64,000 nucleotides of DNA from Candidatus Omnitrophota bacterium (lineage in GTDB: Bacteria > Omnitrophota > Gorgyraeia > Duberdicusellales > 4484-171), in NCBI GenBank assembly GCA_043823745.1, contig JBDRAN010000002.1, positions 6,296-70,295 of the forward strand. The letters are read 5' to 3'. Every line of letters begins with the position of its first letter. Positions within the stretch are counted from its first letter, which is position 1. The notes beneath the pieces were generated by a model, which searched no databases, was not told the DNA's origin, and saw only the letters and a program-made list of their open reading frames with translations. Below, one piece after another: positions 1 to 64,000 of the stretch. The position numbers were made by a program, and so were the translations under genes.

Positions 1-216
1 GTCACGAGTATCCCCTTCATGGAAAAATTTTTCTTAATTATGTTGATTGCAATTGTTTCTCAATTGGGCGATTTGTTCGAGTCGTTGATTAAAAGGGATT
101 GCGAGGTTAAGGATTCGGGGAGAATCCTACCTGGAATGGGCGGGGTGCTCGATGTTATCGATAGTATAATTTTTACCGCCCCAACATTTTATTTGTATAT
201 TACCATGATGCGTTGA
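1..216 (+). CDS. cdsA: Phosphatidate cytidylyltransferase, C-terminal fragment (5' end lies outside the window)
   Basis: C-terminal motif GDLFESLIKRDxxVKDSGRILPGMGGVLDVIDS is characteristic of CdsA. The frame is open from base 1. Confidence 0.8.
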   Translation, partial: VTSIPFMEKFFLIMLIAIVSQLGDLFESLIKRDCEVKDSGRILPGMGGVLDVIDSIIFTAPTFYLYITMMR

Positions 217-540
217 CACGCGAATTACCGCGAATTTTAAAGAGCGCGAATTTTCGCTAATGATACATGACGCGAATTATCACGAATTTATAAACGCTAA
301 TTTACGCTAATTGAAAACATAGAGTGGGATTCAGAAGATTCCGGAATTTACTATAAGCTTAACTATAGCGTAAACTTTGGTTCTTAAAAAATAGATATTA
401 GGCGACAGATTTACGAAAAAGCCAGGAACTAACGTTTTTATTCGCGTGGATTAAGTTTCTTACTCGCGGTCGTACGTCCCGCCTGCATTGCATTCGGCGG
501 GATCCCGCAGAGAACTTTAGTTCGCATGCGGGACGTTTTC

Positions 541-587
541 TAAATTAGCGGTAATTAGCGTCTTTAGATTAGCGGTAATTCGCGTTT
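541..587 (+). promoter_or_regulatory. Duplicated AAATTAGCGGTAATT(A/C)GCGT(C/T)TT motif ending at the dxr start codon
   Basis: TAAATTAGCGGTAATTAGCGTCTT TAGATTAGCGGTAATTCGCGTTT ATG. The same 24-mer precedes the purQ ATG (57224-57247). Confidence 0.5.
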
Positions 588-1739
588 ATGAAAAAGGTAA
601 CCATATTCGGGTCGACCGGTTCAGTTGGAAAAAGCGCGCTTGATGTAGTGCGTGCATCAGGTGGCGCGCTCGTCGTAGAAGGATTATGCGCGTGCCGTGA
701 TACCAAGACGCTCCAAGCCCAGGTTCGAGAGTTCTCACCGGCGCGGGTATGTGTTGTCGATGCGCAAGCTGCCCGGGCTTTTCGTGCCGGACGGCGCGGG
801 ATGACCGTGTTTCGTGGTCCGGAGGGATTAGATGAGTTCACCCTCGGCAAGACGGATATTGCCGTAATGGCAATTTCCGGTATCTCGGCGCTTAAGCCGC
901 TTCTTTCGGTGATTCCTCACGCGCGGCGCGTGGCGCTTGTCAATAAAGAATCGATTGTTGCCGGTGGTTCGTTTGTGTTTGCGCGGGCACGCACGTATGG
1001 AACGCAGATTTTGCCGGTTGACAGCGAAATCAATGCTCTTTTCCAGCTTTTTAAAGCGCACGAGCGCCGTGGTAATGGATTTGATCGGGTGTACATAACG
1101 GCATCAGGTGGCGCGCTTTTCGGGTATAGCCGCGCGCGATTACAAAAGGTAACCGTGCGGGATGTTTTGGCGCATCCGACCTGGAACATGGGCGCGCGCA
1201 TTACGGTGGATAGCGCGACGCTGGTCAATAAAGCGTTTGAGGTTATCGAAACGCATCATTTTTTCAATGTCGCATATTCCAAGATAGGAGTAGTGATTCA
1301 CCGGAAATCTCAAATCCATGCGTTCGTAGAATTTTGTGATAAAACAATAATGGCGTGCATGTATCCGGCGGATATGCGCATACCGATCGCGTTTGCGCTG
1401 CATTATCCTAGGCGCGTGGAAAACTCGCGCGGGATTGACTTTTCCCGATCGTTCTCGTTTGACTGTGCACCCTTCGCGCAAAAGCAGTTTCCGCTTTTTG
1501 AGCTTGTTATGAACGCGGCGGCGCGTCGTGATAATGGTTTGGTCGTATTGAATGCCGCCGATGAAAAAGCGATTGAATACTTCTTGAAGAATAAAATAGG
1601 TTTTACCGATATCGGCAAGGTTATGGAGTATATGGGTGAACACTATCCTTCGACGGCGCTGGCCGGTATCGAGGATGTTTTTTATTGGAATGAATGGGCG
1701 AGCAGTAAAGCAGAGGAGTACATACAAACGTTATGCTAA
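588..1739 (+). CDS. dxr: 1-deoxy-D-xylulose 5-phosphate reductoisomerase
   Basis: N-terminal ITIFGSTGSVGKSALDVV NADPH-binding motif. 383 aa. Conserved cdsA-dxr-rseP-ispG neighbourhood. Confidence 0.9.
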   Translation: MKKVTIFGSTGSVGKSALDVVRASGGALVVEGLCACRDTKTLQAQVREFSPARVCVVDAQAARAFRAGRRGMTVFRGPEGLDEFTLGKTDIAVMAISGISALKPLLSVIPHARRVALVNKESIVAGGSFVFARARTYGTQILPVDSEINALFQLFKAHERRGNGFDRVYITASGGALFGYSRARLQKVTVRDVLAHPTWNMGARITVDSATLVNKAFEVIETHHFFNVAYSKIGVVIHRKSQIHAFVEFCDKTIMACMYPADMRIPIAFALHYPRRVENSRGIDFSRSFSFDCAPFAQKQFPLFELVMNAAARRDNGLVVLNAADEKAIEYFLKNKIGFTDIGKVMEYMGEHYPSTALAGIEDVFYWNEWASSKAEEYIQTLC

Positions 1740-2848
1740 ATACGATTGCCTTCGTCGGGCTGTTAGGGGTTTTGATTATTGCGCATGAATTCGGTCATTT
1801 TATTGTGGCTAAATTAAGCGGGGTGGGAGTGGAGCGTTTTGCTATAGGGTTTGGCCCGGTGATTTTTAAGCATAAAGGAAAAGAAACTGAATTTGTTGTG
1901 TGCGCGTTGCCTTTGGGTGGTTATGTGAAGCTCGCCGGAGATAATCGTGGGGCGTGCAAAGGGCTTGCGAATGAGTTTTTCTCAAAGCCAATCGCGACGC
2001 GCATCCGTATTGTGCTCGCCGGACCGGTATTTAATTATCTGCTCGCTTTTATTCTTTTCTGGGCCATTGCGGTTATCGGATTTTCCTATTTAGAGCCGGT
2101 GGTCGGTAACGTGAAAACGGGGTATCCTGCCCAGGCAGCGGGACTTTTGCCCGGCGATAGAATAACTAAAGTCAACGATAAAACCGTCGAAAGCTGGACG
2201 GAGATGACGTATCTTATCAGAACCAGCTCCGAGAATGTTCGGCTTCTTATTGAGCGCGAGGGGGTGGCGATGCCGGTTGTCGTTTCCCTTAAAGAGGCGG
2301 TTATCAATAATGGGTTAGGTGAGAAGAAAAAAACACCCATCATTGGCATTGAGGCGTCAGGATCGGTGCGAAAAGTGCAGTATAATGTATTTACGGGTTT
2401 TATAAAGGGCGCGGAGTACTTGTATTATCACACGATGATCACGGTGTTCAGTTTCGCGTATATGATTCTTGGAAAGATCTCGGCAACCGAAGCGGTGGGC
2501 CCGCTGGGGATTTACGCGATTACCTCGGAAGCGGTTCGGGCCGGGATCGTAGCGTTTCTTTCTCTTGCGGCGGCGCTTAATATCAGTCTGGCGGTGATTA
2601 ACCTATGTCCTTTGCCGGTGCTTGACGGCGGGCATATTTTTTTATTTGGTCTTGAGAAGTTACGAGGTAAGCCACTGAGTGAAAAAGCAGAAGATATTTT
2701 AGCTAAGGTGGGCATTGCGGCAATCGGTTTCTTGTGTTTGTTCGTTTTCTATAATGATATTTTACGTTTTGGCCCGCGGCTCTGGGGAAAGGACCGTAAC
2801 GCGGGCATCACGGCGAACCAGGCAGCGCCGGATGAACCCATAAAATAA
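1733..2848 (+). CDS. rseP: RseP-type site-2 zinc metalloprotease (PDZ-containing intramembrane protease)
   Basis: HEFGHF zinc motif at the N-terminus, multiple TM segments, an internal PDZ-like region (LLPGDRITKVNDK), and the C-terminal LDGGH motif. Confidence 0.85.
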   Translation: MLNTIAFVGLLGVLIIAHEFGHFIVAKLSGVGVERFAIGFGPVIFKHKGKETEFVVCALPLGGYVKLAGDNRGACKGLANEFFSKPIATRIRIVLAGPVFNYLLAFILFWAIAVIGFSYLEPVVGNVKTGYPAQAAGLLPGDRITKVNDKTVESWTEMTYLIRTSSENVRLLIEREGVAMPVVVSLKEAVINNGLGEKKKTPIIGIEASGSVRKVQYNVFTGFIKGAEYLYYHTMITVFSFAYMILGKISATEAVGPLGIYAITSEAVRAGIVAFLSLAAALNISLAVINLCPLPVLDGGHIFLFGLEKLRGKPLSEKAEDILAKVGIAAIGFLCLFVFYNDILRFGPRLWGKDRNAGITANQAAPDEPIK

Positions 2849-2850
2849 CA

Positions 2851-3897
2851 ATGAGTACCACCGCGCATATAGGAAAGCTGGTTATCGGAGGAAAGCACCC
2901 GATTAGGATCAAGGGGATGCTTAAGACAATCCTTACCAAGCGACGCCACGTGTGCGCCGAAGCGCGGGCGCTTGTGGCCCAGGGCGCCGAAGCGATCAGA
3001 ATCGCGATCAAAAGGCCGGGGGAAGCTCGTGTTGCTCATTGGATACGAAAGGAAGTTACCGTTCCGCTGGTTGCGGATATCCATTTTAATTATAAGCTTG
3101 CCCTTGAGGCGATTGACTCAGGTTTCGAAGGAATACGTTTAAACCCGCTTAATATAACCGATGTTTTTCACATAAAGGAAGTGGTCCAGAAAGCAAAAAG
3201 AAACGATGTCGCTATACGCGTAGGAATTAATTCCGGTGGTTTCAAGAAAAGTTTTTCTTCCGAAGCCTCGCAGGCAAACGCTATGGTCAGCGCGGTTTCT
3301 GATTTTATACGGATACTTGAGAGTAAGCGTTTCACGAATATCACGGTTTCACTGAAAGCTGCCACGGTGCGTGCCACAATCGCCGCGAACAGGCTTTTCG
3401 CTAAAAAAAGCCGTTATCCGTTGCATCTTGGCGTAACCGCGACCGGGCCTTTTCTTGACGCAGTGGTAAAGTCATCAATCGGTATCGGAGTACTTCTTGA
3501 AGAGGGTATCGGAAGTATCATCAGAGTATCGCTGACTGCTCCTTCCGATTTGGAAATCAGGGTTGCAAAGATACTGCTTCAGGCATTGCATTTGAGATCA
3601 TTTGGCCCTGAGATTATTTCCTGTCCAACCTGTTCGCGTTGTCAGGTTGATTTAATACGTATTGTTGATACGTTTAACGAAGAAATGGAAAAGGCAGTCG
3701 CTCGAGGAAAGAAGTTTCCCAGCACGATTGCGTTGATGGGGTGTGAAGTTAATGGTCCCGGCGAGGCGCGACAGGCAGACATTGGTGTTGCTTTTGGAAA
3801 TAAACGCGGTATTATTTTTCAAAAGGGAGAGATTGTCGGTCAGATTGCGGAAAAGAATTGCGTTCAGGAATTCCTGAAATGGATGGAGGCAAAATGA
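2851..3897 (+). CDS. ispG: 4-hydroxy-3-methylbut-2-enyl diphosphate synthase (GcpE/IspG)
   Basis: 348 aa. C-terminal CPTCSRC...GCEVNGPGEA Fe-S motif typical of IspG. Sits beside dxr and rseP. Confidence 0.85.
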   Translation: MSTTAHIGKLVIGGKHPIRIKGMLKTILTKRRHVCAEARALVAQGAEAIRIAIKRPGEARVAHWIRKEVTVPLVADIHFNYKLALEAIDSGFEGIRLNPLNITDVFHIKEVVQKAKRNDVAIRVGINSGGFKKSFSSEASQANAMVSAVSDFIRILESKRFTNITVSLKAATVRATIAANRLFAKKSRYPLHLGVTATGPFLDAVVKSSIGIGVLLEEGIGSIIRVSLTAPSDLEIRVAKILLQALHLRSFGPEIISCPTCSRCQVDLIRIVDTFNEEMEKAVARGKKFPSTIALMGCEVNGPGEARQADIGVAFGNKRGIIFQKGEIVGQIAEKNCVQEFLKWMEAK

Positions 3898-5147
3898 CGG
3901 ATATTAAGGCGATTAAGAAAGAGTTGCGTAAAGAATTAAGTTTTTCTTTAGGGGACGACGACAAGCTTACCGAAGCCATGGTGCGCGATCGCGTGAGCCG
4001 TATTTTTGAATATTGGGAGAAAGAGCGCAACCGTGTTATCGAGGCTACCGCGAAAGAAAAGATACTTCAGGAACTATGCGATGAATTTTTAGGAATGGGG
4101 CCGCTGAAAGATTTGATGGCCGATCCGGCGGTTACCGAAATTATGATCAACGGGCCCCAGAAAGTGTATATCGAAAAAAACGGTAAGAAAGTTTCTACCG
4201 AGGTTACGTTTGATGACGAAACACATCTTCGGCACTTTGTGGAAAAAATGCTTATGCCCACGGGCCGGCGGGTTGATGAGTCATATCCGTATGTTGATTT
4301 TGCACTGAACGACGGTTCCCGTGTTAACGTGATTATCCCGCCGCTTTCTGTCGGTGGAGCGACCGTAACAATTCGAAAGTTTTTACGCAGCATTAATCAG
4401 ATAGAGGACCTGGTAGGGTTAGGCACTATCGATCAGCGTATGGCTGATTTTCTGGTTGCCTGCACCCGTGCTAAAATCAACGTACTTTTTTCGGGTGCTA
4501 CCGGAAGCGGTAAAACGACAACGCTGGAGGTACTTTCTTCCTACATCAGCCCACAGGAGCGTATCATTGTCATTGAAGATACGCTTGAATTGACGCTGAG
4601 ACAGGAACATGTGGTGCGGCTCTTAACGCGCCCGCCCAACATTGAAGGGAAAGGAACCGTTGAGATCAGGGATCTTTTTATTAATACCTTACGTATGAGG
4701 CCGACGCGAATTATTCTCGGTGAAATCCGCGGCGCCGAGGCAATGGATTATTTGCAGGCCTTAAACTCTGGGCACCGGGGGTGTCTGGCGGTTATCCATG
4801 CCTCAACCCCGCTTGATGCCTTAACGCGTCTTGAAACGACGGCTTTGTATGCCGGTCTCTATATGCCGGTTTGGGCCATACGCAAGCAGATTACCTCGGG
4901 AGTTGACTTAATAGTGCAGCACGATCAGCTTACCGATGGCTCGCGTAAAATTACGTATATGACCGAAGTCGAGCGCATGGAAGGCGAAGAGATCATTCTG
5001 CGTGATATTTTCCGTTACGAGATCGAAGACATCGATGACGAAGGAAAAGTACGGGGAAAATTTAGCGTCAAGAACGTTCCGACATTTTTCCATTTGTTTA
5101 AAAAGAAAGGCGTTGAGCTTAACGAGAGCATATTTAAAGAGAAATAA
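3894..5147 (+). CDS. CpaF/TadA-family type II/IV secretion-system ATPase (orphan)
   Basis: Walker A motif FSGATGSGKTTTLEVL, plus the T2SSE-like core (IEDTLEL, RMRPTRIILGEIRG). Start chosen at ATG 3894 with GGAGG 5 nt upstream rather than the track's 3858 start, which would overlap ispG. Confidence 0.7.
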   Translation: MTDIKAIKKELRKELSFSLGDDDKLTEAMVRDRVSRIFEYWEKERNRVIEATAKEKILQELCDEFLGMGPLKDLMADPAVTEIMINGPQKVYIEKNGKKVSTEVTFDDETHLRHFVEKMLMPTGRRVDESYPYVDFALNDGSRVNVIIPPLSVGGATVTIRKFLRSINQIEDLVGLGTIDQRMADFLVACTRAKINVLFSGATGSGKTTTLEVLSSYISPQERIIVIEDTLELTLRQEHVVRLLTRPPNIEGKGTVEIRDLFINTLRMRPTRIILGEIRGAEAMDYLQALNSGHRGCLAVIHASTPLDALTRLETTALYAGLYMPVWAIRKQITSGVDLIVQHDQLTDGSRKITYMTEVERMEGEEIILRDIFRYEIEDIDDEGKVRGKFSVKNVPTFFHLFKKKGVELNESIFKEK

Positions 5148-5236
5148 AAATGATTCCGGAGATTAGGTAAAGATTCCAGAGATTATGAAATCCCGTAATC
5201 TTTCTTTAATCTCTGTAATCTAATTAAAGGTTTTCA

Positions 5237-6460
5237 ATGTTATTCTCAAAAAGTTTTATTCCGACAACCCGGGAAGTGCCCAAAGATATTGAAGCAAAGA
5301 GCCACATTATGGCCTTGCGCGCGGGGCTTCTCTATATGGCTTCGGCAGGGATCTATTCGTATCTTCCTTTAGGCTACAAAATTTTACGTAAGATTGAGAG
5401 TATTATTCGAAAGCATATGAATGCCACCGGCGCGCAGGAGCTCTTCATGTCGGCCTTGCAGCCCATTGATATCTGGGAGAAAACCGGCAGAGATAAAACG
5501 CTTTCCGAGGTGATGGTGCGCTTTAAGGATCGCCGGGGAAGGGATTTGTGCCTTGGCCCGACGCATGAGGAGATGATCACCGAGATCGTTAAAAAGTATG
5601 TTTTTTCCTATAAACAACTTCCGCTTACGCTCTATCAGATACAGACTAAATTTAGAGATGAACCGCGTCCGCGTTTCGGATTACTTCGTACCTGTGAGTT
5701 TATCATGAAAGATGCGTATAGTTTTGATGCCACCGAAGCCGGCCTCACCGAAAATTACCAGAAGATGCTTGCCGCGTATCAGAATATTTTTAAAGAATGC
5801 GGTCTTAACTTCGTAATGATCGAGGCTGACTCCGGCGCGATGGGTGGAAGCGTTTCTCATGAGTTTTTAGTGGAGGCGGCTATCGGAGAGGATATTCTGT
5901 ACTATTGCCCCGGGTGCAATAAATACGGTAAAACGGAAGGCTCCTGTCTCACTTGTCAAGGTGCCATGAGCGCGCGAACCATGATCGAGATCGGCCATAT
6001 TTTTAAACTCGGGACAAAGTATTCACTCGCTCAGGAAGCACTTTTTCTTAATCGGGAAGGCGCGCGCCTGCCGCTTATTATGGGTTGCTATGGAATAGGG
6101 GTGAGCAGGTTGCTTCCTGCAATTATTGAAACTAACAGCGACGACAAGGGGATTATCTGGCCTGCTTCGGTAAGTCCCTTTGATGCGACGGTGGTCGTCG
6201 TGGGGGAGAGCCTTACGTCCCAGGCGCTGACACTTGCCGACGTGCTTACGAAAGAAGGTTTTGATATTCTTGTGGATGAGCGCAACGAGAGTGCGGGTGT
6301 TAAATTCAACGATGCATTGCTTCTGGGCAACCCCTATACACTTATTATCGGAAAAGGGTACGCTGCCTCAGGAAAGATTGACGTCGAGGCGCGCGCAACG
6401 AAAGAAAAAGTAAGCTTAACACAAGAGGAACTTATTACTTTTTTGCATGAAAAGCGGTGA
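5237..6460 (+). CDS. proS: Prolyl-tRNA synthetase, short form lacking the INS editing domain
   Basis: N-terminal LRAGLLYMASAGIYSYLPLGYKILRKIE is a ProRS signature with class II motifs. Only 407 aa. A CPGC...CLTC insert sits where the INS domain normally lies. Confidence 0.8.
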   Translation: MLFSKSFIPTTREVPKDIEAKSHIMALRAGLLYMASAGIYSYLPLGYKILRKIESIIRKHMNATGAQELFMSALQPIDIWEKTGRDKTLSEVMVRFKDRRGRDLCLGPTHEEMITEIVKKYVFSYKQLPLTLYQIQTKFRDEPRPRFGLLRTCEFIMKDAYSFDATEAGLTENYQKMLAAYQNIFKECGLNFVMIEADSGAMGGSVSHEFLVEAAIGEDILYYCPGCNKYGKTEGSCLTCQGAMSARTMIEIGHIFKLGTKYSLAQEALFLNREGARLPLIMGCYGIGVSRLLPAIIETNSDDKGIIWPASVSPFDATVVVVGESLTSQALTLADVLTKEGFDILVDERNESAGVKFNDALLLGNPYTLIIGKGYAASGKIDVEARATKEKVSLTQEELITFLHEKR

Positions 6461-6908
6461 CGAGCAACTATTAAGGGAAAAAATCGAAAGCTTGGCAGGG
6501 GAGCAGGCCTTAGAGCTTATCGAATATAAGTTTTTTTCACACCGCGGCAACTACACGGTGCGTTGCCTGGTTGATTTTCCTGCCGGAGGCGTTACGGTTG
6601 ATGATTGTAGCAGGCTTAATCGGAAAATAGTCGGGATGCTTGAAGAAACCGGAGCACTCGGCGATGATTTTAATGTCGAGGTTAATTCTCCGGGTATTGA
6701 CAGACCGATTATCACCTATAAGGATTTTTTACGCTCCAAGGGAAAATCTATTTGCCTATGGCTTAAGGATGCGTGCGAAAAGAAAACATATTGGGAGGGA
6801 GTTATCGTAGAGGTAAGCTCGAATCATATTGGGCTTATGGCTCAGGACAGCTTATTGCATATTGAGTTGTCTAATATTAAACTAGGGAAGGAGAAAATAG
6901 ACCTATGA
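6447..6908 (+). CDS. rimP: Ribosome maturation factor RimP
   Basis: 153 aa. Sequence similarity (VDFPAGGVTVDDCSRLNRKI...NVEVNSPGIDRP) and conserved position upstream of nusA. Confidence 0.8.
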   Translation: MKSGDEQLLREKIESLAGEQALELIEYKFFSHRGNYTVRCLVDFPAGGVTVDDCSRLNRKIVGMLEETGALGDDFNVEVNSPGIDRPIITYKDFLRSKGKSICLWLKDACEKKTYWEGVIVEVSSNHIGLMAQDSLLHIELSNIKLGKEKIDL

Positions 6909-8155
6909 ATAAAGAATTCTTAACAGTACTTGAGCAACTAGAACGTGAAAGGGGGCTCGATAAAGCGCTCCTGATCGATGCTGTCCAGCAGGCACTTGTT
7001 GTTGCCGCGAAGAAGATCGCCAAAATTACGTCGCCGGGAGCGGATGTAAAAGTTGAAATTGATCCAAACAAAGGCGACATCCATGTGTGGGTTGGCGACA
7101 GCGAAGTTGTTTCCCGTGACTTCGGCCGCATTGCTGCGCAGACCGCTCGACAGGTGATTATCCAGAAGATACGGGAAGCCGAGAAAGATAATATTTATAA
7201 CGAGTTTAAGAACAAAGAAGGCGATATTGTCAGTGGGGTAGTCTACCGGCTTGAGAGAAAAGCGGTCATTCTTGACCTGATGGGTAAAGCGGAAGGAATC
7301 ATGCCGCATTCGTTTCTTTCTACACTTGATAAATTTAGGCTCGGTGAGCGCGCGAAAGCCTTTGTGTATGAAGTAAAGAAAGACAAGGGGACGCAGATTA
7401 TTTTATCGCGTAAGCATGAGGGTTTGGTCAAGAAGCTTTTCGAACTTGAGGTGCCGGAAATTTTCGAAGGGATTGTGGAAATCCGTTCAATCGCGCGCGA
7501 GGCAGGAGAACGAACGAAAATAGCGGTGTACTCTAAGGACGATAAGGTTGACGGCGTCGGCGCGTGCGTTGGCATACGCGGTTCACGGGTAAAAAATATT
7601 ATTGAAGAGTTGCGCGGAGAAAAAATCGATATCGTGCGGTGGAACGCCGACATTAAGGAATTTATCAAGGCAGCGCTTGCACCGGCGGTCGTTTCGCGTA
7701 TTGAGCTTGATCGGGATAACAAGCGGGCTCGCGTCCTTGTCGCCGGAGACCAGCTTTCAATCGCGATCGGTAAGCGCGGTCAGAATGTGCGTCTTGCGTC
7801 GCGCGTCGTAGGTTGGGAAATCGATGTGCGCTCCAAGGAAGCTATCGAAGAGGAATTAAAAGAAATGTTGGCGCTCAAAAGCATCGGTAAAAAACTTTCT
7901 GCGGTTTTAGTTGATGCCGGGTATGCCGGTATCTCCTCGTTGATCAATGCAGGTTCCGATAAGCTATCTGAACTTAAAGGAATCGGTGAAAAAAAAGCGC
8001 AAAAGATTATTGCAGAAGCTAAGCAAGCGCTTGCAACAAAAAAAGAAAAATCAGCTGCACAAGCGGCTGCGGTAGCTCAGGCGAAACTTGACGCAGAAGC
8101 AAAGGCAAAAAACGAGACCACGCCGCCTATCGATGGCTCGTCAATTCCAGCGTGA
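6905..8155 (+). CDS. nusA: Transcription termination/antitermination factor NusA
   Basis: N-terminal MNKEFLTVLEQLERERGLDKALLIDAVQQAL, with S1 and KH regions (GIRGSRVKNIIEELRGEKIDIV). 416 aa. Confidence 0.9.
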   Translation: MNKEFLTVLEQLERERGLDKALLIDAVQQALVVAAKKIAKITSPGADVKVEIDPNKGDIHVWVGDSEVVSRDFGRIAAQTARQVIIQKIREAEKDNIYNEFKNKEGDIVSGVVYRLERKAVILDLMGKAEGIMPHSFLSTLDKFRLGERAKAFVYEVKKDKGTQIILSRKHEGLVKKLFELEVPEIFEGIVEIRSIAREAGERTKIAVYSKDDKVDGVGACVGIRGSRVKNIIEELRGEKIDIVRWNADIKEFIKAALAPAVVSRIELDRDNKRARVLVAGDQLSIAIGKRGQNVRLASRVVGWEIDVRSKEAIEEELKEMLALKSIGKKLSAVLVDAGYAGISSLINAGSDKLSELKGIGEKKAQKIIAEAKQALATKKEKSAAQAAAVAQAKLDAEAKAKNETTPPIDGSSIPA

Positions 8156-8397
8156 CGGAGCTTGAGTACCTGGAAATAGAGCGTGGCGTGCGTTAACCGG
8201 AAAAATGCAATTGAGAAGTCAAAAAAGCTATAGCGGAAACAGTGTTTGGAGGTATGGTAAAAGCATAGCGATGTGTGCTGAAATTTTCGGCGGAAATCTC
8301 GGCGGGCATCCCGAGTGCAGCCTACCGCCTGCGAAGCGTCCCGAAAGGGACTGCGAAGTATGCACTTTTTTGGTTAAGGTAAAGGACGGTGAGTGTA

Positions 8398-10308
8398 ATG
8401 AGAATTTATGAATTAGCAAAAGAATTAGGGATCGACAGCAAGGAGCTTCTTGAGAAACTTAAGAAGCTGAATTTCCCGGTTAAGAATCACATGTCGACAA
8501 TCGACGCGGAAACTGCTGAAGTGATTCGTCATGAAATTTCAAGTTTAGACAAGCAGGAAATCGAGGATAACGTTATTGAGGTTGATTTTCCTATCACCGT
8601 GAAGGATCTTTCGGTAAAACTCAATAAGAAACCGTCTGAGCTTTTAGGTGATTTGATCAAGGAAGGAAAATTTCTCAATATTAACCAGGGTTTAAGCGAA
8701 GACGCGGCTGCGGGCATAGCGTATCGTTACAAGGTTAATCTTAAGAAGAAACCGACAAGAGAAGAATCGATCCGTGGCGCCGAATCAAAAGACCTGCGCC
8801 CGCGCGCGCCCATTGTTACCATCATGGGGCATATCGATCACGGTAAAACCTCCTTGCTTGATTATATCCGAAAAAGTAAAATTGTCGAAAAGGAAACAGG
8901 GGGCATTACGCAGCATATTGGGGCGTACCAGGTGAGCCTACCGAAAGGTAAGATTACGTTTCTCGATACGCCCGGTCACGAAACGTTTACCGCGATGCGT
9001 TCGCGCGGCGCAACGGTTACCGACATCGTGGTGCTGGTGGTAGCTGCTGATGAAGGTATAAAACCGCAAACCGAAGAGGCACTTGATCACGCGAAAGCGG
9101 CTAAGGCGCCTATTATCGTTGCGATTAATAAGATCGACAGGGCAACCGCTAATCCTGACATGGTGAAGCAGCAGCTTTCTAAGCTTAATTTTTTAGCAGA
9201 AGACTGGGGCGGGAAGACCATTACTGCCGGGGTTTCGGCAAAGACCGGTAAAGGTGTTGACGAATTCCTTGATTTAATACTTCTGCAGGCCGAGATTATG
9301 GAGCTTAAAGCTGATTATGGCCGGGATGCCGTAGGTATTGTGGTTGAAGCCAAGCTTTCAAAAGGAAAGGGGCCGTTGGCTGCGATTCTGGTGCAGGAAG
9401 GGGTATTAAAAGTCGGCGACTGGTGCGTGTGTGGATTGTATGAAGGTAAGATCAAAGCAATGTACGATGACCTGATGTCTCCGATTACCGAGGCGCCACC
9501 TTCATTTCCCGCTGAAATACTTGGCCTAAATGGCGTGCCCAACCCCGGGGAACAACTTTTGGTTGTGCCTGATGAAAAGAGCGCTCGGGAGATTGTCAAG
9601 AAGCGTAGGGAAGAAGAAGACAAGAAGCGGCTTGTTGCACCGGCGCATTTTAAGCTTGAAGATCTATATAAAAAAGTAAAAGAGGAGCATGTCAAACAAT
9701 TCAAGATCATTCTTAAGGCCGACGTGGGCGGAACGCTTGAGGCGGTCGATGCCGCTCTTGCTAAGTTTTCAGGAGAAGAGGTTGAGCTCAATGTCGTGCA
9801 TAAAGGAGTGGGAGCCATTAATGTCTCTGACGTCCTGTTGGCCGAAGTAACCGATGCGGTGGTTGTCGGGTTTAAGGTGAGCGCTGATGCGCAGACGCGG
9901 GACCTGGCCAAACAAAAAGGCATTGAAACGCGGGTGTATCAGATCGTGTATGAACTTCTTGACGATATTAAAGCCGCGCTTGAAGGAATGCTTACGCCGA
10001 CGGTACGCAGAACTTTTGTCGGTAGAATACGAGTTAAAGAGGTATTTAAACTTTCGCGATCGGGTATCATCGCGGGGTGTATCGTGGAAAAGGGAAAAGC
10101 GATCAGGAATTCGCTTTGTCAGGTTACGCGCGGCGCTGAGGTTGTCCACGAGGGTAAAATTCAGTCTTTAAAGCGTTTTAAAGATGACGTGCGTGATGTA
10201 GCCGAAGGTGTTGAGTGCGGGGTCAGCGTGGGCTATAACGGGATTCTTGCCGGTGACGTTATTGATGTGTACAGCGAAGAAACCATAGCGCGGAAATTTA
10301 AGGAATAG
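8398..10308 (+). CDS. infB: Translation initiation factor IF-2 (short N-terminus)
   Basis: G-domain motifs [18 protein letters not shown] and NKID. About 636 aa. ATG 8398 is preferred (AAGGA about 12 nt upstream). A GTG start at 8389 is also possible. Confidence 0.9.
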
Positions 10309-10395
10309 AAGCGGAACCACGCGGAACTAAACGCTGAAAAAATTCGCGTGCGTCCGCGTAGTCATCCGCGGCTACCCGCTTCTATAAGTCTATAT

Positions 10396-11382
10396 ATGAA
10401 TAAGAAAGTAATCTTAAGCGGGATGCGTCCTACGGGAAAGCTTCATGTGGGACACTGGGTTGGTGCGCTTTCAAACTGGGTTGATCTGCAGGAAACATAT
10501 CAGTGTTTTTTTATGATCGCTGACTGGCATGCCCTGATGAGCGAGTATAAGAATTCGAAAGGTATTCGCGATTGCGTGGTCGATAACGTTAGCGATTGGT
10601 TTGCCTGCGGCATCGATCCGGAAAAATCGGTAGTTTTTATCCAATCCCACGTTCCTGAGCATCTTGAGCTCTATGCGGCATTGTCAGTGCTTACGCCGCT
10701 TGGCTGGCTTTTCAGATGCCCTACGTTTAAAGAGCAAATCCGGCAACTTCGCGATAAAGAAATCAATACGTATGCGTTTCTGGGGTATCCGGTCCTGCAG
10801 GCTGCTGATATTGTCATATACAAAGCGAATGCCGTCCCGGTAGGCGAGGATCAACTGCCCCACCTTGAGCTGTGCCGTGAAATTGTAAGGCGTTTTAACT
10901 CCATATATAAAAAAGAAGTTCTCATGGAGCCGCAAGGGTTACTTACTCCTGTTCCGCGGCTTCTCGGTTTTGACGGAAGAAAAATGAGTAAAAGTTATGA
11001 TAATTATATCGCGCTCGATGAGGATGATGCGGTTGTGCGCATGAAGGTCGCGAGCATGATCACCGATCCTGCTCGCATCAAAAAAGAGGACCGGGGGCAT
11101 CCGGATGTGTGCAATGTATTTTCGTATTATTCTGTGTTCGCGCCCCAGATGAAGCAGGAGGTACATACCTGGTGTACGAGCGCCGCGCGCGGTTGCGTGG
11201 AATGTAAAAAAATTATGGCAGACGCATTGTGTACGTTTATCGCGCCTCGACGCGAGAAAAAAAGAGAAATTCTTGCGAAAAAAGACATTCTTTATGATAT
11301 ACTAAATGAAGGAAAAAAGAAGGCCCAGGTAGTCGCGCAGCAGACATTACGAGAAGTAAAAGAAGCTATAGGTATGGAGTAG
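10396..11382 (+). CDS. trpS: Tryptophanyl-tRNA synthetase
   Basis: HVGH-type motif (GKLHVGHWVGAL) and KMSKS. Start set at the internal ATG 10396 (MNKKVILSG...), giving about 329 aa. No SD. A TATAAG hexamer lies 7 nt upstream. Confidence 0.85.
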   Translation: MNKKVILSGMRPTGKLHVGHWVGALSNWVDLQETYQCFFMIADWHALMSEYKNSKGIRDCVVDNVSDWFACGIDPEKSVVFIQSHVPEHLELYAALSVLTPLGWLFRCPTFKEQIRQLRDKEINTYAFLGYPVLQAADIVIYKANAVPVGEDQLPHLELCREIVRRFNSIYKKEVLMEPQGLLTPVPRLLGFDGRKMSKSYDNYIALDEDDAVVRMKVASMITDPARIKKEDRGHPDVCNVFSYYSVFAPQMKQEVHTWCTSAARGCVECKKIMADALCTFIAPRREKKREILAKKDILYDILNEGKKKAQVVAQQTLREVKEAIGME

Positions 11383-11466
11383 ATGCGGATCGCCGCGGAA
11401 CGAAACGCGGAAATCCGCGGATAATCCGCGTAGTTATCCGCGCGTATCCGCTTCTAATATTCATAT

Positions 11467-12213
11467 ATGAAAATACGACTTGACATATTCGAAGGCCCGC
11501 TCGATTTACTGCTCTATCTGATCAAAAAAGACCACCTCAATATCTACGATATCCCCGTTACCCAGGTTGTCGACCAATATCTGCAATTTTTGGAACTGAT
11601 GAAGATGATGGATATTAATCTCGCGTCAGAATATTTAGTGACCGCGGCAACGCTGATCAGTATTAAGTCGAAGATGTTGCTCCCTGTTGAAAAAACTGAA
11701 GAGGATGAGGTGGTCGACCCACGCGACGAGTTGGTGCAGAAATTACTTGAATATGAAAAGTTCAGGGAGGCGGCAGAATTTTTAAAATCGAAAGAAATCG
11801 AACGCCTTAAATATATTACCAGGCCCGCGACCGAGCTATCCGACAGCGAAGTGTACCTTGAAGCTTCGATTTTCGATTTGATCAGCGCATTCAAAAGCGC
11901 TCTTAAGGAAATTCCCAAAGATATATTTTTTGAGGTTATCAAAGATGAGTTTACGGTTGAACAAAAGATTCACGATCTTCTGCATTTATTGCTTATACGC
12001 GACAAAGTCCCTCTTAATGAACTCTTTGCGAGCGCGAAGAATAAACTTGAGGTTGTTGTGACGTTTCTGGCGATCTTGGAACTTATCAAGCTGCGTGAAA
12101 TTGTGGGTATCCAGGAAAAATTATTCGGGCCGATCCTCATTGCGCGCAGGGAGAATGTTCTTACCGCGCCCCCACAGCATGTTGAGAATGCTGATCAGAG
12201 AGTGCCGCAATAG
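11467..12213 (+). CDS. scpA: Segregation and condensation protein A
   Basis: N-terminal LDIFEGPLDLLLYLIKKDHLNIYDIPVTQVVDQYL is an ScpA signature. 248 aa. Confidence 0.85.
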   Translation: MKIRLDIFEGPLDLLLYLIKKDHLNIYDIPVTQVVDQYLQFLELMKMMDINLASEYLVTAATLISIKSKMLLPVEKTEEDEVVDPRDELVQKLLEYEKFREAAEFLKSKEIERLKYITRPATELSDSEVYLEASIFDLISAFKSALKEIPKDIFFEVIKDEFTVEQKIHDLLHLLLIRDKVPLNELFASAKNKLEVVVTFLAILELIKLREIVGIQEKLFGPILIARRENVLTAPPQHVENADQRVPQ

Positions 12214-12235
12214 ATCGTATAAAAAGATAAGCGCA

Positions 12236-12322
12236 GAGCGTATAGCGCAAAAAACTGTCCATAGTCCAGTGCGTAACGAAGTGGAGCCTCCTCAAAGAGG
12301 ACAGTCGATAGTCCACAGATTC
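12236..12322 (+). repeat. Dispersed about 85-bp intergenic element, copy 1 (scpA-ruvB spacer)
   Basis: Shares blocks AGCGTATAG, GTCCAGTGCGTA and GGAGCCTCCTCAAAGAGGACAGTC with 18866-18955. Confidence 0.7.
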
Positions 12323-12365
12323 AGACAGGAAAATAAAAAATTAAAAAGCGCTACACTAAGGTTAT

Positions 12366-13391
12366 ATGGAAGACGAGAGAGTTGTTGATTATTTAAAGGA
12401 AAACGAAGAAGAGAAGGTCATCAATTTATCCCTGCGCCCGCAGTCACTGGAGGAGTTCATCGGCCAGCGTGCGATCATATCAAGTCTTGATATCGCGATT
12501 GCCGCAGCAAAAAAGAGAAGCGAACCCCTTGAACATGTTCTTCTCTCTGGTCCCCCGGGACTGGGCAAGACGTCGCTTGCCTATTGTATTGCCCGCGATA
12601 TGGGCGCCAAGCTTACAGCCACCAGCGGTCCCGCTATTGAGCGCGCGGGAGATCTGGTCGGCATCCTTACAAACCTGGAAAAAGGAGATATTCTTTTTAT
12701 TGATGAAATCCATCGGCTCTCTAAGGTGGTGGAGGAATTTTTGTATCCGGCAATGGAAAACTTCCAGATCGATTTTATTATCGACAAAGGGCCATACGCC
12801 AAAAGTGTTAAGTTTAATTTGAAACCCTTTACGCTTATCGGCGCAACCACCCGTAAAGGGCTTTTAAGTGCGCCGCTGCGCGGACGTTTCGGTCTTTTCT
12901 TTGATTTTGATTTTTATACCTCCCAAGACCTTGCGTTTGTCGTTGAGCGTAGCGCGCAGCTGCTTGAAGTCGCCATTGACAATGAGAGCGCGCTTGAGAT
13001 TGCGGGGCGTTCTCGAGGGTCTCCGCGCTTAAGCAACCGGTTATTGAAGCGGGTACGGGATTACGCTCAGGTCATCGGAGAGGGGCATATTGATCTTGCG
13101 ACGAGCCGTAAGGCGTTAAGCCAGGTGCGTGTTGATAACGAGGGCCTTGATGATCTTGACCGTAAGTATTTAAAAGCTATGATTGAGCTGCACCAGGGAG
13201 GTCCGGTCGGTATCGAAGCCATCGCGGCAAGCCTTGGTGAAGACAAGGGAACTCTCGAAGACGTTGTTGAGCCCTACCTTTTAAAAAAGGGTTTTATCGT
13301 TCGTTCCCCCCGCGGGCGGATCGTTACCGAAATTGCCTACCAGCACCTCGATATCCCCTATACGAAGCAAACTCAGGGGAATCTCTTCTGA
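12366..13391 (+). CDS. ruvB: Holliday junction branch migration helicase RuvB
   Basis: AAA+ Walker A (GPPGLGKTSLA), sensor motifs and a C-terminal winged helix. 341 aa. Confidence 0.9.
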   Translation: MEDERVVDYLKENEEEKVINLSLRPQSLEEFIGQRAIISSLDIAIAAAKKRSEPLEHVLLSGPPGLGKTSLAYCIARDMGAKLTATSGPAIERAGDLVGILTNLEKGDILFIDEIHRLSKVVEEFLYPAMENFQIDFIIDKGPYAKSVKFNLKPFTLIGATTRKGLLSAPLRGRFGLFFDFDFYTSQDLAFVVERSAQLLEVAIDNESALEIAGRSRGSPRLSNRLLKRVRDYAQVIGEGHIDLATSRKALSQVRVDNEGLDDLDRKYLKAMIELHQGGPVGIEAIAASLGEDKGTLEDVVEPYLLKKGFIVRSPRGRIVTEIAYQHLDIPYTKQTQGNLF

Positions 13392-13465
13392 CCATTCTCT
13401 CTTCCGCAAAAGCTTTAATTTTCAATAAAGTATGATATAATCTGCCTCCTTAGCAGATATATACT

Positions 13466-13696
13466 ATGATGAGCACGTTGGGGAAAACGCTTATTTTGAT
13501 TGGTTCTTTGTTTATACTCGCGGGTCTCGTTGTGTTTATGGCATCCCGCGGTAAAGTGCCTTTTTTAGGGAAACTACCGGGAGATATTCTCGTTCAGAAA
13601 AAAAATTTCACCTTTTATTTTCCCTTAGCCACCTCTCTGGTGGTTAGTGTGGGAGTGAGCCTGATACTTTTTATTATTGCGCGTATGCGTAAGTAA
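13466..13696 (+). CDS. Small membrane protein, DUF2905 family
   Basis: 76 aa with two TM helices and the DUF2905-like GKLPGDIL motif. Confidence 0.55.
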   Translation: MMSTLGKTLILIGSLFILAGLVVFMASRGKVPFLGKLPGDILVQKKNFTFYFPLATSLVVSVGVSLILFIIARMRK

Positions 13697-13788
13697 TACA
13701 ACGTATCACGTAACACGTAACAGGGAACACGTCTTTTTGAAAACGTGATACGTGATACCGGTGGCCCGGTATATACTATTCTATTTTT

Positions 13789-14895
13789 ATGTTTACTATT
13801 ATAAAAGAAGACACGGTAACCAAAGCGCGGCTCGGTATTTTTAAAACGCCGCACGGCTCGGTCAACACGCCCGCATTTTTCCCAGTCGCCACGCAGGCAG
13901 CGGTCAAGGGTTTAACGACCCGGGAGCTTGATGAGATAGGAATTGAGGGGCTTCTGGTGAACGCGTATCATTTATACCTGCGGCCCGGCGTTGATGTTAT
14001 CAGGAACGCGGGAGGATTGCATCGGTTTATGGGGTTTGACAAGACGATCATTACCGATAGCGGGGGATACCAAATTTTTAGTCTTGAGCCCTTTCGTAAC
14101 GTAACTGATGAGGGGGTCGCCTTTCAATCGCACATTGATGGTAAAACGTTCTTTTTAACTCCGGAGAGCGTCATGGGTGTGCAACAGGCTTTAGGAAGCG
14201 ACGTGGCCGTCCCCCTTGACGAATGCGTTAAGTATCCGGCATCATACGAGGTTGCTGAAAAAGCGTGTACGCGAACGGTGTGTTGGGCGCAAAAGAGTAA
14301 AACATTCTTTGACCGGGAAGCTCGTGGACAAGCTTTCTTTGCGATTGTGCAGGGTGCAACGTTTGCGGACTTACGTGCCCGGTGTCTCGAGGCTCTTCTT
14401 TCGCTTTCACCGCAGGGGATTTGCATCGGCGGTTTAAGTGTTGGCGAGCCAGAGGATTTACGGTATAATATGCTTTCTCTTATCAACTCCCAGCTTAACG
14501 GGACCTTTCTTCGTTATTTTATGGGATATGGTATGCCGCGGGATATTCTGGAGGCGGTCAGTCTGGGAACTGATTTGTTTGATTGCGTTGTTCCCACGCG
14601 TCTGGCACGCACAGGGACAGTTTTTACCTGGGAGGGAAAACTGGTCGTAAGAAATTCGCCGTACATCGATGACCACAGGCCGATTGACAATCAATGTTCG
14701 TGTTATGTCTGTAAAAAATTTTCGCGCGCCTATGTGCGTCATTTAGTCAATGTTAATGAAATGCTCGCAGCTCAACTGCTCAGTTACCATAACGTTTTCT
14801 GGTATAAAATGTTTATGGACCGGATAAAAGATGCAATTGCACAGGATCGCTTTGCGGAATTTAAGAAGGAATTTTTATCAAGGTATAAGGAATAA
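13789..14895 (+). CDS. tgt: Queuine tRNA-ribosyltransferase
   Basis: N-terminal GSVNTPAFFPVAT and the C-terminal zinc site (CSCYVCKK...H). 368 aa. Confidence 0.9.
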   Translation: MFTIIKEDTVTKARLGIFKTPHGSVNTPAFFPVATQAAVKGLTTRELDEIGIEGLLVNAYHLYLRPGVDVIRNAGGLHRFMGFDKTIITDSGGYQIFSLEPFRNVTDEGVAFQSHIDGKTFFLTPESVMGVQQALGSDVAVPLDECVKYPASYEVAEKACTRTVCWAQKSKTFFDREARGQAFFAIVQGATFADLRARCLEALLSLSPQGICIGGLSVGEPEDLRYNMLSLINSQLNGTFLRYFMGYGMPRDILEAVSLGTDLFDCVVPTRLARTGTVFTWEGKLVVRNSPYIDDHRPIDNQCSCYVCKKFSRAYVRHLVNVNEMLAAQLLSYHNVFWYKMFMDRIKDAIAQDRFAEFKKEFLSRYKE

Positions 14896-14968
14896 CTGCT
14901 CCAAGCTACAAGTCCCAGGTCCCAAGCTTCAAAAAGCCTGTAGCTTGCAGCCTGTAGCCTGAAGCGAA

Positions 14969-15673
14969 ATGATTATAGATATAATAACTATTTTCCCTGA
15001 AATGTTTTCACCGATACTGGGTGAATCGATTATTAAGCGAGCCCAGGACAAGGGCCTGGTGAGGATCAATTGTCATGATTTGCGCGATTATTCCGATGAT
15101 TCGCATAAAAAGATAGACGCTCCGGCGTATGGAGGAGGCGGTATGGTCTTTTGCCCCGCGCCTTTGTTTACGGCAGTTGAAACAATACTGGGGCGCAGCG
15201 CGCAACAGCAATCATCCCCCATGAAGGCTACGCGTGTTATTTTATTTGGTCCGCAAGGAAAAAAGCTTGATCAGGCAATGATCAAAAAATTTCTTACCTT
15301 TGAGAGGCTTATCTTGTTGGCGCCACGGTATGAGGGGGTCGATGAGCGTGTGCGGACTCATCTTGTTGATGAAGAAATCTCTATCGGAGATTATGTTTTA
15401 AGCGGCGCAGAACTTGCCGCAATGGTTTTTATCGATTGTCTCGTGCGTCGTATTCCGGGTGTCGTTTCTGACGCCTCAAGCGTGCTGCAGGAAAGCTTTG
15501 AGGATAATCTTTTGGATTTTCCTGCCTACACGAGGCCTGAGGATTTTCGTGGCCTAAAAGTTCCATCGGTGCTTTTGTCTGGTGACCATGGTGCCATCCA
15601 AGCCTGGCGCAAGAAGCAGGCGCTTGAGATCACGAAAGCCAAAAGGCCTGATTTGTTGGAACGGAGTACATAG
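14969..15673 (+). CDS. trmD: tRNA (guanine37-N1)-methyltransferase
   Basis: MIIDIITIFPEMF start, AYGGGGMV motif and SPOUT fold. 234 aa. Confidence 0.9.
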   Translation: MIIDIITIFPEMFSPILGESIIKRAQDKGLVRINCHDLRDYSDDSHKKIDAPAYGGGGMVFCPAPLFTAVETILGRSAQQQSSPMKATRVILFGPQGKKLDQAMIKKFLTFERLILLAPRYEGVDERVRTHLVDEEISIGDYVLSGAELAAMVFIDCLVRRIPGVVSDASSVLQESFEDNLLDFPAYTRPEDFRGLKVPSVLLSGDHGAIQAWRKKQALEITKAKRPDLLERST

Positions 15674-15988
15674 ACATTATGGCCTGTCCGTTGTTCGGTG
15701 ACAGGAAATGTAGGAAGTTTTTCGATAGTATCCCGCTTCACAATATACGCCAAAATTTTCACGCTCACGAGGTGAGCAGGATAATTTTGGCGCGTTCAGC
15801 GGGATTAATTCTCCCGGTTTTTCAAGTAGGAAGATTTGAAAGATTGTAGGTCTTATTAAAGTATCCCGACAGCTGGACGCTTCGAAAATTTATGCAAAAT
15901 TTTCTCGCAGCTGTCGGTACAATTCGACTAAGCGTTTTTTCTGCGGCCGGGGCCTTTAAAAAACGCAAGTCTCATTGAGGAGGTTATT

Positions 15989-16336
15989 ATGGATAAGTTG
16001 GTTATGGTGGAGAAGGAAATGCTGGCAACTCTCAAGAAGGATTATCCTGCGTTTCGTCACGGCGATATCGTAAACGTGTATTACAAGGTTAAGGAGAAAG
16101 ACAAAGAGAGGATCCAGCGCTTAGAAGGAGTTGTCATCAAGGTGCAGGGGGAGATGCATCGTAAGTCATTTACGTTGCGACGCCTTGCGTATGGAGAGGC
16201 GTACGAAATAACATTTCCGTATTATTCTCCCAATATTGATAAAATCGCGTTGGTAAAAAAGAGCAAAAAGCTGCCCAGAAGGTCAAAACTCTATTACATG
16301 AGAGAAAAGACGGGCAAAGAAGCGATGGTAGCGTAG
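15989..16336 (+). CDS. rplS: 50S ribosomal protein L19
   Basis: L19 signature ([10 protein letters not shown]...RLEGVVIK...[10 protein letters not shown]). Strong SD GAGGAGG. Conserved trmD-rplS order. Confidence 0.9.
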
Positions 16337-16413
16337 GTTAGCTCATAAGTTCTTAGGCTCATGAGATCATCAGCTTAGGAGCTTACGGGCTTATTAGCGT
16401 AAAGCTAATTTCT

Positions 16414-16980
16414 ATGATTGTCGGCGTTGACGAAGCCGGAAGAGGCCCCTTAGCAGGAGTGGTAACAGCCTGCGCGTTATATTTGGTGAAAGAGCCTCCA
16501 TTTTCCGTTAGAGACTCTAAAGAACTTTCCGCAGTAAAGCGGGAAGAAATGTTTCCTTGGCTCATTGACAATGCGCTTGTCTGTGTCGGAATTGCAAGTC
16601 CTGAAGAAATAGATCGATATAATATTTTAGAGGCGACGATGCGCGCGGCAAATCGCGCGATCCGAGGGCTCCTGGCCAAGTCTCCTAAGCTTGCGCGCGC
16701 TCGCTTTATAATTGATGGTAACATTTTCCGTACCCATCTTGATATCAAATATGAATGCATCGAGAAGGCCGACAAGACTGTCAAGGAGGTTTCGTGCGCT
16801 TCTATCGTGGCTAAGGTCACCCGGGATCACCTCATGAGTATTGCCGATTTTCTTTACCCGGAGTGGTCTTTCAGGCAACATAAGGGGTATCCCACAAAAG
16901 AGCATTTTTCTTTAATAAAACAATATCCGGTCTCACCGCTGCACCGTAAGAGTTTTTTTCCCTGTAATCAGCATAGGTAA
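16414..16980 (+). CDS. rnhB: Ribonuclease HII
   Basis: N-terminal GVDEAGRGPLAGVV catalytic motif. 188 aa. Confidence 0.85.
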   Translation: MIVGVDEAGRGPLAGVVTACALYLVKEPPFSVRDSKELSAVKREEMFPWLIDNALVCVGIASPEEIDRYNILEATMRAANRAIRGLLAKSPKLARARFIIDGNIFRTHLDIKYECIEKADKTVKEVSCASIVAKVTRDHLMSIADFLYPEWSFRQHKGYPTKEHFSLIKQYPVSPLHRKSFFPCNQHR

Positions 16981-16981
16981 G

Positions 16982-17329
16982 ATGCAGAAAGGAAAAGTTT
17001 ACGAAGACAAAGCAGCGCGTTTTTTAGAGCTTAAAGGATACAAAATTCTTTGTCGTAATTGGCGCGCTCGATACGGTGAGATCGACGTTATCGCCCGAGA
17101 CGGTGCGTATACGGTTTTTCTAGAAGTAAAAGCCCGTGCCCGTAACTGTAACGTAAGCGGGCTGGAGGCGTTGAGCGCGGCCAAACGTCACAGGATTGTT
17201 AAAACCGCGCTTCTCTATACGGCCGGCGCTCCTGATGCGTCATACCGGTTTGATGTGCTTGAGATCATTCACGGTAAGGATTGCTTAGAGTACAATCTTA
17301 TCAAGGACGCGTTTAGGATGAATGAATAA
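16982..17329 (+). CDS. yraN: YraN/UPF0102 family endonuclease
   Basis: 115 aa. GEIDVIARDG...FLEVKAR core. Conserved rnhB-yraN pairing. Confidence 0.75.
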   Translation: MQKGKVYEDKAARFLELKGYKILCRNWRARYGEIDVIARDGAYTVFLEVKARARNCNVSGLEALSAAKRHRIVKTALLYTAGAPDASYRFDVLEIIHGKDCLEYNLIKDAFRMNE

Positions 17330-17499
17330 TTTAGCTCATTGTTCATGGTACATGAGGGATGAGGGACGACCGCTTCGCTAGGACGAAGGATGATCACGCA
17401 ATACGCACGACGCAATACGCAATACGTAGAAAAATACGCAATACCCGATGCTCAATACGCAATACAAAAAGAGAAAGTTATTTAAGATTTGCTGACAAA

Positions 17500-18027
17500 A
17501 TGAAGAAGTACCACGCAGCGTTTAGGCCATATTTAAATGATCTTGCGGCACGTTCGCCATCGCCGGGCGGAGGAAGCGCGGTGTGTTTATTTGTTTGTCT
17601 GGGCATTAGTTTGATCGAAAAAGCAATACAATATTCCCTTATTCCCCGGGGTGCGGTGCCCTCTCGTTCTTTGCGCGGCGCTCTGCGGATAATGGGAGCC
17701 CGGCGTAAGAAAATAGCACTCCTTGTAGACCGCGACGGCTATTTTTTTGCAAAAATTATGACTACACGGGAAAAAGCGCGCGCCCGCTGGCTTACAAAAA
17801 GCGAACAACTTATTGTTGAAGTGGGGAAAAGTTCTCGTGAGGTATTTCTTCTTGCTAAAGAAATAGAATCTGGTATAAAAAAGGGTATTATGAGTGACTT
17901 TTTGATCGGGCTGGATGCTTTGCGCCTTGCGCTTAACGGATGCGCGTATAATCTTGAGACTAACGAAGCATTGTTTGGAAGAAAGAGCACGTATGCCCCT
18001 ATTTTTAAACGTTACGCAACGCACTAG
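17500..18027 (+). CDS. Cyclodeaminase/cyclohydrolase-family protein (FTCD C-domain-like, likely methenyl-THF cyclohydrolase)
   Basis: SPSPGGGSA motif of the formiminotransferase-cyclodeaminase C-domain family. Start moved to ATG 17500 (the upstream part of the track ORF is repeat-derived). Immediately followed by folD. Confidence 0.6.
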   Translation: MKKYHAAFRPYLNDLAARSPSPGGGSAVCLFVCLGISLIEKAIQYSLIPRGAVPSRSLRGALRIMGARRKKIALLVDRDGYFFAKIMTTREKARARWLTKSEQLIVEVGKSSREVFLLAKEIESGIKKGIMSDFLIGLDALRLALNGCAYNLETNEALFGRKSTYAPIFKRYATH

Positions 18028-18028
18028 A

Positions 18029-18868
18029 ATGGCAAAAATCCTTGACGCACAACCCATTTACGATGAATTGAGGGACGATTTAAAGAAGAATATCGCTACC
18101 TTCGGCAAACGTATTGGTCTGGCAAGTCTTGTTGTTGGCACAAATTATTCTTCACAGGTATACCTGGCTTCCCAAGAGCGTTTTGCGCATGATATCAATG
18201 TTGATTATTCTTTTGTGGAGCTTGGCCCGTTCGCTTCGGAGCACACCGCCCTTAAGAAGATAGAGCAGTTAAATGCCGATAGCCGCATAGCGGGTATTAT
18301 CGCCAACAAGCCGTTTCCTACCACGTGGCGCGAGCAGGCAATTTTTTCTGCTATAGCGTGCGCGAAAGATATCGAAGGTGTTACCCCACATAATTTAGGC
18401 TTGATATGTTTGGGCGAGCCTGCGTTTATCTCGCCGACTGTATTGAGCGTTCTTGAATTCTTAAAGCGAACGAAAATTAATCTGTATGGTAAAGAAGTTG
18501 TTATCGTCGGATTCTCTACGATAATCGGAAAGCCATTAGTGTTACTTCTCGCGCATCATTTTGCTACCGTTACCGTTACGCATATTGCGACGTACGAGGC
18601 AAAGCGGCTTCCGTTTTATATCGAAAATGCCGATATCGTTATTTCCGCGGTAGGAAAGCCTTCTTTAATTAAAGGTGCGTGGATTAAGAAAGGCGCAATC
18701 GTTATTGACGTAGGCACCGGCGAACGCGACGGTAAAATCGCCGGGGATGTGGAATTTGAAGAAGTGGCAAAGCGTGCCTCCTGCATCACTCCTGTACCCG
18801 GGGGTGTCGGCAAGCTGACCACGTTGTTTTTGTTTAAGAACTTGTTGAAAGCGGCAACCGGAATATAG
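18029..18868 (+). CDS. folD: Bifunctional methylene-THF dehydrogenase/methenyl-THF cyclohydrolase
   Basis: MAKILDAQPI start, Rossmann motif (VVIVGFSTIIGKP) and the C-terminal PVPGGVGKLT. Start 18029 abuts the previous stop. Confidence 0.85.
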   Translation: MAKILDAQPIYDELRDDLKKNIATFGKRIGLASLVVGTNYSSQVYLASQERFAHDINVDYSFVELGPFASEHTALKKIEQLNADSRIAGIIANKPFPTTWREQAIFSAIACAKDIEGVTPHNLGLICLGEPAFISPTVLSVLEFLKRTKINLYGKEVVIVGFSTIIGKPLVLLLAHHFATVTVTHIATYEAKRLPFYIENADIVISAVGKPSLIKGAWIKKGAIVIDVGTGERDGKIAGDVEFEEVAKRASCITPVPGGVGKLTTLFLFKNLLKAATGI

Positions 18869-18955
18869 CGTATAGAGAAAAGTCCACAGTCGACAGTCCA
18901 GTGCGTAGCTTGCCCGAAGGGCGTGCGGAGCCTCCTCAAAAAGGACGGTCCACCG
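18866..18955 (+). repeat. Dispersed about 90-bp intergenic element, copy 2 (folD-oxidoreductase spacer)
   Basis: Same blocks as copy 1, with an extra GCCCGAAGGGC GNRA hairpin. Confidence 0.7.
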
Positions 18956-19003
18956 ATTTTCTAGAAGCTGATGGCTGAAGACTGATGCTGAAAGCTTAAA
19001 AGT

Positions 19004-19966
19004 ATGAAATCAATAACGATCCTTGGCGCAGGGAAGTCAGGGTTGGCGCTTGCGCACGCGCTGCGGGCAAAGGGGAGCCAAGCACCGATAACGATTATAG
19101 ACAAAAATCTTTATTTTCTTGATAAAAAAGAGTTTATCTCCTCATTTTCATTTGATACGCGTATTGATCGCGGTACGCTTGCTAAAGATGCCGGGATTGC
19201 ATTCGTGCAGGCAACCGTTGAAAGGGTAAACCCCTCAAGAAAAAAGATATATCGTAAAGAGGGAGAGCCGTGCGATTACGAAACGCTTGTGGTTGCAACG
19301 GGTCTGGCGCAGGTGCCTGCCACGTTTAAGGGTGACTATCGGGAAGGGTTTTTTTACTGTGCCCGCATGGATCCTTTTAGGGTAAAGGAGTTTCTTAAGA
19401 TATCCAGCGAAGCGACAGTTATTGCTGGAACCTTTTTGGGTTTAAAGCTTGTATTGGCGCTGCAGGGTAGCGGTAAAGAAGTAACGGTAGTAGGAGGATC
19501 GTGGGATTACCTGGGCGATTACCGGGAGCGCATCGTTGAATGGCTGCGCCAACGAGGTATAATCGTCTATCAAAACGCGATTGTCGAGGACGTTATCGGA
19601 GAGGGGACGGTAAAAGCGGTAAAGATTGCACCGCTTAAGGTTTTTTCTTCACAGCTTGTTTTCCTGGATGGCGGATATTCTGCCCAATGCGATTTTTTTG
19701 AAGAGCCCCCTGTCATAACGGATACATTTTCGTGTCAGTATCCGGATATATATTTTCTCGGTGATGCCGCGCGCCAGGGTATAGCCGATGAATGTTTTTA
19801 CGCCTTTAATAACAAGGAGGCGGTTGCGTGCGCACAGCTTTTAGCTGAGTATATACGAGGCGGTCCGTTTCCCGTATTTTCGCATCGTGTTCTTACGAGT
19901 TTTGATAAAAATGCGCTTATCGAGGATTTTTTAAACAATCCTCTTGCGCGCGTCGCGCAGGAATAG
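19004..19966 (+). CDS. FAD/NAD(P)-binding oxidoreductase (pyridine nucleotide-disulfide oxidoreductase-like)
   Basis: N-terminal ITILGAGKSGLALA dinucleotide-binding motif, and a second Rossmann-like segment (VVGGSWDYLGD). No specific subfamily resolved. Confidence 0.5.
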   Translation: MKSITILGAGKSGLALAHALRAKGSQAPITIIDKNLYFLDKKEFISSFSFDTRIDRGTLAKDAGIAFVQATVERVNPSRKKIYRKEGEPCDYETLVVATGLAQVPATFKGDYREGFFYCARMDPFRVKEFLKISSEATVIAGTFLGLKLVLALQGSGKEVTVVGGSWDYLGDYRERIVEWLRQRGIIVYQNAIVEDVIGEGTVKAVKIAPLKVFSSQLVFLDGGYSAQCDFFEEPPVITDTFSCQYPDIYFLGDAARQGIADECFYAFNNKEAVACAQLLAEYIRGGPFPVFSHRVLTSFDKNALIEDFLNNPLARVAQE

Positions 19967-20037
19967 TGTGGGAGTGCGTAGACGGTTATACGCCTTTTTG
20001 ATGTTCTTAATCATACGAGTATGTAAGGAGGTTTGTT

Positions 20038-21198
20038 ATGGCAGATTGGATTGGTATCGGTAAACGTGCACGTCGTTGTTATGGTTTTGATGAAGTGGCG
20101 TTGGTGCCCGGGAAAACTACGATCAATCCCGAAGAGGTTGATACGTCGTGGGAGTTTGGAGGAAGAAAATTTGCTGTCCCGATTCTCGCGGCCGCGATGG
20201 ATGGCGTCGTTGATGTGCGTTTTGCGTGTGAGATGTCACGTTTGGGAGGCATTGCGGTTCTTAATCTTGATGGTGTGCAAACGCGCTATGATAATCCGGA
20301 CGAGGTACTTGAATCGATCAGGAAGGCGCAGCCGGCGGAGGCCACTAATCTGATTCAGAAGATTTATACCAGCCCCGTTAAAGATAACCTTGTGGCAAAG
20401 AGGATTCAGGAAATAAAAGCAAAGAACGGGTATGCGGCGGTAAGCTGTATTCCTCAAAATGCGGTTCGGCTTGCGCCTATCGCAGAGGACGCAGGCGTTG
20501 ATTGTTTTGTGTTGCAGTCAACCGTGACGACGGTAACGCATATCGCGACAAAATATACACCTCTTGATTTATATAAATTTTGCAGGGAACGTAACGCACC
20601 GGTCATACTTGGAAATTGCGTTACTCATGACGTAACATTGGAGTTGCTTGAGACGGGGTGCGCGGCAATTTTGGTGGGCGTGGGGCCCGGTGCTTCCTGT
20701 ACTACGCGAGGCGTTCTCGGTATCGGTGTACCACAAGTTACCGCAACGATTGATTGTGCTGCCGCGCGCGACTTTTACTACCAGAAATCAGGAAAATATA
20801 TCCCGATTATTACTGATGGCGGCATGCGTCGCGGAGGTGACGTTTGTAAAGCGTTTGCGTGTGGGGCTGACGCAGTTATGATCGGCTCCTCATTCGCCCG
20901 GGCCAAAGAATCTCCCGGTCACGGCTTTCACTGGGGCATGGCGACCTCGCATGGTAATCTGCCGCGAGGAACGCGCATTGAAGTAGGTATTTCTGGTTCT
21001 GTGGAGCAGATTCTCTTTGGGCCCGCTGCGGTTGATGATGGTTCGCAAAATCTTATGGGAGCCCTGGCAACATCAATGGGTTCTTTAGGTGCGAAAATCC
21101 TTAAAGAGATGCATTTTACGGAAATTATCATTGCCCCTTCAATACAGACCGAAGGGAAGCTTTTCCAGGCGATTCAGAGAGTGGGGATGGGGAAATAG
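20038..21198 (+). CDS. IMP dehydrogenase/GMP reductase-family TIM-barrel protein (no CBS pair)
   Basis: IMPDH-like active-site loop GVGPGASCTTR. 386 aa with no Bateman insert. Upstream of guaA. Confidence 0.6.
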   Translation: MADWIGIGKRARRCYGFDEVALVPGKTTINPEEVDTSWEFGGRKFAVPILAAAMDGVVDVRFACEMSRLGGIAVLNLDGVQTRYDNPDEVLESIRKAQPAEATNLIQKIYTSPVKDNLVAKRIQEIKAKNGYAAVSCIPQNAVRLAPIAEDAGVDCFVLQSTVTTVTHIATKYTPLDLYKFCRERNAPVILGNCVTHDVTLELLETGCAAILVGVGPGASCTTRGVLGIGVPQVTATIDCAAARDFYYQKSGKYIPIITDGGMRRGGDVCKAFACGADAVMIGSSFARAKESPGHGFHWGMATSHGNLPRGTRIEVGISGSVEQILFGPAAVDDGSQNLMGALATSMGSLGAKILKEMHFTEIIIAPSIQTEGKLFQAIQRVGMGK

Positions 21199-21299
21199 CT
21201 ATCGTAAATGGTCACCAGGTCACAAAGTCACAAGATCACCCGTTTTTACTGGTGACGTGGTGACATGGTAACGTGGTGACTTTTAAGTTTGTACCAAAT

Positions 21300-22841
21300 A
21301 TGGCTAAAGACACGATTGTAATTCTTGATTTTGGTTCGCAGTACACGCAGCTGATCGCTCGCCGGGTGAGGGAGTTGAAGGTTTTTAGTGTTATTGAGCC
21401 CTGCAACGTAAGCGTTGAGCGTGTTAGAAGATACAAACCGAAAGGCATCGTTTTTTCCGGTGGTCCGCATAGCGTGTATGAAAAAAATGCTCCCGCAGTG
21501 CCGAAAGCCCTTTTTGATTTGGGGGTTCCGGTGCTGGGTATCTGTTATGGGTTGCAGAGCCTGGTAAAGGTGATGGGTGGACGCGTGTATGAGTCATATA
21601 AGCGGGAGTATGGCCGGGCGGAAATGTATATTGATAACCACGATGATCTTTTCTTTTCCTTGCCGTCGAAGATTGTTTCCTGGATGAGTCATATGGACAA
21701 AGTGGCAAAACTTCCCACAGGTTTTATCCAGCTCGCGCATACTCTGAGCACGGAATTTGCGGCTATCGGAAACCCTCAGAAAAAAATATACGGTGTCCAG
21801 TTTCATCCCGAAGTGGTACATACCGATAAGGGCTTGCAAATTATCTCTAATTTTCTATTTAGGATCTGCGATTGTTTTGCTACCTGGCAATTGGAAGATT
21901 TTGTTAAGCAGCAGGTTAGTGAGATACGCGCTCGAGTTGGCTCTCGGAATGTAATCTGCGGTTTAAGCGGAGGAGTTGATTCGTCAGCCGCTGCGGTGCT
22001 TATGAATAAAGCGATCGGGAAAAAACTGAAATGTATTTTTGTCGATAACGGATTGTTGCGTAAAGGCGAGGCCAAGAGCGTTATTAAGGTTTTTAAAGAT
22101 CATTTTAAAATTGACCTCCATCATCCTAATGCGTCAGGCCAGTTTCTTGCCAGACTTGCCGGCGTGACCGATCCTGAAGAGAAGCGCACAATCATCGGTC
22201 ATGAGTTTATCAGCGTGTTTGACGCCCAGGCCCATAAAATAAAAAATGTCAAGTTTCTGGTTCAGGGAACGCTGTATCCTGATGTGATCGAATCGGTTTC
22301 GGCGTTTGGCGGTCCGACTGCGCGTATTAAATCACACCATAATGTAGGTGGCCTGCCGGCTAATATGAAGCTTACATTGATCGAACCGTTCCGCCAACTT
22401 TTTAAAGATGAAGTGCGTCAAATCGGCAAGCTTCTGGGGCTTCCCGAAGAGATCATCCAGCGTCATCCTTTTCCCGGACCGGGGCTTGCGGTGCGCATCG
22501 TAGGAGAGATAACAAAAGAGCGTCTGGCGCTCCTGCGCGAGGCCGACGCAATACTCGAGAAAATCATCAAGGATAATAATTTATATCGAGATCTGTGGCA
22601 GGTCTTTTGTGTTCTCCTTCCGCTTAAGACCGTAGGTGTCATGGGAGATAAGCGCACGTATGAGCATGTGGTCGCGATTCGCGCGGTCAACAGCGTTGAC
22701 GGAATGACCGCCGATTGGGCGAAAATCCCCTACGAGGTGCTCAATGAGATTTCCAACGCAATTATTAATAATGTCCGCGGCATCAATAGAGTCGTTTTTG
22801 ATATTAGCTCCAAACCTCCCGCGACGATAGAGTGGGAGTAA
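21300..22841 (+). CDS. guaA: GMP synthase (glutamine-hydrolysing)
   Basis: Class I glutamine amidotransferase domain followed by ATP-PPase (SGGVDSS) and the C-terminal dimerisation domain. Start taken at ATG 21300. Confidence 0.9.
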
Positions 22842-22921
22842 GATAAGCTTTTTAGCTCTTAAGCTGATGAGCTCATGAGCTTAAAAACTTATGAGCTCAA
22901 TGGTTTCTCGTAAAATTTACT

Positions 22922-25900
22922 ATGGCTCACAGCGAGTTTGTCCACCTCCATGTCCACACCCAATACAGCCTCTTAGACGGCGCCTGTATCCTCGAGAGAC
23001 TCATCGAGAAGGCGGCAAAGTTTAAGCTTCCGGCTTTGGCGATTACCGACCACGGCAATATTTACGGCGCGATAAAATTTTATAAGCTCTGCATGGATAA
23101 AGGGGTAAAACCCATTATCGGGTGTGAAGCCTATATTGCACCAGGCTCGCGCCTTAAAAAAGAATATAAGCCCAACGAGAAGACGAATCATCACCTTATC
23201 CTGCTCGCCAAGGACGAAGAGGGGTACCACAATTTAGTGCGCCTGGTTTCGCTCGGCCATCTTGACGGTTTCTACTATCGTCCGCGTATCGATAAAGAAA
23301 TACTCACCCAGTATAGTAAGGGGCTCATCGGCTTAAGCGCGTGCTTAAAGGGCGAGGTGGCCTCAGCTATTGTCGCCGGAAGGATTAATGACGCCTATAA
23401 AATAGCTGATGAATATTTGAATATTTTCGGCCGCGGGAATTTCTATCTTGAGGTGATGGACAACGGCCTGCCCGAGCAGCATCGGGTTAACCAGTGTTTA
23501 GTTGCGATGTCTAAGGACCTGGGTATACCGATCGTATGCACCAATGATGTGCATTATCTTGAGCAAGATGAATCGTTCGCGCAGGAGGTGCTCCTGGGAA
23601 TTCAGACACAGACGACGCTCGATGACCCTAATCGTTTTAAGTTCAACAGTAACACGTTTTATTTTAGAAGCCCCGAAGAGATGCAGACGATCTTCAAAGA
23701 CATTCCGGGCGCAAGCCGTAATACGCTTGAAGTAACCCAGAAATGTAATGTAGTCATGGATTTTACAAAACTGCACCTACCGCATTTTGCCATACCCGGA
23801 GGCGAGAGCGAGGAGAGTTTCTTGCGCCGGCTTGTGTTTGAGAATGTTGCCAAGCGTTATCCGGCCGTGGGTGCTGAGGTTACGCAACGGCTTGAATATG
23901 AGCTTGGGGTGATTTCGAAAACGGGTTTTTCGAGTTACTTCATCATTGTGTGGGATCTGATTAAATTTGCCAAGGAAAATAATATTCCGGTTGGGCCAGG
24001 CCGAGGCAGCGCGGCCGGAAGTATCGTGAGTTATATTCTGGGAATTACCGATATCGACCCGCTTCGTTACGATTTACTTTTTGAGCGATTCTTGAATCCC
24101 GAACGTATCAGCATGCCTGATATCGATATCGATTTCTGTTACGAACGCCGGTCGCGCGTTCTTGAGTACGTCGGCAAGAAGTATGGTAAGGATAATGTAG
24201 CGCAAATTATTACGTTTGGAACGATGCTTGCCCGCGCGGTGGTGCGGGATACCGGTCGTGTGATGGGCTTTAGCTACACCGATGTCGATAAGATCGCAAA
24301 GATGATACCGCAGGTTCCCGGCCACCAGATCACCTTAAAAGAGGCGGTTGCTACCAATCCCGATCTTGAAGCAATTTATAATAGCGACGATAACATAAAG
24401 CGTCTTATCGATGTCGCGTCAAAACTTGAGGGCCTTTCCCGTCATGCGTCAACGCATGCGGCAGGCGTGGTTATATCAGATACGCCGCTTATTGAGCGTA
24501 TCCCCCTTATACGCGGTTCGGAAGGGGAAGTGGTGACCGGTTTCGATATGGAGTCTCTTGAGAAGACAGGCCTTCTGAAAATGGACTTTTTAGGACTTAA
24601 AACGTTAACGGTTATCGATGAAACGGTAAAGATTGTGAAACGTACCCATGGCACCATGATCGATATCCATGCGTTACCGTTCGATGATAAGAAAACGTTC
24701 CAGCTTCTCGGCGCCGGTGACACGATTGGGGTGTTCCAGCTTGAAAGCAGGGGGATGCGGGATATTTTAAACAAATTGATACCGACCCAATTTGAGGATT
24801 TGATCGCGGTGCTCGCCCTGTATCGGCCGGGACCATTAGGCAGCGGCATGGTCGATGATTTTATTGACCGCAAGAACGGAAAAAAAGGGGTTACGTATAC
24901 CCATCCACGACTTGAACCGATACTTAAAGAAACCTACGGTATTATTCTGTATCAGGAACAGACGATGCAGATTGTTTCACATCTTGCGGGTTTCAGTCTA
25001 TCCCGCGCCGATCTCCTGCGTAAAGCTATCGGTAAGAAAATTCCCGAGATAATGGAAGAGCAGCGCAACCTGTTTGTGCACGGCTGCGCTAAGAATGCTA
25101 TTTCAGCAAAGATCGCGAATCAGATCTTTGATTTAATTGATTATTTCTCGGGGTATGGATTTAATAAATGCGTTACGGGCGACACTAAAGTAATCGATGC
25201 ACAGAGTGGAGGGTTTATCACGCTGCAGGAGCTTTATGAAAATAGATCGATTGATTTTACTTTTGGGTTCAATAAAGATTTTAAAATCGAGAAACTACGT
25301 ATCATGGATGTGGTAGCAAATGGAGTAAAGTCTGTATATGCAGTAGCGACTTCGTTAGGTAAGGAAATAGAAGCTACCGCAAATCACCCTTTCCTGACCA
25401 TACATGGCTGGAAAAAATTAGAGGATCTTAAAAGTGGAGAACGAATTGCTTTGCCTCGCGTGTTCCCTTCCGTAGGCAAGGAGTCTATAGAGCCTTATAA
25501 ACTTATTGCGTTAGCGGGAATTATCTCTGAAGGCAATACGTGTCATCCTTCAGGAGTATATTTTTATGCTGCAAATCAACGTTTCTTTAATGATTTCGTA
25601 AAAAGCGTAAAATGTTTCCCGCATACGTTGCCCACTATTATAAGGCGTAGAAATATTTTCGAGGCATATTGCGGTACAGGCAGAGACGCTCGTTTTCTTA
25701 AAGGCAATATTCCCTGGAATAAGAGATGTGGTGTTAGTTGCGCAGAAGAAGTAATGATCCGTTCGGGTTTCCGGGTGTGGCTGGAAGAATTGGATCTGAT
25801 AGGGAAAAAAGCTGATGAAAAATTTATACCCGGTTTTATATTTCGACTCGATAATGAGTCATTGAAGTTATTTGTGGGGCGCCTATGGTCTGGAGATGGT

Positions 25901-27682
25901 TTTATTTTTAGCAAACAGAATACGTTGCCTTTTTATGCTTCGTCTTCACATAAGATAGCGCTTTCATTACATGACCTTTTGCTGCGCTTTGGAATCATAA
26001 GTAAGATTTATCAAAAGAAATTTAAATATCATTATAAAGGGGAAATGGATATTAAAAAAGGCTATGTGCTTATGGTGCATGGCGGAGTGAACATTGACAA
26101 TTTTATAGCGCACATTTGTCCGTATATTGTTGGTAGAGAGAAGGCGATAGTGCATCTGAAAGAATACTACAGAAAGGTTTCAAAGAATAAAGAAAGTAAA
26201 GACACTATTCCTCAAGAGATAAAATTTACAGTGCAGAGGCTTAAGGAAGAAAAAGGAATTTCCTGGAGACGTTTGCAGGGGGAATGCGGCCTCTCGATGA
26301 GAGAGTTTGTGGGAGGTGTCCACAAATATAAAAAAGGATTCAGAAGAAGCACTATTAAGAAGTTAGGAATATTTTTTGGTTCTGATGAACTTCTTTCTGC
26401 CGCGTCTTCTGAGGTGTATTGGGATGCTATCACTTCGATAAAATATGCCGGCCCTAAGCCCACGTATGATTTACAGATAGAGAAATATCATAATTTCATT
26501 GCTAATGGCATAGTGGTGCATAATTCACATTCAACCGCGTACGCGCTTATCTCCTATCAGACCGCGTATCTAAAAGCAAATTTTGGTGCTGAGTTTATGG
26601 CAGCGCTTTTAACCAGCGAACGAAATAATACGGATAAGATCCGTGAATATGTGAATGAAGCAGGCCGTATGGGTATCAAGGTGCTTCCGCCGGATATCAA
26701 TACCAGTTTTGCTAACTTTACCGTTACTGATGACGGTAATATCCGGTTTGGATTGCTCGCGATTAAAAATGTCGGTGGGGCTGCACTTACGAGTATTATT
26801 GAGGTGCGTAAAGCCGCAAAATTTGGCGGTATTTTTGATTTTTGCGAGCGCGTGGATTCACGTACGGTAAACAAAAAAGTAATCGAAAGTCTCATTAAAT
26901 CAGGAGCAATGGATACGTTTGGTCTTCGCCGCGCGCAGATGGCGGCTATTCTTGATGGGGTCTTAAGCCGCGGGGCCGGGAAAAAGGATGCTTCTCAGCT
27001 TATGTTATTCTCTGCGCCAAAAAAAGAAGTAGTTCCCGACGTGGCGGAGTGGCCGCTTGCCCAAATTCTTAATTTTGAAAAAACCCTTCTGGGTATGTAT
27101 ATCACCAGCCACCCTTTACATGCGTACGGGACGCTTGTTAAACATATCGCGCGTGAAGAAATTGCTGCTCTCTATGAAGGTGAACGGGCCGGCGAGGTGA
27201 TTGTGTGCGGGGTGCTTGAGAAGGTTAAGGTCATTACGACCCGCAAGGGTAATGACCGGATGGCGATCGTAAAGATTGAGGATGATACTGCGGGTCTTGA
27301 CGTATTTGTATTTCCCCGTCTTTTTGAAGAGTGCAATTCTTTTTTAAAAGAAAAAGCCGTCGTGCTGCTCGTGGGCAAGCTTGAGTCCAAGGAGAAAGTT
27401 CCCAAGATTCTTGCTTCCAAGGTTATCCTTATGGAAAACATCGCTGCAAGCATAAAACAGGTTAACATTACCATCGAGAAGAACAAATTCCCGCTCGATA
27501 AGCTGCGCGGTATTTTCGTAAAAAGCAGAGGTACGATCCCCGTTGTCTTTACCCTCAAAAACTCAAAGATGGAAGGCATTAAGATCAAAACAGCCAATAA
27601 TTTTTTCCTTAACCCCAGCGATGATGTGCTCAAGGAGCTCGATGCGCTCATCGGGCAGGAAAACCTATCACTTACGCTTTAA
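22922..27682 (+). CDS. dnaE: DNA polymerase III alpha subunit interrupted by an in-frame intein
   Basis: PHP domain (HLHVHTQYSLLDG) and polymerase core. The conserved GYGFNK/SHSTAYAL motif is split by a 452-aa insertion. The extein alone is about 1134 aa. Confidence 0.9.
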   Translation: MAHSEFVHLHVHTQYSLLDGACILERLIEKAAKFKLPALAITDHGNIYGAIKFYKLCMDKGVKPIIGCEAYIAPGSRLKKEYKPNEKTNHHLILLAKDEEGYHNLVRLVSLGHLDGFYYRPRIDKEILTQYSKGLIGLSACLKGEVASAIVAGRINDAYKIADEYLNIFGRGNFYLEVMDNGLPEQHRVNQCLVAMSKDLGIPIVCTNDVHYLEQDESFAQEVLLGIQTQTTLDDPNRFKFNSNTFYFRSPEEMQTIFKDIPGASRNTLEVTQKCNVVMDFTKLHLPHFAIPGGESEESFLRRLVFENVAKRYPAVGAEVTQRLEYELGVISKTGFSSYFIIVWDLIKFAKENNIPVGPGRGSAAGSIVSYILGITDIDPLRYDLLFERFLNPERISMPDIDIDFCYERRSRVLEYVGKKYGKDNVAQIITFGTMLARAVVRDTGRVMGFSYTDVDKIAKMIPQVPGHQITLKEAVATNPDLEAIYNSDDNIKRLIDVASKLEGLSRHASTHAAGVVISDTPLIERIPLIRGSEGEVVTGFDMESLEKTGLLKMDFLGLKTLTVIDETVKIVKRTHGTMIDIHALPFDDKKTFQLLGAGDTIGVFQLESRGMRDILNKLIPTQFEDLIAVLALYRPGPLGSGMVDDFIDRKNGKKGVTYTHPRLEPILKETYGIILYQEQTMQIVSHLAGFSLSRADLLRKAIGKKIPEIMEEQRNLFVHGCAKNAISAKIANQIFDLIDYFSGYGFNKCVTGDTKVIDAQSGGFITLQELYENRSIDFTFGFNKDFKIEKLRIMDVVANGVKSVYAVATSLGKEIEATANHPFLTIHGWKKLEDLKSGERIALPRVFPSVGKESIEPYKLIALAGIISEGNTCHPSGVYFYAANQRFFNDFVKSVKCFPHTLPTIIRRRNIFEAYCGTGRDARFLKGNIPWNKRCGVSCAEEVMIRSGFRVWLEELDLIGKKADEKFIPGFIFRLDNESLKLFVGRLWSGDGFIFSKQNTLPFYASSSHKIALSLHDLLLRFGIISKIYQKKFKYHYKGEMDIKKGYVLMVHGGVNIDNFIAHICPYIVGREKAIVHLKEYYRKVSKNKESKDTIPQEIKFTVQRLKEEKGISWRRLQGECGLSMREFVGGVHKYKKGFRRSTIKKLGIFFGSDELLSAASSEVYWDAITSIKYAGPKPTYDLQIEKYHNFIANGIVVHNSHSTAYALISYQTAYLKANFGAEFMAALLTSERNNTDKIREYVNEAGRMGIKVLPPDINTSFANFTVTDDGNIRFGLLAIKNVGGAALTSIIEVRKAAKFGGIFDFCERVDSRTVNKKVIESLIKSGAMDTFGLRRAQMAAILDGVLSRGAGKKDASQLMLFSAPKKEVVPDVAEWPLAQILNFEKTLLGMYITSHPLHAYGTLVKHIAREEIAALYEGERAGEVIVCGVLEKVKVITTRKGNDRMAIVKIEDDTAGLDVFVFPRLFEECNSFLKEKAVVLLVGKLESKEKVPKILASKVILMENIAASIKQVNITIEKNKFPLDKLRGIFVKSRGTIPVVFTLKNSKMEGIKIKTANNFFLNPSDDVLKELDALIGQENLSLTL
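25169..26524 (+). mobile_element. Intein with a LAGLIDADG homing-endonuclease domain inserted in DnaE (Cys1 ... His-Asn, followed by Ser+1)
   Basis: Block A CVTGDTKV directly after GFNK. A TxxH block B (ATANHPF). LAGLIDADG-like motifs LAGIISEGN and LWSGDGFIF. Terminal VVHN followed by SHS, which restores the DnaE motif. 1356 nt, in frame. Confidence 0.85.
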
Positions 27683-27816
27683 CCTAAAAAAAGGTATTCG
27701 GACTGGCCGGGCATGAATGTGCAGCCGTTACCCTGCAAAACCGACCAGGAATTTTGCAGAAAACACGATTTTGTGCTCCGTCGCACGTAGCGGCGCTTTT
27801 TTGCAGGTATGATTTT

Positions 27817-27910
27817 GGAAAAAAGCGAAAAACTCATAATTTCATGATATAATTCATAAATGGGTTTATCCGGCCTCATAAACGCAATAATCAAAACATT
27901 CATCATAAAA
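27817..27910 (+). repeat. Direct repeat copy A (about 94 bp): duplicate of the AAR-like gene's promoter plus first 17 codons
   Basis: About 93% identical to 30903-30997. Encodes MGLSGLINAIIKTFIIK then diverges to a stop after 29 aa. Confidence 0.85.
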
Positions 27911-28075
27911 CATTTAAGTCTGAAAAACCTCTCGTTAACATTAGCCGCTTAACGCATTTGCCTTTTTGTTCTAGCCCGACAAAATAGCATTCTTTTGGCT
28001 GATTTTTCTGATATAATTACGTAGGTATAATCCACTGCGGGGCATAATGCCTCTAAGCCACGGCATAAGCAAAAT

Positions 28076-29164
28076 ATGGAAAGAAAAAAAACTATTCTTT
28101 TGACCGGCGCTACTGGTCTTTTGGGTTCGTATTTATTGAAACTTTTTCTCGAAGAAGGCCATAAAGTTTATGCCCTCGCAAGAAGCAAAGATCATATTAA
28201 TGCAACCAGCAGGGTTATAAATTCCTTACGATTGTGGGATGAAACTATCTCTCCATCAAGCTATGCAGGAAAATTGATCGTAGTAGATGGTGATATTACA
28301 TCTTCTGACTTCAAAATTGAAACAAAAGAGATCATTGCACTTTTTCGATCGGAAGTTGAAATGATTTTTCATTGCGCAGCCTTAACGCTTTTTCGAGCCC
28401 CCCTAGAGATAATGCGAAAAATAAATGTAGAAGGTACTAAGAATATTTTAGATTTTTCTTTGACTTGCCTGCGGCTAAAAAATATAAATTATATAAGTAC
28501 AGCTTTTGTCGCGGGCAACAAAAATGGAATCGATTTTGACGAAAATATGTTGGAGTTGGGCCAGGGTTTTTATAATACCTACGAACAAACAAAATATGAA
28601 GTAGAAATATTGCTTAAAGATTACCAAAAAAAAGGCCTGATAATTTCTATTTTTCGTCCCAGCGTAGTAATGGGTGATTCTAAAGAGGGAAAGACTAATA
28701 ATTTCCATCTTTTTTATGAACCAACTCGTTTTTTTTCCCAAGGATTCTTTCCCGCGTTTCCTATGAATTTAGATTGTTCGTTGAACCTTATAAATATAGA
28801 TATCGCCGCTAAAGCAATTTTTATTCTAAGCGATATGGAAAAATCTGACGTTTATCATATCGTTTCCCCGGAAGATACTAATATGCATTTTTTTGCTAAA
28901 CTCGCCTCTTCTTATTTCAATTTCGAAATGCCGGAATTTATTCCTGAAGAGAAATTTGACTTCAGTGCCTGGACTGATGGGCAAAAATTATTAGGCGGAC
29001 CTTTCGTTCCTTATTGTAATTATAAGACGAAATTTGTATCACATAAAACACAACAAATTATGAGCCAATATAATTTTATATATCCTCAAATCAACGAGAG
29101 TAATCTTACTAAAATATTTGAATACTGCGATAAAGTTGGTTTTATAAAAAGGAAAAGACTATAA
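28076..29164 (+). CDS. Fatty acyl-CoA/thioester reductase-like SDR (NAD_binding_4 / male-sterility-type reductase domain)
   Basis: ILLTGATGLLGSYLL...YALAR...VVDGDIT...IFHCAA...NVEGT pattern typical of thioester-reductase domains. 362 aa. AT-rich island. Confidence 0.65.
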   Translation: MERKKTILLTGATGLLGSYLLKLFLEEGHKVYALARSKDHINATSRVINSLRLWDETISPSSYAGKLIVVDGDITSSDFKIETKEIIALFRSEVEMIFHCAALTLFRAPLEIMRKINVEGTKNILDFSLTCLRLKNINYISTAFVAGNKNGIDFDENMLELGQGFYNTYEQTKYEVEILLKDYQKKGLIISIFRPSVVMGDSKEGKTNNFHLFYEPTRFFSQGFFPAFPMNLDCSLNLINIDIAAKAIFILSDMEKSDVYHIVSPEDTNMHFFAKLASSYFNFEMPEFIPEEKFDFSAWTDGQKLLGGPFVPYCNYKTKFVSHKTQQIMSQYNFIYPQINESNLTKIFEYCDKVGFIKRKRL

Positions 29165-29171
29165 ATCAAAC

Positions 29172-30803
29172 ATGAATATCTTTTTTATACTTAGCCTGCT
29201 TATTGCAATCACTAGTTTAGGATTATCTTTTTTTCTGCTGTCTAAAACATGGCAAAAACCGGTCAATAGAGTTTTTGGCCTTTTTGCTATCAGTATAGGA
29301 GTTTGGGGTTTAGGCGGGAGTGTCATATCTATTATCCCTAAAGCTAATTATCAATTAGCTCAGTTTTGGTGGCAAATTGCTTACACCGGTATAATTCTTA
29401 TACCTGTACTTTATGCACGGTTTATTTTTGAATTCCTCGATCTGAAGAGGAAATTTTTTATTCGTACCATGTATCTAATAGGATTAATTTTCTTATTGCT
29501 AAATTGGTTCGATGGATCAAGATTTTTCTTAGGTGATTTAAAATTTATGTTTGGTCAATTCTATTGGCATGACTGGATTGAATCAAAAAGTATAAGTTAT
29601 ATTATTTTTTATCTAAGTTTTTATTGGTGTCTTCTGAGTTATCCTTTCTTGCTTTTATTATTAAATTTCAAAAAAACAACGGGATTGCGACGCGAACAAA
29701 CGAAATATATTATTTTCGGATCTATATTTGGCTGGTTGGGGGGCGAATCAAATTTTCTGCCCGATTTTGGTATCAACATTTACCCCTTTCTCAACTTACT
29801 TACGCCTTTTTACACATTGATTGTTGCCTACGCCATCCTCAAGCATCGCCTCATGGACATAGACATCGTTATTAAGAGAACAACCGTTTACTCAATTCTG
29901 GTCTCCTTAATTACTATTCTCTATTTTACAATTATTTACATCACAGAATTACTCTTTCGACGGTTTGTTGGCTATAAATCAATACCCATGGCATTGGGTT
30001 TTATTTCTCTTTTTACTTTGATATTCCAACCTCTGAAGAATTTTATCCAGTCCTTTATAGACAAATATTTCTTCAAAGGCTCGCAAGCTACCCTAGCAGA
30101 AGAACTCCAAAAAGCGCAGGAAGAGCTAAAAAGGGCTGAACGTCTAAAGGCAGTAGGCACTCTTGCTGCCGGTATGGCGCACGAGATAAAAAATCCGTTA
30201 ACAGGGATTATGACATTTACGGAGTATCTGCCTACCAAGTATACGGACCCTGCTTTTATAGAAAAATTCCATAAAATAGTTTCTACGGAAGTAAATAAGA
30301 TAAACTCAATTGTCGAACAGCTCTTAGATTTCTCTAAACCAAAACCACTGAAATTACAAGAAGCTAATATACACAATATCATAGATCAGACACTTTCTCT
30401 GCTTAATAATGACATCATTAAGTACAAAATCAATGTGAGCAGAAATTACGACAACACCTTTCCTATGCTGCATATAGACCCTAACCAAATACAACAGGTA
30501 TTTTGTAATTTTTTCCTTAATGCCATTGACGCTTTAAAAGAAGGGGGTGAATTGACCATTGCTACCCAACAGCTACCAGATAATGCTGAAATCACTATCA
30601 GCGACACCGGCCAAGGTATCCCTAAGAAAGATTTAGAACATATCTTTGACCCATTTTATACTACAAAAGAGACAGGGACAGGCTTGGGGATGTCGATTAT
30701 TTACGGAATAATTAAAGAACATAAAGGCATTATTGGTGTAGAAAGTGAGGTAAATAAAGGAACGACGTTTACGATAAAATTACCTTATTGTATCAATTTT
30801 TGA
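29172..30803 (+). CDS. Polytopic membrane sensor histidine kinase (HK1)
   Basis: N-terminal about 300 aa with at least 6 TM helices ending in YAILKHRLMDIDIV. HisKA H-box AAGMAHEIKNPL. HATPase_c (GTGLGMSII). Confidence 0.85.
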   Translation: MNIFFILSLLIAITSLGLSFFLLSKTWQKPVNRVFGLFAISIGVWGLGGSVISIIPKANYQLAQFWWQIAYTGIILIPVLYARFIFEFLDLKRKFFIRTMYLIGLIFLLLNWFDGSRFFLGDLKFMFGQFYWHDWIESKSISYIIFYLSFYWCLLSYPFLLLLLNFKKTTGLRREQTKYIIFGSIFGWLGGESNFLPDFGINIYPFLNLLTPFYTLIVAYAILKHRLMDIDIVIKRTTVYSILVSLITILYFTIIYITELLFRRFVGYKSIPMALGFISLFTLIFQPLKNFIQSFIDKYFFKGSQATLAEELQKAQEELKRAERLKAVGTLAAGMAHEIKNPLTGIMTFTEYLPTKYTDPAFIEKFHKIVSTEVNKINSIVEQLLDFSKPKPLKLQEANIHNIIDQTLSLLNNDIIKYKINVSRNYDNTFPMLHIDPNQIQQVFCNFFLNAIDALKEGGELTIATQQLPDNAEITISDTGQGIPKKDLEHIFDPFYTTKETGTGLGMSIIYGIIKEHKGIIGVESEVNKGTTFTIKLPYCINF

Positions 30804-30851
30804 TACAAGAGGTTAATTCTATTCCATACGTATACGTACAATCAATAAATG

Positions 30852-30886
30852 GCGATTCTACTAGAATCGCTCTTTGACTTTTTTGA
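30852..30886 (+). terminator. Possible intrinsic terminator after HK1
   Basis: GCGATTCTA-c-TAGAATCGC inverted repeat followed by TCTTTGACTTTTTT. Confidence 0.4.
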
Positions 30887-30902
30887 CACAGTGACGCAGA
30901 CG

Positions 30903-30997
30903 GGAAAAAAGCGAAAAACTCATAATTTCATGATATAATCAACAAAATGGGTTTATCCGGCCTCATAAACGCAATAATCAAAACATTCATCATAAAA
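30903..30997 (+). repeat. Direct repeat copy B (about 95 bp): native promoter and 5' end of the AAR-like gene
   Basis: GGGAAAAAAGCGAAAAACTCATAATTTCATGATATAAT...ATGGGTTTATCCGGCCTCATAAACGCAATAATCAAAACATTCATCATAAAA matches 27817-27910. Confidence 0.85.
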
Positions 30998-32095
30998 TTA
31001 TTGCCTCGGTTTATCCTTCGGAAATTAGGCTACAATCGAGGAATCGCTTTTATTGCTAATCTTCCTAATACGGCTTCCGTGCCTCTTTCCGTACCTTTCA
31101 GAAAGCTGGTAATCGCAATAATGCGGCAACTTTCGCCGGTTGTTGTTTCTCCCCTAGGTGGTTTTAAGAATAAAGATGGGGCGGAGGTCAAGGGGTGGGT
31201 AATCCTTTGTCTGCTCACTGCCGCCGAAATTCTAACGCATGCAGATTTCGCAAGAAAACGAGTCGTGCAGGCCGCTTGCTTGGCAGAACGCATGGGCGTG
31301 GATATTATAACATTAGGCGCTTTTACCTCGATTGTAACGCATGACGGTTTGGACTTAATAGGTAAAACAAAAGTTGGGATTACAACCGGCAATCCATACT
31401 CCGCAATCGTGGCAATTCAAAATATGCGAGAGGCTGCTCGGTTGGTAAATTTAGACATTATCAATGCAACGGTCGCAATCGTCGGTGCTGCTGGGTCTGT
31501 TGGATCAGGTTGTGCTCAGTTTCTGTTAGGAAAGGTAAAAAAGTTTTTGCTTATAGATTGGCAATATAATGCTTTGCGCGAGTTATATGATACGATTAAT
31601 CCAAAATCTACTAGTGTTGAAATGTTAAAAGATGTTCAGGGTATTGCTGCGGCTGATATTGTTATTCTTGTCACAAGTTCTGTCACCGGAATTATCGGAA
31701 AAGACTTATTAAAACCAGGCGCAATAGTAATAGACGGCGCAAATCCCCCCAATATTTCTAATGAAACGCTAAAATCAAGAAGTGATATTCTTGTGATTTC
31801 TTCCGCAATCGTAAAGGTGCCCGGTTTGCGTCATCCTTTTAATTTTAATCTGGGCTCAGGGGAAACATTCGGCTGTGTCGGTGAAGCTTTTGCTCTTGCC
31901 TGGACAAAGCATAAAGGTAATTATGCATTAGGTAAGGTTAGCGTACAACAGATGCAAGATATTGAAAGTATCGCCAGCGACGCAGGCTTTACCATCGCTC
32001 CGTTTCGTAATTCTCTTGGCTTAATTTCCAAAGAACAGATTGCTCATGTCCGTAACATAATACATTCTAATTATTTGAATACTGCGATAAAATAG
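30947..32095 (+). CDS. Acyl-ACP reductase (AAR)-family protein, homolog of the cyanobacterial alkane-pathway reductase
   Basis: Blocks ITLGAFTSIV, ITTGNPYSAIVAI, ATVAIVGAAGSVGSGCAQFL, IVIDGANPPN and FGCVGEAFALAW match AAR recalled from memory (ISALGGFTSII, FTTGNTHTAYV, ATVAVVGATGDIGSAV, LIDGGYPKN, FACFAEAML). Apparently leaderless (TGaTATAAT 7 nt before the ATG). Confidence 0.65.
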   Translation: MGLSGLINAIIKTFIIKLLPRFILRKLGYNRGIAFIANLPNTASVPLSVPFRKLVIAIMRQLSPVVVSPLGGFKNKDGAEVKGWVILCLLTAAEILTHADFARKRVVQAACLAERMGVDIITLGAFTSIVTHDGLDLIGKTKVGITTGNPYSAIVAIQNMREAARLVNLDIINATVAIVGAAGSVGSGCAQFLLGKVKKFLLIDWQYNALRELYDTINPKSTSVEMLKDVQGIAAADIVILVTSSVTGIIGKDLLKPGAIVIDGANPPNISNETLKSRSDILVISSAIVKVPGLRHPFNFNLGSGETFGCVGEAFALAWTKHKGNYALGKVSVQQMQDIESIASDAGFTIAPFRNSLGLISKEQIAHVRNIIHSNYLNTAIK

Positions 32096-32117
32096 GCTTT
32101 ATAACCAAAAATAAAAC

Positions 32118-33194
32118 ATGCCTGCAAGAAAAAAACAATCAATAAACACAATAGTAGAAAAGATCGGTGAGAGTAAAAAACGAAAAATAATAATCGATTT
32201 TTTCTCTAAAGATATAGAAAATTTTGACCAGAGCATAAAGAATCTAGAGAAAAAAACACCCCTCAAGTCTTTCCCTAATAACAAAATTTGCTTATATGTT
32301 TTCCGACTTATGAATAAGTTATTAGATAAGGCACGAGTAATTGAAGAAATAATTAGCGATAAAACGCTTTTAAAAGCGATAAAGCAAGCGTTTAGAGAAC
32401 AAATAGAATATTTTCTTGGCAAGAGCACGTTAATGCGTTGGGGGTATTATAAACCCTCCGGGCATCCCGGCGACTATGAATTAATAGAAGCATTTTATGA
32501 TAATATGCCTCTTTCCAAAGGCATAGGTTTTTGTGGTGACAAATATATTCTTCAAGACGGCTATGTAGAAGCAGTTAAAATCAGAAAAGATTTGATGCTG
32601 CAAAAACTGGCTTCTTTTATAAAGGATAATACATCAAAACATCTAAATATTATGAATCTTGGGTGCGGATCAAGCAGGGAAATACGAGAGTTGTTTTCTA
32701 CTGCTCATGTCTTAATTCCTCGCGACAAAAGAATAACATTTACCTTAATTGATTGGGACGAAAAAGCTCTAGAGTTTTCAAAGCAATCGTTATTAAAATA
32801 TCGAAGTAACGATGCTATTGAATTCATATTTTTTAAGATAAACGTGCTCGATTTATATAAAAATTCTTCTCAATATACAAAAGCCCTGATGAAGCAGGAT
32901 TTGATTTATAGTATTGGTTTGGCAGATTATATGCCAAATTTAGTTTTTGGCGAAATAATAAAATTTTGTTTTAGTTTATTAAAAAAGAAAGGTACTCTAA
33001 CTATAGCGCACAAAAATATTAAAGTGCATAAAAGTGTTGCTTCCGATTGGGCATGCGATTGGCATTTTTATCCTCGCAGTATCGAGGATGTAATTAAAAT
33101 TATTGACGAAAGTTTTGAAGACCATAAACGTAAAGTAGAAACTGTCAGTGAAAAAACAAAGCATATTTTTTTCGTGGATATAAGTAAACCATGA
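32118..33194 (+). CDS. Class I SAM-dependent methyltransferase with an about 170-aa N-terminal extension
   Basis: Motif I LNIMNLGCGSSREI, acidic motif II (TLIDWDE), and a later motif (GTLTIAH). 358 aa. Confidence 0.6.
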   Translation: MPARKKQSINTIVEKIGESKKRKIIIDFFSKDIENFDQSIKNLEKKTPLKSFPNNKICLYVFRLMNKLLDKARVIEEIISDKTLLKAIKQAFREQIEYFLGKSTLMRWGYYKPSGHPGDYELIEAFYDNMPLSKGIGFCGDKYILQDGYVEAVKIRKDLMLQKLASFIKDNTSKHLNIMNLGCGSSREIRELFSTAHVLIPRDKRITFTLIDWDEKALEFSKQSLLKYRSNDAIEFIFFKINVLDLYKNSSQYTKALMKQDLIYSIGLADYMPNLVFGEIIKFCFSLLKKKGTLTIAHKNIKVHKSVASDWACDWHFYPRSIEDVIKIIDESFEDHKRKVETVSEKTKHIFFVDISKP

Positions 33195-35260
33195 AGTCAA
33201 ATTTTTATTTTGTGTCACATTTAGCCGCAGCATTACTTGTTCTGTTTTTTTCATTCTTTGTTTTTATAAAAAATAAAAAATCAAAAGTTAATCTTAGTTT
33301 TTCAATATTTGGATCAACAATTTTTAGCTGGCTTTTATTTTCTTCTTTTGCAGCTATTTCCGCCGAAAAAGAGATGAATCTTTTTTGGTTCAAAATGAGT
33401 TATATGGGTATTATTCTTATACCGCATACTTTCTTGTATTTTGTATCGTGCGTAACAGAAAAAAAGAATACTTTTATTATATTTTTCAGTTGGCTCTATG
33501 CCTTTAGTTTCATTCTATTGTTATGGTTTACTAATTTATTTATAGTCGGTATTTATGAATATCCTTGGGGGGTTTATCCTCGTGCTTTTCCAATCTCACA
33601 CCTTCTATTTTTATCATCATTTATTATTTTGTTTGTATGCGCAATCCGTGCTTTAATCTCGAGAGTGATTGAAAAAGCTAATGTTACTACAGAAAAATTA
33701 AGAGCCACTTATATACTTATGGGAACTTTATTCGGAGTTTGCGGAAGTGTAGATTTTTTAGCTAACTATGGGATAAACTTTTATCCTTCTGGCTTCATTT
33801 TTATGATACTTTATCCTTCGATTCTAAGTTATGCCATCCTCAAATACCGCTTAATGGATATTCGCGTTGCTTTAACCCGCGCGGGAATTTTCATTGCTGT
33901 TTATACGTTTGTTTTAGGCATCCCGCTTTTAATTGGTTTCAAAACAGATAAATGGCTCTGGGCGATGCTTTTAATGGGCGTTCTTTCAAGCGTAGGGCCG
34001 TTTGTGTATAGCTATTTACGCCAACAGATTGAAAATGCGATCTTTAAGGAACAACAAAGATATCAGCAAGCCATCAAAGAATTAGCTAAACGGATGGTAC
34101 AGATAAGAGACATGGCCACTTTGTCTAAGACGATTATTTCCGATGTGTTCAAAGTCGCGCAACCGGAATTTATTGTCCTGTACATATTTTCCAAAGATAG
34201 TAAATCATACGTACTCCAGGACAACAGTATAAAAAATAATTCTACGTTTGAGACAGACATTTCAGCGGATTCAATACTCGTAGAGAATTTATCCCGTAAC
34301 AAACGGCCGGTGATTCTTGAGAGCGGTTTTTCCTTAGATTTACCGCTGGAAACGCTTATTGTGCCTTTCTTCGCGGAAAGCAGCCTCTATGGCATAATGT
34401 TTATCGGTCCTAAGCCGAAAAAGGCTGTTTATATAGAATCAGATTTCATTGCTTTTGATATTCTTTCTTCTCAGGCGTCCTTAGCCATCGAAAATTGTCT
34501 CTTCTGGCAGGAGGAAAAAACTCGAATAGCAAAAGAAGAGCAGATAAAACGAATGCAGGCCATGGATCATTTCTCTGCGGCCATGGCTCATGAAATAGAC
34601 AATCCCATCACTGCAATAGCCGGGCAATTGCGTTTGATAGAGCTTATCCTTAGCGAAAAATTTAAAGACTTGATTCCTGCCCAAGACTTAGCTGAATTAA
34701 CTACTTATGCCGGTACAACGGTAACTAATCTTGGAAGAATATCGAAAATGATAAAGGCAGTAAGGGAATTTTCCAGGCAAGATACGGGCGAATTTTCGCT
34801 TTTATCAGTGGAGGAGGCTGTCGATTTTACTTTAGCGATAGTTGGGCCGCAGGTCAAATACAAAAAAGTATCTTTCACCAAAGAAATAGAAGATAACCTT
34901 TCTGTACGCGGCAACAGGATTTATCTGGCGGAAGCTTTGATGAACTTAATCGTCAATAGTATGCATGCGGTTCAAGATAAACCGGAGTGGCAGGGAAAAA
35001 TAGATTTAAAAGTTAAAAAAGCCGGTAGAGAAAAATGTCTTATTGAAATACGCGATAATGGTTATGGTATAAAAAAACATCTTCTTGAAAATATTTTCTT
35101 AGATTTTGTCAGCACTAAGGCTTCTTCTGAAGGAACGGGGATGGGGTTAGCTAGAGTAAGAAAAATAATCCAAATGCACAGCGGCAAAGTATGGGCGCAA
35201 AGTGAAGGCGCCGGTAAAGGGGCAACTTTTTTTATCGAACTTCCCTTGGCAGAGAAATAG
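33191..35260 (+). CDS. Polytopic membrane sensor histidine kinase (HK2), paralog of HK1 with an extra cytoplasmic (GAF/PAS-like) region
   Basis: The N-terminal TM domain ends in YAILKYRLMDIRVAL, the same motif as HK1. H-box SAAMAHEIDNPI. HATPase_c GTGMGLARV. 689 aa. 4-nt overlap with the methyltransferase. Confidence 0.85.
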   Translation: MKSNFYFVSHLAAALLVLFFSFFVFIKNKKSKVNLSFSIFGSTIFSWLLFSSFAAISAEKEMNLFWFKMSYMGIILIPHTFLYFVSCVTEKKNTFIIFFSWLYAFSFILLLWFTNLFIVGIYEYPWGVYPRAFPISHLLFLSSFIILFVCAIRALISRVIEKANVTTEKLRATYILMGTLFGVCGSVDFLANYGINFYPSGFIFMILYPSILSYAILKYRLMDIRVALTRAGIFIAVYTFVLGIPLLIGFKTDKWLWAMLLMGVLSSVGPFVYSYLRQQIENAIFKEQQRYQQAIKELAKRMVQIRDMATLSKTIISDVFKVAQPEFIVLYIFSKDSKSYVLQDNSIKNNSTFETDISADSILVENLSRNKRPVILESGFSLDLPLETLIVPFFAESSLYGIMFIGPKPKKAVYIESDFIAFDILSSQASLAIENCLFWQEEKTRIAKEEQIKRMQAMDHFSAAMAHEIDNPITAIAGQLRLIELILSEKFKDLIPAQDLAELTTYAGTTVTNLGRISKMIKAVREFSRQDTGEFSLLSVEEAVDFTLAIVGPQVKYKKVSFTKEIEDNLSVRGNRIYLAEALMNLIVNSMHAVQDKPEWQGKIDLKVKKAGREKCLIEIRDNGYGIKKHLLENIFLDFVSTKASSEGTGMGLARVRKIIQMHSGKVWAQSEGAGKGATFFIELPLAEK

Positions 35261-35275
35261 AAAGGAGGATTAATT

Positions 35276-35662
35276 ATGGAGAAGCGCAAGGTTCTTATAG
35301 TGGAGGATGAACAGGACATTTGCCAGTTTATGAAAAGGATGCTTGAATTAAAAGGATGCGAAGTTTTTACCGCTCTCACCGCGCAAGAAGGCTGGGAAAT
35401 TTTTCAAAGAGAAAAGCCCCAAGCTTGCTCTATCGATATTCTTCTTTCCCATTCAGAATTTGACGGCACAGAACTTTTAAGAAGAATAAGGCAAATAGAT
35501 AAAAACGTTTTGTGCGTAATGGTAACGCGTATCGATGACAAAAAAACTATGAATGAAGTGGAAGAACTAGGGATTGACGGAATTTTCATAAAACCTCCCG
35601 CGGCAGGAGAGCTGGATAATTTAATCGACCAGCTCGCGCATGGCAAAAGAAAGGAGGCATAA
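35276..35662 (+). CDS. Stand-alone response-regulator receiver domain (CheY-like)
   Basis: VLIVEDEQD acidic pocket, candidate phospho-Asp in SIDILLS, conserved Thr (CVMVT) and Lys (FIKP). 128 aa with no output domain. Confidence 0.75.
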   Translation: MEKRKVLIVEDEQDICQFMKRMLELKGCEVFTALTAQEGWEIFQREKPQACSIDILLSHSEFDGTELLRRIRQIDKNVLCVMVTRIDDKKTMNEVEELGIDGIFIKPPAAGELDNLIDQLAHGKRKEA

Positions 35663-35664
35663 CG

Positions 35665-36000
35665 ATGGCAAATCCATTACCAAATGAAGCTGAACTTTAT
35701 GCAAGAATGGAAAAAGAGCATATCAACGTGCATCCGCTTGTATGGGAATTCATTAATCATCATGTGAGAAATGATCTTAACTGGATTACGATGTGCATAG
35801 GTTTGCATCGTTCAACGCCGCGCTGGATACTGCGGCTTGCTTCTTCTCTTATCAGCCTCTTATACAAAATCTCCCGTCAACCGGGAGAGCCGCCCCCTGA
35901 TCTTTTGAGCGCTTTTAACGGCACTATTGAGAGAGTAAAAAATATCGACAGATTTTTAAAAAATTTGCGAGAGAAAACCTGTCCTGCTTACGATCTTTAA
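35665..36000 (+). CDS. Hypothetical protein, translationally coupled to the receiver
   Basis: 111-aa ORF starting 3 nt after the receiver stop. No recognisable motif. Confidence 0.4.
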   Translation: MANPLPNEAELYARMEKEHINVHPLVWEFINHHVRNDLNWITMCIGLHRSTPRWILRLASSLISLLYKISRQPGEPPPDLLSAFNGTIERVKNIDRFLKNLREKTCPAYDL

Positions 36001-36103
36001 TAAGGCAATTCCCCGCAGCTTGCTGCGCGGTAGTTCATTTGGTGCTTTACGATTCTGATCCTGACCCACTTGACACCTGTTAAAAGGATGTTAGACTACA
36101 TTC

Positions 36104-36376
36104 ATGCGAAAACGCGATATTGTATTAAAAATCAGCCAGGATACGGGTATAAAACAGGTTGTCGTTAAAGATGTAGTGCAACGCACGTTTGATACTATTT
36201 TTGAGACGCTTAAGAACGGGAATCGTATTGAGCTGCGAAATTTCGGTGTTTTCCTTGTTAAGAAAAGAAAGAAACGCATCGGTAGAAACCCTAAAACCGG
36301 CGCGGTCGTGCCCGTCCCTGAGAGACTCACCGTTGTATTCAAGCCTGGCCTGGGAATGAAGAAGGTCTTTAGATAA
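36104..36376 (+). CDS. HU/IHF-family DNA-binding protein
   Basis: 90 aa. Signature RNFGVF...R.GRNPKTG...V...F.PG beta-arm. Confidence 0.85.
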   Translation: MRKRDIVLKISQDTGIKQVVVKDVVQRTFDTIFETLKNGNRIELRNFGVFLVKKRKKRIGRNPKTGAVVPVPERLTVVFKPGLGMKKVFR

Positions 36377-36388
36377 CCCCACTGGTTC

Positions 36389-37675
36389 ATGAAAAAAACA
36401 TATAGTGGCGTACGGGGAACGACTGATTTTGCTCCACCAGCGGCAGCATTGTTTAGCGAAATATGCGTCCGCGCCCGAGCGATAGGTAACCTTTTCGGCT
36501 ACGAAGAGATTATATTGCCTGTTCTTGAAGAAGAGGGAGTTTTTAGCCGCGGCGTAGGGCAAACCAGCGACATCGTTGAAAAGCAGATGTTTAGGCTCGC
36601 GCGGCGTTCCGAAGAAGCATCAGGCGACATTGTGTTGCGGCCGGAAGGAACTGCGCAGGTAGTGCGATTCTATCTTGAGAACGCCCTCAACAAACAAAGC
36701 GACTTTTATAAGTTTTTTTATATCGGTCCGATGTTTCGCGGAGAGCGGCCGCAAAAAGGAAGGCTGCGTCAGTTTCATCATATCGGCGCCGAGGCTATCG
36801 GTTCAGACAGCGTGCATCTTGACGCGGAAATGATTATGCTGGCATTCGCCATACTTGAGGCGGCGGGAGTAAGAGACAAAGAACTCGTTGTCAATACCTT
36901 AGGGTGCGCTGCCGATAAAGAAAGATTTTCTCAGGCGCTTACGAACGATTTGCGTACGCATCAGGCTGCGTTATGTCCCGACTGCGGCCGGCGCCTTTCC
37001 AAAAACCCCTTGCGGGTTCTTGATTGTAAACAGGATCAATGCAAGCGCCTTGTCTCAACGTTGGGGCTTTCCGATAAGCATCTGTGTGAAGATTGTAAAC
37101 GGCAATTTAAGCTGTTGCGTGAACTTCTTGACGCATTGGCGATACCGTACCGGCATAATCCCCATTTAGTGCGCGGCCTTGATTACTATACGAATACGGT
37201 ATTTGAAATTACCTCAAAACGTTTGGGCGCGCAAGATGCGATCGGCGCCGGCGGCCGCTATAATAATTTAATCAGCCAATTGGGCGGCCCCGATGTTCCG
37301 GCGCTTGGCTTTGCGCTTGGTCTTGAGCGGGTGATATTGGCGCGCGAGGCGTCACAGGACGCCCGTGGTTTCGATGTTTTTGTTGTTTCGATCGGTGAAG
37401 CCGTGCGCGGCAAAGGGTTTAGCCTTTTGGGGGCAGTACGAGCCGCAGGTATTGCCGCGGATATGGATTATTGCGCGAAGTCGCTTAAAGCGCAAATGCG
37501 TTGCGCGACGCGCCGCGGCGCGCGTTTCGTGGTAATTATCGGCGAGGAAGAACAGAGGGAGAACGTTGTTGTGATAAAGAATATGGAGGCGTCAACGCAA
37601 GAGAAAGTTTCACAGGATGATTTTGTTGAATTCTTGCGTCAACGTATTACCGTTACACCCAGGAGCGTTCTATGA
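36389..37675 (+). CDS. hisS: Histidyl-tRNA synthetase
   Basis: Class II motifs ([14 protein letters not shown]) and an anticodon-binding domain. 428 aa. Confidence 0.85.
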
Positions 37676-39054
37676 TGCGAACGCACACATGTGGAGAATT
37701 GTCGGCCGGTGACATCGGCAAAGAGGTTATCATCTGCGGTTGGGTTGCGAGTCGTCGCGATCACGGAAAAATAATTTTTATTGATATCCGTGATCGTTAC
37801 GGTATCACGCAGGTTGTTTTTTTCCCGAAACCCGATCCGGTCGTGTACGAACAGGCAAAAAAGTTGGGCAGCGAATTTGTGATACGCGTGCGCGGTACGG
37901 TCAACACGCGGCCCAAGGGAACCGAGAACCCGAAGCTTAGCACCGGTTTTATCGAAGTGGGAGCGGCTGAGTTAACCATACTTAATACGAGCGCGGAACT
38001 TGCGTTTGTTATTGATGACGAGATCGAAGCGGGTGAGGAGACGCGTCTGGTGCATCGCTATCTTGACCTGCGCAGAAAAAAGATGCTTGATAAAATGGTA
38101 TTGCGTCATCAGTTTAATCAGGCTTTACGCGCCTGCCTCGATAAACAGAAATTTCTTGAAATCGAGACCCCGTTTCTTACGAAGTCAACTCCCGAGGGCT
38201 CACGCGATTATTTAGTCCCCTCAAGGCTTAACCCGAATAAATTCTACGCTCTTCCGCAATCCCCGCAGCTTTTTAAACAGATATTGATGGTCGGAGGAAT
38301 CGATCGTTATTACCAGCTGGTACGTTGTTTTCGCGATGAAGACTTACGCCGGGACCGCCAGCCCGAATTTACACAGCTCGATATCGAGATGTCCTTTGTT
38401 GATGAGAATGATGTGATGAGCCTTGCCGAGGGCCTTATCGCGGCCGCCTTTGGCCAGGTGCTGGGCATCGAAATTAAAACACCATTTATTCGCATTCCTT
38501 ACAAAGAGGCGATGGAAAAATACGGGTCTGATAAACCTGACGTCGGCCAGGGGGAGTATCGATTCTCGTGGGTCGTTGACTTTCCACTTTTTGAATACAA
38601 TGACGACGAGAAACGCTGGCAGGCGTGTCATCATCCGTTTACCGCGCCTCAATCCGATGACGTCGGGCTTCTCGATGGTGATGTTTCAGTGGTTCGTGCG
38701 CGAGCGTATGATCTTGTTTTAAATGGTCAGGAAATTGCCGGCGGTTCGGTAAGAATACATTCTCAAGAGATGCAGGAAAAAATTTTTCAGATTCTGGGTA
38801 TCAGCGCAGAAGATGCGCAGAAGAAATTCGGGTTCCTGCTGCGCGCGTTTACCTACGGTGCGCCGCCGCATGCGGGTATTGCATTTGGCCTTGATCGTCT
38901 GTACGCGATTATTACCGGATCTGAAAGCATCCGTGACGTGATCGCGTTCCCGAAGACCCAAAAAGGAGTTTGCCCTCTCACGGAAGCGCCATCGGCAGTG
39001 GATGACGCGCAATTACGAGAGCTTTATTTGAAGTTGGTGGAAGAGAAGAAATAA
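37672..39054 (+). CDS. aspS: Aspartyl-tRNA synthetase, bacterial-type core but lacking the GAD insertion domain
   Basis: [49 protein letters not shown] is the bacterial-type motif 2 region. Motif 3 GGSVRIH. Only 460 aa. Confidence 0.8.
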
Positions 39055-39126
39055 GCGATTAGCGTTTAGCGATTAGCGGATAGTGTAGATTCCACATCTT
39101 CCTACTACACGCTACACGTTATAGGT

Positions 39127-39323
39127 AACACCCGGTCAGATCGCACCCGGCGCTTAAAGCACCCAGCACTTAGAGGGATGGTGCTGGTGTCGCCCTTCTG
39201 GGCGAGAATTGCGCCGGTATGCACTTATCGGCTACACCCGACGCTTAAATGTATTGCGTCGGTATGCGCTTGCTGCGCAACACCCGGCGCTTATCGGAAT
39301 TGCGCCGGTATGCACTTTCTGTG
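39127..39323 (+). repeat. Tandem about 45-bp repeats (about 2.5 copies) plus related upstream units, upstream of the LysM lipoprotein gene
   Basis: ATTGCGCCGGTATGCACTTATCGGCTACACCCGACGCTTAAATGT / ATTGCGTCGGTATGCGCTTGCTGCGCAACACCCGGCGCTTATCGGA / ATTGCGCCGGTATGCACTTTCTGTGC. Confidence 0.75.
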
Positions 39324-39335
39324 CAAGGAGGTTTC

Positions 39336-39845
39336 ATGAGTAAATATCTTGTCTTATTTGGCTTTGTTTTTTTGAGCGGCTGTTTAGCGAGAACATATAC
39401 GCTTACCAAGCCCCGCGTTGACACCGAGATCAAGGGTAACCGTGGATATCTCTCAGGGGCTCCCGCGCAGGAGACAGTCGCGCCTTCGAGGCTTGGCGAT
39501 ACGCGTAAAACGTCGGTATTGGAAATAGAGCTTGGTCCGCATCCCCGATCGTCAGCATCTAAAACTCTCGTAACCGCACCCCGGAGAAAAGCTGTTCAGA
39601 AAGAGGATTCATCGCAAGGCATTGCGTCCCAGGAGACTGAGGAGATTGTCGATGAGATCATAGAGGAGACAACCTATCGCGAATATATTGTTGAAAAAGG
39701 AGATACCTTGCAGAAAATTTCACAGAAATTTTATGGTACAACGAAGAAGTGGCAGATGCTTTACCAAGAAAATAAAGATATTTTGAAAGGCCCGGATAAG
39801 GTCTATCCGGGGATCAAGATCAGGATACCGCAGGAGAAGCAGTAG
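39336..39845 (+). CDS. LysM-domain lipoprotein
   Basis: Signal peptide with lipobox LSGC. C-terminal LysM (YIVEKGDTLQKISQKFYG...IKIRIP). Start at ATG 39336 with AAGGAGG upstream. Confidence 0.75.
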   Translation: MSKYLVLFGFVFLSGCLARTYTLTKPRVDTEIKGNRGYLSGAPAQETVAPSRLGDTRKTSVLEIELGPHPRSSASKTLVTAPRRKAVQKEDSSQGIASQETEEIVDEIIEETTYREYIVEKGDTLQKISQKFYGTTKKWQMLYQENKDILKGPDKVYPGIKIRIPQEKQ

Positions 39846-39942
39846 AGAGAAGGACATGGGATGTTGGACGTTCGCTCGCACGGCGCTCGTTGCGCCAGGC
39901 TCGTTGGGACGTGGGACGTAAGACGTAGGACGATCAGAAAAC

Positions 39943-40890
39943 ATGGAAAAGATTATTGAGATTCAAGACAGTGCCGCGCTGCGAGAGATTTTTGGCGTTG
40001 AGGATCGAAACCTGCGTTTTATTGAGAAGCAATGCAAGGTAAAGGTCTCTCTTTCTCCCCAGGGCATCACCGTAAAAGGATCATCCGCGGACATCGAGCG
40101 CGCGGGCGGGCTTGTTCAAAAAATTATAAGTTTAGGCGCGGCAGGCCTGGTGTTTAGCCGTGATGAATTTCAGGGGTATTTGGCCGCGCAGGATACCGAG
40201 GCTTCAAGAAATCCGACCGGGATAAAAGTTCCTTCAGCGAAAAAGAAGATAGTCCTTGCCAAGACCGAGGGCCAGGAAGAATATGTGAAGGCCATAAAAG
40301 ATTATGATATAGTTTTTTCGGTCGGGCCGGCCGGAACCGGAAAAACCTATTTAGCGATGGTCATGGCGGTTAATTGGCTGATGGAGAAAAAAGTCAGACG
40401 TATTATTCTGACGAGACCGGCGCGCGAAGCCGGAGAGTCGCTCGGATTCCTGCCGGGCGGAATGCAAGAGAAATTAGGCCCGTATCTTCGTCCTCTGTAT
40501 GACGCGCTGTACGACATGATGGAGGCCGAAGTCATCGAAGATTATCTTGAAACCGGGATTATTGAGGTAGCGCCCCTTGCCTATATGCGTGGCCGGACCT
40601 TAAATAACGCGTTCGTGATTCTCGATGAGGCGCAAAACTGCACTGCCGAGCAGTTGAAGATGTTTTTGACGCGTTTGGGATTTGACTCCAAAGCAGTTAT
40701 CACGGGCGATATTACGCAGAGCGATCTACCCGGCGGAAAACCTTCCGGCCTTACCGGGGCGATCGGGATATTACAATCTATCAAGGGCATTAAATTTATT
40801 TATTTAACAAAGAAGGATGTCGTCAGGCACCCGCTTATTCAACAGATCATTCAGGCGTATGAAGATTCGCATGCTGCGGCATCCCGATAG
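39943..40890 (+). CDS. phoH: PhoH-like ATPase
   Basis: N-terminal KH-like region, and Walker A GPAGTGKTYLA. 315 aa. Conserved phoH/7TM-HD/ybeY cluster. Confidence 0.85.
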   Translation: MEKIIEIQDSAALREIFGVEDRNLRFIEKQCKVKVSLSPQGITVKGSSADIERAGGLVQKIISLGAAGLVFSRDEFQGYLAAQDTEASRNPTGIKVPSAKKKIVLAKTEGQEEYVKAIKDYDIVFSVGPAGTGKTYLAMVMAVNWLMEKKVRRIILTRPAREAGESLGFLPGGMQEKLGPYLRPLYDALYDMMEAEVIEDYLETGIIEVAPLAYMRGRTLNNAFVILDEAQNCTAEQLKMFLTRLGFDSKAVITGDITQSDLPGGKPSGLTGAIGILQSIKGIKFIYLTKKDVVRHPLIQQIIQAYEDSHAAASR

Positions 40891-40907
40891 GAGTATATGG
40901 TGACCCC

Positions 40908-42263
40908 ATGACGTTATCTGCATGGAAAAAAGAAATTAGCCTTGGTAATATGTTTACTACGCTGTTCTTTTTCGCCGCGGCGGCGTTTATTTTTAATGCG
41001 TACTCTATTGATTATTCCCCGCTGTTTATCGCGTTAATACTTATTGCGTACGCTCGGTATATCAAGAAGATAGAAAATCTTCCTCCGTATCTTGACGTGT
41101 ATCTTCTCGGGTCGCTGGCGATCTTGATTTCTCTGGTGACAACGGTATTCTTCAAAATTTCTGGCTATGGGATAGCCGCGATTGGTTTCGCTATTCTCGT
41201 CACCGTTCTCTTTGAGAATCTTGAATTTTCGTTGCTTTTTTCTTTTTTTATTTCAGCCATGGCGGCGAGCATTGAGGGAGGTAATTATGGCGTGGGGGTA
41301 AGCCTTTTTACCGGTTCCCTTATCGCGGCGAAACTCTCCTTTCGTATTCGTCACCGTTCCCAGCTTATGAAAGCAGGCCTTATTGGCGGCGTCGTTCAGT
41401 TTTTGACTGCCTTTATTCTTAACAAGGAACAGAGTTTTCTTTTCTTCCCTGCTATCGATATTCATCTTCTCCAAATTTGTCTTTTGAACGGTTTAATCTC
41501 AGCAATCGTGGTTTTAGGAATATTGCCGCTCTTTGAGTATGTTTTTCGCGTCGTGACCAACATTTCACTTCTTGAACTTTCCGATTCAAATCACCCGCTT
41601 CTGCGGCGGCTTATCTTGGAAGCGCCGGGAACCTACTCGCATTCTCTGGTAGTCGCTAATCTAAGCGAAGCGGCAGCTGACGCTGTCGGGGCAAATTCAC
41701 TCCTGGCGCGTGTCGGCGCGTATTATCATGATGTCGGTAAGATGCTTAAGCCAAACTATTTCGTGGAAAATCTTGTCGGTTACCGCGATGTGCACAAAGA
41801 TTTAAAACCTTCGATGAGCAAGATAATTATTATGAATCATGTTAAGGATGGGATAGAGCTTGGGCGGCAGTATCATCTTAACTCCCGTATTATTGATTTT
41901 ATCGAGCAGCATCACGGAAAGACGCTCGTGTATTATTTCTATCAAAAGGCTAAAGAGCTTGACCCCGAGAAAGAGCACGAGGAGGATTACCGGTATCTTG
42001 GCCCCAAGCCCCAAAGTAAAGAGGTCGTTATTGTGGCGCTCGCTGATTCGATTGAAGCGCTCTCGCGCACACTCGATGAGCCCACGCCGGCACGCATCGA
42101 GGAGACGGTTCGGGGGGTTGTGCGAAAAAGATTCCTGGAGGGCGAGCTCGATGAAAGTAACCTCACCTTGAATGATTTGGAGAAAATAACCCAGAGCTTT
42201 ATCCGCATGCTTAATGCCCTTTTCCATAGCCGCATTACTTACCCTAAAGACAGTAACCCATAA
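40908..42263 (+). CDS. 7TM receptor with intracellular HD hydrolase (PgpH/YqfF-type HD phosphohydrolase)
   Basis: N-terminal 7 TM region. HD motif YYHDVGK. Later HHG/D residues. Confidence 0.75.
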   Translation: MTLSAWKKEISLGNMFTTLFFFAAAAFIFNAYSIDYSPLFIALILIAYARYIKKIENLPPYLDVYLLGSLAILISLVTTVFFKISGYGIAAIGFAILVTVLFENLEFSLLFSFFISAMAASIEGGNYGVGVSLFTGSLIAAKLSFRIRHRSQLMKAGLIGGVVQFLTAFILNKEQSFLFFPAIDIHLLQICLLNGLISAIVVLGILPLFEYVFRVVTNISLLELSDSNHPLLRRLILEAPGTYSHSLVVANLSEAAADAVGANSLLARVGAYYHDVGKMLKPNYFVENLVGYRDVHKDLKPSMSKIIIMNHVKDGIELGRQYHLNSRIIDFIEQHHGKTLVYYFYQKAKELDPEKEHEEDYRYLGPKPQSKEVVIVALADSIEALSRTLDEPTPARIEETVRGVVRKRFLEGELDESNLTLNDLEKITQSFIRMLNALFHSRITYPKDSNP

Positions 42264-42282
42264 GAACTCTGCGAGCGCGTGC

Positions 42283-42735
42283 ATGAGCATTGCCCTTCTC
42301 AACAAACAAAAAACCCGTCTTAACGCGATTCGGTTGCGCGCACATCTTGCAAAGGCTTCCCGGTTTCTTGGGATATCAAAACGGGACGTTTCATTTGTTT
42401 TTTGCGATGATGTGTTTATCCGGCGCCTACACGCAATATACTTCAACGATAACAGTGCCACCGATGTCATTTCGTTTTGTTTTGCCGAAAAGCGTACTGA
42501 TCGATACCTGGGAGAAGTGATTGTTTCTGTCTCGTGCGCCCGCGCGTGCGCCCACCGGTACGGTATGACCTTTGAGCAAGAACTTATGTTGTATTGTATC
42601 CACGGTATGTTGCATCTTATCGGTTACGACGATCGTACGCGTGCAGGCCGCGTGCGCATGGAGCGCATGCAGCAGAGAATTCTTAAGAAAGTATTGAAGG
42701 CTTCAAGGTCACCAGCCACCAGTAAAAACGGGTGA
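42283..42735 (+). CDS. ybeY: rRNA maturation endoribonuclease YbeY
   Basis: HGMLHLIGYDD zinc motif. Start moved to ATG 42283 (about 150 aa) to avoid a 50-nt overlap. Confidence 0.8.
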   Translation: MSIALLNKQKTRLNAIRLRAHLAKASRFLGISKRDVSFVFCDDVFIRRLHAIYFNDNSATDVISFCFAEKRTDRYLGEVIVSVSCARACAHRYGMTFEQELMLYCIHGMLHLIGYDDRTRAGRVRMERMQQRILKKVLKASRSPATSKNG

Positions 42736-42748
42736 CCTTGTCCCTCCA

Positions 42749-42840
42749 GGGAAGGCTTCGCACCCCCTGACGGGAGGCTTCGCACCCCCCTTCGGGGAGG
42801 CTTTGCACCCCCCTTGACGGGAGGCTTCGCGCTAACTTTG
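42749..42840 (+). repeat. Tandem array of four 22-25-bp hairpin units (GGGAGGCTTCGCACCCCCCTTC-like)
   Basis: Four contiguous units. Each carries a CCCC-TTCG/TGAC-GGGG mini-hairpin. Confidence 0.8.
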
Positions 42841-42857
42841 TGACGTGGTGACTTTTT

Positions 42858-43574
42858 ATGATAGCTCGTGATCTCGGATTCGTTCTTCGCCGCTACAATT
42901 TCAGAGAAACAAGCGTGATTGCCAGCATCTATACGCGCAAATTTGGAAAGATTACTGGAATTCTCAAGGGTTTTTATACTCCCAAAAAGGAATTCGCTTC
43001 ACCGCTACAAGCGTGTACTCTGCATGAGTTCGTATTTTATCCCAAGAAAAGAGAAATATGGCTTGTTTCATTCGCGGAACTGGTGCGTGACTTCCCGTAT
43101 TTACGTGTAAGCCTGCCGCGCGCGCGTGTGGCCGCGGCATGCATCAACATCGTTGAACGCACAATGCAGCTCTGGGATGATAACCAGGCGGTATTTTCGC
43201 TGCTGGAAGATTCTTTGATAGCGCTCGGCAAGGAAGATGAACGAAAAGTGCTTTCAATTTTTCTTATCAAGTTCTTAACGGTTTCCGGTTTTAAGCCGGA
43301 GTTTACCAAGTGTATCTGCTGCTATGGGTCTTTTGCGGGAACATTTTTCTTTAGCGTATCAAGAGGTGGGCTTTTGTGTCCATCCTGTCGCGCGCACGCT
43401 CCCGATAGCCGCAAATTGAGCAGGGAGGCATCGCTTTCTCTCTTGTATATTCAAAACAATGATTTTCCTCATGTAACACGCCTGCATCCGACGAGCTCAT
43501 GCGCCAAGGAGATGTTTCAGGTCCTGCGCGGATTCTTGGCCTATCATTTGGATATGGATGTTTTACCGCAATGA
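42858..43574 (+). CDS. recO: DNA repair protein RecO
   Basis: N-terminal OB fold (GFVLRRYNFRETSVIASIYTRKFGKITGILKG) and a C-terminal CxxC...CxxC zinc site. Confidence 0.8.
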   Translation: MIARDLGFVLRRYNFRETSVIASIYTRKFGKITGILKGFYTPKKEFASPLQACTLHEFVFYPKKREIWLVSFAELVRDFPYLRVSLPRARVAAACINIVERTMQLWDDNQAVFSLLEDSLIALGKEDERKVLSIFLIKFLTVSGFKPEFTKCICCYGSFAGTFFFSVSRGGLLCPSCRAHAPDSRKLSREASLSLLYIQNNDFPHVTRLHPTSSCAKEMFQVLRGFLAYHLDMDVLPQ

Positions 43575-43716
43575 GAAAGCGATGAGCGTAAAAGCACGGT
43601 TCTATGGTGTAGGTTGTAGGGTGAAGGCTCTAGGGTTTTTAACCTAGAACCTTGAACCTGGAGCCTGAGGCTTGAAGTAAGGTGTTATCCGGTATTTATG
43701 GTATAATTACTTTTAT

Positions 43717-44211
43717 ATGAAAAGAATAAGTGAATGTATCGGTAAGGAATTGGTTTGGAAGCCGCGCCATTTTTTCAGTAACTCATATGAGCTGTTTTTT
43801 GACAGCGAGATTATTGCTCGTCTTGAGGTAGCATGGTTTCGTTTTTCTGCCAGGGCGATAACCGCTGATGGCGAGTGGAGATTTCAGTTAAAAGGTTTTT
43901 GGCAGCGGAAGATCATTATCGTTGATTCCCGTGCGAATAGAGAGGTTGGACAATGCAGCGTCAGTTGGTTGGGGAGAGCAACGTTCGTTACGTCTTCGGC
44001 GCAGGAATTTTTCTGGGTTTGGCGGGGATTTTTAGGATTAACCCACGCGTGGGTGTCGGGTGGGTCCGATATACTTCTCTTGAGATGGAAATTTTCTAAG
44101 ACTTATGTGGAATTTGGTCAAGGCGCCGATATCTCACGTTTTAGCGCGCTCCTTTCATGTCTTGGAAAATATCTTTTGATTTTGGAGCAATCGCGAAATA
44201 ATAACACATAA
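43717..44211 (+). CDS. Hypothetical protein
   Basis: 164-aa ORF with normal codon usage. No motif recognised. Confidence 0.4.
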   Translation: MKRISECIGKELVWKPRHFFSNSYELFFDSEIIARLEVAWFRFSARAITADGEWRFQLKGFWQRKIIIVDSRANREVGQCSVSWLGRATFVTSSAQEFFWVWRGFLGLTHAWVSGGSDILLLRWKFSKTYVEFGQGADISRFSALLSCLGKYLLILEQSRNNNT

Positions 44212-44225
44212 TAAGAGAGGGGCGT

Positions 44226-44669
44226 GTGATGATTTACGAAAACAGAAAAGTGGATGCGATTGAAGAAAAAGCAAAGAAAACCTTAGGCCAGACATTTTTT
44301 CCCGATGATGTTGACCCGGGAATTTTGCAGACGATCGCCTATGAGTATCCAAAGCGCGTAATTGACGTTGAATTGACAACCTCGGAGTTTACCTGCATCT
44401 GCCCTTATTCGGGCCTTCCTGATTTTGCCACCATCATTATTCGCTATGTTCCTCGCGCGCGGCTTATTGAGCTAAAATCCTTAAAGTATTATTTCTACGC
44501 GTTTCGTAATGTAAAAGTGTATAACGAGCATGCGGTCAACAAAATCCTTGAGGATTTAGTGCGCGTGGTTAAGCCCCGTTCAATGACCGTGATTGGTGAG
44601 TTTACGGTTCGCGGAGGAGCGACGAATAAAGTTACGGCGCAGTATAAAACACGAGCGTATAGCGTTTAG
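44226..44669 (+). CDS. queF: NADPH-dependent 7-cyano-7-deazaguanine reductase (unimodular type)
   Basis: Catalytic CICPYSGLPDF motif and a T-fold. 147 aa. Confidence 0.85.
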   Translation: MMIYENRKVDAIEEKAKKTLGQTFFPDDVDPGILQTIAYEYPKRVIDVELTTSEFTCICPYSGLPDFATIIIRYVPRARLIELKSLKYYFYAFRNVKVYNEHAVNKILEDLVRVVKPRSMTVIGEFTVRGGATNKVTAQYKTRAYSV

Positions 44670-44807
44670 CGTGTAGCGTATAGTAAAGAAGCGATTAGCG
44701 TGTTTAGTGGGGATAATGAAGAAGTGACAAAATTACTAAAAAACTATATTACTAAACTTTCTTTAAACTAATGATTTCATATCTGGATTTTACTAATCGC
44801 TATACGG

Positions 44808-44828
44808 TGCGAAGCCTCCCCGAAGGGG
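44808..44828 (-). repeat. Inverted single copy of the 42749-array unit
   Basis: GCGAAGCCTCCCCGAAGGGGG is the reverse complement of CCCCCTTCGGGGAGGCTTCGC, with one mismatch to unit 3. Confidence 0.75.
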
Positions 44829-44870
44829 GCTAGAAGCTCTGTGCAATACGCAATACGTTAAATATTTGTT

Positions 44871-46634
44871 ATGAAGAACCAAGACGTGGCCGGTATATTT
44901 AGGGATGTAGCAAATATCTTAGAGCTTAAAGGGGATAATCCTTTTCGCATCCGCGCATACGCGCGGGCTGCGTTAACCATTGAAAGCTTGACGCAGGATC
45001 TTGATGCGCTTATCCACGATGATATGCTTCAATCTCTTCCGGGTATCGGTGTTGATCTTGCGGCAAAAATTAAAGAAATCGTTGCGACGGGAAAACTTTC
45101 CTATTATGAGAGATTGCAGAAAGAAATACCGCCGGGTTTAGTCCAGATGCTTGCGATACCCAGTCTTGGCCCAAAGACCGTAAAAAGTATTTATGACGCA
45201 TTGGGTATCGATACGGTTCGCAAGCTCGAAGCTGCGGCTCGTGCCGGAAAACTTAGGGTTGTTGAGGGTATAAAAGAGAAAACACAGGAGAATATTATTA
45301 AGGGTATCGCGATCCTTAAACAGGGGAGAGAGCGTGTACCTTTGTCGTTTGCGCTTGGTCTTGCCAATGAGTTTGCCGTGCGGCTTAATTCAATTAAAGA
45401 GGTTGATGCACTTGAAGTTGCCGGATCCCTGCGGCGCAGGAAAGATACAATTAAAGATATTGATATTTTGCTTGTTTCAAAAAAGCCCTCCGTTGTTATG
45501 AATACGTTTGTCGCATTGCCGCTGGTGAAGCAGGTTCTTGCGCACGGAGAAACAAAATCATCGGTTATAGCCGGAGAGCACTCTATGCAGGTTGACGTGC
45601 GGGTAGTGTCCAGTGAAAACTTTGGTTCGGCATTGATGTATTTTACCGGCTCAAAAGAGTTTAATATTACGATGCGACAGCTTGCCATCACATACGGCTG
45701 TAAGATAAACGAGTACGGAGTATTTAGGGTAAAAGGGAAAAAAGAGCAGTGGGTGGCTGGTAAAACTGAAGAAGATATCTTTTCTTTTTTTGATATGGGA
45801 TACATTGCTCCTGAATTGCGGGAAGATAGGGGGGAAGTGCTCGCGGCGCGAGCCCATAAACTTCCCCTGCTTATCGAGCTTGACGATATAAAAGGCGATT
45901 TTCATGTGCATTCAAAATATAGCGATGGTACTGCCGAAATTAGCGATATCGCCGCAGTCGCTGCGCGTCGTGGTTATAAATATATCGGTATTTGTGATCA
46001 TTCTATGAGTCTTAAGATCGCCGGAGGGCTCTCGGTGCGGCAGGTACACAAAAAAATAGCCGAGATTCGCGCGCTTAATAGAACAAGCGTGACACGGCTT
46101 TTAGCCGGCACGGAAGTGGATATTGATTCTAGAGGCGTGCTTGATTATCCGGAAAGCGTATTGCGCGAGTTTGATCTGGTAGTGGCGGCAATCCATAGCG
46201 GCTTTAAGCAATCAAAAGCGCAGATCACCCGGCGTCTGGTCGCGGCATGCAAGAATAAAGCGGTTAACATTATCGCGCATCCCACGGGTAAGTTGTGGGG
46301 CATGCGCGAGCCGTATGATTTCGATCTCCAAGAGGTTCTGCGCGCCGCAGCGGACAATAACGTGGCTATGGAAATAAATTGCCATCCCCAGCGTATCGAT
46401 TTAAATGATATAGCGGCGATGCGCGCGAAGAAGTTTGGCGTAAAAATTTCTCTGGGTACTGATGCCCATACATTGGATCAGCTTTCCAGTATCGAGCTTG
46501 GAGTAACTACTGCGCGCCGGGCGTGGCTTACGAAGCATGATGTTATTAACTCGATGGGGTACGAGGTGCTTACGCAGTGGTTAAAAAAGAGGCTAAAGAA
46601 CGCAGATGAAGCGAATGTATCGAGAAGTGGTTAG
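44871..46634 (+). CDS. polX: Family X DNA polymerase with C-terminal PHP phosphoesterase domain
   Basis: N-terminal helix-hairpin-helix region, Pol-beta-like nucleotidyltransferase (GSLRRRKDTIKDIDIL), and PHP (HVHSKYSDG...ICDHS). 587 aa. Confidence 0.8.
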   Translation: MKNQDVAGIFRDVANILELKGDNPFRIRAYARAALTIESLTQDLDALIHDDMLQSLPGIGVDLAAKIKEIVATGKLSYYERLQKEIPPGLVQMLAIPSLGPKTVKSIYDALGIDTVRKLEAAARAGKLRVVEGIKEKTQENIIKGIAILKQGRERVPLSFALGLANEFAVRLNSIKEVDALEVAGSLRRRKDTIKDIDILLVSKKPSVVMNTFVALPLVKQVLAHGETKSSVIAGEHSMQVDVRVVSSENFGSALMYFTGSKEFNITMRQLAITYGCKINEYGVFRVKGKKEQWVAGKTEEDIFSFFDMGYIAPELREDRGEVLAARAHKLPLLIELDDIKGDFHVHSKYSDGTAEISDIAAVAARRGYKYIGICDHSMSLKIAGGLSVRQVHKKIAEIRALNRTSVTRLLAGTEVDIDSRGVLDYPESVLREFDLVVAAIHSGFKQSKAQITRRLVAACKNKAVNIIAHPTGKLWGMREPYDFDLQEVLRAAADNNVAMEINCHPQRIDLNDIAAMRAKKFGVKISLGTDAHTLDQLSSIELGVTTARRAWLTKHDVINSMGYEVLTQWLKKRLKNADEANVSRSG

Positions 46635-47625
46635 TGTATCGTGCGTTACTGTCAAAGCATACCGAATTTTCTTTTTGTTTTTCATAGCTTCTGTTCCCAT
46701 AGTGTTTTTAGGAGCCTGTAGCCGGCAGCCCGTAACGCGTACTTTTGTTGCTGCCGGTACGTATCTTGAAGTAAAATCGCCCGATACCCGCGCCGCCGGG
46801 ATTGTGTATGAAGAATTCAAGCGCCTTGAGGCGATTTTTAATTTTTATAGTCCGGATTCTGAACTCTCGCGGCTCAACCGTACTTTTCAGGAACCGGTAA
46901 AAGTTTCCTCGGAATTACTTGAAGTCTTGCTCTTGGCTCAGAAAGCGACAAGGGCAACCGAGGGAGCTTTTGATGTCAGCTACGGCGCGCTCTTCGCACG
47001 TTGGAAAGAGTGCATCAAAAGCGGTACGGGGGAGTTTCCACGGGAAGAGGAAATAACGGCGCTGCGGGAATCAGGTGGTATGCAGAATATTGAGATCAAC
47101 CAGAGCGCCGGCACCATTACGATCAAAAAAGAAGGGCTTAAAATAGATTTAGGCGGTATTGCCGAAGGATATATGGTTGACCGCGCCGCCCGCAAGCTTC
47201 GCGCTGCAGGAATTACCAGCGCGCTTATTAATGCCGGCGGTGATATTTATTGTATGGGTATGAATTTCAGTAAACCCTGGGTTATCGGTATCAAAGACTC
47301 ACGCGGGCTTACCCATATTGTCCAAGCCGAGAAGCTTGTTGATGCAGCGGTTACGACCTCCGGAAACTATGAACAGTTTTTCGAGCATAGAGGGAAAAAA
47401 TATTCTCATCTTATTGACCCGCGTACCGGATTTCCGGTCCAGAGTAATGTGGTTAGCGTTAGCGTTATTGCCAAAGATTGTACCGCTGCTGATAGCCTTG
47501 CGACTGCATTCTTTGTGATGGGTCTTGAGGCAACAAAAGTTTATATTAACGCGTACCCTCGAGGTATGCGCGCGTTTTTTTTGACATCGGAAAATGGTAT
47601 TGAGAGCATGGAGACGGTGGAGTAA
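46606..47625 (+). CDS. apbE: FAD:protein FMN transferase (ApbE family) lipoprotein
   Basis: Lipobox FLGAC. ApbE motifs (LGGIAEGY, TSGNYEQ). Exact start uncertain; the track start overlaps the polX stop by 29 nt. Confidence 0.75.
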   Translation: MKRMYREVVSVSCVTVKAYRIFFLFFIASVPIVFLGACSRQPVTRTFVAAGTYLEVKSPDTRAAGIVYEEFKRLEAIFNFYSPDSELSRLNRTFQEPVKVSSELLEVLLLAQKATRATEGAFDVSYGALFARWKECIKSGTGEFPREEEITALRESGGMQNIEINQSAGTITIKKEGLKIDLGGIAEGYMVDRAARKLRAAGITSALINAGGDIYCMGMNFSKPWVIGIKDSRGLTHIVQAEKLVDAAVTTSGNYEQFFEHRGKKYSHLIDPRTGFPVQSNVVSVSVIAKDCTAADSLATAFFVMGLEATKVYINAYPRGMRAFFLTSENGIESMETVE

Positions 47626-47924
47626 AGAAGCTAGGAAGCTCGTGGCTTACAGGGAAGATGGCAGATTGCAGATGACAGATGGCAGATAGAGGGACGAGGG
47701 ATGAGAGACGCAGATTGCCGCGAAATCAACGCAGATTTACGCAGATAAAAAAGAGATTTTGTATCCTCGTTACTTACAATCTTTGCTTTAATTTTAAAAC
47801 TTGACCTATTTTTGTGGAGGGATAGTATAATCATTAATGAGTGATTATATGAGGCTAAAATTTAGGTAAATTTATAGGGTAACTCTTAAAGGGATTGCCT
47901 TTTTTGACCAAGGATACGAGAAAA

Positions 47925-48500
47925 ATGGACGAAGGAAAATTATTTGTAAATCTTCACAATATTCTTAAAGGATATAAAAACAAATGTAGATTTTTAACCG
48001 AGCTAAAAACTTCATTATTTACTAAAAAAACATCTTATCAGCTTGATTTTGATATTATAATCATTCAGTTGCAAAACAGGGTAGAAGACATTTTTGACCG
48101 TATTCTAAGAACTTATACAAGACCTAAGCAAAAAGAGGAATATTTATATAACGATGAGATAATGAAAGATACTGCAGCAAAATTTACCCCCGAGGAGGTT
48201 AGGAACTTGATTATTTTTAATCTTGGTTTTAGTGAGAAAAAGAATTTGATTTTCAAGCTTTTTAAGGTATCTAAATCGACGAAAACGATAATTGATAAAC
48301 TTAATGAAATGAGAAATGCAATTGCCCATAGATATAGCGAAGACGATAAAAGATTTATTTATAAAGAAAAGAACGTTTTACATGATCCAAACACACTTAT
48401 TAATTTTTTTAGAGACAATTTCGAGGGTATTATTGAGATTCTTGAAATCGAAACTAAGCTACTAGATGCCATAGATAAAGCCGAAGGTGAACTTGGTTGA
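47925..48500 (+). CDS. Hypothetical protein with an HEPN-type Rx4H motif (possible RNase, toxin or Abi)
   Basis: C-terminal MRNAIAHRY fits the HEPN R-x(4-6)-H motif. Predicted all-alpha. AT-rich island. The TTG start at 47895 is also possible. Confidence 0.4.
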   Translation: MDEGKLFVNLHNILKGYKNKCRFLTELKTSLFTKKTSYQLDFDIIIIQLQNRVEDIFDRILRTYTRPKQKEEYLYNDEIMKDTAAKFTPEEVRNLIIFNLGFSEKKNLIFKLFKVSKSTKTIIDKLNEMRNAIAHRYSEDDKRFIYKEKNVLHDPNTLINFFRDNFEGIIEILEIETKLLDAIDKAEGELG

Positions 48501-49042
48501 AATTCAATGTGAGCCTTGAGCAGAGAAGAATGAACAAAAAACAATCAATCATAATATTGGTGTTATTATTTATTCCGATAATTAGTTGTTTTGCCGCCAG
48601 AGACTATCTCATAGACAAAGGACAGAAGCCTGACGAGTCAACTTTCCATGAATACAAGATTGACTTGGATGGCGACAAGAAACCAGAGTTAATCAAAGTT
48701 ATGTATGGCCCTGGTGTATCTGATAAATACCTTGAGATAGAAGTCTATAAGGCAGGCAAACTCATATCTCGTCTCAAGGGCAAGTTCGGTATCCAGTCCA
48801 ACTACAAGATAGAAGATATAGATAAGGACGGCAAAAAAGAAATCATCATCTGGAGCGGCATCTGGGATCCGCGCCTGTCTGGAGAGGATGGCGTGACGGA
48901 AGCAACGTACGAAGGTCACAGCAGTCCGCACAGATATATCGTAGCTACCTATAAACTCATAAGGGACGATTATTACCTTTGGAAGATATACACTACCAAG
49001 AAGAAGTACGAGCCGTTTTGTGAAGAGCAGCCAAAAGAGTAA
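48497..49042 (+). CDS. Hypothetical lipoprotein or secreted protein
   Basis: Signal peptide IIILVLLFIPIISC. 4-nt overlap with the previous gene. No motif recognised. Confidence 0.45.
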   Translation: MKFNVSLEQRRMNKKQSIIILVLLFIPIISCFAARDYLIDKGQKPDESTFHEYKIDLDGDKKPELIKVMYGPGVSDKYLEIEVYKAGKLISRLKGKFGIQSNYKIEDIDKDGKKEIIIWSGIWDPRLSGEDGVTEATYEGHSSPHRYIVATYKLIRDDYYLWKIYTTKKKYEPFCEEQPKE

Positions 49043-49076
49043 GGAAGCAAGAACGTTGAAACAAAAGGAGTGAAAA

Positions 49077-49565
49077 ATGAAAAAACTAATCTTGTTTTTA
49101 GTATTCGCTTTTCTATCCTTGTCCAGCACCGCTTTTGCTGATATTAAGACTGAAGCAGATATGCTCAAGAAAGATTTGATTAGTTTCCATAACAAAATGG
49201 CAGCTTATCAAAGAGAAGAATCCGAGCCTTCCAATACTATGTATAATAAGTTATATACAGATCAAGCGGGCGAACTATTTGTTTTTACGAATATAAGCCG
49301 AGCATATTTAAACTATGCACGTTTTCTGCTCGATGAAATTAAATGGTTAAAACTAGACTCAGATAACGAATTAGTTAGGGGATATTTAAAAAATAGCTTA
49401 TCTAATTTTAATAAAGAAGGGGAATTTTATGTTAAATATTTAGCTTACCATATAGAATTTGCAAAGAATCTAGAAATGACTAAAAAATTACAGATTTTGA
49501 AAGAAGATATAGCCGCGCTTCACACTAAGATTAAAAAATTTAGCGATAATATTTCTACAAAATAA
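49077..49565 (+). CDS. Hypothetical secreted alpha-helical protein
   Basis: Signal peptide MKKLILFLVFAFLSLSSTAFA. SD AAGGAG upstream. Confidence 0.5.
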   Translation: MKKLILFLVFAFLSLSSTAFADIKTEADMLKKDLISFHNKMAAYQREESEPSNTMYNKLYTDQAGELFVFTNISRAYLNYARFLLDEIKWLKLDSDNELVRGYLKNSLSNFNKEGEFYVKYLAYHIEFAKNLEMTKKLQILKEDIAALHTKIKKFSDNISTK

Positions 49566-49593
49566 AGGTAAATATCAAAAACAATCAAAGCAA

Positions 49594-49959
49594 ATGTGGA
49601 AATATTTCGAATGTGAAAGATGTGGTAAGTGTTGTGAAGAAGCTGGATTACCTTGGGACCCAAATCGTAGTCAAAGGATTGCTCAATTTCTTGGTATTTC
49701 TGTTGCTGAATTGGTAGAAAAATATTATGGTAAAATTTGTTCTGACGATAAGCAATGGGAAAGTGAAGAAACAAAAAGAACACCGTGTCCGTTTCTTAAA
49801 TTTAAAAATATGCAAAAAAGTTGTGCTATCTACACGGTAAGACCTGAACCATGCGAGCTCTATCCTTTAGAAACTGATTTTGGAACTTGCGGGGTTGAAT
49901 GTCCTGCTGCCAAGAAATTTTATAAAAGAATTGTGAATAAAGACAAAATTAATAATTAA
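49594..49959 (+). CDS. YkgJ/UPF0153-family putative zinc- or iron-chelating protein (CxxCxxCC)
   Basis: CERCGKCC N-terminal motif plus downstream Cys residues (CPF...C...C...C). 121 aa. Confidence 0.6.
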   Translation: MWKYFECERCGKCCEEAGLPWDPNRSQRIAQFLGISVAELVEKYYGKICSDDKQWESEETKRTPCPFLKFKNMQKSCAIYTVRPEPCELYPLETDFGTCGVECPAAKKFYKRIVNKDKINN

Positions 49960-50114
49960 AATCTTTAGCCGCAAGGCGAGGATTTTTTTTGTTTATGGGT
50001 ATTATAAAAACAAAGTCAGTATTCGGATAGGTTTGAAATGCTCTGGGTAGCTGGTAGAAAGGCAAAAGTTTTAGCATGATGCGAAGGCTAAATGGCGATG
50101 GGTAGGAACGAAGA

Positions 50115-50864
50115 ATGAATAAAAAACAAGCAATAATTATCTTGCTTATTACGTTTCTAGCTATCCCCAAATGGGTGTTTCCAAAGGAGAAGGACCCTAA
50201 ACATTGGACAGAACTATTAAATAATGTTGACAAGATATCTGGGATGGACGCAAGCAAGATTTCTGAGGAGCAATTTTATGAATATGAGCAAGCCTTAATT
50301 ACTGGGTTTAGTGGTTCCGGAGGTAACTTTCTTGGGGAAAAAGAGATAAATTGGTTGACTAAAATGGAAGAATCCTTTAAGAAGCGAGGAATTACGCTAA
50401 AAGATACATGGCATAGACATTATGTTATCGCTGATTCATACTTTAACGATGAGCGATATTCTAAAGCTCTCGAGGAATTTAAGAAGCTTGGGGATCGGCC
50501 AGGTATTGAACTTAGTGAATGGATGGTTAGCAACAAAGGGATAACAGACGGTGTTATTAAAATAATGGAGTATAAGGGTAAGATTCCCCACGATTCATTG
50601 GAAAGCGGAAGCGCTCGAGCGGAAGATAAGCGCTATCTCTTTATCTCATGTTTTAAAGGTCCTGTTTATCGATACAATAAAGTAACAGATATGCATGCCA
50701 TTGTGTATGCTCCCGAATTCAAATACGATTGGTCAGATAATCTTTCATTTGATGGAGAGCTTCTTACCATCACGCTCAGAGACGATGCGGGTATATTTAT
50801 ATTTAATAATGTTTCTAAGGAGATAAAGCAACAATCTAAAAGCAGATCAATAAAAAACAATTAA
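50115..50864 (+). CDS. Hypothetical secreted protein
   Basis: Signal peptide. 249 aa. No motif recognised. Confidence 0.45.
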   Translation: MNKKQAIIILLITFLAIPKWVFPKEKDPKHWTELLNNVDKISGMDASKISEEQFYEYEQALITGFSGSGGNFLGEKEINWLTKMEESFKKRGITLKDTWHRHYVIADSYFNDERYSKALEEFKKLGDRPGIELSEWMVSNKGITDGVIKIMEYKGKIPHDSLESGSARAEDKRYLFISCFKGPVYRYNKVTDMHAIVYAPEFKYDWSDNLSFDGELLTITLRDDAGIFIFNNVSKEIKQQSKSRSIKNN

Positions 50865-51020
50865 CCATGGTAGCTCATGGCTCATGGCTGATAGCTCATA
50901 GTGAAGAGAAAAATACTAAAGATTGTGAGCCGTGAGTTATGCGTTTCTTTCAGGGCTATGAGCAATGAGCTATGAACTATGAGCTAGATTATACTCACTA
51001 CTCAATACTTAAACATTACA

Positions 51021-51872
51021 ATGGATACCATCAAAAAGATAGCGGTTAGTGACATTAAGAGAAGAAAGGGGAGGGGTAAGCTTGCGATGCTTACCTGTTA
51101 CGATTATTCCTTCGCGCGTATTCTTGATGAGGCGGGTATCGAGGTTCTCCTGGTGGGTGATTCTTTAGCTAATGTTGTTTTAGGACTTTCTGAAACACGA
51201 AAGATCTCCATTGTTGAAATGCTTAATCATACTGCAGCAGTAGCAAAGGGAGTAGTCCGCGCTTTGGTTGTTGCGGATATGCCGTACGCGAGCTATCAGC
51301 GCAATCCCGGTCGAAGTGTTTTTTATGCAAAGAAATTTATTGCTGCTGGTGCGGCCGCGGTTAAAGTTGAATGGTTCCAGGGTCCGGGTTCAAAGAGCTG
51401 CGTCGGGGTGGTAAGAGCGCTTATTGCCGCGGGCATTCCGGTGATGGGTCATATCGGCCTTACGCCGCAAACCGCGCACCTTTTAGGCGGGTACAAGGTT
51501 CAAGGTAAAGACTTGAAGTCCGCGCGCGCTATCCTTTCGCAGGCACTTCTTTTGCAAAGACTCGGAGTTTTCAGTATTGTTCTTGAGTGTATACCTTGGC
51601 AACTTTCGCGGCTTATTACCGCGCGCCTTACGGTGCCTACGATTGGTATCGGCGCCGGCTCCTATTGCGATGGTCAGGTGCTCGTTTTGTATGATTTTCT
51701 GGGGCTTTATGGCTCACGACCCACGTTTGCTCGCGTATATGCGCCGCTGGCACGATATATTGAAAGTGCAATTAAACGTTTTAAAAGGGATATCAAAGAG
51801 TTTCATTATCCTTCTTCCCGCGAAAGTTTTGCCGTCAAGGAAGGCCTCTATCGGCGTCTTAAGAAATACTAG
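51021..51872 (+). CDS. panB: 3-methyl-2-oxobutanoate hydroxymethyltransferase
   Basis: KLAMLTCYDYSFARILDEAGIEVLLVGDSL signature. 283 aa. Confidence 0.85.
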   Translation: MDTIKKIAVSDIKRRKGRGKLAMLTCYDYSFARILDEAGIEVLLVGDSLANVVLGLSETRKISIVEMLNHTAAVAKGVVRALVVADMPYASYQRNPGRSVFYAKKFIAAGAAAVKVEWFQGPGSKSCVGVVRALIAAGIPVMGHIGLTPQTAHLLGGYKVQGKDLKSARAILSQALLLQRLGVFSIVLECIPWQLSRLITARLTVPTIGIGAGSYCDGQVLVLYDFLGLYGSRPTFARVYAPLARYIESAIKRFKRDIKEFHYPSSRESFAVKEGLYRRLKKY

Positions 51873-51954
51873 GCGTATTTGCGCGGGTGAATTATTCTTG
51901 ACGTGTTTGGGAGTATTGGTAGAATACTCTTGTTTTTAAAAGAGGAGGTGGTCT

Positions 51955-52617
51955 ATGAAAAAAGTCTGCGTTGTGTTCATGCTTATTTGTATGTTTGGGT
52001 TGATGTCTTCACGCGCCTACGCTTCCTACATTGGGGCTTCTGCCGAAAAAGCTAAACAGGGAATTGTCAACGTCTTTACGGGTTGGCTTGAAGTGCCATA
52101 TCAGGTTTCTAAAGGGTGGAAAAGCGGTTTCGGCGAAGACGAGAATAATAAACTTCTCGGAGGTTTCCTGGGAGTGTTCCGGGGGCTTATCCATGCGACC
52201 GGAAGAACTGCCACCGGTATCTATCAGGTCGCGACGTTCCCTTTGCCCAATCCCAAAAATAACGAAGGTATTGGTATTCCGCTTGATGCAAACCAAGCTT
52301 GGGAAGAGGGAACTCAATATTCTCTGGTCAATAACGGAATTCAGCCTATCGGCAAAAAAGCCTTCAGGGGGTTTATTAATACTTTTTTTGCGATTTTTGA
52401 AGTTCCCGGTCAGGTTGCCAAAGGGTTTGAAGAAGATAGGCCCTTCATTGGGCTTGGCAAGGCAGTAGTATTTCCGATTGGACGATTTTCTTCCGGTGTA
52501 TATGACTTGGTGACTGTGCTTCTTCCTAATAGCGTGGAAGAGTATGGGTATGCCTTGGAGGAGAAACAGCCATGGGATGCGATTGAGGAAGCGAGGCGCC
52601 GTAACGATCAGCAATAG
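51955..52617 (+). CDS. Secreted protein with four internal about 35-aa repeats
   Basis: Signal peptide. Repeats NVFTGWLEVPYQVSKGW, GVFRGLIHATGRTATGIYQVATFPL, NTFFAIFEVPGQVAKGF and KAVVFPIGRFSSGVYDLVTVLLPN. Confidence 0.5.
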   Translation: MKKVCVVFMLICMFGLMSSRAYASYIGASAEKAKQGIVNVFTGWLEVPYQVSKGWKSGFGEDENNKLLGGFLGVFRGLIHATGRTATGIYQVATFPLPNPKNNEGIGIPLDANQAWEEGTQYSLVNNGIQPIGKKAFRGFINTFFAIFEVPGQVAKGFEEDRPFIGLGKAVVFPIGRFSSGVYDLVTVLLPNSVEEYGYALEEKQPWDAIEEARRRNDQQ

Positions 52618-52637
52618 AATATTGAGAATTTTTGTGA

Positions 52638-52672
52638 GCCCCTCGTGACGTAGCGCACGAGGGGCTTTTTTT
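52638..52672 (+). terminator. Rho-independent terminator after the repeat-protein gene
   Basis: GCCCCTCGTG-acgtagcg-CACGAGGGGC, a 10-bp GC-rich stem, followed by TTTTTTT. Confidence 0.7.
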
Positions 52673-52757
52673 ACGAATGGGAGAGAAAATAGGCTCGGGG
52701 TAGCGGTGGGTACGGGTTATTTGTGCCCGATTTTATTGGAAAACAGAATTATTTTTA

Positions 52758-52786
52758 ATTGACGGTTGGGGAATGTTTTGATACTA
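52758..52786 (+). promoter_or_regulatory. Sigma70-like promoter upstream of purB
   Basis: TTGACG, 17 nt spacer, TACTAT, about 55 nt upstream of the purB ATG. Confidence 0.45.
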
Positions 52787-52841
52787 TGTAACTCCTGACT
52801 TTCATTGTATTATTTGTTTAAAATAATAAAAACAAGGTGTT

Positions 52842-54131
52842 ATGGTAGAGCGCTACACTCCTCGAGAAATCGGCGCAATTTGGAATGAAGACAATAAATA
52901 CCAACGGTTTTTAACGATCGAAGCGCTTCTGTGCGAGGCGTTGGAGGAGTCAGGAAAAATACCCTCTGGCGTAGCCGCAAAACTTCTCAAAGTTAAACTC
53001 TCGCTTAGCAAAATCAAGAAGATCGAAGAAACAACCCACCATGATATTGTTGCTTTCATCCAATATATTTCTCCGTATATGGGCGCGAATGCGAAGTATT
53101 TGCACCGAGGCCTGACTTCTTCGGATTTACTGGATACGACACTTGCCTGGCAGATTAAAGACGCGACGGCGATTATTCTTAAAGATCTTGACCTGGTTAT
53201 ACGCGAGGTCAAGCAAAAAGCCTTAAAGTATAAGGATACGTTATGTGTCGCCCGTACGCACGGAGTTCATGCCGAAATTTATAGTTTTGGGTTAAAGTTT
53301 CTCTACCTCTACAGCGATTTGGTCCATGAGCGCGCGTTGCTTGCCGAATCGCTTGCGTATGTCGCGTCAGGAAAGATTTCCGGTGCCGTCGGAACCTTTG
53401 CGCATTTAGATCCAAAGATAGAGGACTATATTTGCAAAAAAATAGGCATTGGGCGCGTGGCTGTGTCAACGCAAATTGTTTCACGGGAGCGTCACGCGTA
53501 TTATCTCTCCCTTCTTTCTCTGGTCGCTTCGAGCCTTGAACGGTTCGCGACCGAGATACGCCACCTGCACCGCACCGAAGTCGATGAGGTAAAAGAGCCG
53601 TTTTATAAAGGTCAGAAAGGCTCAAGCGCCATGCCTCATAAACAAAATCCGGTTATTTGCGAACGTATTTGCGGTCTTGCGCGCGTCGTGCGGGCGAACA
53701 TGATGGTGGCGTTTGAGAATATCAACCTCTGGCATGAGCGCGACATTTCGCATTCATCGGCGGAGCGTGTTGTTATCCCCGATTCGACGATCGCGATAAG
53801 TTACATGCTTAAACAATTTACCGAAGTCATCAAGAATCTTGCGGTTAACCCTAAGAACATGTTGCGCAATATTGAGCTTAACCGCGGCCTTATCTATTCC
53901 CAGAAGATTTTAATCGCGCTGATGGATAAAGGCCTGGCCCGGATGGACGCGTATACTATTGTCCAGGATATTTCTCTGCGGGTTATCAACGAGGGCTCGA
54001 ACTTCAAGACGCAGGCCCTTGCCGATGCGCGCTTAGCAAAGCACGTAACGAAAAAAGAAATAGAAGCTATGTTTGATCCCTATGCGTATTTAGCGAATGT
54101 AAACGCTATATACCGGCGCGCGGGCCTTTGA
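52842..54131 (+). CDS. purB: Adenylosuccinate lyase
   Basis: MVERYTPREIGAIW start and a fumarate-lyase signature region (SSAMPHKQNP). 429 aa. Confidence 0.9.
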   Translation: MVERYTPREIGAIWNEDNKYQRFLTIEALLCEALEESGKIPSGVAAKLLKVKLSLSKIKKIEETTHHDIVAFIQYISPYMGANAKYLHRGLTSSDLLDTTLAWQIKDATAIILKDLDLVIREVKQKALKYKDTLCVARTHGVHAEIYSFGLKFLYLYSDLVHERALLAESLAYVASGKISGAVGTFAHLDPKIEDYICKKIGIGRVAVSTQIVSRERHAYYLSLLSLVASSLERFATEIRHLHRTEVDEVKEPFYKGQKGSSAMPHKQNPVICERICGLARVVRANMMVAFENINLWHERDISHSSAERVVIPDSTIAISYMLKQFTEVIKNLAVNPKNMLRNIELNRGLIYSQKILIALMDKGLARMDAYTIVQDISLRVINEGSNFKTQALADARLAKHVTKKEIEAMFDPYAYLANVNAIYRRAGL

Positions 54132-54189
54132 TCGAATAACGAGTAACGGAAAGCGTACGCCGCCTTATCCAGAGCCTGCCACTATATTC

Positions 54190-57078
54190 ATGATTTGGCG
54201 AATAGATGTTATCAGTAAAAAAGAGGAGTCTTCGGAAGCTCTGGCTGCCGAGGTACGTGATGTGGGCGTCTGCGATCCTTGCCGCGTTATCCGGCGCAAT
54301 ATTTTTTTTATAGAGGCTGATTGCGCGCGCGAGACGATTGCTTCGATCGCCGATAGGCTCTTGATTGATCCGGTCTGTGAAGAGTACCACATTCGCCAGG
54401 GAATTTTTGACGGGCCTCCGGATGCCGACGAGATCATCATTACCCACAATCCGGGAGTGTGCGATCCGGTTGCTATTTCTATGGAGAAGGCAATCAGTGA
54501 TTTGTCCTTACGCATAAAGGCCGCGCGTACAGCTCGGTTGTATAAACTCGACGGCCTCACCCGTCAGAGAATCATTTCAATCGCTCCCAAGATCTTCTTT
54601 AATCCGCTTATTGAGCATATCCTTGATTACGAAAAGGTAAAACATCTCGCAACCCTCGATGAATTTTCGGGAAAAGATTATATTTTTAAGCTGATCACCG
54701 TTCCCTTGCGTTCCGCGGGCCTGGCCGCGCTTACGAAGATTTCTCATGAGGGTTGTTTGTCCTTAAGCCTTGATGAGATGCGGATTATCCAAGGTTATTT
54801 TAGGAAATTAAAACGGGATCCGACGGACTGCGAGCTTGAAACCATCGCGATATTATGGTCTGAGCACTGCGGGCACAAGACATTCCGCGGTATCATTACG
54901 TATGAGGAAAAAGACGGACCGCGCGGCAGGCGAAAGAAAAAAATCATTAATAATTTGTTAAAGTCCACCGTAATGAAGGCGACAAACGAAATCAAGCATC
55001 CATCCTGCGTGTCGGTGTTTCACGATAACTCAGGTGTTGTTCGTTTTGACGGGGATAATAATATTTGTTTTAAAGTAGAAACGCACAATCATCCTTCAAG
55101 CCTTGAGCCCTACGGCGGCGCTTCAACCGGAATCGGAGGTGTTATCCGGGATATCGTAGGCACCGGTTGCGCGGCCAAGCCATTTGCGTCAATCGATGTT
55201 TTTTGTTTTGCGCCCTGGCACGTTAAGCACGAAGACCTCCCGGCAGGGCTCCTGCATCCTAAGCGCATTATACGGGGGGTGATCAGAGGGGTCCGGGATT
55301 ATGGCAATCGTATGGGGATCCCTACGGTTGCCGGCGCGGTCCTTTTTGATGAACGTTTTCTGGGGAACCCCTTGGTTTTTTGCGGCACACTGGGGATCCT
55401 TCCCCGTGATAAGTCATTTAAGAAATCAAAGCCGGGCGATCTGGTGGTTCTATGCGGAGCAAAAACGGGCCGCGACGGCATACATGGCGCTACATTTTCT
55501 TCTAAAGAGCTCGATGAGCAGACGGTAGGCCTGACCAGCGCCGTACAGATCGGCAATGCCATCGAAGAGAAGAAAGTGACCGAGGCGATATTACGCGCGC
55601 GTGATCAGGATCTTTTTAGCTCCATCACCGATTGCGGCGCCGGCGGCATATCGAGCGCGGTAACGGAACTCGCGGCCGAGCATGGTGTTGAAGTGTACCT
55701 TGATCGAGTGCCGCTTAAATATCGAGGGCTTTCATATACCGACATCTGGATTTCTGAATCTCAGGAGCGAATGGTATTTTTTACACAAGCAGAGCATCTT
55801 GAGCAACTAGAAAAGATATTTACCGAAGAGGATGTGGAATTTTGCGTTATCGGAAAAGTTACCGACACGCGAAAGCTCGTTCTTCGCTATGATAGCCATA
55901 CCGTATGCGAGCTGGATATGAATTTTATTTTTCATCTTCCTCGGCTTGCCAAATCCGCGGTTTGGACCAGGCGCGCCGAGCGCGATGTGCGCAGAAAAGA
56001 GCAAAAAAACTACAATGACGAAGTCTGCGCGATGCTTGCCCGCCCCAACGTAGCTTCTAAAGACTGGGTGTTGCGGGAGTATGACCATGAAGTCCAGGCG
56101 GGCTCGGTGCTTAAGTCTATTTACGGGATCGAACGCGTGAGCGTCTCAGACGCGGCAATCGTGCGGCCCGATCTTACCAGTAAGAAAAGCGTTGCGATCG
56201 GCGTGGGTATTAATCCGTTTTATTCCGATATTGACCCCTACCATATGGCGTCGCTGGCTATTGAAGAAGCGCTGCGAAATGTCGTCTGCGTCGGCGCCGA
56301 TTTACGCCGTACGTATATTCTTGATAATTTTAGCTGGGGTTCGCCGCGTGACCCTAAAATTCTTGGAGGCCTGGTGCGCGCCGGGTTTGCCTGTTACGAC
56401 TTCTCGAAATATTTTAAAGTTCCGTTTGTTTCCGGAAAAGATAGCTTATATAACGAGTACGCGGTCGGTAAAAAGCACATTGCGATCCCGGGCACGTTGC
56501 TTATCTCGGCGATGGCGGTGATGGAGGATTACCAAAACGGCGCATCCGGCGTTTTTAAGAAAGCAGGGAATCTCGTGTATGTGATCGGCCTGACGAAGCG
56601 GGAACTCGGAGCCTCGGAATATTTTCGGTATCATGGACTCACCGGTGGCATCGTTCCTAAGATTGATAAGCGTATTTCCCGTGGCATCCTGATGGCAACC
56701 GCGGCCCTGGTGCGTCGAGGCATTGCGGTATCCTGCCATGATGCATCGGAAGGAGGCCTGGCTGTTGCAATGGCAGAGATGTGTATCGGTTCAAGGCTAG
56801 GTGCCCATGTTTTTCTTGGCGAAGTGCCGCATCAACGAGGGCTCCGTGCCGATGAGGTGCTTTTTAGTGAATCTGCTTCTCGGTTTGTCATTGAAGTAGA
56901 GAAACGTAATCAGAAAAAATTTGAGCGCAGTTTCAAGGGTCTTCCGTGGGGCCTGGTTGGGTGCGTCTGTGAGGATGCAACATTTTCGATACGCGGCGCC
57001 GACACGCAAGAACTGGTTTCGCTTACGATCGATCAATTGAAAACTGCCTGGACCGAGACATTTCAGGAATTTAGATAG
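54190..57078 (+). CDS. purL: Phosphoribosylformylglycinamidine synthase subunit PurL with an N-terminal about 230-aa (PurS-like) extension
   Basis: SEHCGHK appears at about residue 240. Two AIRS-like halves. 962 aa, against about 740 for a stand-alone PurL. Confidence 0.8.
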   Translation: MIWRIDVISKKEESSEALAAEVRDVGVCDPCRVIRRNIFFIEADCARETIASIADRLLIDPVCEEYHIRQGIFDGPPDADEIIITHNPGVCDPVAISMEKAISDLSLRIKAARTARLYKLDGLTRQRIISIAPKIFFNPLIEHILDYEKVKHLATLDEFSGKDYIFKLITVPLRSAGLAALTKISHEGCLSLSLDEMRIIQGYFRKLKRDPTDCELETIAILWSEHCGHKTFRGIITYEEKDGPRGRRKKKIINNLLKSTVMKATNEIKHPSCVSVFHDNSGVVRFDGDNNICFKVETHNHPSSLEPYGGASTGIGGVIRDIVGTGCAAKPFASIDVFCFAPWHVKHEDLPAGLLHPKRIIRGVIRGVRDYGNRMGIPTVAGAVLFDERFLGNPLVFCGTLGILPRDKSFKKSKPGDLVVLCGAKTGRDGIHGATFSSKELDEQTVGLTSAVQIGNAIEEKKVTEAILRARDQDLFSSITDCGAGGISSAVTELAAEHGVEVYLDRVPLKYRGLSYTDIWISESQERMVFFTQAEHLEQLEKIFTEEDVEFCVIGKVTDTRKLVLRYDSHTVCELDMNFIFHLPRLAKSAVWTRRAERDVRRKEQKNYNDEVCAMLARPNVASKDWVLREYDHEVQAGSVLKSIYGIERVSVSDAAIVRPDLTSKKSVAIGVGINPFYSDIDPYHMASLAIEEALRNVVCVGADLRRTYILDNFSWGSPRDPKILGGLVRAGFACYDFSKYFKVPFVSGKDSLYNEYAVGKKHIAIPGTLLISAMAVMEDYQNGASGVFKKAGNLVYVIGLTKRELGASEYFRYHGLTGGIVPKIDKRISRGILMATAALVRRGIAVSCHDASEGGLAVAMAEMCIGSRLGAHVFLGEVPHQRGLRADEVLFSESASRFVIEVEKRNQKKFERSFKGLPWGLVGCVCEDATFSIRGADTQELVSLTIDQLKTAWTETFQEFR

Positions 57079-57223
57079 ACGCTAATTTTCGCAAATCCGG
57101 AAGAACGCTAATGTACGCTCATCAAGAAGAGAAGCTCGAATATGAAGGTATTCAATCCATGACAATTATAGTTTTTTCATTAGTGTCATTTGCGTTTTCA
57201 AAATTCGCGGTCATTGGCGTTCT

Positions 57224-57247
57224 AAATTAGCGGTAATTCGCGTTTAT
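57224..57247 (+). promoter_or_regulatory. Second copy of the AAATTAGCGGTAATTCGCGTTTAT motif, ending at the purQ start codon
   Basis: CTAAATTAGCGGTAATTCGCGTTTAT ATG. No SD. Confidence 0.5.
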
Positions 57248-58015
57248 ATGAAACCAAAAGTCTTGATTTTACGAACTGCGGGGACTAATTGCGACAAGGA
57301 AACGGAGTTTGCGTTTACCAACGCCGGCGCCAAGACGTATCTTGAGCATATTAATTATATCAAATGCCATACGCGCCTCGAGGATTATCAGATTATCGCG
57401 ATCCCCGGCGGCTTTAGCTACGGCGATGACCTTGGTGCCGGAAAAATTTTCTCTCTTGAATTATTGCTGTGGCTTAAGGATGCATTACGCGTTTTTATCG
57501 ACCGGGGAGGGCTTGCGATCGGTATTTGTAACGGTTTCCAGGTCATGGTAAAGACCGGCATGCTTCCGGACACCGATTTTACTCAAAAAGTAACACTTAC
57601 CTTTAATGATTCGGGGCGCTTTGAGGATCGCTGGACCTACGTGAAGGTCAGTCAACCGAAGGCGAGCGCCGTCAATATATGGCTCAAAGATTTACCGAGC
57701 GTGATTAACCTTCCGGTTGCGCATGGCGAGGGAAAGTTCTATGCGTCAGAGAAAATTTTAGATACAATACAGAATAACGGCCAAATCGTTTTGCAGTACT
57801 GCGATAGCGCCGGTAAACCGGCCGGTTATCCGTTTGATCCCAACGGTTCCTGCCGGCATATTGCCGGCATTACGGATGCAACCGGGCGCATCTTTGGCCT
57901 TATGCCTCATCCGGAACGTTTTATTTTTAAGCATCATTGGCCGCATTGGAAGGAAGGCGAGCGGCCGGCGTATGGCCTTAAAATTTTTGAAAATAGTGTT
58001 GCTTATTTTACGTAA
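57248..58015 (+). CDS. purQ: Phosphoribosylformylglycinamidine synthase glutamine amidotransferase subunit
   Basis: MKPKVLILRTAGTNCD start with catalytic Cys (GICNGFQ) and His. 255 aa. Confidence 0.85.
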   Translation: MKPKVLILRTAGTNCDKETEFAFTNAGAKTYLEHINYIKCHTRLEDYQIIAIPGGFSYGDDLGAGKIFSLELLLWLKDALRVFIDRGGLAIGICNGFQVMVKTGMLPDTDFTQKVTLTFNDSGRFEDRWTYVKVSQPKASAVNIWLKDLPSVINLPVAHGEGKFYASEKILDTIQNNGQIVLQYCDSAGKPAGYPFDPNGSCRHIAGITDATGRIFGLMPHPERFIFKHHWPHWKEGERPAYGLKIFENSVAYFT

Positions 58016-58041
58016 TCCGACACGCGAAGCTTGAGTTTACG

Positions 58042-59289
58042 ATGAAAAATATTATTGCTATCTGCGCGGCGTGCGGGATAGGGATACTGGCGGTATCGGC
58101 CCAGCCGATTCTCCCGAAGAACAAAATACCCTTTGGTATTGGCCCCGGCATACGGCAGAACATAGAGAACTTATACCAAGAGTCAGCCGAAGCGCGCGCG
58201 GCGGCCATAATCAAGCTCGGCGATATGAAAGAAAAAGCTGCCGTTGCCGTGCCTTTTCTTGTTGAAATGCTTTCGGATAGTGGTTCGCTTAAACCCTATG
58301 GTATGGTGAGTACCAAAGCAGCTGAAGCGTTAGTAAAAATCGGCGCGCCCTCAGTTGAGCCCCTTATCGGGGTTTTAAAAAATTCCCGGGAACGCGTGGT
58401 GCGTTCCGCTGCTGCGTCAGCGCTCGGACAACTCCATGACGCGCGCGCGATTGAACCGTTGATCGAGTCCTTTCGTGGGGAAGATAGTTTATTCAGGCTC
58501 TATGTTGCAGAAGCGTTAGGCCAAATCGGAAAGCCTGCTATTGGGTCTTTGAGTGTCTTGTTGGAAAACCGGAATGAAATCATGCGTGAAGCAGCGACGG
58601 TTTCGCTTGGCCAAATCGCGATGTTTAAACGCGACACTCGCGCAGCGGAATATTTACTGATTTCGTTACGCGACGATGACGTTGCCGTGCGCCGGCAGGC
58701 AGCGGTAGCGCTTTATAATATTTCAGGTTGGTACAAAATGCCGGCTGCGATTGATGCTGCGATCGTTGCTCTTGAGGACGCGGATGCGGAGGTTGCCAGC
58801 TATTGCGCTCTTTCTTTAGGAGCCAGCGGAGCATACCAGGCCATTAACCCGCTTATTAAGGCGCTGGGCCGTAAAGGAAATGTTGAATCGGCTCAAGGGT
58901 TTATGAACTTTGATGTTTACGAGAACGCGGTAAACGCGTTGACAAAAATCGGTAAACCGGCGGCCAGCGTGCTTCGAGACGCGTTACACGACCGGGATAG
59001 ATATACGAGACAAGGCGCGGCCACGGTGCTTGGCCGGATCAAGGATCTGTATGCGATTGAGCCGTTGATCGGCGCTCTTGGCGACACCGAGGAGGGGGTG
59101 CGCCTGGCGAGTCGTGATGCACTTATTACGATCGGCGTTCCGGCTACCTGGCCGATCATTGTGGCGTTTAGAAGCGCCGAGGGTCCCGCGCAGCAGCTTA
59201 TCGCCGGGATATTGACAAAAATTACGGGGGAAAATTTAGGGCTTGATCAGGCAAAATGGTACGATTGGTATCAACGAAGGAATAACTGA
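58042..59289 (+). CDS. Secreted HEAT/PBS-lyase-type repeat protein
   Basis: Signal peptide, then about 8 HEAT-like repeats (RxxAAxALGxxxxxxAIEPLIxAL). Confidence 0.6.
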   Translation: MKNIIAICAACGIGILAVSAQPILPKNKIPFGIGPGIRQNIENLYQESAEARAAAIIKLGDMKEKAAVAVPFLVEMLSDSGSLKPYGMVSTKAAEALVKIGAPSVEPLIGVLKNSRERVVRSAAASALGQLHDARAIEPLIESFRGEDSLFRLYVAEALGQIGKPAIGSLSVLLENRNEIMREAATVSLGQIAMFKRDTRAAEYLLISLRDDDVAVRRQAAVALYNISGWYKMPAAIDAAIVALEDADAEVASYCALSLGASGAYQAINPLIKALGRKGNVESAQGFMNFDVYENAVNALTKIGKPAASVLRDALHDRDRYTRQGAATVLGRIKDLYAIEPLIGALGDTEEGVRLASRDALITIGVPATWPIIVAFRSAEGPAQQLIAGILTKITGENLGLDQAKWYDWYQRRNN

Positions 59290-59290
59290 T

Positions 59291-60688
59291 ATGTCAAGGA
59301 TTAAGGAATATTGCGGACTATTCGGTGTTTACAGCAGCGCTGAAGCGAGCCTTCTCGCGTTTCTCGGTCTTTATTCTTTGCAGCATCGAGGGGAGGAGTC
59401 ATGCGGTATTATTTCGTATGACGGCACAACCTTTAATGCACACCTGGGCATGGGCTTGGTAAGCGACGTTATCGATGAGAGTGCACTTGCGAAGTTAAAG
59501 GGGTTTCAGGCTATTGGTCACGTGCGGTATTCAACGACCGGTTCAAGCGCCCTGCGTAACGCTCAGCCGCTTTTTGTTGATTCAAATAAGATGCCACTCG
59601 CCTTGGCGCATAATGGTAACCTGGTGAATTCGCGCGAATTGCGCGCGAGCCTTGAGAATAAAGGCGCAATTTTTCAGACTACATCAGACTCTGAGCTTAT
59701 CCTGCATCTTTTGATGCGAGCGAAGGAGCCGTTATTTGAGGATAAACTTAAAAGTACCCTGCGAAAAATAAAAGGAGCATACTCGCTGCTTTTGATGAAT
59801 AAGGATTCAGTTATCGGAATACGTGATCCCTGGGGTTTTAGGCCGCTCTCTATCGGGAAGAAAGACGATGCTTTTTTTATTTCATCGGAAACGTGCGCGC
59901 TTGATCTGGTTGGAGCGACTCTGGTGCGGGATGTCGAGCCCGGAGAGATTGTAATTATCGATGCGAAAGGAATACGCTCCCTGCGGTATGTGCCACAGAA
60001 AAGAGCGCACGCGTTTTGCGCGTTTGAGCATGTTTATTTCTCGCGTCCTGATTCTGTCGTATTTGGTGAGACGGTGCATGTGGTCAGGGAAAATCTCGGC
60101 CGCCGACTTGCCCAGGAACACCCGGTAGAGGCTGATGCGGTTATCGGAGTCCCTGATTCCGGGACATCCGCGGCGCTGGGGTTTTCCCGGGAAGCCGGCA
60201 TTCCGCTTGAGATGGGGATTATCCGCAACCACTATATCGGACGCACGTTTATCCAGCCGCAACAGGAAAAGAGGGAATTTGGCGTTAAGCTCAAATTTAA
60301 TATTTTAAAAGAAGTCGTGGCAGGTAAGCGTATCGTTCTCGTTGATGATTCTATCGTGCGCGGGACAACATCGCGCATACGCGTTAAAAGTTTCCGCGAA
60401 ATGGGCGTCCGCCAAGTGCATCTGCGTATTTCCTGTCCGCCACATAGGTTTGGTTGTTTTTACGGTATCGATTTTCCTGATCCGCGTAAGCTTATCGCGA
60501 ATGAAAAAACAAATAAGCAGATCAAAGAGTATCTTGGCGTTGACAGTATCGGTTATCTAAGTATTGAAGGGATGCTGTCGTGTTTTAAAAATCCGCCAGC
60601 CTCGTATTGTACGGCGTGCTGGTCAGGAACGTATCCTGTGTGTTTTGCCGGGGCTGATAAATATGCGCTTGAGAAGGGGAGGCGATAA
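59291..60688 (+). CDS. purF: Amidophosphoribosyltransferase
   Basis: N-terminal Cys (MSRIKEYCGLFGVY), PRTase domain (VLVDDSIVRGTT) and C-terminal Fe-S cysteines. Start at ATG 59291, 2 nt after the previous stop. Confidence 0.85.
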   Translation: MSRIKEYCGLFGVYSSAEASLLAFLGLYSLQHRGEESCGIISYDGTTFNAHLGMGLVSDVIDESALAKLKGFQAIGHVRYSTTGSSALRNAQPLFVDSNKMPLALAHNGNLVNSRELRASLENKGAIFQTTSDSELILHLLMRAKEPLFEDKLKSTLRKIKGAYSLLLMNKDSVIGIRDPWGFRPLSIGKKDDAFFISSETCALDLVGATLVRDVEPGEIVIIDAKGIRSLRYVPQKRAHAFCAFEHVYFSRPDSVVFGETVHVVRENLGRRLAQEHPVEADAVIGVPDSGTSAALGFSREAGIPLEMGIIRNHYIGRTFIQPQQEKREFGVKLKFNILKEVVAGKRIVLVDDSIVRGTTSRIRVKSFREMGVRQVHLRISCPPHRFGCFYGIDFPDPRKLIANEKTNKQIKEYLGVDSIGYLSIEGMLSCFKNPPASYCTACWSGTYPVCFAGADKYALEKGRR

Positions 60689-61695
60689 TGGCTCGATTAA
60701 CCTATAAGGATTCAGGCGTTGACGTACGCAAGGCAGATCATTTTGTGCGCGGCATTAATGGATTTTTGACATCGAGCGCGTTAAGTGAAATCGCGGCGTT
60801 TGGTTGCCCTTTTGATTTGGGGCCGGCGCTTAAAAAATATAAAAATCCGGTTTTAGTTTCATCGACCGACGGCGTGGGGACAAAATTAAAAATTGCTCAA
60901 GTCTTTGGGAGCCACGGCACGGTTGGTATTGATTTGGTGGGTATGAACGTGAATGACGTTATATGTTTGGGGGCTCAACCGCTCTTTTTCCTTGATTATG
61001 TTGCCTGTGGTCGTCTGAAGCCAAAGATCCTCCACGCGGTTGTCAGGGGAATTCATGCGGGTCTTCTCCAGGCGGGGTGCGCGCTTATTGGCGGGGAAAC
61101 CGCGGAGATGCCCGGGATGTACGATGAGAATGAATATGATTTGGCGGGGTTTTGCGTCGGCATGGTGGAGCGCAATGCGATGGTTACCGGAAGCAGGATG
61201 CTTCCCGGAGACATCATCATCGGTTTGGCCTCAAGCGGCCTGCACTCAAACGGCTTTTCGTTAGCGCGCCGGGCGTTGGGTGCGCGCGGTATGCGAAAGT
61301 ATAGTGCCGAGCTTCTGGCCCCTACGCGTATTTACGTAAAACCGATTTTACGTACGTTGGCCTCGTTACGGGCTGCCTCAAAGACCGTGAAGGGTATCGC
61401 GCATATAACCGGAGGAGCATTCTACAGCAAAGCTACTAAAATTGTACCTTCGGGCTTGGGTATGGTGGTGCGTAAGGGGTCCTGGCCCGTTCCGGATATT
61501 TTTAAACGCATTCAGGAGTATGGCGCTATCGAGGAACGTGAGATGTACTCGGTGTTTAATATGGGTATCGGCATGATGATGGTTGTAACAAAAAAGCAGG
61601 CAGAATCGGTGGTTAAGAAACTTACGCATCAGAAATGCAAATCCTGGGCTATCGGGGAGATAGTGAAAAGCGACACTAAGATGCGCATAGAGTAA
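60688..61695 (+). CDS. purM: Phosphoribosylformylglycinamidine cyclo-ligase
   Basis: MARLTYKDSGVDV start and AIRS domains. 335 aa. Confidence 0.85.
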   Translation: MARLTYKDSGVDVRKADHFVRGINGFLTSSALSEIAAFGCPFDLGPALKKYKNPVLVSSTDGVGTKLKIAQVFGSHGTVGIDLVGMNVNDVICLGAQPLFFLDYVACGRLKPKILHAVVRGIHAGLLQAGCALIGGETAEMPGMYDENEYDLAGFCVGMVERNAMVTGSRMLPGDIIIGLASSGLHSNGFSLARRALGARGMRKYSAELLAPTRIYVKPILRTLASLRAASKTVKGIAHITGGAFYSKATKIVPSGLGMVVRKGSWPVPDIFKRIQEYGAIEEREMYSVFNMGIGMMMVVTKKQAESVVKKLTHQKCKSWAIGEIVKSDTKMRIE

Positions 61696-61811
61696 AGCGC
61701 ACCGCGCATCTGTCTGTAGCTGACAGCCCTACAGGCTTTCAGCCTGTTGGGTAGATAGGGAAGCAGGTTGGTGTGTATGTGTTTGGGCTATGCAAAAAAG
61801 AGGAGGGGAGT

Positions 61812-62687
61812 ATGAGTTTATTTTATTTACTCGGTATTGCTATTGTTGTTATTTTTTTTTCAGGCATCAGGATTGTGAGGCCAACGCACCGGGCGCTTAT
61901 CGAGCGCTTAGGTAAATACAACCGTTTCGCTAATGCCGGTTTTCATTGGATTGTTCCGGTTATAGAGCATATTTATTTAGTTAACGTCACTGAACAAATG
62001 GTGGATGCTGAGCCGCAGGAGATTATTACTAATGATAATTTGAATGCCAAGGTTGACGCGCAGGTTTATTTTAAAGTAAAAGCTGATGAAGCGAGCGTCA
62101 AAAGCTGCCAGTATAACGTAAATAATTATCAGTGGCAGATTGTAAATTTGGCGCGTACAACCCTAAGGAATATTATCGGCACTTTGACGTTAAAGTCAGC
62201 GAACAGTGAGAGAGGTAAGATCAATGCGGAGTTACACAGGACACTATGCGATGAGACTGCAAGTTGGGGTTTAGAGATCGTTCGCACAGAGTTAAAAGAG
62301 ATTGATCCTCCTAAGGATGTTCAAGAGACGATGAATAAAGTAGTTAAGGCAGAAAATGAAAAGATTGCTGCGGTTGATTACGCTACTGCTACTGAAACTG
62401 TTGCTGACGGACAAAAGAGAGCAGAAATAAAAAAAGCAGAAGGCATCAAGCAGGCGAATATTCTATCGGCAGAAGGTGAGGCAGCGGCAATACGCATGGT
62501 CAATGAGGCTGCGGAAAAATATTTTGTGGGTAATGCCCAACTGTTGCGGCGGCTTGAGATGGTAGAGAAATCTCTTCAGCATAATGCGAAAATAGTAGTT
62601 CCTTTGAACTCTGACTTAGTAAACGTTATCGGTGAAATGGCGGGCGTTCTGCCGATAGTAAAGAAAGAGGAACGGAAGGATAAGTAA
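61812..62687 (+). CDS. SPFH/Band 7 (stomatin/prohibitin-like) membrane protein
   Basis: N-terminal TM helix and SPFH core (GIRIVRPTHRALIERLGKY...). Start at ATG 61812 with AGAGGAGG upstream. Confidence 0.75.
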   Translation: MSLFYLLGIAIVVIFFSGIRIVRPTHRALIERLGKYNRFANAGFHWIVPVIEHIYLVNVTEQMVDAEPQEIITNDNLNAKVDAQVYFKVKADEASVKSCQYNVNNYQWQIVNLARTTLRNIIGTLTLKSANSERGKINAELHRTLCDETASWGLEIVRTELKEIDPPKDVQETMNKVVKAENEKIAAVDYATATETVADGQKRAEIKKAEGIKQANILSAEGEAAAIRMVNEAAEKYFVGNAQLLRRLEMVEKSLQHNAKIVVPLNSDLVNVIGEMAGVLPIVKKEERKDK

Positions 62688-62902
62688 GGTCTAATGAGAC
62701 TTACGCTTTTTTTAAGCTGTAAGCGCTAAAAAAAGTGTGTAGTCGCGTTAGTTCCATTTTTGCCTCAATTGATATTTTCGCAATTTCAGGAAATTGCGAG
62801 GGAAACATATCGGGTGCAAAAATGGGATCAATTCGCGCAGGTGACTTATGAGCACTCACCTGTGTTCGCTCCATAAGTCACGCGCTCATTGAAGGAGGTT
62901 AT

Positions 62903-63154
62903 ATGGAGTATTCACCGTATGCTTTTATAGGGGCATATATGGGCATTATGGCATTCATGGCAGCGTCAATAACGATGGCGGCCGCAGCGATTGCGATAGC
63001 GTTTCTTTCAGCGAACCGCGAGAGGATCAATCCCGTCATTCTTTGGATTCTTAGGATTATTTGTTGGATAGCATTGTTGATCGGGGCAGCGTATACATTC
63101 TCAAGTTTGTACAACGTTGTCGCTCAACTCATTCTTAATTTTAAAAAAGCCTAA
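62903..63154 (+). CDS. Small two-TM membrane protein (hypothetical)
   Basis: 83 aa, hydrophobic. Strong SD GAAGGAGG upstream. Confidence 0.5.
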   Translation: MEYSPYAFIGAYMGIMAFMAASITMAAAAIAIAFLSANRERINPVILWILRIICWIALLIGAAYTFSSLYNVVAQLILNFKKA

Positions 63155-64000
63155 ATGAAAGTTTTAGTTATTGGTTCAGGCGGCAGGGAGCATGCGATTG
63201 TTTGGAAAATCGCTCAATCAAAGTTACAGCCTACAATTTTTTGCGCTCCCGGCAACGGCGGTATCGCTGATATCGCGACCTGCATTGATATCAAGGCGGA
63301 TGATGTCAGGGCCTTGTGTGATTTTGCTAAAGTTGAGCATATTGACTTGACTGTGGTGGGGCCGGAAGCGCCGCTTGCGCTTGGTATTGTTGATGAGTTT
63401 ACAAAGCATTCGTGTGCGATATTTGGGCCGAGTAAAGCCGCGGCAGCGCTTGAAGGCAGTAAGGTTTTCGCAAAAGAGTTTATGGCACGCTGGAAGGTGT
63501 CCACCGCTGATTTTAAGGTTTTTACTGATGCCGTCGCGGCGCACGAATACATCGCCCGGCGCGGTGTTCCCTGTGTAGTTAAGGCAGATGGTCTTGCGGC
63601 GGGAAAAGGCGTTGTGGTTGCCGAGAATCTTGACGAGGCGCATGAGGCCGTGGCCGCTATGATGGAGAAAAAAACGTTTGGGATAGCAGGCTCAAAAGTT
63701 ATCATTGAGGATTGTCTGGTGGGCGAAGAAGCTTCGATTATTGCGATTGTGGACGCGCACACGGTCATGATGCTTGCTTCAAGCCAGGACCATAAGCGTG
63801 TCTTTGACGATGATAAAGGCCCTAATACCGGCGGTATGGGTGCGTATTCTCCGGCGCCGATGGTAAGCGAAGAGGTGCTGGGGTGTATACACGCTACCGT
63901 GATCGAACCAATCATCCGGGGATTACGCCAGGACGGCGTTGTGTATCGCGGTGTTCTGTACGCAGGCATTATGCTTACCGCGGCCGGCCCGCAGGTCCTT
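63155..64000 (+). CDS. purD: Phosphoribosylamine-glycine ligase, N-terminal 282 aa (runs off the window end)
   Basis: MKVLVIGSGGREHAIVWKIAQS start and an ATP-grasp region (VVKADGLAAGKGV). No stop in the window, so it is absent from the ORF track. The antisense track ORFs 63214-63969 are its shadows. Confidence 0.85.
   Translation, partial: MKVLVIGSGGREHAIVWKIAQSKLQPTIFCAPGNGGIADIATCIDIKADDVRALCDFAKVEHIDLTVVGPEAPLALGIVDEFTKHSCAIFGPSKAAAALEGSKVFAKEFMARWKVSTADFKVFTDAVAAHEYIARRGVPCVVKADGLAAGKGVVVAENLDEAHEAVAAMMEKKTFGIAGSKVIIEDCLVGEEASIIAIVDAHTVMMLASSQDHKRVFDDDKGPNTGGMGAYSPAPMVSEEVLGCIHATVIEPIIRGLRQDGVVYRGVLYAGIMLTAAGPQVL

Follow-up and report, generated by a model that had tools for sequence, protein, structure and literature searches.

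Gene organization of the locus

The analysed window, a 64-kb stretch of a Candidatus Omnitrophota genome, contains a low-GC island that encodes two sensor histidine kinases, HK1 and HK2. The sequence-only reading had placed two kinases at 29172-35260, and both are present there as complete open reading frames on the plus strand. The kinases and their neighbours are arranged as follows:

27817-27910, plus strand: repeat X1, a copy of the promoter-like region and the first 17 codons of the AAR-like gene
28076-29164, plus strand: stand-alone thioester reductase (NAD_binding_4 or 'male sterility' type), 362 aa, PF07993 E=2.1e-51
29172-30803, plus strand: HK1, a 9-TM sensor histidine kinase of 543 aa with HisKA_7TM, HisKA and HATPase_c domains
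30851-30871, plus strand: terminator-like hairpin after HK1 (9-pair stem, T-rich tail), a consensus match only
30903-30997, plus strand: repeat X2, comprising the promoter-like TGATATAAT and the true start of the AAR-like gene
30947-32095, plus strand: AAR-like or PigE-N-terminal-like acyl-thioester reductase, 382 aa, Pfam Shikimate_DH fold
32118-33194, plus strand: SAM-dependent methyltransferase, 358 aa, PF13847 E=7.7e-7
33191-35260, plus strand: HK2, a 9-TM GAF-containing sensor histidine kinase of 689 aa with HisKA_7TM, GAF_3, HisKA and HATPase_c domains
35276-35662, plus strand: receiver-only response regulator, 128 aa, PF00072 E=6.4e-20
35665-36000, plus strand: small conserved protein u111, 111 aa, about 90 homologues

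The genes fall into two units, thioester reductase-HK1 and AAR-like reductase-methyltransferase-HK2-receiver-small protein, each behind one copy of a 94-nt promoter-like repeat. The thioester reductase gene ends 8 nt before HK1, and an orthologue with 48% identity directly precedes a 7TM kinase in a related locus. Its match to TIGR01746 (domain E=7.4e-40) stays below the model cut-off, as do the matches of the AAR-like reductase to the PigE N-terminal region (NF053554, E=4.4e-39) and to acyl-ACP reductase (TIGR04058, E=4.1e-27). Homologues of the AAR-like reductase adjoin 7TM kinases in six related loci. The methyltransferase stop codon overlaps the HK2 start (ATGA), and orthologues of 46-51% identity are found directly upstream of HK2 orthologues in two other loci; all methyltransferase matches in the metagenome loci (10/10) are within 2.5 kb of a kinase. 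A tblastn search with the receiver identified no second receiver in the 64-kb window. Visual inspection of the regulator sequence suggests Asp54 as the candidate phosphoacceptor. The u111 protein has no Pfam or NCBIfam match, and residues M1, N3, E8, W27, H32, N36 and D37 are invariant among its approximately 90 homologues. The u111 gene directly follows the receiver gene in 6/6 contexts.

X1 and X2 are direct repeats of 94 nt, with identical blocks of 37 nt and 53 nt (0 matches in 100 shuffles). X1 is located upstream of the thioester reductase gene, where it opens a remnant open reading frame of 30 codons. Direct repeats bracket both reductase genes, with the 94-nt repeat upstream and a 36-nt repeat over each 3' end. 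The source is a metagenome-assembled genome (MAG), and the identical blocks of repeat X could mislead assemblers, so that the two kinases and the repeats around the reductases might have been brought together by the merging of two strain variants. We consider it very improbable that the kinases are not true neighbours, since an assembler would have had to join across unique sequence at the HK1-to-X2 junction (30804-30902), HK1-type and HK2-type kinases adjoin in several independent assemblies, and the low GC content is coherent across the whole island.

Kinase cores and the HK2 insert

Profile matches to HisKA and HATPase_c identify HK1 and HK2 as class I (HisKA-type) histidine kinases. The catalytic parts and the additional domain of HK2 map to the following positions:

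30156-30788, plus strand: HK1 kinase core, HisKA aa 329-390 (PF00512 E=3.7e-14) and HATPase_c aa 436-539 (PF02518 E=4.8e-26)
34127-34495, plus strand: HK2 GAF domain, aa 313-435, a marginal PF13492 match (27.8 bits against a cut-off of 27.0)
34562-35251, plus strand: HK2 kinase core, HisKA aa 458-533 and HATPase_c aa 575-687

The H-box, G1 and G2 motifs read HEIKNP (His337), DTGQG and GTGLGM in HK1, and HEIDNP (His467), DNGYG and GTGMGL in HK2. The assignment of an N-box is tentative in both. With the H, G1 and G2 boxes present, the proteins are predicted to be kinase-competent. An additional cytoplasmic segment of about 200 aa had been claimed for HK2 ahead of the H-box; it exists, is about 190 residues long, and proves to hold the GAF_3 domain. 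Precomputed GAF, GAF_2 or GAF_3 matches are also found in most HK2 orthologues. An NCBI protein 100% identical to HK2 is annotated 'MAG: ATP-binding protein [Candidatus Omnitrophota bacterium]'. HK1 is not the XrtA/PEP-CTERM kinase PrsK, a multi-TM GAF kinase (TIGR02916), because it scores 103.7 bits instead of the required 300 and matches in the kinase core only (aa 304-538).

The sensor region is a HisKA_7TM domain

The N-terminal regions of both kinases match Pfam PF16927 above its gathering threshold of 28.6 bits:

29196-29861, plus strand: HK1 HisKA_7TM domain (TM1-TM7), aa 9-230, 55.1 bits, model positions 3-222 of 224
29829-29861, plus strand: HK1 motif YAILKHRLMDI, aa 220-230, reaching from the cytoplasmic end of TM7 through a turn into the first part of TM8
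33221-33862, plus strand: HK2 HisKA_7TM domain, aa 11-224, 42.6 bits, model positions 3-222 of 224
33830-33862, plus strand: HK2 motif YAILKYRLMDI, closing the HK2 HisKA_7TM domain

The sequence-only reading had described the sensor domain as unusual. This description does not stand, as the Pfam model is matched over nearly its full length in both kinases and the family is very large, with 9,076 cluster representatives in a phmmer search at E<=0.001 and 2,144 at E<=1e-10. HisKA_7TM had, however, been named among the candidates for a Pfam profile search, and it is the identity of the domain. At NCBI, close relatives go by the name 'histidine kinase N-terminal 7TM domain-containing protein', and HisKA_7TM is listed among earlier-described sensor domains of archaeal and bacterial kinases, where its ligand is not given (PMC5847659, PMC6944256). 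The literature searched yielded no member with a known signal. Neither 5TMR-LYT (PF07694) nor 7TMR-DISM_7TM (PF07695) matched HK1 or HK2 at E<=0.01 in the Pfam search. The 7TMR-DISM class can be rejected on this ground and because the kinases have no periplasmic domain, where DISMED would be expected.

The strings quoted earlier for the ends of the two domains are present (HK1 aa 220-238, HK2 aa 214-232). The motif YAILK[HY]RLMDI does close the Pfam 7TM domain at TM7, as had been proposed, but two more helices, TM8 and TM9, follow before the chain reaches the cytoplasm. The motif is a hallmark of the HisKA_7TM family: in 219 domain rows, Y is conserved at 92%, A at 84%, I at 86%, L at 83%, D at 86% and I at 84%. 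A pattern derived from it retrieved at least 600 metagenome stretches, 554/600 of which encode relatives. The conserved residues at the cytoplasmic face, placed by helix boundaries only, are H/F in TM3, Y in TM4, Q..Y in TM6, Y-A-I in TM7, and R-L-M-D-I. The TM3 histidine, found in 79% of the family, is replaced in both window kinases, by R83 in HK1 and Y83 in HK2.

Topology and predicted fold

The earlier count of at least six TM helices holds as far as a multi-TM region is concerned, but hydropathy and AF2 both give nine, since TM8 and TM9 follow the 7TM domain. The hydropathy profile has nine peaks, with most K and R residues in predicted inner loops, and the AF2 model (monomer, fragment) has 9 helices, with pLDDT 87.2 and pTM 0.77. 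The longest predicted outer loop is a beta-hairpin of about 20 residues between TM4 and TM5. The near-absence of periplasmic loops is thus borne out, and neither method predicts a large periplasmic domain. The helices beyond the Pfam domain are these:

29853-30071, plus strand: HK1 TM8, TM9 and juxtamembrane helix (FQPLKNFIQSFIDKYFF) leading to the DHp domain (AF2 helices 228-266 and 271-300, hydropathy peaks)

The juxtamembrane sequence FQPLKN..IDK.FF is conserved in an alignment of relatives. The model suggests a GPCR-like seven-helix bundle with its N-terminus outside, from which TM8 and TM9 would return the chain to the cytoplasm. Past TM9, a continuous helix is predicted to run to the DHp histidine in HK1, and a GAF domain to precede the DHp domain in HK2. 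Tandem arrays of 2-3 modules occur in 33 relatives, and there the non-terminal copies end after 8 helices, which preserves the N-out topology. In the model, the seven-helix bundle is N-out and C-in and can be superposed on solved GPCRs. Foldseek support is weak: the best 50 matches are all GPCRs, at E about 1e-2 and TM-scores of 0.4-0.57.

Relationship of HK1 and HK2

As had been claimed, the two N-termini can be aligned (338 residues, 27% identity, E=3e-23). Their Smith-Waterman score is 278, compared to 51.8 +/- 8.8 in 300 shuffles (z=25.7). The kinases were also correctly called paralogous, but the split is ancient, and HK1 and HK2 each resemble their orthologues from other genomes far more than they resemble one another. 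The nearest relatives of HK1 are 55-58% identical kinases in Omnitrophota MAGs (three loci), and HK2 shares 55-57% identity with three proteins from elsewhere, whereas HK1 and HK2 are only 27-31% identical to each other. HK1-type and HK2-type kinases co-occur in five related loci. Judged from these comparisons, HK1 and HK2 represent ancient paralogues from two subfamilies that recur together in Omnitrophota, and not a local duplication.

Genomic context and possible signals

Since the membrane-integral sensor is the only sensing module of HK1, the kinase may reasonably be read as sensing within or at the membrane. Acyl-lipid genes (counted as KS, ACP, FabA/Z, thioester reductase and AAR-like reductase) occur within 5 kb in 24/38 related metagenome loci of at least 8 kb, which were chosen by similarity to HK1 and are related to one another. 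In the HK1-like subfamily, their density is 15-20 genes per 100 kb within 5 kb, and 4.5 at 7.5-10 kb. Among relatives, a stereotyped acyl-lipid operon ends in 7TM kinase, receiver and HD-GYP genes. This gene context lends indirect support to a lipid signal for the sensor of HK1 and HK2.

A more specific possibility is that the sensor is a dedicated receptor for a fatty aldehyde or alcohol, which the neighbouring reductases would supply as an autocrine or quorum-type lipid signal. LuxN, CqsS and LqsS/LqsT read hydrophobic autoinducers in their membrane domains. At the locus, a thioester reductase immediately precedes HK1, an AAR-like reductase heads the HK2 unit, and the shared 94-nt and 36-nt repeats look as if the reductases filled interchangeable slots before a kinase unit. 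The strong enrichment of acyl-lipid genes beside HK1 relatives and the stereotyped operon point the same way, and an output through HD-GYP proteins or bare receivers, and not DNA-binding regulators, fits signalling better than simple pathway control. However, this is guilt by association in a set of interrelated loci picked for their similarity to HK1. The 64-kb window lacks the synthase part of the pathway, with none of the KS, ACP, FabZ or amine-oxidase genes that adjoin relatives elsewhere. Genes for a methyltransferase, a receiver and a small protein accompany the nearest HK2 orthologues (55-57% identity), but no reductase gene does, and lipid genes are also absent from the surroundings of a Nitrospirae relative. 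A homologue of a known autoinducer synthase is likewise missing: the island holds two reductases and one methyltransferase, and no LuxM, CqsA or LqsA-type synthase or PLP-dependent acyl-CoA transferase. We therefore regard a fatty aldehyde or alcohol receptor as conceivable, but rather unlikely.

The bundle might instead bind a small soluble molecule from outside in an outward-facing pocket, with the lipid genes as co-regulated cargo or as the regulated target. A GPCR-like fold with an external N-terminus would suit this role. As judged from helix boundaries, most conserved positions cluster towards the cytoplasmic ends and fewer fall in the outer half, as expected if ligands differ among members. 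There is also a precedent in BtsS, a 7-TM kinase that binds pyruvate and illustrates that multi-TM kinases can have soluble ligands (PMC10653868). Nevertheless, charged or polar pocket residues were not identified, strongly hydrophobic helices are joined on the outside by very short loops, and the enrichment in the gene context points to lipids, which makes a soluble ligand doubtful.

GAF domains are known small-molecule-binding modules. HK2 and most relatives of its type carry one in the cytoplasm, and it, or partner proteins, could receive the chemical cues, leaving the 7TM region mainly as an anchor or scaffold, or as a DesK-like reporter of membrane thickness or fluidity. Stand-alone, kinase-less 9-TM proteins, arranged in tandem arrays beside a separate GAF kinase in one related locus, suggest that the membrane module can act as a partner. 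Yet HK1 has no other sensor domain, the specific polar and aromatic residues within the helices and the near-invariant juxtamembrane motif exceed what an anchor needs, and thickness sensing does not require a closed seven-helix bundle. An anchor or bulk-membrane sensor thus seems improbable.

The most far-reaching proposal is that a GPCR-fold 7TM kinase subfamily of Omnitrophota and relatives serves as the dedicated receptor for the product of its own specialised type II fatty-acid/polyketide-like operon. A long-chain aldehyde or alcohol would be expected from such an operon, which encodes KS, ACP, FabZ, KR and an amine-oxidase-like flavoprotein together with a terminal reductase of the thioester or AAR-like type. 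The signal would pass on through receiver-only regulators, HD-GYP c-di-GMP phosphodiesterases and u111, perhaps a stand-alone DHp-like histidine phosphotransferase acting via His32. On this view, the window would contain a reduced form of the system, gained by lateral transfer, in which two receptors are combined with two alternative reductases. We offer this as a speculation that has little probability of being correct in full.

We consider it likely that HK1 and HK2 are conventional class I two-component kinases with a HisKA_7TM input, which transmit a membrane cue through the kinase core to a single receiver and belong to ancient subfamilies found beside lipid genes. A small, probably hydrophobic ligand or membrane-borne cue would be read inside the seven-helix bundle, and conserved residues at the cytoplasmic face would relay the resulting change to the kinase core by way of TM8 and TM9. 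The kinase would then phosphorylate the single downstream receiver-only regulator at Asp54; the pairing of both kinases with this regulator is assumed. The two subfamilies are located in Omnitrophota signalling clusters beside type II fatty-acid/polyketide-like genes.

As first posed, the sensor of HK1 and HK2 is a rediscovered catalogued domain and matters little. Since the family is large and catalogued, the finding is ordinary apart from the clear genomic link to fatty-acid-type genes. One subfamily, however, is strongly associated, in a distance-dependent manner, with a stereotyped operon for lipid synthesis, and this provides a concrete candidate ligand class; the predicted GPCR-like bundle with two relay helices offers a testable wiring from a seven-helix receptor to a histidine kinase. 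The recurrent pair of receiver and u111 may be an unrecognised signalling component. As the phylum is uncultivated, heterologous systems are needed for testing.

Comparison with known systems

The predicted model shares with eukaryotic GPCRs an N-out, C-in seven-helix bundle. The likeness is one of fold in a predicted model and need not reflect homology. Sequence identity is 5-16%. The class A motifs DRY (end of TM3) and NPxxY (TM7) are absent when the sequence is read directly, TM3 ending in ...YARFIFEF and TM7 reading PFLNLLTPFYTLIVAYAILKHR. A 2026 study reported that the structural matches of rhodopsin include histidine kinases and diguanylate cyclases from archaea and bacteria (PMC13581589). 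Where GPCRs act on a G protein, the bundle of HK1 and HK2 is coupled by two additional helices to a kinase in the same polypeptide.

LytS-type kinases, like HK2, carry a GAF domain after the membrane domain. Like HK1 and HK2, the LytS-type kinase BtsS has a multi-helix membrane sensor with a periplasmic N-terminus. Its ligand site is inside the 7-helix membrane domain, which shows that specific small molecules can be bound by a bundle within the membrane (PMC10653868). The 5TMR-LYT domain has the ECF S-component fold (PMC11109136), whereas HK1 and HK2 lack a PF07694 match at E<=0.01 and the best matches of the predicted model are GPCR bundles. The LytTR regulator, the partner of BtsS, is also absent from the locus.

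Narrow intramembrane-sensing kinases of the BceS/LiaS type in Mascher's classification are small proteins with two TM helices and a very short outer linker. With nine predicted TM helices, HK1 and HK2 do not belong there, but to the broad multi-membrane-helix class.

LuxN has nine TM helices. HK1 and HK2 resemble LuxN, CqsS and LqsS/LqsT in having a multi-TM sensor without a sizeable periplasmic domain, and LuxN and AgrC in their odd helix number and outside N-terminus (PMC10653868). HK1 and HK2 are not hybrid kinases, and none of the names LuxN, CqsS and LqsS is among the NCBIfam matches to the sensor region. Genes of a hydrophobic small-molecule pathway are adjacent in these systems as well as here, where a signalling role of the lipid product is hypothetical. 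The presence of two paralogous sensor kinases and one nearby receiver-type regulator recalls the Legionella Lqs system, in which LqsS and LqsT converge on LqsR (PMC5289986).

The closest correspondence is with the HisKA_7TM family itself. HK1 and HK2 match its model above threshold over the whole length, carry the domain N-terminal to the kinase core, and have the family signature Y-A-I-x-[KR]-[HY]-[RH]-L-[LM]-D. Nothing essential differs. The TM3 histidine is replaced in both kinases, and where the Pfam model stops at TM7, HK1, HK2 and their relatives continue with two more TM helices.

Results

The interval 29172-35260 contains four plus-strand genes, two of which encode the sensor histidine kinases HK1 and HK2:

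29172-30803, +, HK1, 543 aa, with HisKA and HATPase_c domains
30947-32095, +, AAR-like/PigE-N-like reductase (AAR-like, an acyl-thioester reductase)
32118-33194, +, SAM methyltransferase
33191-35260, +, HK2, 689 aa, with HisKA and HATPase_c domains

The H, G1 and G2 boxes are intact in HK1 (His337) and in HK2 (His467). The sequence-only reading had described two kinases with alignable N-termini, and this description holds. The N-terminal regions share 27% identity over 338 aligned residues (E=3e-23), and the strings quoted from them are located at aa 220-238 of HK1 and aa 214-232 of HK2. Local alignment of the first 300 residues of HK1 with the first 290 of HK2 scores 278, against 51.8 +/- 8.8 for 300 shuffles (z=25.7), and the similarity is therefore not a product of hydrophobic composition. 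The additional cytoplasmic segment of HK2 ahead of the H-box is also present, and can now be named as a GAF domain (PF13492, aa 313-435, 27.8 bits against a cut-off of 27.0). GAF-family matches are found in most HK2 orthologues.

The same reading was largely correct overall, except that it called the sensor domain unusual. Pfam PF16927, HisKA_7TM ('N-terminal 7TM region of histidine kinase'), matches the N-terminus of HK1 with 55.1 bits and that of HK2 with 42.6 bits (cut-off 28.6), in both cases over model positions 3-222 of 224, and NCBI lists close relatives as 'histidine kinase N-terminal 7TM domain-containing protein'. When 1.84 billion cluster representatives were searched exhaustively with phmmer, 9,076 proteins passed E<=0.001, while 2,144 reached E<=1e-10 and 194 reached E<=1e-30. 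HisKA_7TM is listed among previously described sensor domains in reviews, with no ligand given (PMC5847659, PMC6944256). Since the family is catalogued, reviewed and this abundant, the term 'unusual' has to be dropped: HK1 and HK2 add two members to a sensor family that is known and very large. No other membrane-sensor family, including 5TMR-LYT and 7TMR-DISM, matched either kinase at E<=0.01, and the kinases were rejected as members of the 5TMR-LYT, 7TMR-DISM, BceS-type and PrsK groups. A PDB sequence search with the sensor gave nothing at E<=1.

Topology and conserved motif

A Kyte-Doolittle scan of the membrane region shows nine peaks in HK2 and eight in HK1, in which the helix at about 179-197 stays under the threshold; K and R are found mostly in alternate loops. 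The AlphaFold2 model of HK1 residues 1-304, built from a 26-sequence alignment (pLDDT 87.2, pTM 0.77), has nine helices (TM1-TM9), at 3-25, 30-54, 60-88, 94-119, 141-168, 171-192, 206-224, 228-266 and 271-300, together with a beta-hairpin at 123-137 and a low-confidence turn at 225-229. With this helix count and a cytoplasmic kinase core, the N-terminus must be outside. The predicted architecture is a nine-helix, N-out topology with a GPCR-like bundle. With the N-terminus outside, the sequence YAILK[HY]RLMDI is placed where TM7 ends on the inner side and TM8 begins, and not at the end of the membrane region as had been proposed, because TM8 and TM9 follow it. Rhodopsin-like AlphaFold models of archaeal and bacterial histidine kinases were already reported in a September 2026 paper (PMC13581589), so that the likeness of fold is not new, and it does not prove homology.

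Relatives with tandem modules support the topology independently. Two or three modules per protein occur in 33 of 184 close relatives, in proteins of 657-1,253 aa (P0042, P0050, P0114, P0178 and 29 others). All copies but the last have eight helices, spanning profile positions 1 to about 265, and only the last has nine, as repetition of an N-out module would require. A Margulisbacteria contig (L017:5836-10072) carries four tandem, stand-alone genes of about 345 aa without a kinase domain, three of which have a recorded HisKA_7TM match; next to them are a FabH-like gene and a GAF histidine kinase encoded separately. As well as being part of a kinase, the membrane module may work as a subunit of its own. 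The window also encodes a different type of seven-TM receptor, a 7TM-7TMR_HD plus HD protein (40908-42263, +), which sits in the usual phoH - HD protein - ybeY order and appears ordinary.

A set of 219 domain rows, drawn from the best relatives, was used to measure conservation. Within the domain, the YAI..(H/Y)RLMDI positions rank with the most conserved (Y220 92%, A221 84%, I222 86%, L227 83%, D229 86%, I230 84%); P205 reaches 91%, and W45, F84, Y101, Q176 and Y179 are also high. When the degenerate pattern Y[AS]Ix[KR][HY][HR]L[LM]D was run on a metagenome collection, it was found in at least 600 stretches, and 554 of 600 encoded a relative of the sensor. The motif is a signature of the family and not peculiar to HK1 and HK2. 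A TM3 position occupied by histidine in 79% of the 219 rows is R in HK1 (aa 83, nt 29418-29420) and Y in HK2 (aa 83, nt 33437-33439).

Relationship between HK1 and HK2

An NCBI protein from a Candidatus Omnitrophota MAG has the same sequence as HK2 (100% identity). The best relatives of HK1 are kinases in the loci L007, L008 and L009 (55-58% identity), and those of HK2 are the proteins P0184-P0186 (55-57%). A recent local duplication was considered and rejected, as HK1 and HK2 share only 27-31% identity with each other, against 55-58% with orthologues in other genomes. A short form (7TM and kinase, about 540 aa) and a long form (7TM, GAF and kinase, about 690-730 aa) occur together in several independent assemblies (L001, L002, L005, L008, L009). 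HK1 and HK2 represent old paralogous subfamilies. The 7TM module moves somewhat independently of the remaining protein: L006 and L008 have long kinases in which the 7TM part is 43-48% identical to HK1 and the C-terminal part is more HK2-like.

Acyl-lipid gene context

In the first relatives examined, type II fatty-acid/polyketide-like genes adjoin the kinases:

Acyl-lipid and associated genes adjoining HisKA_7TM kinases in five loci
L002: KS, thioester reductase (TR), GMC oxidoreductase, amine-oxidase-like
L005: PlsX, FabH, FabD, FabA-like, KS
L006: KS, KS, KR, FabA, amine-oxidase-like, TR, kinase
L008: KS, AAR-like, amine-oxidase-like
L015: KS, ACP, acyltransferase

For a broader view, 80 metagenome loci were searched with sequence seeds for acyl-lipid families, and 76 of them were anchored on the kinase; the metagenome scan was seeded with a 10-sequence sensor alignment, a diverse 16-sequence one being too divergent. 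In these 76 loci, which are mutually related and were picked for similarity to HK1, the density of acyl-lipid genes per 100 kb is 15.3 at 0-2.5 kb from the kinase, 19.6 at 2.5-5 kb, 9.7 at 5-7.5 kb and 4.5 at 7.5-10 kb. Of the 38 loci that measure 8 kb or more, 24 have an acyl-lipid gene within 5 kb of the kinase, and all amine-oxidase-like (16/16) and methyltransferase (10/10) matches fall within 2.5 kb. Nine loci (L018, L019, L020, L021, L023, L026, L030, L047, L091) have a common operon of AAR-like, KR, KS, FabZ, KS, ACP, KS or TR, amine-oxidase-like, 7TM kinase, receiver and HD-GYP genes, and in most of them the gene of the amine-oxidase-like flavoprotein runs up to or into the kinase ORF. 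The enrichment near HK1-like kinases is real. The remaining lipid operon (KS, ACP, FabZ and amine-oxidase genes) is absent from the 64-kb window, and there are no lipid genes near a Nitrospirae relative. The nearest orthologues of HK2 lie in unrelated neighbourhoods without reductases, in the order methyltransferase, HK2, receiver, small protein, receiver.

Island, gene order and repeats

The kinases are part of an island (28076-36000) between dnaE and hisS-aspS, with a GC content of 0.364 versus 0.467 in the remaining window and a GC3 of 0.28-0.41 in its seven genes. Other Omnitrophota loci have a matching GC content (0.35-0.42), suggesting that the island was acquired laterally within the phylum. 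No tRNA gene that could mark an integration site is present in the 64-kb window. The DNA polymerase III alpha gene (22922-27682, +, 1,586 aa) contains an intein with a LAGLIDADG homing-endonuclease domain (intein-splicing match aa 766-1201, LAGLIDADG_3 match aa 983-1065), and a second low-GC patch (GC 0.341) lies at 48001-50000.

The gene order is TR (NAD_binding_4; 28076-29164), HK1, AAR-like/PigE-N-like reductase, SAM methyltransferase (MT), HK2, a receiver-only regulator (RR; 35276-35662), which is the single receiver in the whole 64 kb, and a 111-aa protein (u111). The repeats, the remnant ORF, the hairpin and u111 are located as follows:

27817-27910, direct repeat X1, 94 nt
27860-27952, 30-codon remnant ORF opened by X1
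29112-29147, 36-nt repeat Y1
30851-30871, hairpin 3' of HK1
30903-30997, direct repeat X2, 94 nt
32069-32104, 36-nt repeat Y2
35665-36000, +, u111, directly after the receiver

X1 and X2 are identical in blocks of 37 nt and 53 nt and contain a TGATATAAT promoter-like box as well as codons 1-17 of the AAR-like gene; from their placement, the 94-nt repeat precedes both reductase genes. The Y copies are 89% identical and cover the 3' ends of the TR and AAR-like genes, in differing frames. The layout X1-[TR]-Y1-HK1-hairpin-X2-[AAR-like]-Y2-MT-HK2-RR-u111 looks like a recent recombination or cassette exchange, in which a TR-HK1 segment of about 3.0 kb was put ahead of an existing unit, and it implies a promoter sequence common to both units. 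Alternatively, the repeats and their layout might be an assembly artefact. A promoter consensus scan was not above chance (33 found against 27.2 +/- 6.9), and TGATATAAT in repeat X is the sole promoter element used here, as promoter-like only; consensus matches to terminator-like sites were above chance (22 against 7.3 +/- 2.8). The MT stop overlaps the HK2 start codon (ATGA; 32118-33194 and 33191-35260), and this coupling is kept in the closest HK2 orthologues in unrelated neighbourhoods (L010:8940-12073; L012:8937-12070). The N-terminal 160 or so residues of the MT have no family match.

The small protein u111

The last island gene matches locus tag ABH865_00315 of Candidatus Omnitrophota, and its product has no counterpart in Pfam or NCBIfam. 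There are about 90 homologues, 84-121 aa long (for example L010:12714-13061, L012:12553-12882, L013:6001-6330, L014:6001-6255 and L015:6001-6264), and in 6/6 contexts the gene directly follows that of a receiver-only regulator, usually where HisKA_7TM kinases are clustered. W27, H32, N36 and D37 are among the invariant residues and lie in a motif WELIxH(H)I(R/G)NDL that resembles the HisKA_2/HWE H-box HRVKNNL. AF2 models the protein confidently as a helical bundle, for which the fold search was non-specific. Going by its motif, u111 could be a stand-alone phosphotransferase between receivers, acting via the His32 motif; equally possibly, it may be a receiver-binding adaptor.

Discussion

The gene context lends indirect support to a possible lipid-sensing role of the kinases. 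In the mechanism that we propose, the bundle would read a small, probably hydrophobic molecule or a membrane cue. Going by the helix boundaries, most of the conserved residues would be close to the inner ends of TM3, TM4, TM6 and TM7, and together with the RLMDI turn they would relay the change via TM8 and TM9. From TM9, the signal may reach the DHp histidine by way of the conserved FQPLKN..IDK.FF helix, with GAF as an added checkpoint in HK2. The lone receiver would then be phosphorylated by one or both kinases.

There are precedents for the binding of a ligand within the membrane part of a multi-helix kinase. In BtsS, pyruvate is bound inside the membrane domain of a multi-helix kinase (PMC10653868). 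LuxN and AgrC, with odd helix numbers and N-termini outside, also offer a precedent for ligand binding in the membrane domain (PMC10653868). Finally, the Legionella pair LqsS/LqsT, which feeds LqsR, is a further precedent of this kind (PMC5289986).

Follow-up and report, generated by a model that had tools for sequence, protein, structure and literature searches.

AAR, PigE and KecF-type domains convert ACP or CoA thioesters to aldehydes by way of an acyl-cysteine intermediate (PMC9743570, PMC8341465, PMC6498172), and in AAR, GluTR and PigE a tunnel leads the aldehyde on to a bound partner (PMC8341465, PMC9743570). In cyanobacteria, the gene for the acyl-ACP reductase AAR (S. elongatus orf1594; 6JZQ/6JZU/6JZY) adjoins the gene of its presumed product-accepting partner, the di-iron oxygenase ADO. 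The domains of the PigE (4PPM), KecF and TamH/PtTAmH type, which free an acyl or polyketide chain from its ACP in aldehyde form and are associated with small dedicated KS/ACP sets, are instead part of fusion proteins whose class III aminotransferase accepts the aldehyde. Enzymes that use acyl thioesters also adjoin sensor kinases. The Ralstonia phcBSRQ genes combine a methyltransferase thought to act on 3-hydroxyacyl-ACP with a membrane kinase and receivers without DNA-binding domains (PMC8578825, PMC11960443, PMC4549310). In the alpha-hydroxyketone systems CqsA/CqsS (Vibrio) and LqsA/LqsS (Legionella), and in the DSF system RpfF/RpfC, an acyl-thioester-using synthase adjoins a polytopic kinase sensing a hydrophobic, acyl-derived signal. 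In des-desKR of Bacillus subtilis, the gene of a lipid-modifying enzyme neighbours that of a kinase with a purely transmembrane sensor, and des is transcribed separately, as a target of DesR.

We analysed a 64,000-nucleotide stretch of DNA from an Omnitrophota MAG (the window), which carries a compound cassette: a thioester reductase (TR) and a kinase (HK1), then an AAR-like enzyme (hereafter the reductase), a methyltransferase (MT), a second kinase (HK2), a receiver and a 111-aa protein. The reductase, a homolog of AAR-fold acyl-thioester reductases, is encoded on the + strand at 30947..32095 by an uninterrupted ORF of 382 aa with an ATG start, exactly as a first-pass annotation of this DNA had reported. 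The GenBank gene model in the source MAG covers the last 267 residues only and is truncated by 115 codons; full-length homologs (97-98% coverage), conserved P20 and F35 and confidently modelled N-terminal helices support the 382-aa start. Between HK1 and the reductase gene lies a terminator-like hairpin (30851..30871, + strand; a 9-bp stem, then a T-rich tail), identified by its match to the consensus only. It is followed by a stretch that we call repeat A2 (30903..30997, + strand), comprising a promoter-like region and codons 1-17 of the gene, with an extended -10 element, TGATATAAT at 30931-30939. Since this -10 element ends 7 nt ahead of the ATG and no Shine-Dalgarno sequence was found upstream of the gene, the mRNA may be leaderless.

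The first-pass annotation had described the protein as a homolog of cyanobacterial-type AAR, and the homology itself is significant. S. elongatus AAR (6jzq/6jzu) is matched with E 1e-16 over query residues 88-341 (phmmer, PDB sequences) and the NCBIfam model TIGR04058 (EC 1.2.1.80) with E 4e-27, and an AlphaFold2 model of the reductase (pLDDT 94.8, pTM 0.93) shows the three-domain AAR fold, with AAR 6jzy_A as its best structural match (Foldseek, E 6e-21, TM 0.73/0.81). C310 (..ETFGCVGEAF..) aligns with the catalytic Cys294 of the S. elongatus enzyme (SeAAR; ..QMFACFAEAM..), in the shared GCxxE context, which bears out the expectation of a catalytic cysteine. C310, E313, G180/G183/G186, D204, P267 and N355 occur without exception in the distinct clade members compared (61/61), a degree of conservation that argues for a working enzyme. 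The expected NADPH motif was recovered in part: the glycines of GxxGxxG, as in AAR (G180-x-x-G183-x-x-G186), are all present, whereas the cofactor may be another. SeAAR has Thr/Arg at the position of D204, which follows the second Rossmann strand, and an Asp there would, as a general rule for Rossmann folds, speak for NADH over NADPH.

The qualifier 'cyanobacterial-type' has to be given up. The TIGR04058 score (95.4 bits) does not reach the equivalog cut-off of 449.7 bits, and the best HMM match belongs to the PigE group (NF053554, E 4e-39, profile positions 50-360; 134 bits against a cut-off of 850), with the PigE structure 4ppm_A matched at E 1e-18. Identity is 29-59% to clade members, 23-28% to SeAAR and 26-28% to PigE. 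In a neighbour-joining tree (311 columns, without bootstrap support and hence indicative only), the kinase-linked proteins form one clade that includes the reductase, with SeAAR and PigE apart. Clade members come from non-cyanobacterial hosts and, unlike cyanobacterial AAR, have an extra, clade-specific N-terminal helical segment (residues 1-32 in the reductase). Judged by these comparisons, the reductase is only distantly related to the enzyme that forms fatty aldehydes in cyanobacteria and belongs to a distinct, non-cyanobacterial clade. It is most likely an AAR-fold, cysteine-dependent and NAD(P)H-dependent acyl-thioester reductase, for which we infer an ACP-bound acyl chain as the probable substrate and an aldehyde as the released product. 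Unlike the PigE, KecF and TamH domains, it is a stand-alone protein, complete at 382 aa, with a kinase gene downstream, and no aminotransferase was found in the cassette or among the 37 window ORFs scanned.

That the protein is no thioester reductase at all seems improbable to us. It would then be an amino-acid or other dehydrogenase (COG5322 'predicted amino acid dehydrogenase') or carry out some other chemistry, such as that of the carmabin terminal amidation domain (TAD). The whole-chain match to AAR lies far above Leu and Trp dehydrogenases (TM 0.41 or less), the nucleophilic cysteine and the GCxxE motif common to AAR and PigE are invariant, and ACP and KS genes abut the reductase gene in several lineages. 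These observations outweigh, in our view, the JGI name 'predicted amino acid dehydrogenase' given to several homologs, the Pfam result (a Shikimate_DH-type Rossmann domain and nothing else) and the carmabin TAD structures, which come second among the structural matches with a TM of about 0.73.

The defining feature of the reductase clade is a tight coupling to a downstream histidine kinase, nearly always one whose sensor is a seven-helix membrane domain (HisKA_7TM). We examined 60 GTDB species-representative loci and found a kinase gene just downstream of the reductase gene in 56 of them. The kinase ORF starts -202 to +14 nt from the reductase stop in 52/60, overlap being frequent, and follows an insert of 0.46-1.5 kb in 4 further loci; of the four without a kinase, one ends with its contig and three are among the four most divergent matches. 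A HisKA_7TM domain is present in 82 of the 88 neighbouring kinase-like ORFs. The kinase-linked loci belong to Nitrospirota, Omnitrophota, Patescibacteria, Planctomycetia, Chlamydiota and Elusimicrobiota, and include the cultured Nitrospira moscoviensis (L029). In the window, reductase and kinase are co-oriented, HK2 following after a 1.1-kb methyltransferase insertion. We found no description of an AAR-histidine kinase pairing in the full-text literature, a search whose scope was papers readable without subscription. Across 67 distinct 7TM domains that we aligned, conservation is confined to W47 and a motif resembling DFLPxFGxxxYPFG. Rhodopsin-like Schiff-base binding of an aldehyde by a 7TM lysine was considered and dropped, no Lys or Cys being conserved in these domains.

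The lack of an ADO gene, which the first-pass annotation had singled out, can be read against this background. No ADO family was matched in 37 scanned of the 55 window ORFs of at least 90 aa, including all of those of 200-260 aa, each of the 37 having hits to different Pfam families or no hit at all, in agreement with the claim that no ADO partner lies nearby. The suggestion of another fate for the aldehyde holds if the product is an aldehyde. The absence is no anomaly, the conserved neighbour of this non-cyanobacterial clade being a kinase where that of cyanobacterial AAR is ADO. An alkane-pathway AAR of cyanobacterial type, its ADO encoded elsewhere in the genome or lost, would share the fold, the catalytic cysteine and the significant similarity; it is nonetheless scarcely credible in view of the score (95 bits against 449.7), a clade apart from SeAAR, the Omnitrophota host, the ADO result among the 37 ORFs and the kinase partner in 56/60 clade loci. 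Annotation of the clade proteins as alkane-pathway long-chain acyl-ACP reductases should be avoided.

Lipid-related genes recur around the reductase-kinase pair. In L011/L004, L015, L018, L072 and L046 the reductase gene directly adjoins a dedicated set of KS-KR-ACP-DH-KS genes, and in L052 an ACP gene, neighbours that would fit an ACP-bound substrate; the 64-kb window itself showed neither ACP nor KS genes. FadL/TodX outer-membrane channels for hydrophobic compounds adjoin the pair in 25 loci, and PlsC-type acyltransferases neighbour it in 13 Patescibacteria loci. Patescibacteria are generally thought to be without de novo fatty-acid synthesis, which makes acyl-ACP doubtful as the substrate there. 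Together with the methyltransferases, these neighbours would suit regulated lipid remodelling on the des-desKR model, in which the reductase would supply fatty aldehydes or alcohols to the lipids of the membrane or envelope and the 7TM kinase would sense the membrane state and control the pathway, an explanation that we take seriously and think rather unlikely. The lipids might be ether lipids, waxes or modified acyl chains, and the enzyme would be an output of the kinase and not the source of its ligand, again a rather unlikely arrangement. Polytopic kinases without extracytoplasmic domains, such as DesK, are typical membrane-state sensors, and the sensor here is likewise purely transmembrane. 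The spacing speaks against remodelling: in 52 loci the two genes overlap or are separated by no more than 15 nt, which indicates that reductase and kinase are co-transcribed rather than being regulator and target. Moreover, the pair is kept even without other adjacent lipid genes.

The overlap of reductase stop and kinase start also suggests that translation of the two is coupled, a trait common among proteins that assemble into a complex, and brings in another alternative. The AAR-like protein may be a candidate cytoplasmic subunit of the kinase, reporting on the acyl-ACP pool or on the NAD(P)H/NAD(P)+ balance, which we regard as unlikely. The acyl-enzyme intermediate could serve for this, or the product could be delivered straight into the 7TM domain; the cell would then sense its own lipid-synthesis flux and not other cells, a doubtful route in our estimate. 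The kinase gene does occupy the genomic place of the aldehyde-accepting partner of AAR, GluTR and PigE, and the clade-specific N-terminal helical extension with its conserved P20 and F35 would fit a subunit of this kind. PilZ domains, fused N-terminally to Nitrospira reductases and to some MT homologs, suggest allosteric control; they also suggest c-di-GMP gating of signal production, and GGDEF or HD-type proteins lie near the L014, L050 and L077 loci. The adjoining FadL channels count against such a co-sensor, suggesting traffic of hydrophobic molecules across the envelope.

The remaining genes of the cassette show that the position ahead of the kinase can be filled in other ways. TR (28076..29164, + strand, 362 aa) is a stand-alone SDR-type thioester reductase (Pfam NAD_binding_4, E 2e-51; TIGR01746, E 7e-40) whose fold is unrelated to that of AAR; its gene has a GC content of 0.337. 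The first-pass annotation did not include this second thioester reductase. HK1 (29172..30803, + strand, 543 aa), with HisKA_7TM (PF16927, E 1e-14), HisKA (PF00512) and HATPase_c (PF02518) domains, starts 7 nt past the TR stop, and HK1-type kinases also occur near the reductase module in L011, L072 and L050. TR homologs lie close to a HisKA_7TM kinase in 3/3 loci examined. They are directly upstream of it in L078 (ACP-TR-kinase-RR-RR) and L076 (TR-kinase-RR, with a 4-nt overlap) and two genes away in L077 (KR-KS-KS-ACP-DH-..-TR-..-kinase-RR), where the kinase closes a larger biosynthetic cluster, an arrangement that would suit lipid remodelling. A metagenome scan with the TR protein returned two distant matches and no more.

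MT (32118..33194, + strand, 358 aa) is a class I SAM-dependent methyltransferase (Pfam Methyltransf_31) of PhcB-like type with an N-terminal helical domain (AlphaFold2 pLDDT 93.6; gene GC 0.318). It is missing from the closest orthologous loci, L001 and L071, which marks it as an insertion particular to this lineage that separates the reductase from its kinase. That kinase is HK2 (33191..35260, + strand, 689 aa; HisKA_7TM, GAF, HisKA and HATPase_c in Pfam), which overlaps the MT stop by 4 nt and is the ortholog of the kinases abutting the reductase in L001 (E 4e-184) and L071 (3e-231; both phmmer). The first-pass annotation had rightly noted the methyltransferase and the two sensor kinases as neighbours; its treatment of them as incidental does not survive the finding that the kinase is the conserved partner of the clade. 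Next come a receiver-only response regulator (35276..35662, + strand, 128 aa; Response_reg in Pfam, E 6e-20, without an output domain), kept after the kinase in L001, L071 and L076, and a conserved 111-aa protein (35665..36000, + strand) with no Pfam or NCBIfam match and with orthologs in the same position in L001 (E 3e-34) and L071 (5e-51). No adjacent response regulator is found at most Nitrospira and Patescibacteria loci. In the three loci sampled for MT contexts, as many as for TR, MT homologs precede the kinase: the order is ACP-MT-kinase (HisKA_7TM) with 4-nt overlaps in L079/L080, and PilZ-MT, then kinase, in L081.

Three enzyme classes, the AAR-like reductase, the SDR-type TR and the PhcB-like MT, are therefore interchangeable in the slot before HisKA_7TM kinases, as is best seen with HK2-type kinases, which follow an AAR-like gene in L001 (4e-184), a TR gene in L076 (3e-185) and an MT gene in L079 (9e-111). 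TR and MT are unrelated to the AAR-like enzyme and would also act on acyl-ACP. The window retains a physical trace of exchange in the form of reciprocal relics. Upstream of the TR gene, repeat A1 (27817..27910, + strand) is a relic of the AAR-like promoter-like region and first 17 codons; it matches 30903-30997 with 96% identity over 95 nt, 53 nt of these at 100%, and the similarity stops abruptly on both sides. Repeat B2 (32069..32104, + strand) is a relic of the TR gene 3' end, identical to 29112-29147 at 32/36 nt, and, read in another frame, gives the AAR-like gene its last 9 codons and stop. In TR, 29112-29147 encodes the family-conserved ..FEYCDKVGFIK, whereas AAR-like orthologs end otherwise (..KLSDKN). 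At the nucleotide level, neither repeat A nor repeat B relics were found in other loci, and the sequence ahead of the TR gene in L076 contains no relic of an AAR-like 5' end. As for mobile-element boundaries of the low-GC segment, there is no tRNA gene in the window and there are no flanking repeats except A and B.

This interchange bears on both alternatives. Interchange among three unrelated enzymes that would each release a neutral small lipid from ACP is easier to reconcile with a diffusible product than with a structural lipid, and a signalling role is known for the PhcB-type methyltransferase family, both points against lipid remodelling. For a kinase subunit, replacement by an unrelated SDR reductase or a methyltransferase is hard to square with a specific docking interface.

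The closest resemblance is to Phc of Ralstonia. The window order MT-HK2-receiver-only regulator is the phc order by published descriptions (PMC8578825, PMC11960443), and the logic appears to be shared: an acyl-ACP enzyme yielding a neutral lipid (in Phc, a methyl 3-hydroxy-acylate), a polytopic kinase, and receivers without a DNA-binding domain. The link of MT to PhcB runs through names and a weak match: two MT homologs (40-42% identical) are named by JGI 3-hydroxypalmitic acid methyl ester biosynthesis protein, the PhcB name, and MT matches the methyltransferase of a Paraburkholderia phcBSRQ-like MT-HK-RR-RR operon with E 3e-5 (tblastn) and 9e-14 (phmmer). No model named PhcB or PhcS exists in NCBIfam or Pfam, and a PDB fold search with MT returned generic small-molecule methyltransferases (best 3OCJ, TM 0.52/0.61). 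The systems differ in that the sensor of the Paraburkholderia PhcS-like kinase has no detectable relation to the HisKA_7TM profile, the ancestral partner of HK2 is an AAR-fold reductase and not a methyltransferase, and the phyla are different. The likeness to the CqsA, LqsA and RpfF systems is one of logic only, their enzymes (a PLP-dependent acyltransferase or a crotonase) and sensors being unrelated. From des-desKR, the cassette differs in its overlapping genes and interchangeable enzyme class.

A linkage seen in over 50 species and several bacterial phyla points to a cassette for a lipid signal and its receptor, and not to an alkane pathway minus a partner. The reductase would turn acyl-ACP into a neutral, membrane-soluble lipid, which the polytopic kinase would detect, then phosphorylating the receiver-only regulator; by analogy with PhcB/PhcS, CqsA/CqsS or RpfF/RpfC, the first would make the signal and the second receive it. 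FadL channels beside the pair, PilZ fusions and nearby GGDEF or HD-type proteins add further ties to signalling and lipid traffic. Gene adjacency fits such a synthase-receptor pair and a kinase-controlled enzyme equally well; the kinase may sense the reductase product, and the signal may act from cell to cell or solely inside its producer. Taking chemistry and signalling role together, we put at about even the prospects that this is a Phc-like cassette, its acyl-ACP-releasing enzyme producing a neutral lipid signal for the adjacent kinase to sense.

A broader proposal, which we offer tentatively, is that HisKA_7TM kinases are the receptors of a widespread class of lipid signalling, the synthase being whichever acyl-ACP-releasing enzyme lies upstream, swapped by recombination, and that fatty or polyketide aldehydes form a new class of autoinducer, handed to the kinase or exchanged via FadL. 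Aldehydes are reactive and unusual as signals. If this broader proposal is true, such systems would be found in nitrifying Nitrospira, ultra-small Patescibacteria, Omnitrophota, Planctomycetia and Chlamydiota. The strict pairing provides one testable hypothesis for the function of the non-cyanobacterial AAR branch and another for the ligand of HisKA_7TM domains, and the substitution of an SDR-type TR or a PhcB-like MT for the AAR-like enzyme yields a further one; the presence of the system in cultured Nitrospira moscoviensis makes experiments feasible. If reductase and kinase are indeed synthase and receptor, they would represent a new family of lipid signalling, whether between cells or self-sensing, in lineages whose communication is little known, among them comammox and nitrite-oxidising Nitrospira, episymbiotic Patescibacteria and Omnitrophota.

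[quoted passage not shown] Pfam detects only a Shikimate_DH-type Rossmann domain (E 5e-7), and the NCBIfam matches are to the N-terminal part of the PigE model NF053554 (E 4e-39, 134 bits against a cut-off of 850) and to TIGR04058, long-chain acyl-ACP reductase (E 4e-27, 95.4 bits, cut-off 449.7). The top matches among PDB sequences are PigE (4PPM, E 1e-18) and Synechococcus elongatus AAR (6JZQ/6JZU, E 1e-16, residues 88-341); in this alignment C310 (ETFGC310VGE) falls on the catalytic Cys294 of AAR. The dinucleotide motif reads G180-x-x-G183-x-x-G186. An AlphaFold2 model built from 48 homologs is confident (pLDDT 94.8, pTM 0.93), and the structures nearest to it are AAR chains (6jzy_A, E 6e-21, TM 0.73/0.81, 23% identity), followed by the carmabin pathway's AAR-like terminal amidation domain (TM about 0.73), with amino-acid, shikimate and glutamyl-tRNA dehydrogenases/reductases at a TM of 0.41 or less. 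Thioester-to-aldehyde chemistry is likely, and some other chemistry improbable. GenBank model ABH865_00295 (267 aa) begins at Met116 and covers only the last 267 residues; the 115 residues absent from it are conserved in homologs and fold confidently in the model. The longer 382-aa start is supported by full-length homologs, the conserved P20 and F35, and the confident predicted N-terminal helices.

The first-pass annotation had called this gene a cyanobacterial-type AAR homolog without an aldehyde-deformylating oxygenase (ADO) partner. Its claim of homology holds, since the similarity is significant and the catalytic cysteine is in place, so that neither an insignificant alignment nor a lost cysteine counts against it. 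The label "cyanobacterial-type" does not hold: the TIGR04058 score is far under the equivalog cut-off, identity to S. elongatus AAR is 23-28%, and the protein, from an Omnitrophota MAG, groups with its own relatives in a neighbour-joining tree calculated without support values, apart from S. elongatus AAR, PigE and PigE-like sequences. The closest relatives are from Omnitrophota (59-62% identity); more distant ones include Nitrospira proteins of about 580 aa, extended at the N-terminus by PilZ, as well as proteins from Chlamydiota, Patescibacteria and other groups. The superfamily is of modest size (2383 representatives at E ≤1e-3, 242 at ≤1e-30). As had been claimed, no ADO was found nearby by Pfam scan of 37 of the window's 55 ORFs of at least 90 aa, every 200-260-aa ORF included; all 37 matched non-ADO families or no family, and the other 18 appear housekeeping-like by sequence inspection. 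An alkane-pathway reading, to which the AAR homology had pointed, is exceedingly improbable, and the absent ADO is not the point of interest.

A large sensor kinase lies immediately 3' of the reductase in all five divergent homolog contexts, with the N-terminal seven-helix sensor domain HisKA_7TM (PF16927) recorded in four. Scanning one genome per GTDB species gave 60 loci, whose six-frame ORFs we searched with the window's proteins (L-numbers, here and below, designate loci from this and the other context searches). In 52 loci a same-strand kinase ORF starts between -202 and +14 nt relative to the reductase stop, and in four others (L025, L041, L046, L052) the kinase follows an insert of 0.46-1.5 kb. 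Four loci are without a kinase: L051, where the sequence ends 685 nt past the reductase gene, and L068, L069 (Janthinobacterium) and L070 (Bacillota), which belong to the four most divergent hits, none of them better than E 1e-30. Of 88 neighbouring kinase-like ORFs, 82 are hit by an iterated profile built on the 7TM region; the six unmatched ORFs include three true kinases, one of them after the reductase in a Chlamydiota locus. Of the linked loci, 31 are from Nitrospirota, 14 from Patescibacteria, six from Omnitrophota and two from Planctomycetia; the others belong to Chlamydiota, Elusimicrobiota and one MAG labelled Clostridia. We consider functional coupling of enzyme and kinase very probable; no description of the pairing was found in the literature outside subscription journals. 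All 61 distinct kinase-linked proteins share C310, E313, the three glycines, D204, P267 and N355, and so appear from their sequences to be working enzymes, not degenerate regulatory domains; the invariant Asp204 suggests that the cofactor may be NADH.

The reductase is not the only enzyme found in this position. A stand-alone SDR thioester reductase (TR, 28076-29164, +; NAD_binding_4, E 2e-51) is followed after 7 nt by a second 7TM kinase, HK1 (29172-30803, +). More than 180 TR homologs were found, nearly all from Omnitrophota where a source is named, and all three loci sampled have a HisKA_7TM kinase near TR, with TR directly upstream in two. The gene orders are ACP, TR, kinase, response regulator (RR), RR, ACP (L078); TR, kinase (4-nt overlap; HK2-type, E 3e-185), 128-aa RR (L076); and KR, KS, KS, ACP, DH, oxidase, TR, nitroreductase, oxidase, kinase, RR, HD protein (L077, Omnitrophota). 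In L077 a distant AAR-like gene (E 4e-10; 2-589) and the SDR reductase (6001-7119) flank the KR-KS-KS-ACP-DH set, and the 7TM kinase comes after two FAD oxidases and the nitroreductase; this cluster is a more complete biosynthetic form of the module. The window's methyltransferase (MT, 32118-33194, +) has 75 homologs, several with N-terminal PilZ domains; two of them (40-42% identical) were named by JGI [quoted passage not shown], which is the name used for the Ralstonia PhcB product. Among three MT loci sampled, the closest homolog (52%) belongs to ACP-MT-kinase units whose genes overlap by 4 nt (L079/L080; HK2-type kinase, E 9e-111), and L081 has a PilZ-MT fusion before a 7TM-GAF kinase. Depending on the genome, the gene before a kinase of this one family thus encodes an AAR-fold reductase, an SDR reductase or a methyltransferase, and each of the three also occurs immediately after an ACP gene. 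Each chemistry would free an acyl group from ACP in the form of a neutral lipid (aldehyde or methyl ester); the presumed substrate of PhcB is 3-hydroxyacyl-ACP (PMC4549310).

The neighbourhoods of the reductase-kinase pair contain further lipid genes. In Omnitrophota UBA6210 (L004-6/L011) and in L072 the reductase directly follows dedicated KS-KR-ACP-DH-KS genes; the upstream genes are DH-KS in L015 and KS-ACP in L018, KS-KS-ACP-DH come after the kinase and a regulator in L046, and in L052 an ACP gene separates the reductase from the kinase. In 25 loci the pair adjoins a FadL/TodX outer-membrane channel gene (PF03349, E 2e-66), which is divergent in 22 from Nitrospira and directly upstream in L013, L067 and probably L041, whose contig has just its truncated 3' end. 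In L013 a radical-SAM protein comes after the kinase, and in L041 one separates the pair. Links to c-di-GMP recur: PilZ is fused to the reductases of Nitrospira, L001 has a PilZ gene, L014 encodes GAF-GGDEF, and GAF-HD proteins occur in L050 and L077. The Nitrospira loci (L007, L016-L048) encode AAR-like proteins extended at the N-terminus by about 200 aa, a region for which several members carry a PilZ annotation; one locus, L029, is from the cultured N. moscoviensis (NZ_CP011801.1 1292873-1313991). Thirteen Patescibacteria loci have an upstream PlsC-type acyltransferase, and seven loci of this group have a class I methyltransferase (226-234 aa) after the kinase. Patescibacteria may be without acyl-ACP, which tells against a signal synthase with its receptor; that the enzyme instead remodels lipids under control of the kinase is rather unlikely.

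In the superfamily, the acyl group moves from ACP or CoA to the active-site cysteine and NAD(P)H reduces the thioester; the aldehyde exits by a hydrophobic tunnel, and AAR, GluTR and probably PigE pass it directly to a bound partner (PMC9743570, PMC8341465). We regard a metabolic co-sensor complex of enzyme and kinase as unlikely. As a signal synthase, the AAR-like protein would perform the same chemistry on a dedicated or housekeeping acyl-ACP, and its product, perhaps modified further by MT in the window genome, would be the ligand of the adjacent 7TM kinase, which would signal via the receiver-only protein. FadL channels beside the pair would let a hydrophobic signal across the outer membrane, and PilZ fusions would place synthesis under c-di-GMP control. 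This model of lipid-signal synthase and receptor kinase, built by analogy, may be right or wrong as a whole with about equal probability. One point against it is that the 7TM domain has no residue suggestive of aldehyde chemistry. The proposed system mirrors the gene order of Ralstonia phcBSRQ: methyltransferase, membrane kinase, and receiver proteins without DNA-binding domains (PMC8578825, PMC11960443). However, the link of MT to PhcB comes from third-party names and a weak match to a Paraburkholderia MT-HK-RR-RR operon, whose kinase sensor is not detectably HisKA_7TM. The phcBSRQ-like operon on the conjugative plasmid pPHS1_P of Paraburkholderia graminis (L083, NZ_CP024936.1 432595-436970) has a 468-aa methyltransferase, a 445-aa kinase and receiver proteins of 134 and 344 aa, adjoined by a cyclopropane-fatty-acyl-phospholipid synthase family gene.

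In the window, MT stands between the AAR-like gene and its kinase HK2 (33191-35260, +; 7TM-GAF-HisKA-HATPase), which is followed by the receiver-only RR (35276-35662, +). The closest orthologous loci, L071 (61%) and L001 (59%), consist of reductase, 683-aa kinase (HK2 orthologs, E 3e-231 and 4e-184), receiver (126-127 aa) and small protein (108-109 aa) without a methyltransferase, and MT is therefore a lineage-specific insertion into a conserved four-gene unit. A 111-aa protein without a family match (35665-36000, +) corresponds in position to the small protein that always follows the receiver in these cassettes, and may be the system's output or adaptor.

Two pairs of direct repeats link the reductase genes. 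Repeat A (30903-30997, 95 nt) spans an extended -10 that resembles a promoter (TGATATAAT) together with codons 1-17 of the AAR-like gene; its copy (27817-27910) lies upstream of TR's own promoter-like region, has sharp edges and is 96% identical, with 53 nt at 100%. Repeat B is a sharp-edged direct repeat of 33-36 nt (32/36 identical) between the TR 3' end (29112-29147) and 32069-32104. Within TR it codes for ..FEYCDKVGFIK, a motif conserved among TR homologs; the other copy, in another reading frame, gives the final nine codons and stop of the AAR-like gene, whose orthologs have different C-terminal ends. As reciprocal relics, the repeats indicate at the sequence level that the two genes recombined with, or replaced, each other here. 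A hairpin at 30851-30871 suggests, from consensus matches, two transcription units from near-identical promoter-like sequences. GC content in the seven-gene cassette (28000-36000) is 0.32-0.42, lowest in TR and MT, versus 0.45-0.51 in the housekeeping flanks, which fits stepwise horizontal acquisition; no tRNA gene or integrase was found near the cassette.

Elsewhere in the window, the DNA polymerase III alpha subunit gene (22922-27682, +; 1586 aa) contains an intein with a LAGLIDADG homing-endonuclease domain (residues about 766-1201; local GC 0.38-0.41), and a second low-GC patch (47895-50864 and 51955-52617; 0.34 at 48-50 kb) holds several small ORFs without a Pfam match, some with signal-peptide-like N-termini. 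A second kind of seven-helix receptor, a 7TM-7TMR_HD protein (40908-42263, +; PF07698 and an HD hydrolase domain), lies 5 kb downstream of the cassette.

A predicted acyl-ACP-releasing enzyme with a HisKA_7TM kinase is a conserved and apparently undescribed module, and the chances are roughly even that it belongs to a known type, the operons of lipid-signal synthase and receptor kinase. The module spans at least six phyla, its enzyme part is interchangeable, and the window has all three enzyme versions side by side.

Follow-up and report, generated by a model that had tools for sequence, protein, structure and literature searches.

The apbE-panB interval carries five co-oriented genes

The window analysed here is a 64-kb stretch of a Candidatus Omnitrophota MAG contig. 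The corresponding locus tags of the MAG are ABH865_00380 to ABH865_00400. Between its apbE and panB genes (Pfam matches of 7.6e-82 and 3.4e-91, respectively) lie five tightly packed genes, all on the plus strand, as are all the features described below. They encode a HEPN-motif protein, the predicted exported proteins SP1 and SP2, a YkgJ-family protein and a third predicted exported protein, SP3. The preliminary description had listed the right genes (ApbE, a HEPN-motif protein, three proteins with a hydrophobic N-terminus, a CxxCxxCC protein and PanB), and its statement that those of the interval have no housekeeping homologs was also borne out.

The spacer that follows apbE has two parts. 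The first (47626..47749) is of native type, with a core-like GC content of 0.50, direct arrays of AGATGGC (×4.6), GAGGGAC (×3) and ACGCAGAT (×3), six copies of GCAGAT in 47661-47746 and no significant secondary structure when folded (z = -0.9). Its architecture resembles that of the spacer at 17330, and it probably lies outside the insert. The second part (47750..47924, GC 0.30), to which the AT-rich portion of the left spacer is limited, precedes the HEPN gene and was assigned to the insert as its left edge. Within it lies a promoter-like site, a consensus match only, formed by TTGACC (47801-47806) and by TAGTAT (47823-47828) overlapping TATAAT (47826-47831). HEPN homologues are preceded by DNA that bears no relation to this part.

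The first gene (47925..48500) encodes a 191-aa solo HEPN-superfamily protein. Its start is the ATG at 47925: the alignment of the nine family members begins at MDE/MEE in every case, and NCBI lists the protein with 191 aa. Since the gene begins there, the left spacer measures 299 nt and not the 269 nt originally reported, although the GCAGAT repeat for which it was named is present. The motif R130-N-A-I-A-H135 (RNxIAH; HEPN Rx4-6H) is invariant in 9/9 members of the family, which share a second invariant block, EDIFDRILRxYxRP, and make up only nine clusters among 5.8 billion proteins. The protein has the all-alpha character of the HEPN fold. Against Pfam HEPN_Cthe2314 it scored 15.8 bits (gathering threshold 27.1), a profile that matched 7/9 family members (best 3.7e-7), while HEPN_Swt1 matched 8/9, RiboL-PSP 4/9, the PADLOC PD-T4-2_B model 7/9 and a Csm6 model gave 1.3e-6. 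The PD-T4-2_B match of the islet protein itself (E = 5.4e-6, 24.5 bits, profile positions 35-142 of 168) is unspecific: the Csm6, Swt1 and Cthe_2314 HEPN models match too. PADLOC recognised nothing else in the islet, a Foldseek search of the PDB with this protein gave nothing significant, and tblastn detected no counterpart in phage and plasmid collections. The RNxIAH motif is of the catalytic type. The protein is predicted to be an RNase, and its gene is a defence or toxin candidate; most likely it is an RNase acting on its own, of the abortive-infection or toxin kind.

SP1 (48530..49042, 170 aa), SP2 (49077..49565, 162 aa) and SP3 (50115..50864, 249 aa) would go to the envelope or periplasm. 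Hydrophobic N-termini are found in these three of the five islet proteins, compared with 8/48 elsewhere in the window; the claim that most of the islet proteins have signal peptides holds to this extent, but a canonical AxA signal-peptidase site is seen in SP2 only (signal MKKLILFLVFAFLSLSSTAFA followed by D). SP1 has a Sec signal with the family-typical xFAA site, and its Cys sits within IISC, a possible lipobox. It carries FG-GAP/PliI-like DxDxDG motifs, and its family is well conserved in Omnitrophota (at least 95 clusters, identity up to 80%). SP2, mostly helical as judged by eye, has a tiny family of four other 50%-identity clusters, and in the only homologous context known (L092) the next gene encodes an unrelated lipoprotein. 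Apparent SP2 repeats in two giant proteins were rejected as spurious, those being ankyrin- or SEA-repeat proteins. The N-terminal half of SP3 is helical, and two beta-propeller-like blades form a fragment at its C-terminal end; most members of its family are lipobox-bearing lipoproteins (LxSC), and the islet copy is without the Cys. The sources of both the SP1 and the SP3 families name Omnitrophota only.

The fourth gene (49594..49959) encodes a 121-aa cytoplasmic protein of the YkgJ family, with a match to PF03692 of 2.5e-11 (44.5 bits, cut-off 23, profile positions 1-85 of 85) and the cluster CERCGKCC at residues 6-13; it is best read as a small metal-cluster protein. The function of the YkgJ/UPF0153 family is poorly known. 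With a full-length, above-threshold Pfam match and a canonical CxxCxxCC N-terminus, the islet protein differs from typical members only in its islet location and its extreme GC3 (0.21). Neither sequence nor profile searches of the PDB yielded anything significant for the HEPN, SP1, SP3 and YkgJ proteins, and NCBIfam gave no useful match for any islet protein. The YkgJ gene is followed by a terminator-like hairpin (49958..49991) with a GCAA loop and then a U8 run (fold of 49950-49995: dG -14.6 kcal/mol, z = -3.7). Gaps between the genes 5' of this hairpin are 28-34 nt, and it probably ends a HEPN-SP1-SP2-YkgJ transcription unit.

The word-repeat spacers are probably native and do not border the islet

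The right spacer is a long imperfect heptamer-array hairpin (50871..50986), in which TAGCTCA (×4.4) is followed, after 54 nt, by GCTATGA (×4.6). The two words are complementary and form an inverted repeat with 31-nt arms (dG -48 kcal/mol, z = -4.8). The octamer GAGCTCAT, by which this spacer had originally been named, is absent from it. Similar hairpins occur at 13.7, 14.9, 21.2, 22.8 and 43.6 kb of the window, and that of the right spacer belongs with them to a class of intergenic hairpins spread across the genome. It is probably native and may serve to terminate transcription or to stabilise RNA.

The preliminary description had taken the word spacers as the ends of the island. Word arrays with a period of 7, frequently pairing into long hairpins, are found in about half of this genome's intergenic gaps, and a heptamer array lies inside the intact apbE-panB spacer of a relative (L004). 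Because such arrays are this common and are present in the relative's intact spacer, the word spacers are not island landmarks, and for the same reasons the GCAGAT/GCTCAT spacers were ruled out as att-like borders. No hidden ORFs were found in the islet spacers, and an Rfam search of 47.0-51.5 kb gave a single sub-threshold match, to sbrA, which was taken as chance. A point of wider value, noticed in passing, is that arrays and hairpins of period-7 words are pervasive between the genes of this lineage; they may deserve a study of their own.

Base composition and synteny point to an insertion

The sharp drop in GC content previously noted between apbE and panB was confirmed. Region 47640-50990 has a GC content of 0.353, against 0.477±0.014 (minimum 0.450) in 790 same-size windows placed outside both AT-rich regions of the stretch (z = -9.1). 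Codon usage also sets the region strongly apart from the core: compared with 41 core genes (GC3 0.495±0.032), GC3 is low in four of the five islet genes (HEPN 0.26, SP2 0.27, YkgJ 0.21, SP3 0.35; z -4.7 to -9.1), and that of YkgJ is the lowest in the whole window. SP1 has a core-like GC3 (0.51), with low GC12 and low codon adaptation.

In support of an acquisition, ApbE lies directly upstream of PanB in five related Omnitrophota loci (L002-L006), where the conserved order is PolX-ApbE-PanB-(TIGR04073)-PurB, and where the intact apbE-panB spacer of L004 measures just 47 nt. The adjacency of the two genes in relatives had been predicted in the preliminary description, and none of these loci carries a homologue of any islet protein. 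Since ApbE directly precedes PanB in five relatives, the five genes are read as an insertion. The nearest genomes compared are distant (PanB 55-63% identical), so the age and the direction of the event rest on parsimony, and we infer the direction of transfer on that basis. A metagenome scan with ApbE returned relatives at 35% identity only and thus no close relative by which to date the insertion; exact-protein look-ups with the HEPN and PanB proteins of the window gave no match.

The same data bear on whether the region could instead be a native, lineage-specific stretch that relatives have lost, its AT-richness reflecting weak selection or the amino acids of small exported proteins. The restriction of the SP1 and SP3 families to named Omnitrophota sources and the native character of the flanking arrays would fit this. 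However, since the five relatives with adjacent ApbE and PanB belong to several lineages, it needs repeated loss; amino-acid content does not explain shifts of -5 to -9 sd at synonymous sites (GC3); and SP1 shares 78-80% identity with proteins from genomes that are far more divergent at the PanB level. We therefore regard a native origin as very unlikely. Nor do we give much credit to a metagenome-assembly chimera, in which a foreign 3-kb fragment was joined into the contig. The source is a MAG, the change in composition is abrupt and the junctions fall in repetitive, low-complexity sequence, but conserved synteny continues on both flanks in the same orientation, ApbE and PanB are intact, and it would take two precise mis-joins at a distance of 3.3 kb, which makes this extremely improbable.

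The islet is probably a mosaic of single genes

The neighbourhoods of SP1 and SP3 homologues link the islet to mobile DNA. An SP1 homologue with 78% identity sits between M78/HTH genes on one side and HTH_17 and tyrosine integrase genes on the other, another adjoins Prim-Pol/DUF5906, and SP3 homologues adjoin integrase, DUF87 ATPase, SpoVG and DUF932/DUF2958 genes. Exported proteins are typical of the cargo of integrative elements ('moron'-like genes). At the islet itself, Pfam, repeat and ORF searches found neither integrase nor transposase, tRNA or flanking direct repeats, and there is no tRNA in the 64 kb. PHROGs gave only fragment matches for the islet proteins (E at least 0.004), and IMG/VR scans with the HEPN, SP3, YkgJ and SP1 proteins, the last both as a single sequence and as a profile, found nothing related. 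The suggestion of horizontally acquired cargo stands as regards composition, the synteny of relatives and the kin of SP1 and SP3 in integrase, Prim-Pol or ICE-like islands, but mobility genes are lacking.

The five genes were never found together elsewhere, and no other examined locus carries two of them; the relatives of each gene occupy different neighbourhoods, and blastn homology to relatives is limited to single genes. Because the genes do not co-occur, are heterogeneous in composition and share DNA homology one gene at a time, the module that the preliminary description had raised as a possibility is not supported. We consider it likely that the region is a non-autonomous mosaic accessory islet of about 3.1-3.3 kb (roughly 47750-50868), inserted in the short apbE-panB spacer. 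Insertion would have taken place in the line leading to this Candidatus Omnitrophota genome, and the islet would have been put together from units of one gene each, circulating in the Omnitrophota mobilome, and not from one co-evolved operon. Expression would start from the islet's own AT-rich promoter region and comprise two putative units, HEPN-SP1-SP2-YkgJ and then SP3, the first of which would stop at the hairpin with the U8 run.

Alternatively, the genes could have arrived together, as part of one integrative element (an ICE or a prophage) that has since decayed and lost its integrase and att site. The co-orientation and tight packing of the five genes, and the presence of SP1 and SP3 homologues as cargo of integrase-bearing or ICE-like islands, are consistent with such a remnant. 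Against this, neither an integrase fragment nor an att repeat or tRNA is present, GC3 is heterogeneous (0.51 versus 0.21-0.35), no two of the genes share another locus, and PHROGs beyond fragments and IMG/VR gave no matches; we regard a common arrival as possible but unlikely.

A functional defence and cell-surface module, in which the HEPN RNase would work with exported proteins, for example as an abortive-infection effector with an envelope sensor or exclusion protein, was also considered. At the HEPN loci the downstream neighbour is a secreted, lipo- or membrane protein in 4/5 cases, and the upstream neighbour is often one too; moreover, four of the islet genes show operon-like packing with a terminator at the end. 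Yet the HEPN neighbours are not homologous to each other, PADLOC recognises the HEPN protein alone, and the count of 4/5 is only weakly significant, given that exported proteins already make up about 30-45% of the background in these accessory loci. The term 'defence' draws on the HEPN protein, and 'cell surface' describes export signals. Such a module is, in our judgement, improbable.

Comparison with known systems

The mosaic islet is an ordinary kind of genomic islet, real and foreign-looking, and no new kind of system. Like other genomic islets and 'moron'-type cargo, it combines deviant composition, interrupted synteny, promoter-like and terminator-like signals of its own, an enrichment in exported proteins, a defence-type gene and homologues in integrase-bearing islands. 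It differs from integrative-element cargo in being without integrase, tRNA/att site and direct repeats, and in having apparently been built gene by gene.

The PD-T4-2 anti-phage system, which Vassallo et al. reportedly described in 2022, is said to consist of a DUF262 protein and a HEPN protein. The islet HEPN protein and 7/9 members of its family resemble it in matching, weakly, the PD-T4-2_B model. In PD-T4-2 the DUF262-domain partner is adjacent (PMC10952713, PMC12065111), whereas the neighbours of the islet gene encode ApbE and SP1, and no DUF262/ParB-like partner was found beside the HEPN gene here or at any homologous locus examined. We also compared the protein with stand-alone HEPN proteins: the Abi_2/AbiD-F type, HepT of HEPN-MNT pairs and prophage HepS. 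It differs from HepT and Abi HEPN proteins in forming a new, very small family with the extra invariant EDIFDRILRxYxRP block; neither an MNT antitoxin gene nor a small ORF flanks it on either side, and it has no other conserved partner.

The phylum Omnitrophota is mostly uncultured and has been little studied, and the locus cleanly documents a gain of accessory genes between conserved housekeeping neighbours in it. Three small families are worth annotating: the solo HEPN proteins (RNxIAH plus EDIFDRILR), the FG-GAP/PliI-like periplasmic SP1 proteins, and the SP3 lipoproteins, which combine a helical part with two blades and have links to ICE-like modules.

A 20-nt gene-start leader is shared by unrelated genes

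The SP1 gene starts with a 20-nt 'MNKKQ leader', ATGAACAAAAAACAATCAAT (48530..48549). Homology to the L086 locus on the HEPN side covers 47922-48549, homology to L087 on the SP1 side covers 48529-49027, and the two tracts overlap exactly in the 48530-48549 20-mer. The SP3 gene opens with the same leader (ATGAATAAAAAACAAGCAAT), and an out-of-frame leader remnant, ATCAATAAAAAACAATTAAC (50846..50865), lies at the 3' end of SP3 and is the probable right junction of the insert. These three matches, all within the islet, are the only ones in the window, against 0.11 expected from whole-window shuffles, a null that does not include the islet's local AT-richness. The leader also begins unrelated genes at L086:2442 and L087:6751, and a body-less remnant of it lies 3' of the HEPN homologue in L085. 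With 23 exact matches in all IMG/VR, the 20-mer is not unique to islands, although it is strongly enriched there.

As co-oriented single-gene units, the islet genes recall Mycoplasma vsp/vlp loci and integron arrays, by analogy only. An integron cassette array was ruled out because attC sites would not fit into gaps of 28-34 nt and there are neither matching inverted repeats nor an IntI. The likeness to vsp/vlp 5' leaders is that unrelated exported-protein genes share a start of about 20 nt (ATGAAYAAAAAACAAT..) within which homology switches; unlike in Mycoplasma, the shared patch is just about 20 nt and there is no sign of ongoing switching.

Also of wider value is this hint that a gene-start leader of 20 nt, shared between genes, is where mosaic islets are joined. 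We put forward, as a tentative and rather doubtful idea, that Omnitrophota island genes are shuffled as single-gene cassettes via recombination in the leader ATGAAYAAAAAACAATYAAT (MNKKQ..). If true, this would be a simple integrase-independent, or unrecognised site-specific, route to mosaic islets, and it could explain how the solo HEPN gene repeatedly comes to adjoin different exported-protein genes.

Composition and gene content of the apbE-panB islet

GC content falls sharply between apbE and panB, as the preliminary description had stated. The segment 47640-50990 has a GC of 0.353, compared with 0.477±0.014 (minimum 0.450; z = -9.1) in 790 same-size windows from which both AT-rich regions of the window were left out. 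The contrast is even larger at third codon positions: core genes (n=41) have a GC3 of 0.495±0.032, and the HEPN, SP2, YkgJ and SP3 genes of this islet have 0.26, 0.27, 0.21 and 0.35, respectively. SP1 is core-like in GC3 (0.51), with low GC12 and codon adaptation, so composition is heterogeneous within the islet. The left spacer consists of two parts, 47626-47749 (GCAGAT-type arrays, GC 0.50) and 47750-47924 (GC 0.30), and because of this shift we take the foreign DNA to begin near 47750.

All genes here lie on the + strand. ApbE (46606-47625; Pfam 7.6e-82) is followed by a HEPN-like protein (47925-48500, 191 aa), the exported-type proteins SP1 (48530-49042, 170 aa) and SP2 (49077-49565, 162 aa), a YkgJ/CxxCxxCC protein (49594-49959; PF03692, 2.5e-11, exceeding the cut-off), the exported-type protein SP3 (50115-50864, 249 aa) and PanB (51021-51872; Pfam 3.4e-91). 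The HEPN start was set at the ATG at 47925 and an upstream TTG was rejected, since every homologue aligns from this Met and the protein at NCBI has 191 aa. A Candidatus Omnitrophota MAG has identical proteins on record, the hypothetical ABH865_00380, ABH865_00385 and ABH865_00400. We found no credible small ORF in the spacers and no tRNA in the window; no direct repeats flank the islet, and the islet itself carries no mobility gene.

A promoter-like site (TTGACC at 47801, TAGTAT/TATAAT at 47823-47831) in the AT-rich region 5' of HEPN would drive expression of the islet. Gaps among HEPN, SP1, SP2 and YkgJ measure 28-34 nt, and a hairpin followed by a U8 run lies 3' of YkgJ (dG -14.6 kcal/mol, fold z = -3.7), where a HEPN-SP1-SP2-YkgJ transcript would end. 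SP3, which begins after a 155-nt gap and has a heptamer hairpin on its 3' side, would form a second unit.

Elsewhere in the window, the first AT-rich island (28076-36000; GC3 0.28-0.41) encodes a NAD_binding_4 reductase, two 7TM-type histidine kinases, a methyltransferase, a Shikimate_DH-like protein and a response regulator, and contains neither an integrase nor the MNKKQ leader described below. DnaE (Pol III alpha; 22922-27682, 1586 aa) contains an intein that bears a LAGLIDADG homing-endonuclease domain (Pfam Intein_splicing 4e-24, LAGLIDADG_3 7.5e-9), which coincides with a GC dip at 25-27 kb. Strand bias is unusually strong: a crude long-ORF map puts 53 of its 55 chosen ORFs on the + strand, and GC skew is positive across the whole 64 kb.

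apbE and panB are adjacent in relatives

Among species-representative genomes, the closest PanB proteins, from Omnitrophota-type MAGs, show 55-63% identity; the metagenome collection yielded no closer relative. The preliminary description had anticipated ApbE next to PanB, and in these distant genomes ApbE is indeed directly 5' of PanB in five (L002-L006), in a PolX-ApbE-PanB-(TIGR04073)-PurB backbone (tblastn). None of the five islet proteins has a tblastn match in these loci, and the ApbE-PanB spacer in L004 is just 47 nt. A further locus, L001, has no ApbE between PolX and PanB and carries a different 8-kb block between PanB and the TIGR04073 gene (10853-19140; radical SAM/Fer4_12, ACP, two ketoacyl synthases and several unknown proteins), so the panB neighbourhood is a variable spot in the clade. 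The gene 3' of panB in the window (51955-52617) encodes this TIGR04073 'exosortase system-associated' protein (NCBIfam 1.6e-22, two repeats), which is present in L001 and L004 and absent between PanB and PurB in L002, L003, L005 and L006.

A solo HEPN protein

The HEPN family is small (9 clusters among 5.8 billion proteins, 42-100% identity), with two invariant blocks, R130-N-x-I-A-H135-R and E54-D-I-F-D-R-I-L-R-x-Y-x-R-P67. The window's protein scores under the Pfam thresholds. Across the nine family members, several independent HEPN models match: HEPN_Swt1 matches eight, HEPN_Cthe2314 seven (best E = 3.7e-7) and RiboL-PSP four; HepT-like and Abi_2 models match as well, and a Csm6 model reaches E = 1.3e-6 at best. 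PADLOC PD-T4-2_B also matches seven of nine (best E = 5.4e-6). The closest named system is PD-T4-2, validated against T4 (PMC9519451), which by definition pairs a DUF262 protein with a HEPN protein (PMC10952713, PMC12065111). No DUF262 gene adjoins HEPN in the islet or at any homologous locus. Nor is there an MNT antitoxin beside it; HEPN is a solo protein. From its superfamily it is a predicted RNase and a candidate defence or toxin gene, which would act alone in an abortive-infection-like or toxin-like manner.

The neighbourhoods of the HEPN homologues all differ. One locus has a sigma-70/PDDEXK/HTH_17 block and another a series of small unknown proteins; a third has DUF3192 and PEGA lipoproteins with an R-M system after them, and a fourth has an AAA_14 ATPase. 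In four of five loci the gene 3' of HEPN encodes an exported protein, but exported proteins already make up ~30-45% of the local background of these islands, so this pattern is at most suggestive.

Relatives of the cargo belong to the Omnitrophota mobilome

A hydrophobic N-terminus is encoded by three of the five islet genes versus 8 of the 48 other window genes, and the exported proteins would work in the envelope. The SP1 family is well conserved (at least 95 clusters, identity up to 80%), occurs in Omnitrophota wherever the sources give an organism, and combines a Sec-type signal with DxDxDG motifs; its matches to FG-GAP_3 and PliI are weak. In SP2 the signal is canonical (…AFA|D), and its family has just four further 50%-identity clusters in 1.84 billion representatives; two giant-protein matches were rejected as artefacts of ankyrin and SEA repeats. 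YkgJ is a textbook CxxCxxCC protein. PHROGs gave no meaningful match for any islet protein, and IMG/VR no relative in the four families scanned (HEPN, SP1, SP3 and YkgJ, with SP2 left out).

SP1 relatives occur in a variable segment with LpxI/radical-SAM genes on one side and an HTH_17 excisionase-like gene plus a tyrosine integrase on the other (L087, and a second genome at the same site), next to Prim-Pol/DUF5906, or next to DnaJ/Hsp70 and M78 genes. Homologues of SP3 belong to a conserved, recurring ICE-like module on other metagenome contigs (L090 1528-9006, L097 6294-13060), in the order integrase, 233-249-aa protein, SP3-like lipoprotein, 186-aa protein, DUF87 (HerA/VirB4-like) ATPase of 670 aa, SpoVG and lastly DUF932 or DUF2958. 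The SP3 family may comprise conjugation- or T4SS-associated lipoproteins. Since SP1 and SP3 relatives sit in integrase, Prim-Pol and ICE-like settings, the cargo is part of the Omnitrophota mobilome. Together with the deviant composition and the ApbE-PanB adjacency in L002-L006, this supports the proposed horizontal acquisition. The further proposal of one coherent defence or cell-surface module is not supported, nor is any specific partnership among the five, which tblastn and tblastx found together at no other locus. Judged on sequence, with distant genomes for comparison and a MAG as source, this is a small accessory islet, mosaic in make-up and carrying a solo HEPN gene, of a kind already known.

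Gene-limited homology and the MNKKQ leader

DNA similarity to relatives is limited to single genes: the HEPN tract 47922-48549 matches L086 (82%), the SP1 tract 48529-49027 matches L087 (76%) and the SP2 tract 49068-49552 matches L092 (77%). What the tracts on the HEPN side and the SP1 side have in common is exactly the 20-mer ATGAACAAAAAACAATCAAT (48530-48549), which is the start of SP1 (MNKKQSI). SP3 starts at 50115 with the same leader, one mismatch apart, and an ATG-less, out-of-frame copy, ATCAATAAAAAACAATTAAC, occupies its 3' end (50846-50865), just ahead of the native hairpin. These three are the only matches with up to 3 mismatches in the 64 kb, against 0.11 expected from whole-window shuffles that leave local AT-richness uncorrected. 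In L086 the exact leader also begins an unrelated gene 3' of the HEPN homologue, and in L087 it begins a 265-aa protein that is not secreted; L085 has a frameshifted copy 3' of its HEPN homologue, without a gene body. Some 45 nt 3' of the HEPN stop (TAAAGTTTTAATGTGAGTCTTCGAGCAGAATAGAG plus leader) are conserved in three loci (L085 682-725, L086 2410-2461, window 48501-48549), and the downstream genes differ.

Because the homology break-points coincide with the motif, recombination within the leader suggests itself as the way these units were stitched together, although we consider it improbable. Part of the pattern could reflect codon bias acting on an MNKKQL peptide that recurs; exact matches number only 23 in all of IMG/VR, and none of the other 94 fetched loci contains the motif.

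Heptamer arrays are native to the lineage

The preliminary description had placed repeat-word spacers at both ends of the islet. The GCAGAT hexamer does occur six times within 47661-47746, but the octamer GAGCTCAT is absent from the right spacer, which carries TAGCTCA ×4.4 and, 54 nt on, its complement GCTATGA ×4.6. Short-word arrays are found in ~15 of ~30 intergenic gaps over the 64 kb (Tandem Repeats Finder and a crude gene map): 218-312, 11406-11442, 13701-13758, 14905-14965, 17352-17465, 18881-18992, 21210-21280, 22844-22899, 39054-39078, 39907-39932, 42753-42830, 43598-43659, 44654-44756, 47656-47746, 50871-51009 and 57079-57245. Periods are mostly 7, some 8 or 23-26, and the word differs from gap to gap. 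L004 and L001, the closest relatives by PolX and PanB, have period-7 arrays too, one of them in L004's uninterrupted apbE-panB spacer. The arrays are thus a native feature of the lineage, which rules them out as borders of the islet, and the insert probably went in between them.

Many arrays pair with their own reverse complement to give long, imperfect hairpins whose loop is often T-rich; others are direct-only. The hairpin at 50871-50986 (dG -48 kcal/mol, fold z = -4.8) is comparable in stability to those at 13.7, 21.2 and 43.6 kb (z -3.5 to -4.9), and the left-hand array (spacer 47626-47749) has no significant structure (fold z = -0.9). The arrays look like a lineage-wide terminator or RNA-structure system made of heptamers, resemble the cyanobacterial STRR heptamer repeats, and may hold more interest than the islet. 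The 585-nt gap 17330-17914 has no long ORF. Its portion 17330-17500 and the spacer 47626-47760, neither with a complementary array, share a common architecture: GAGGGA[CT]GAGGGA, then an ACGCA-word array (ACGCAAT ×10 or ACGCAGAT ×3), then AAAAAGAGA.
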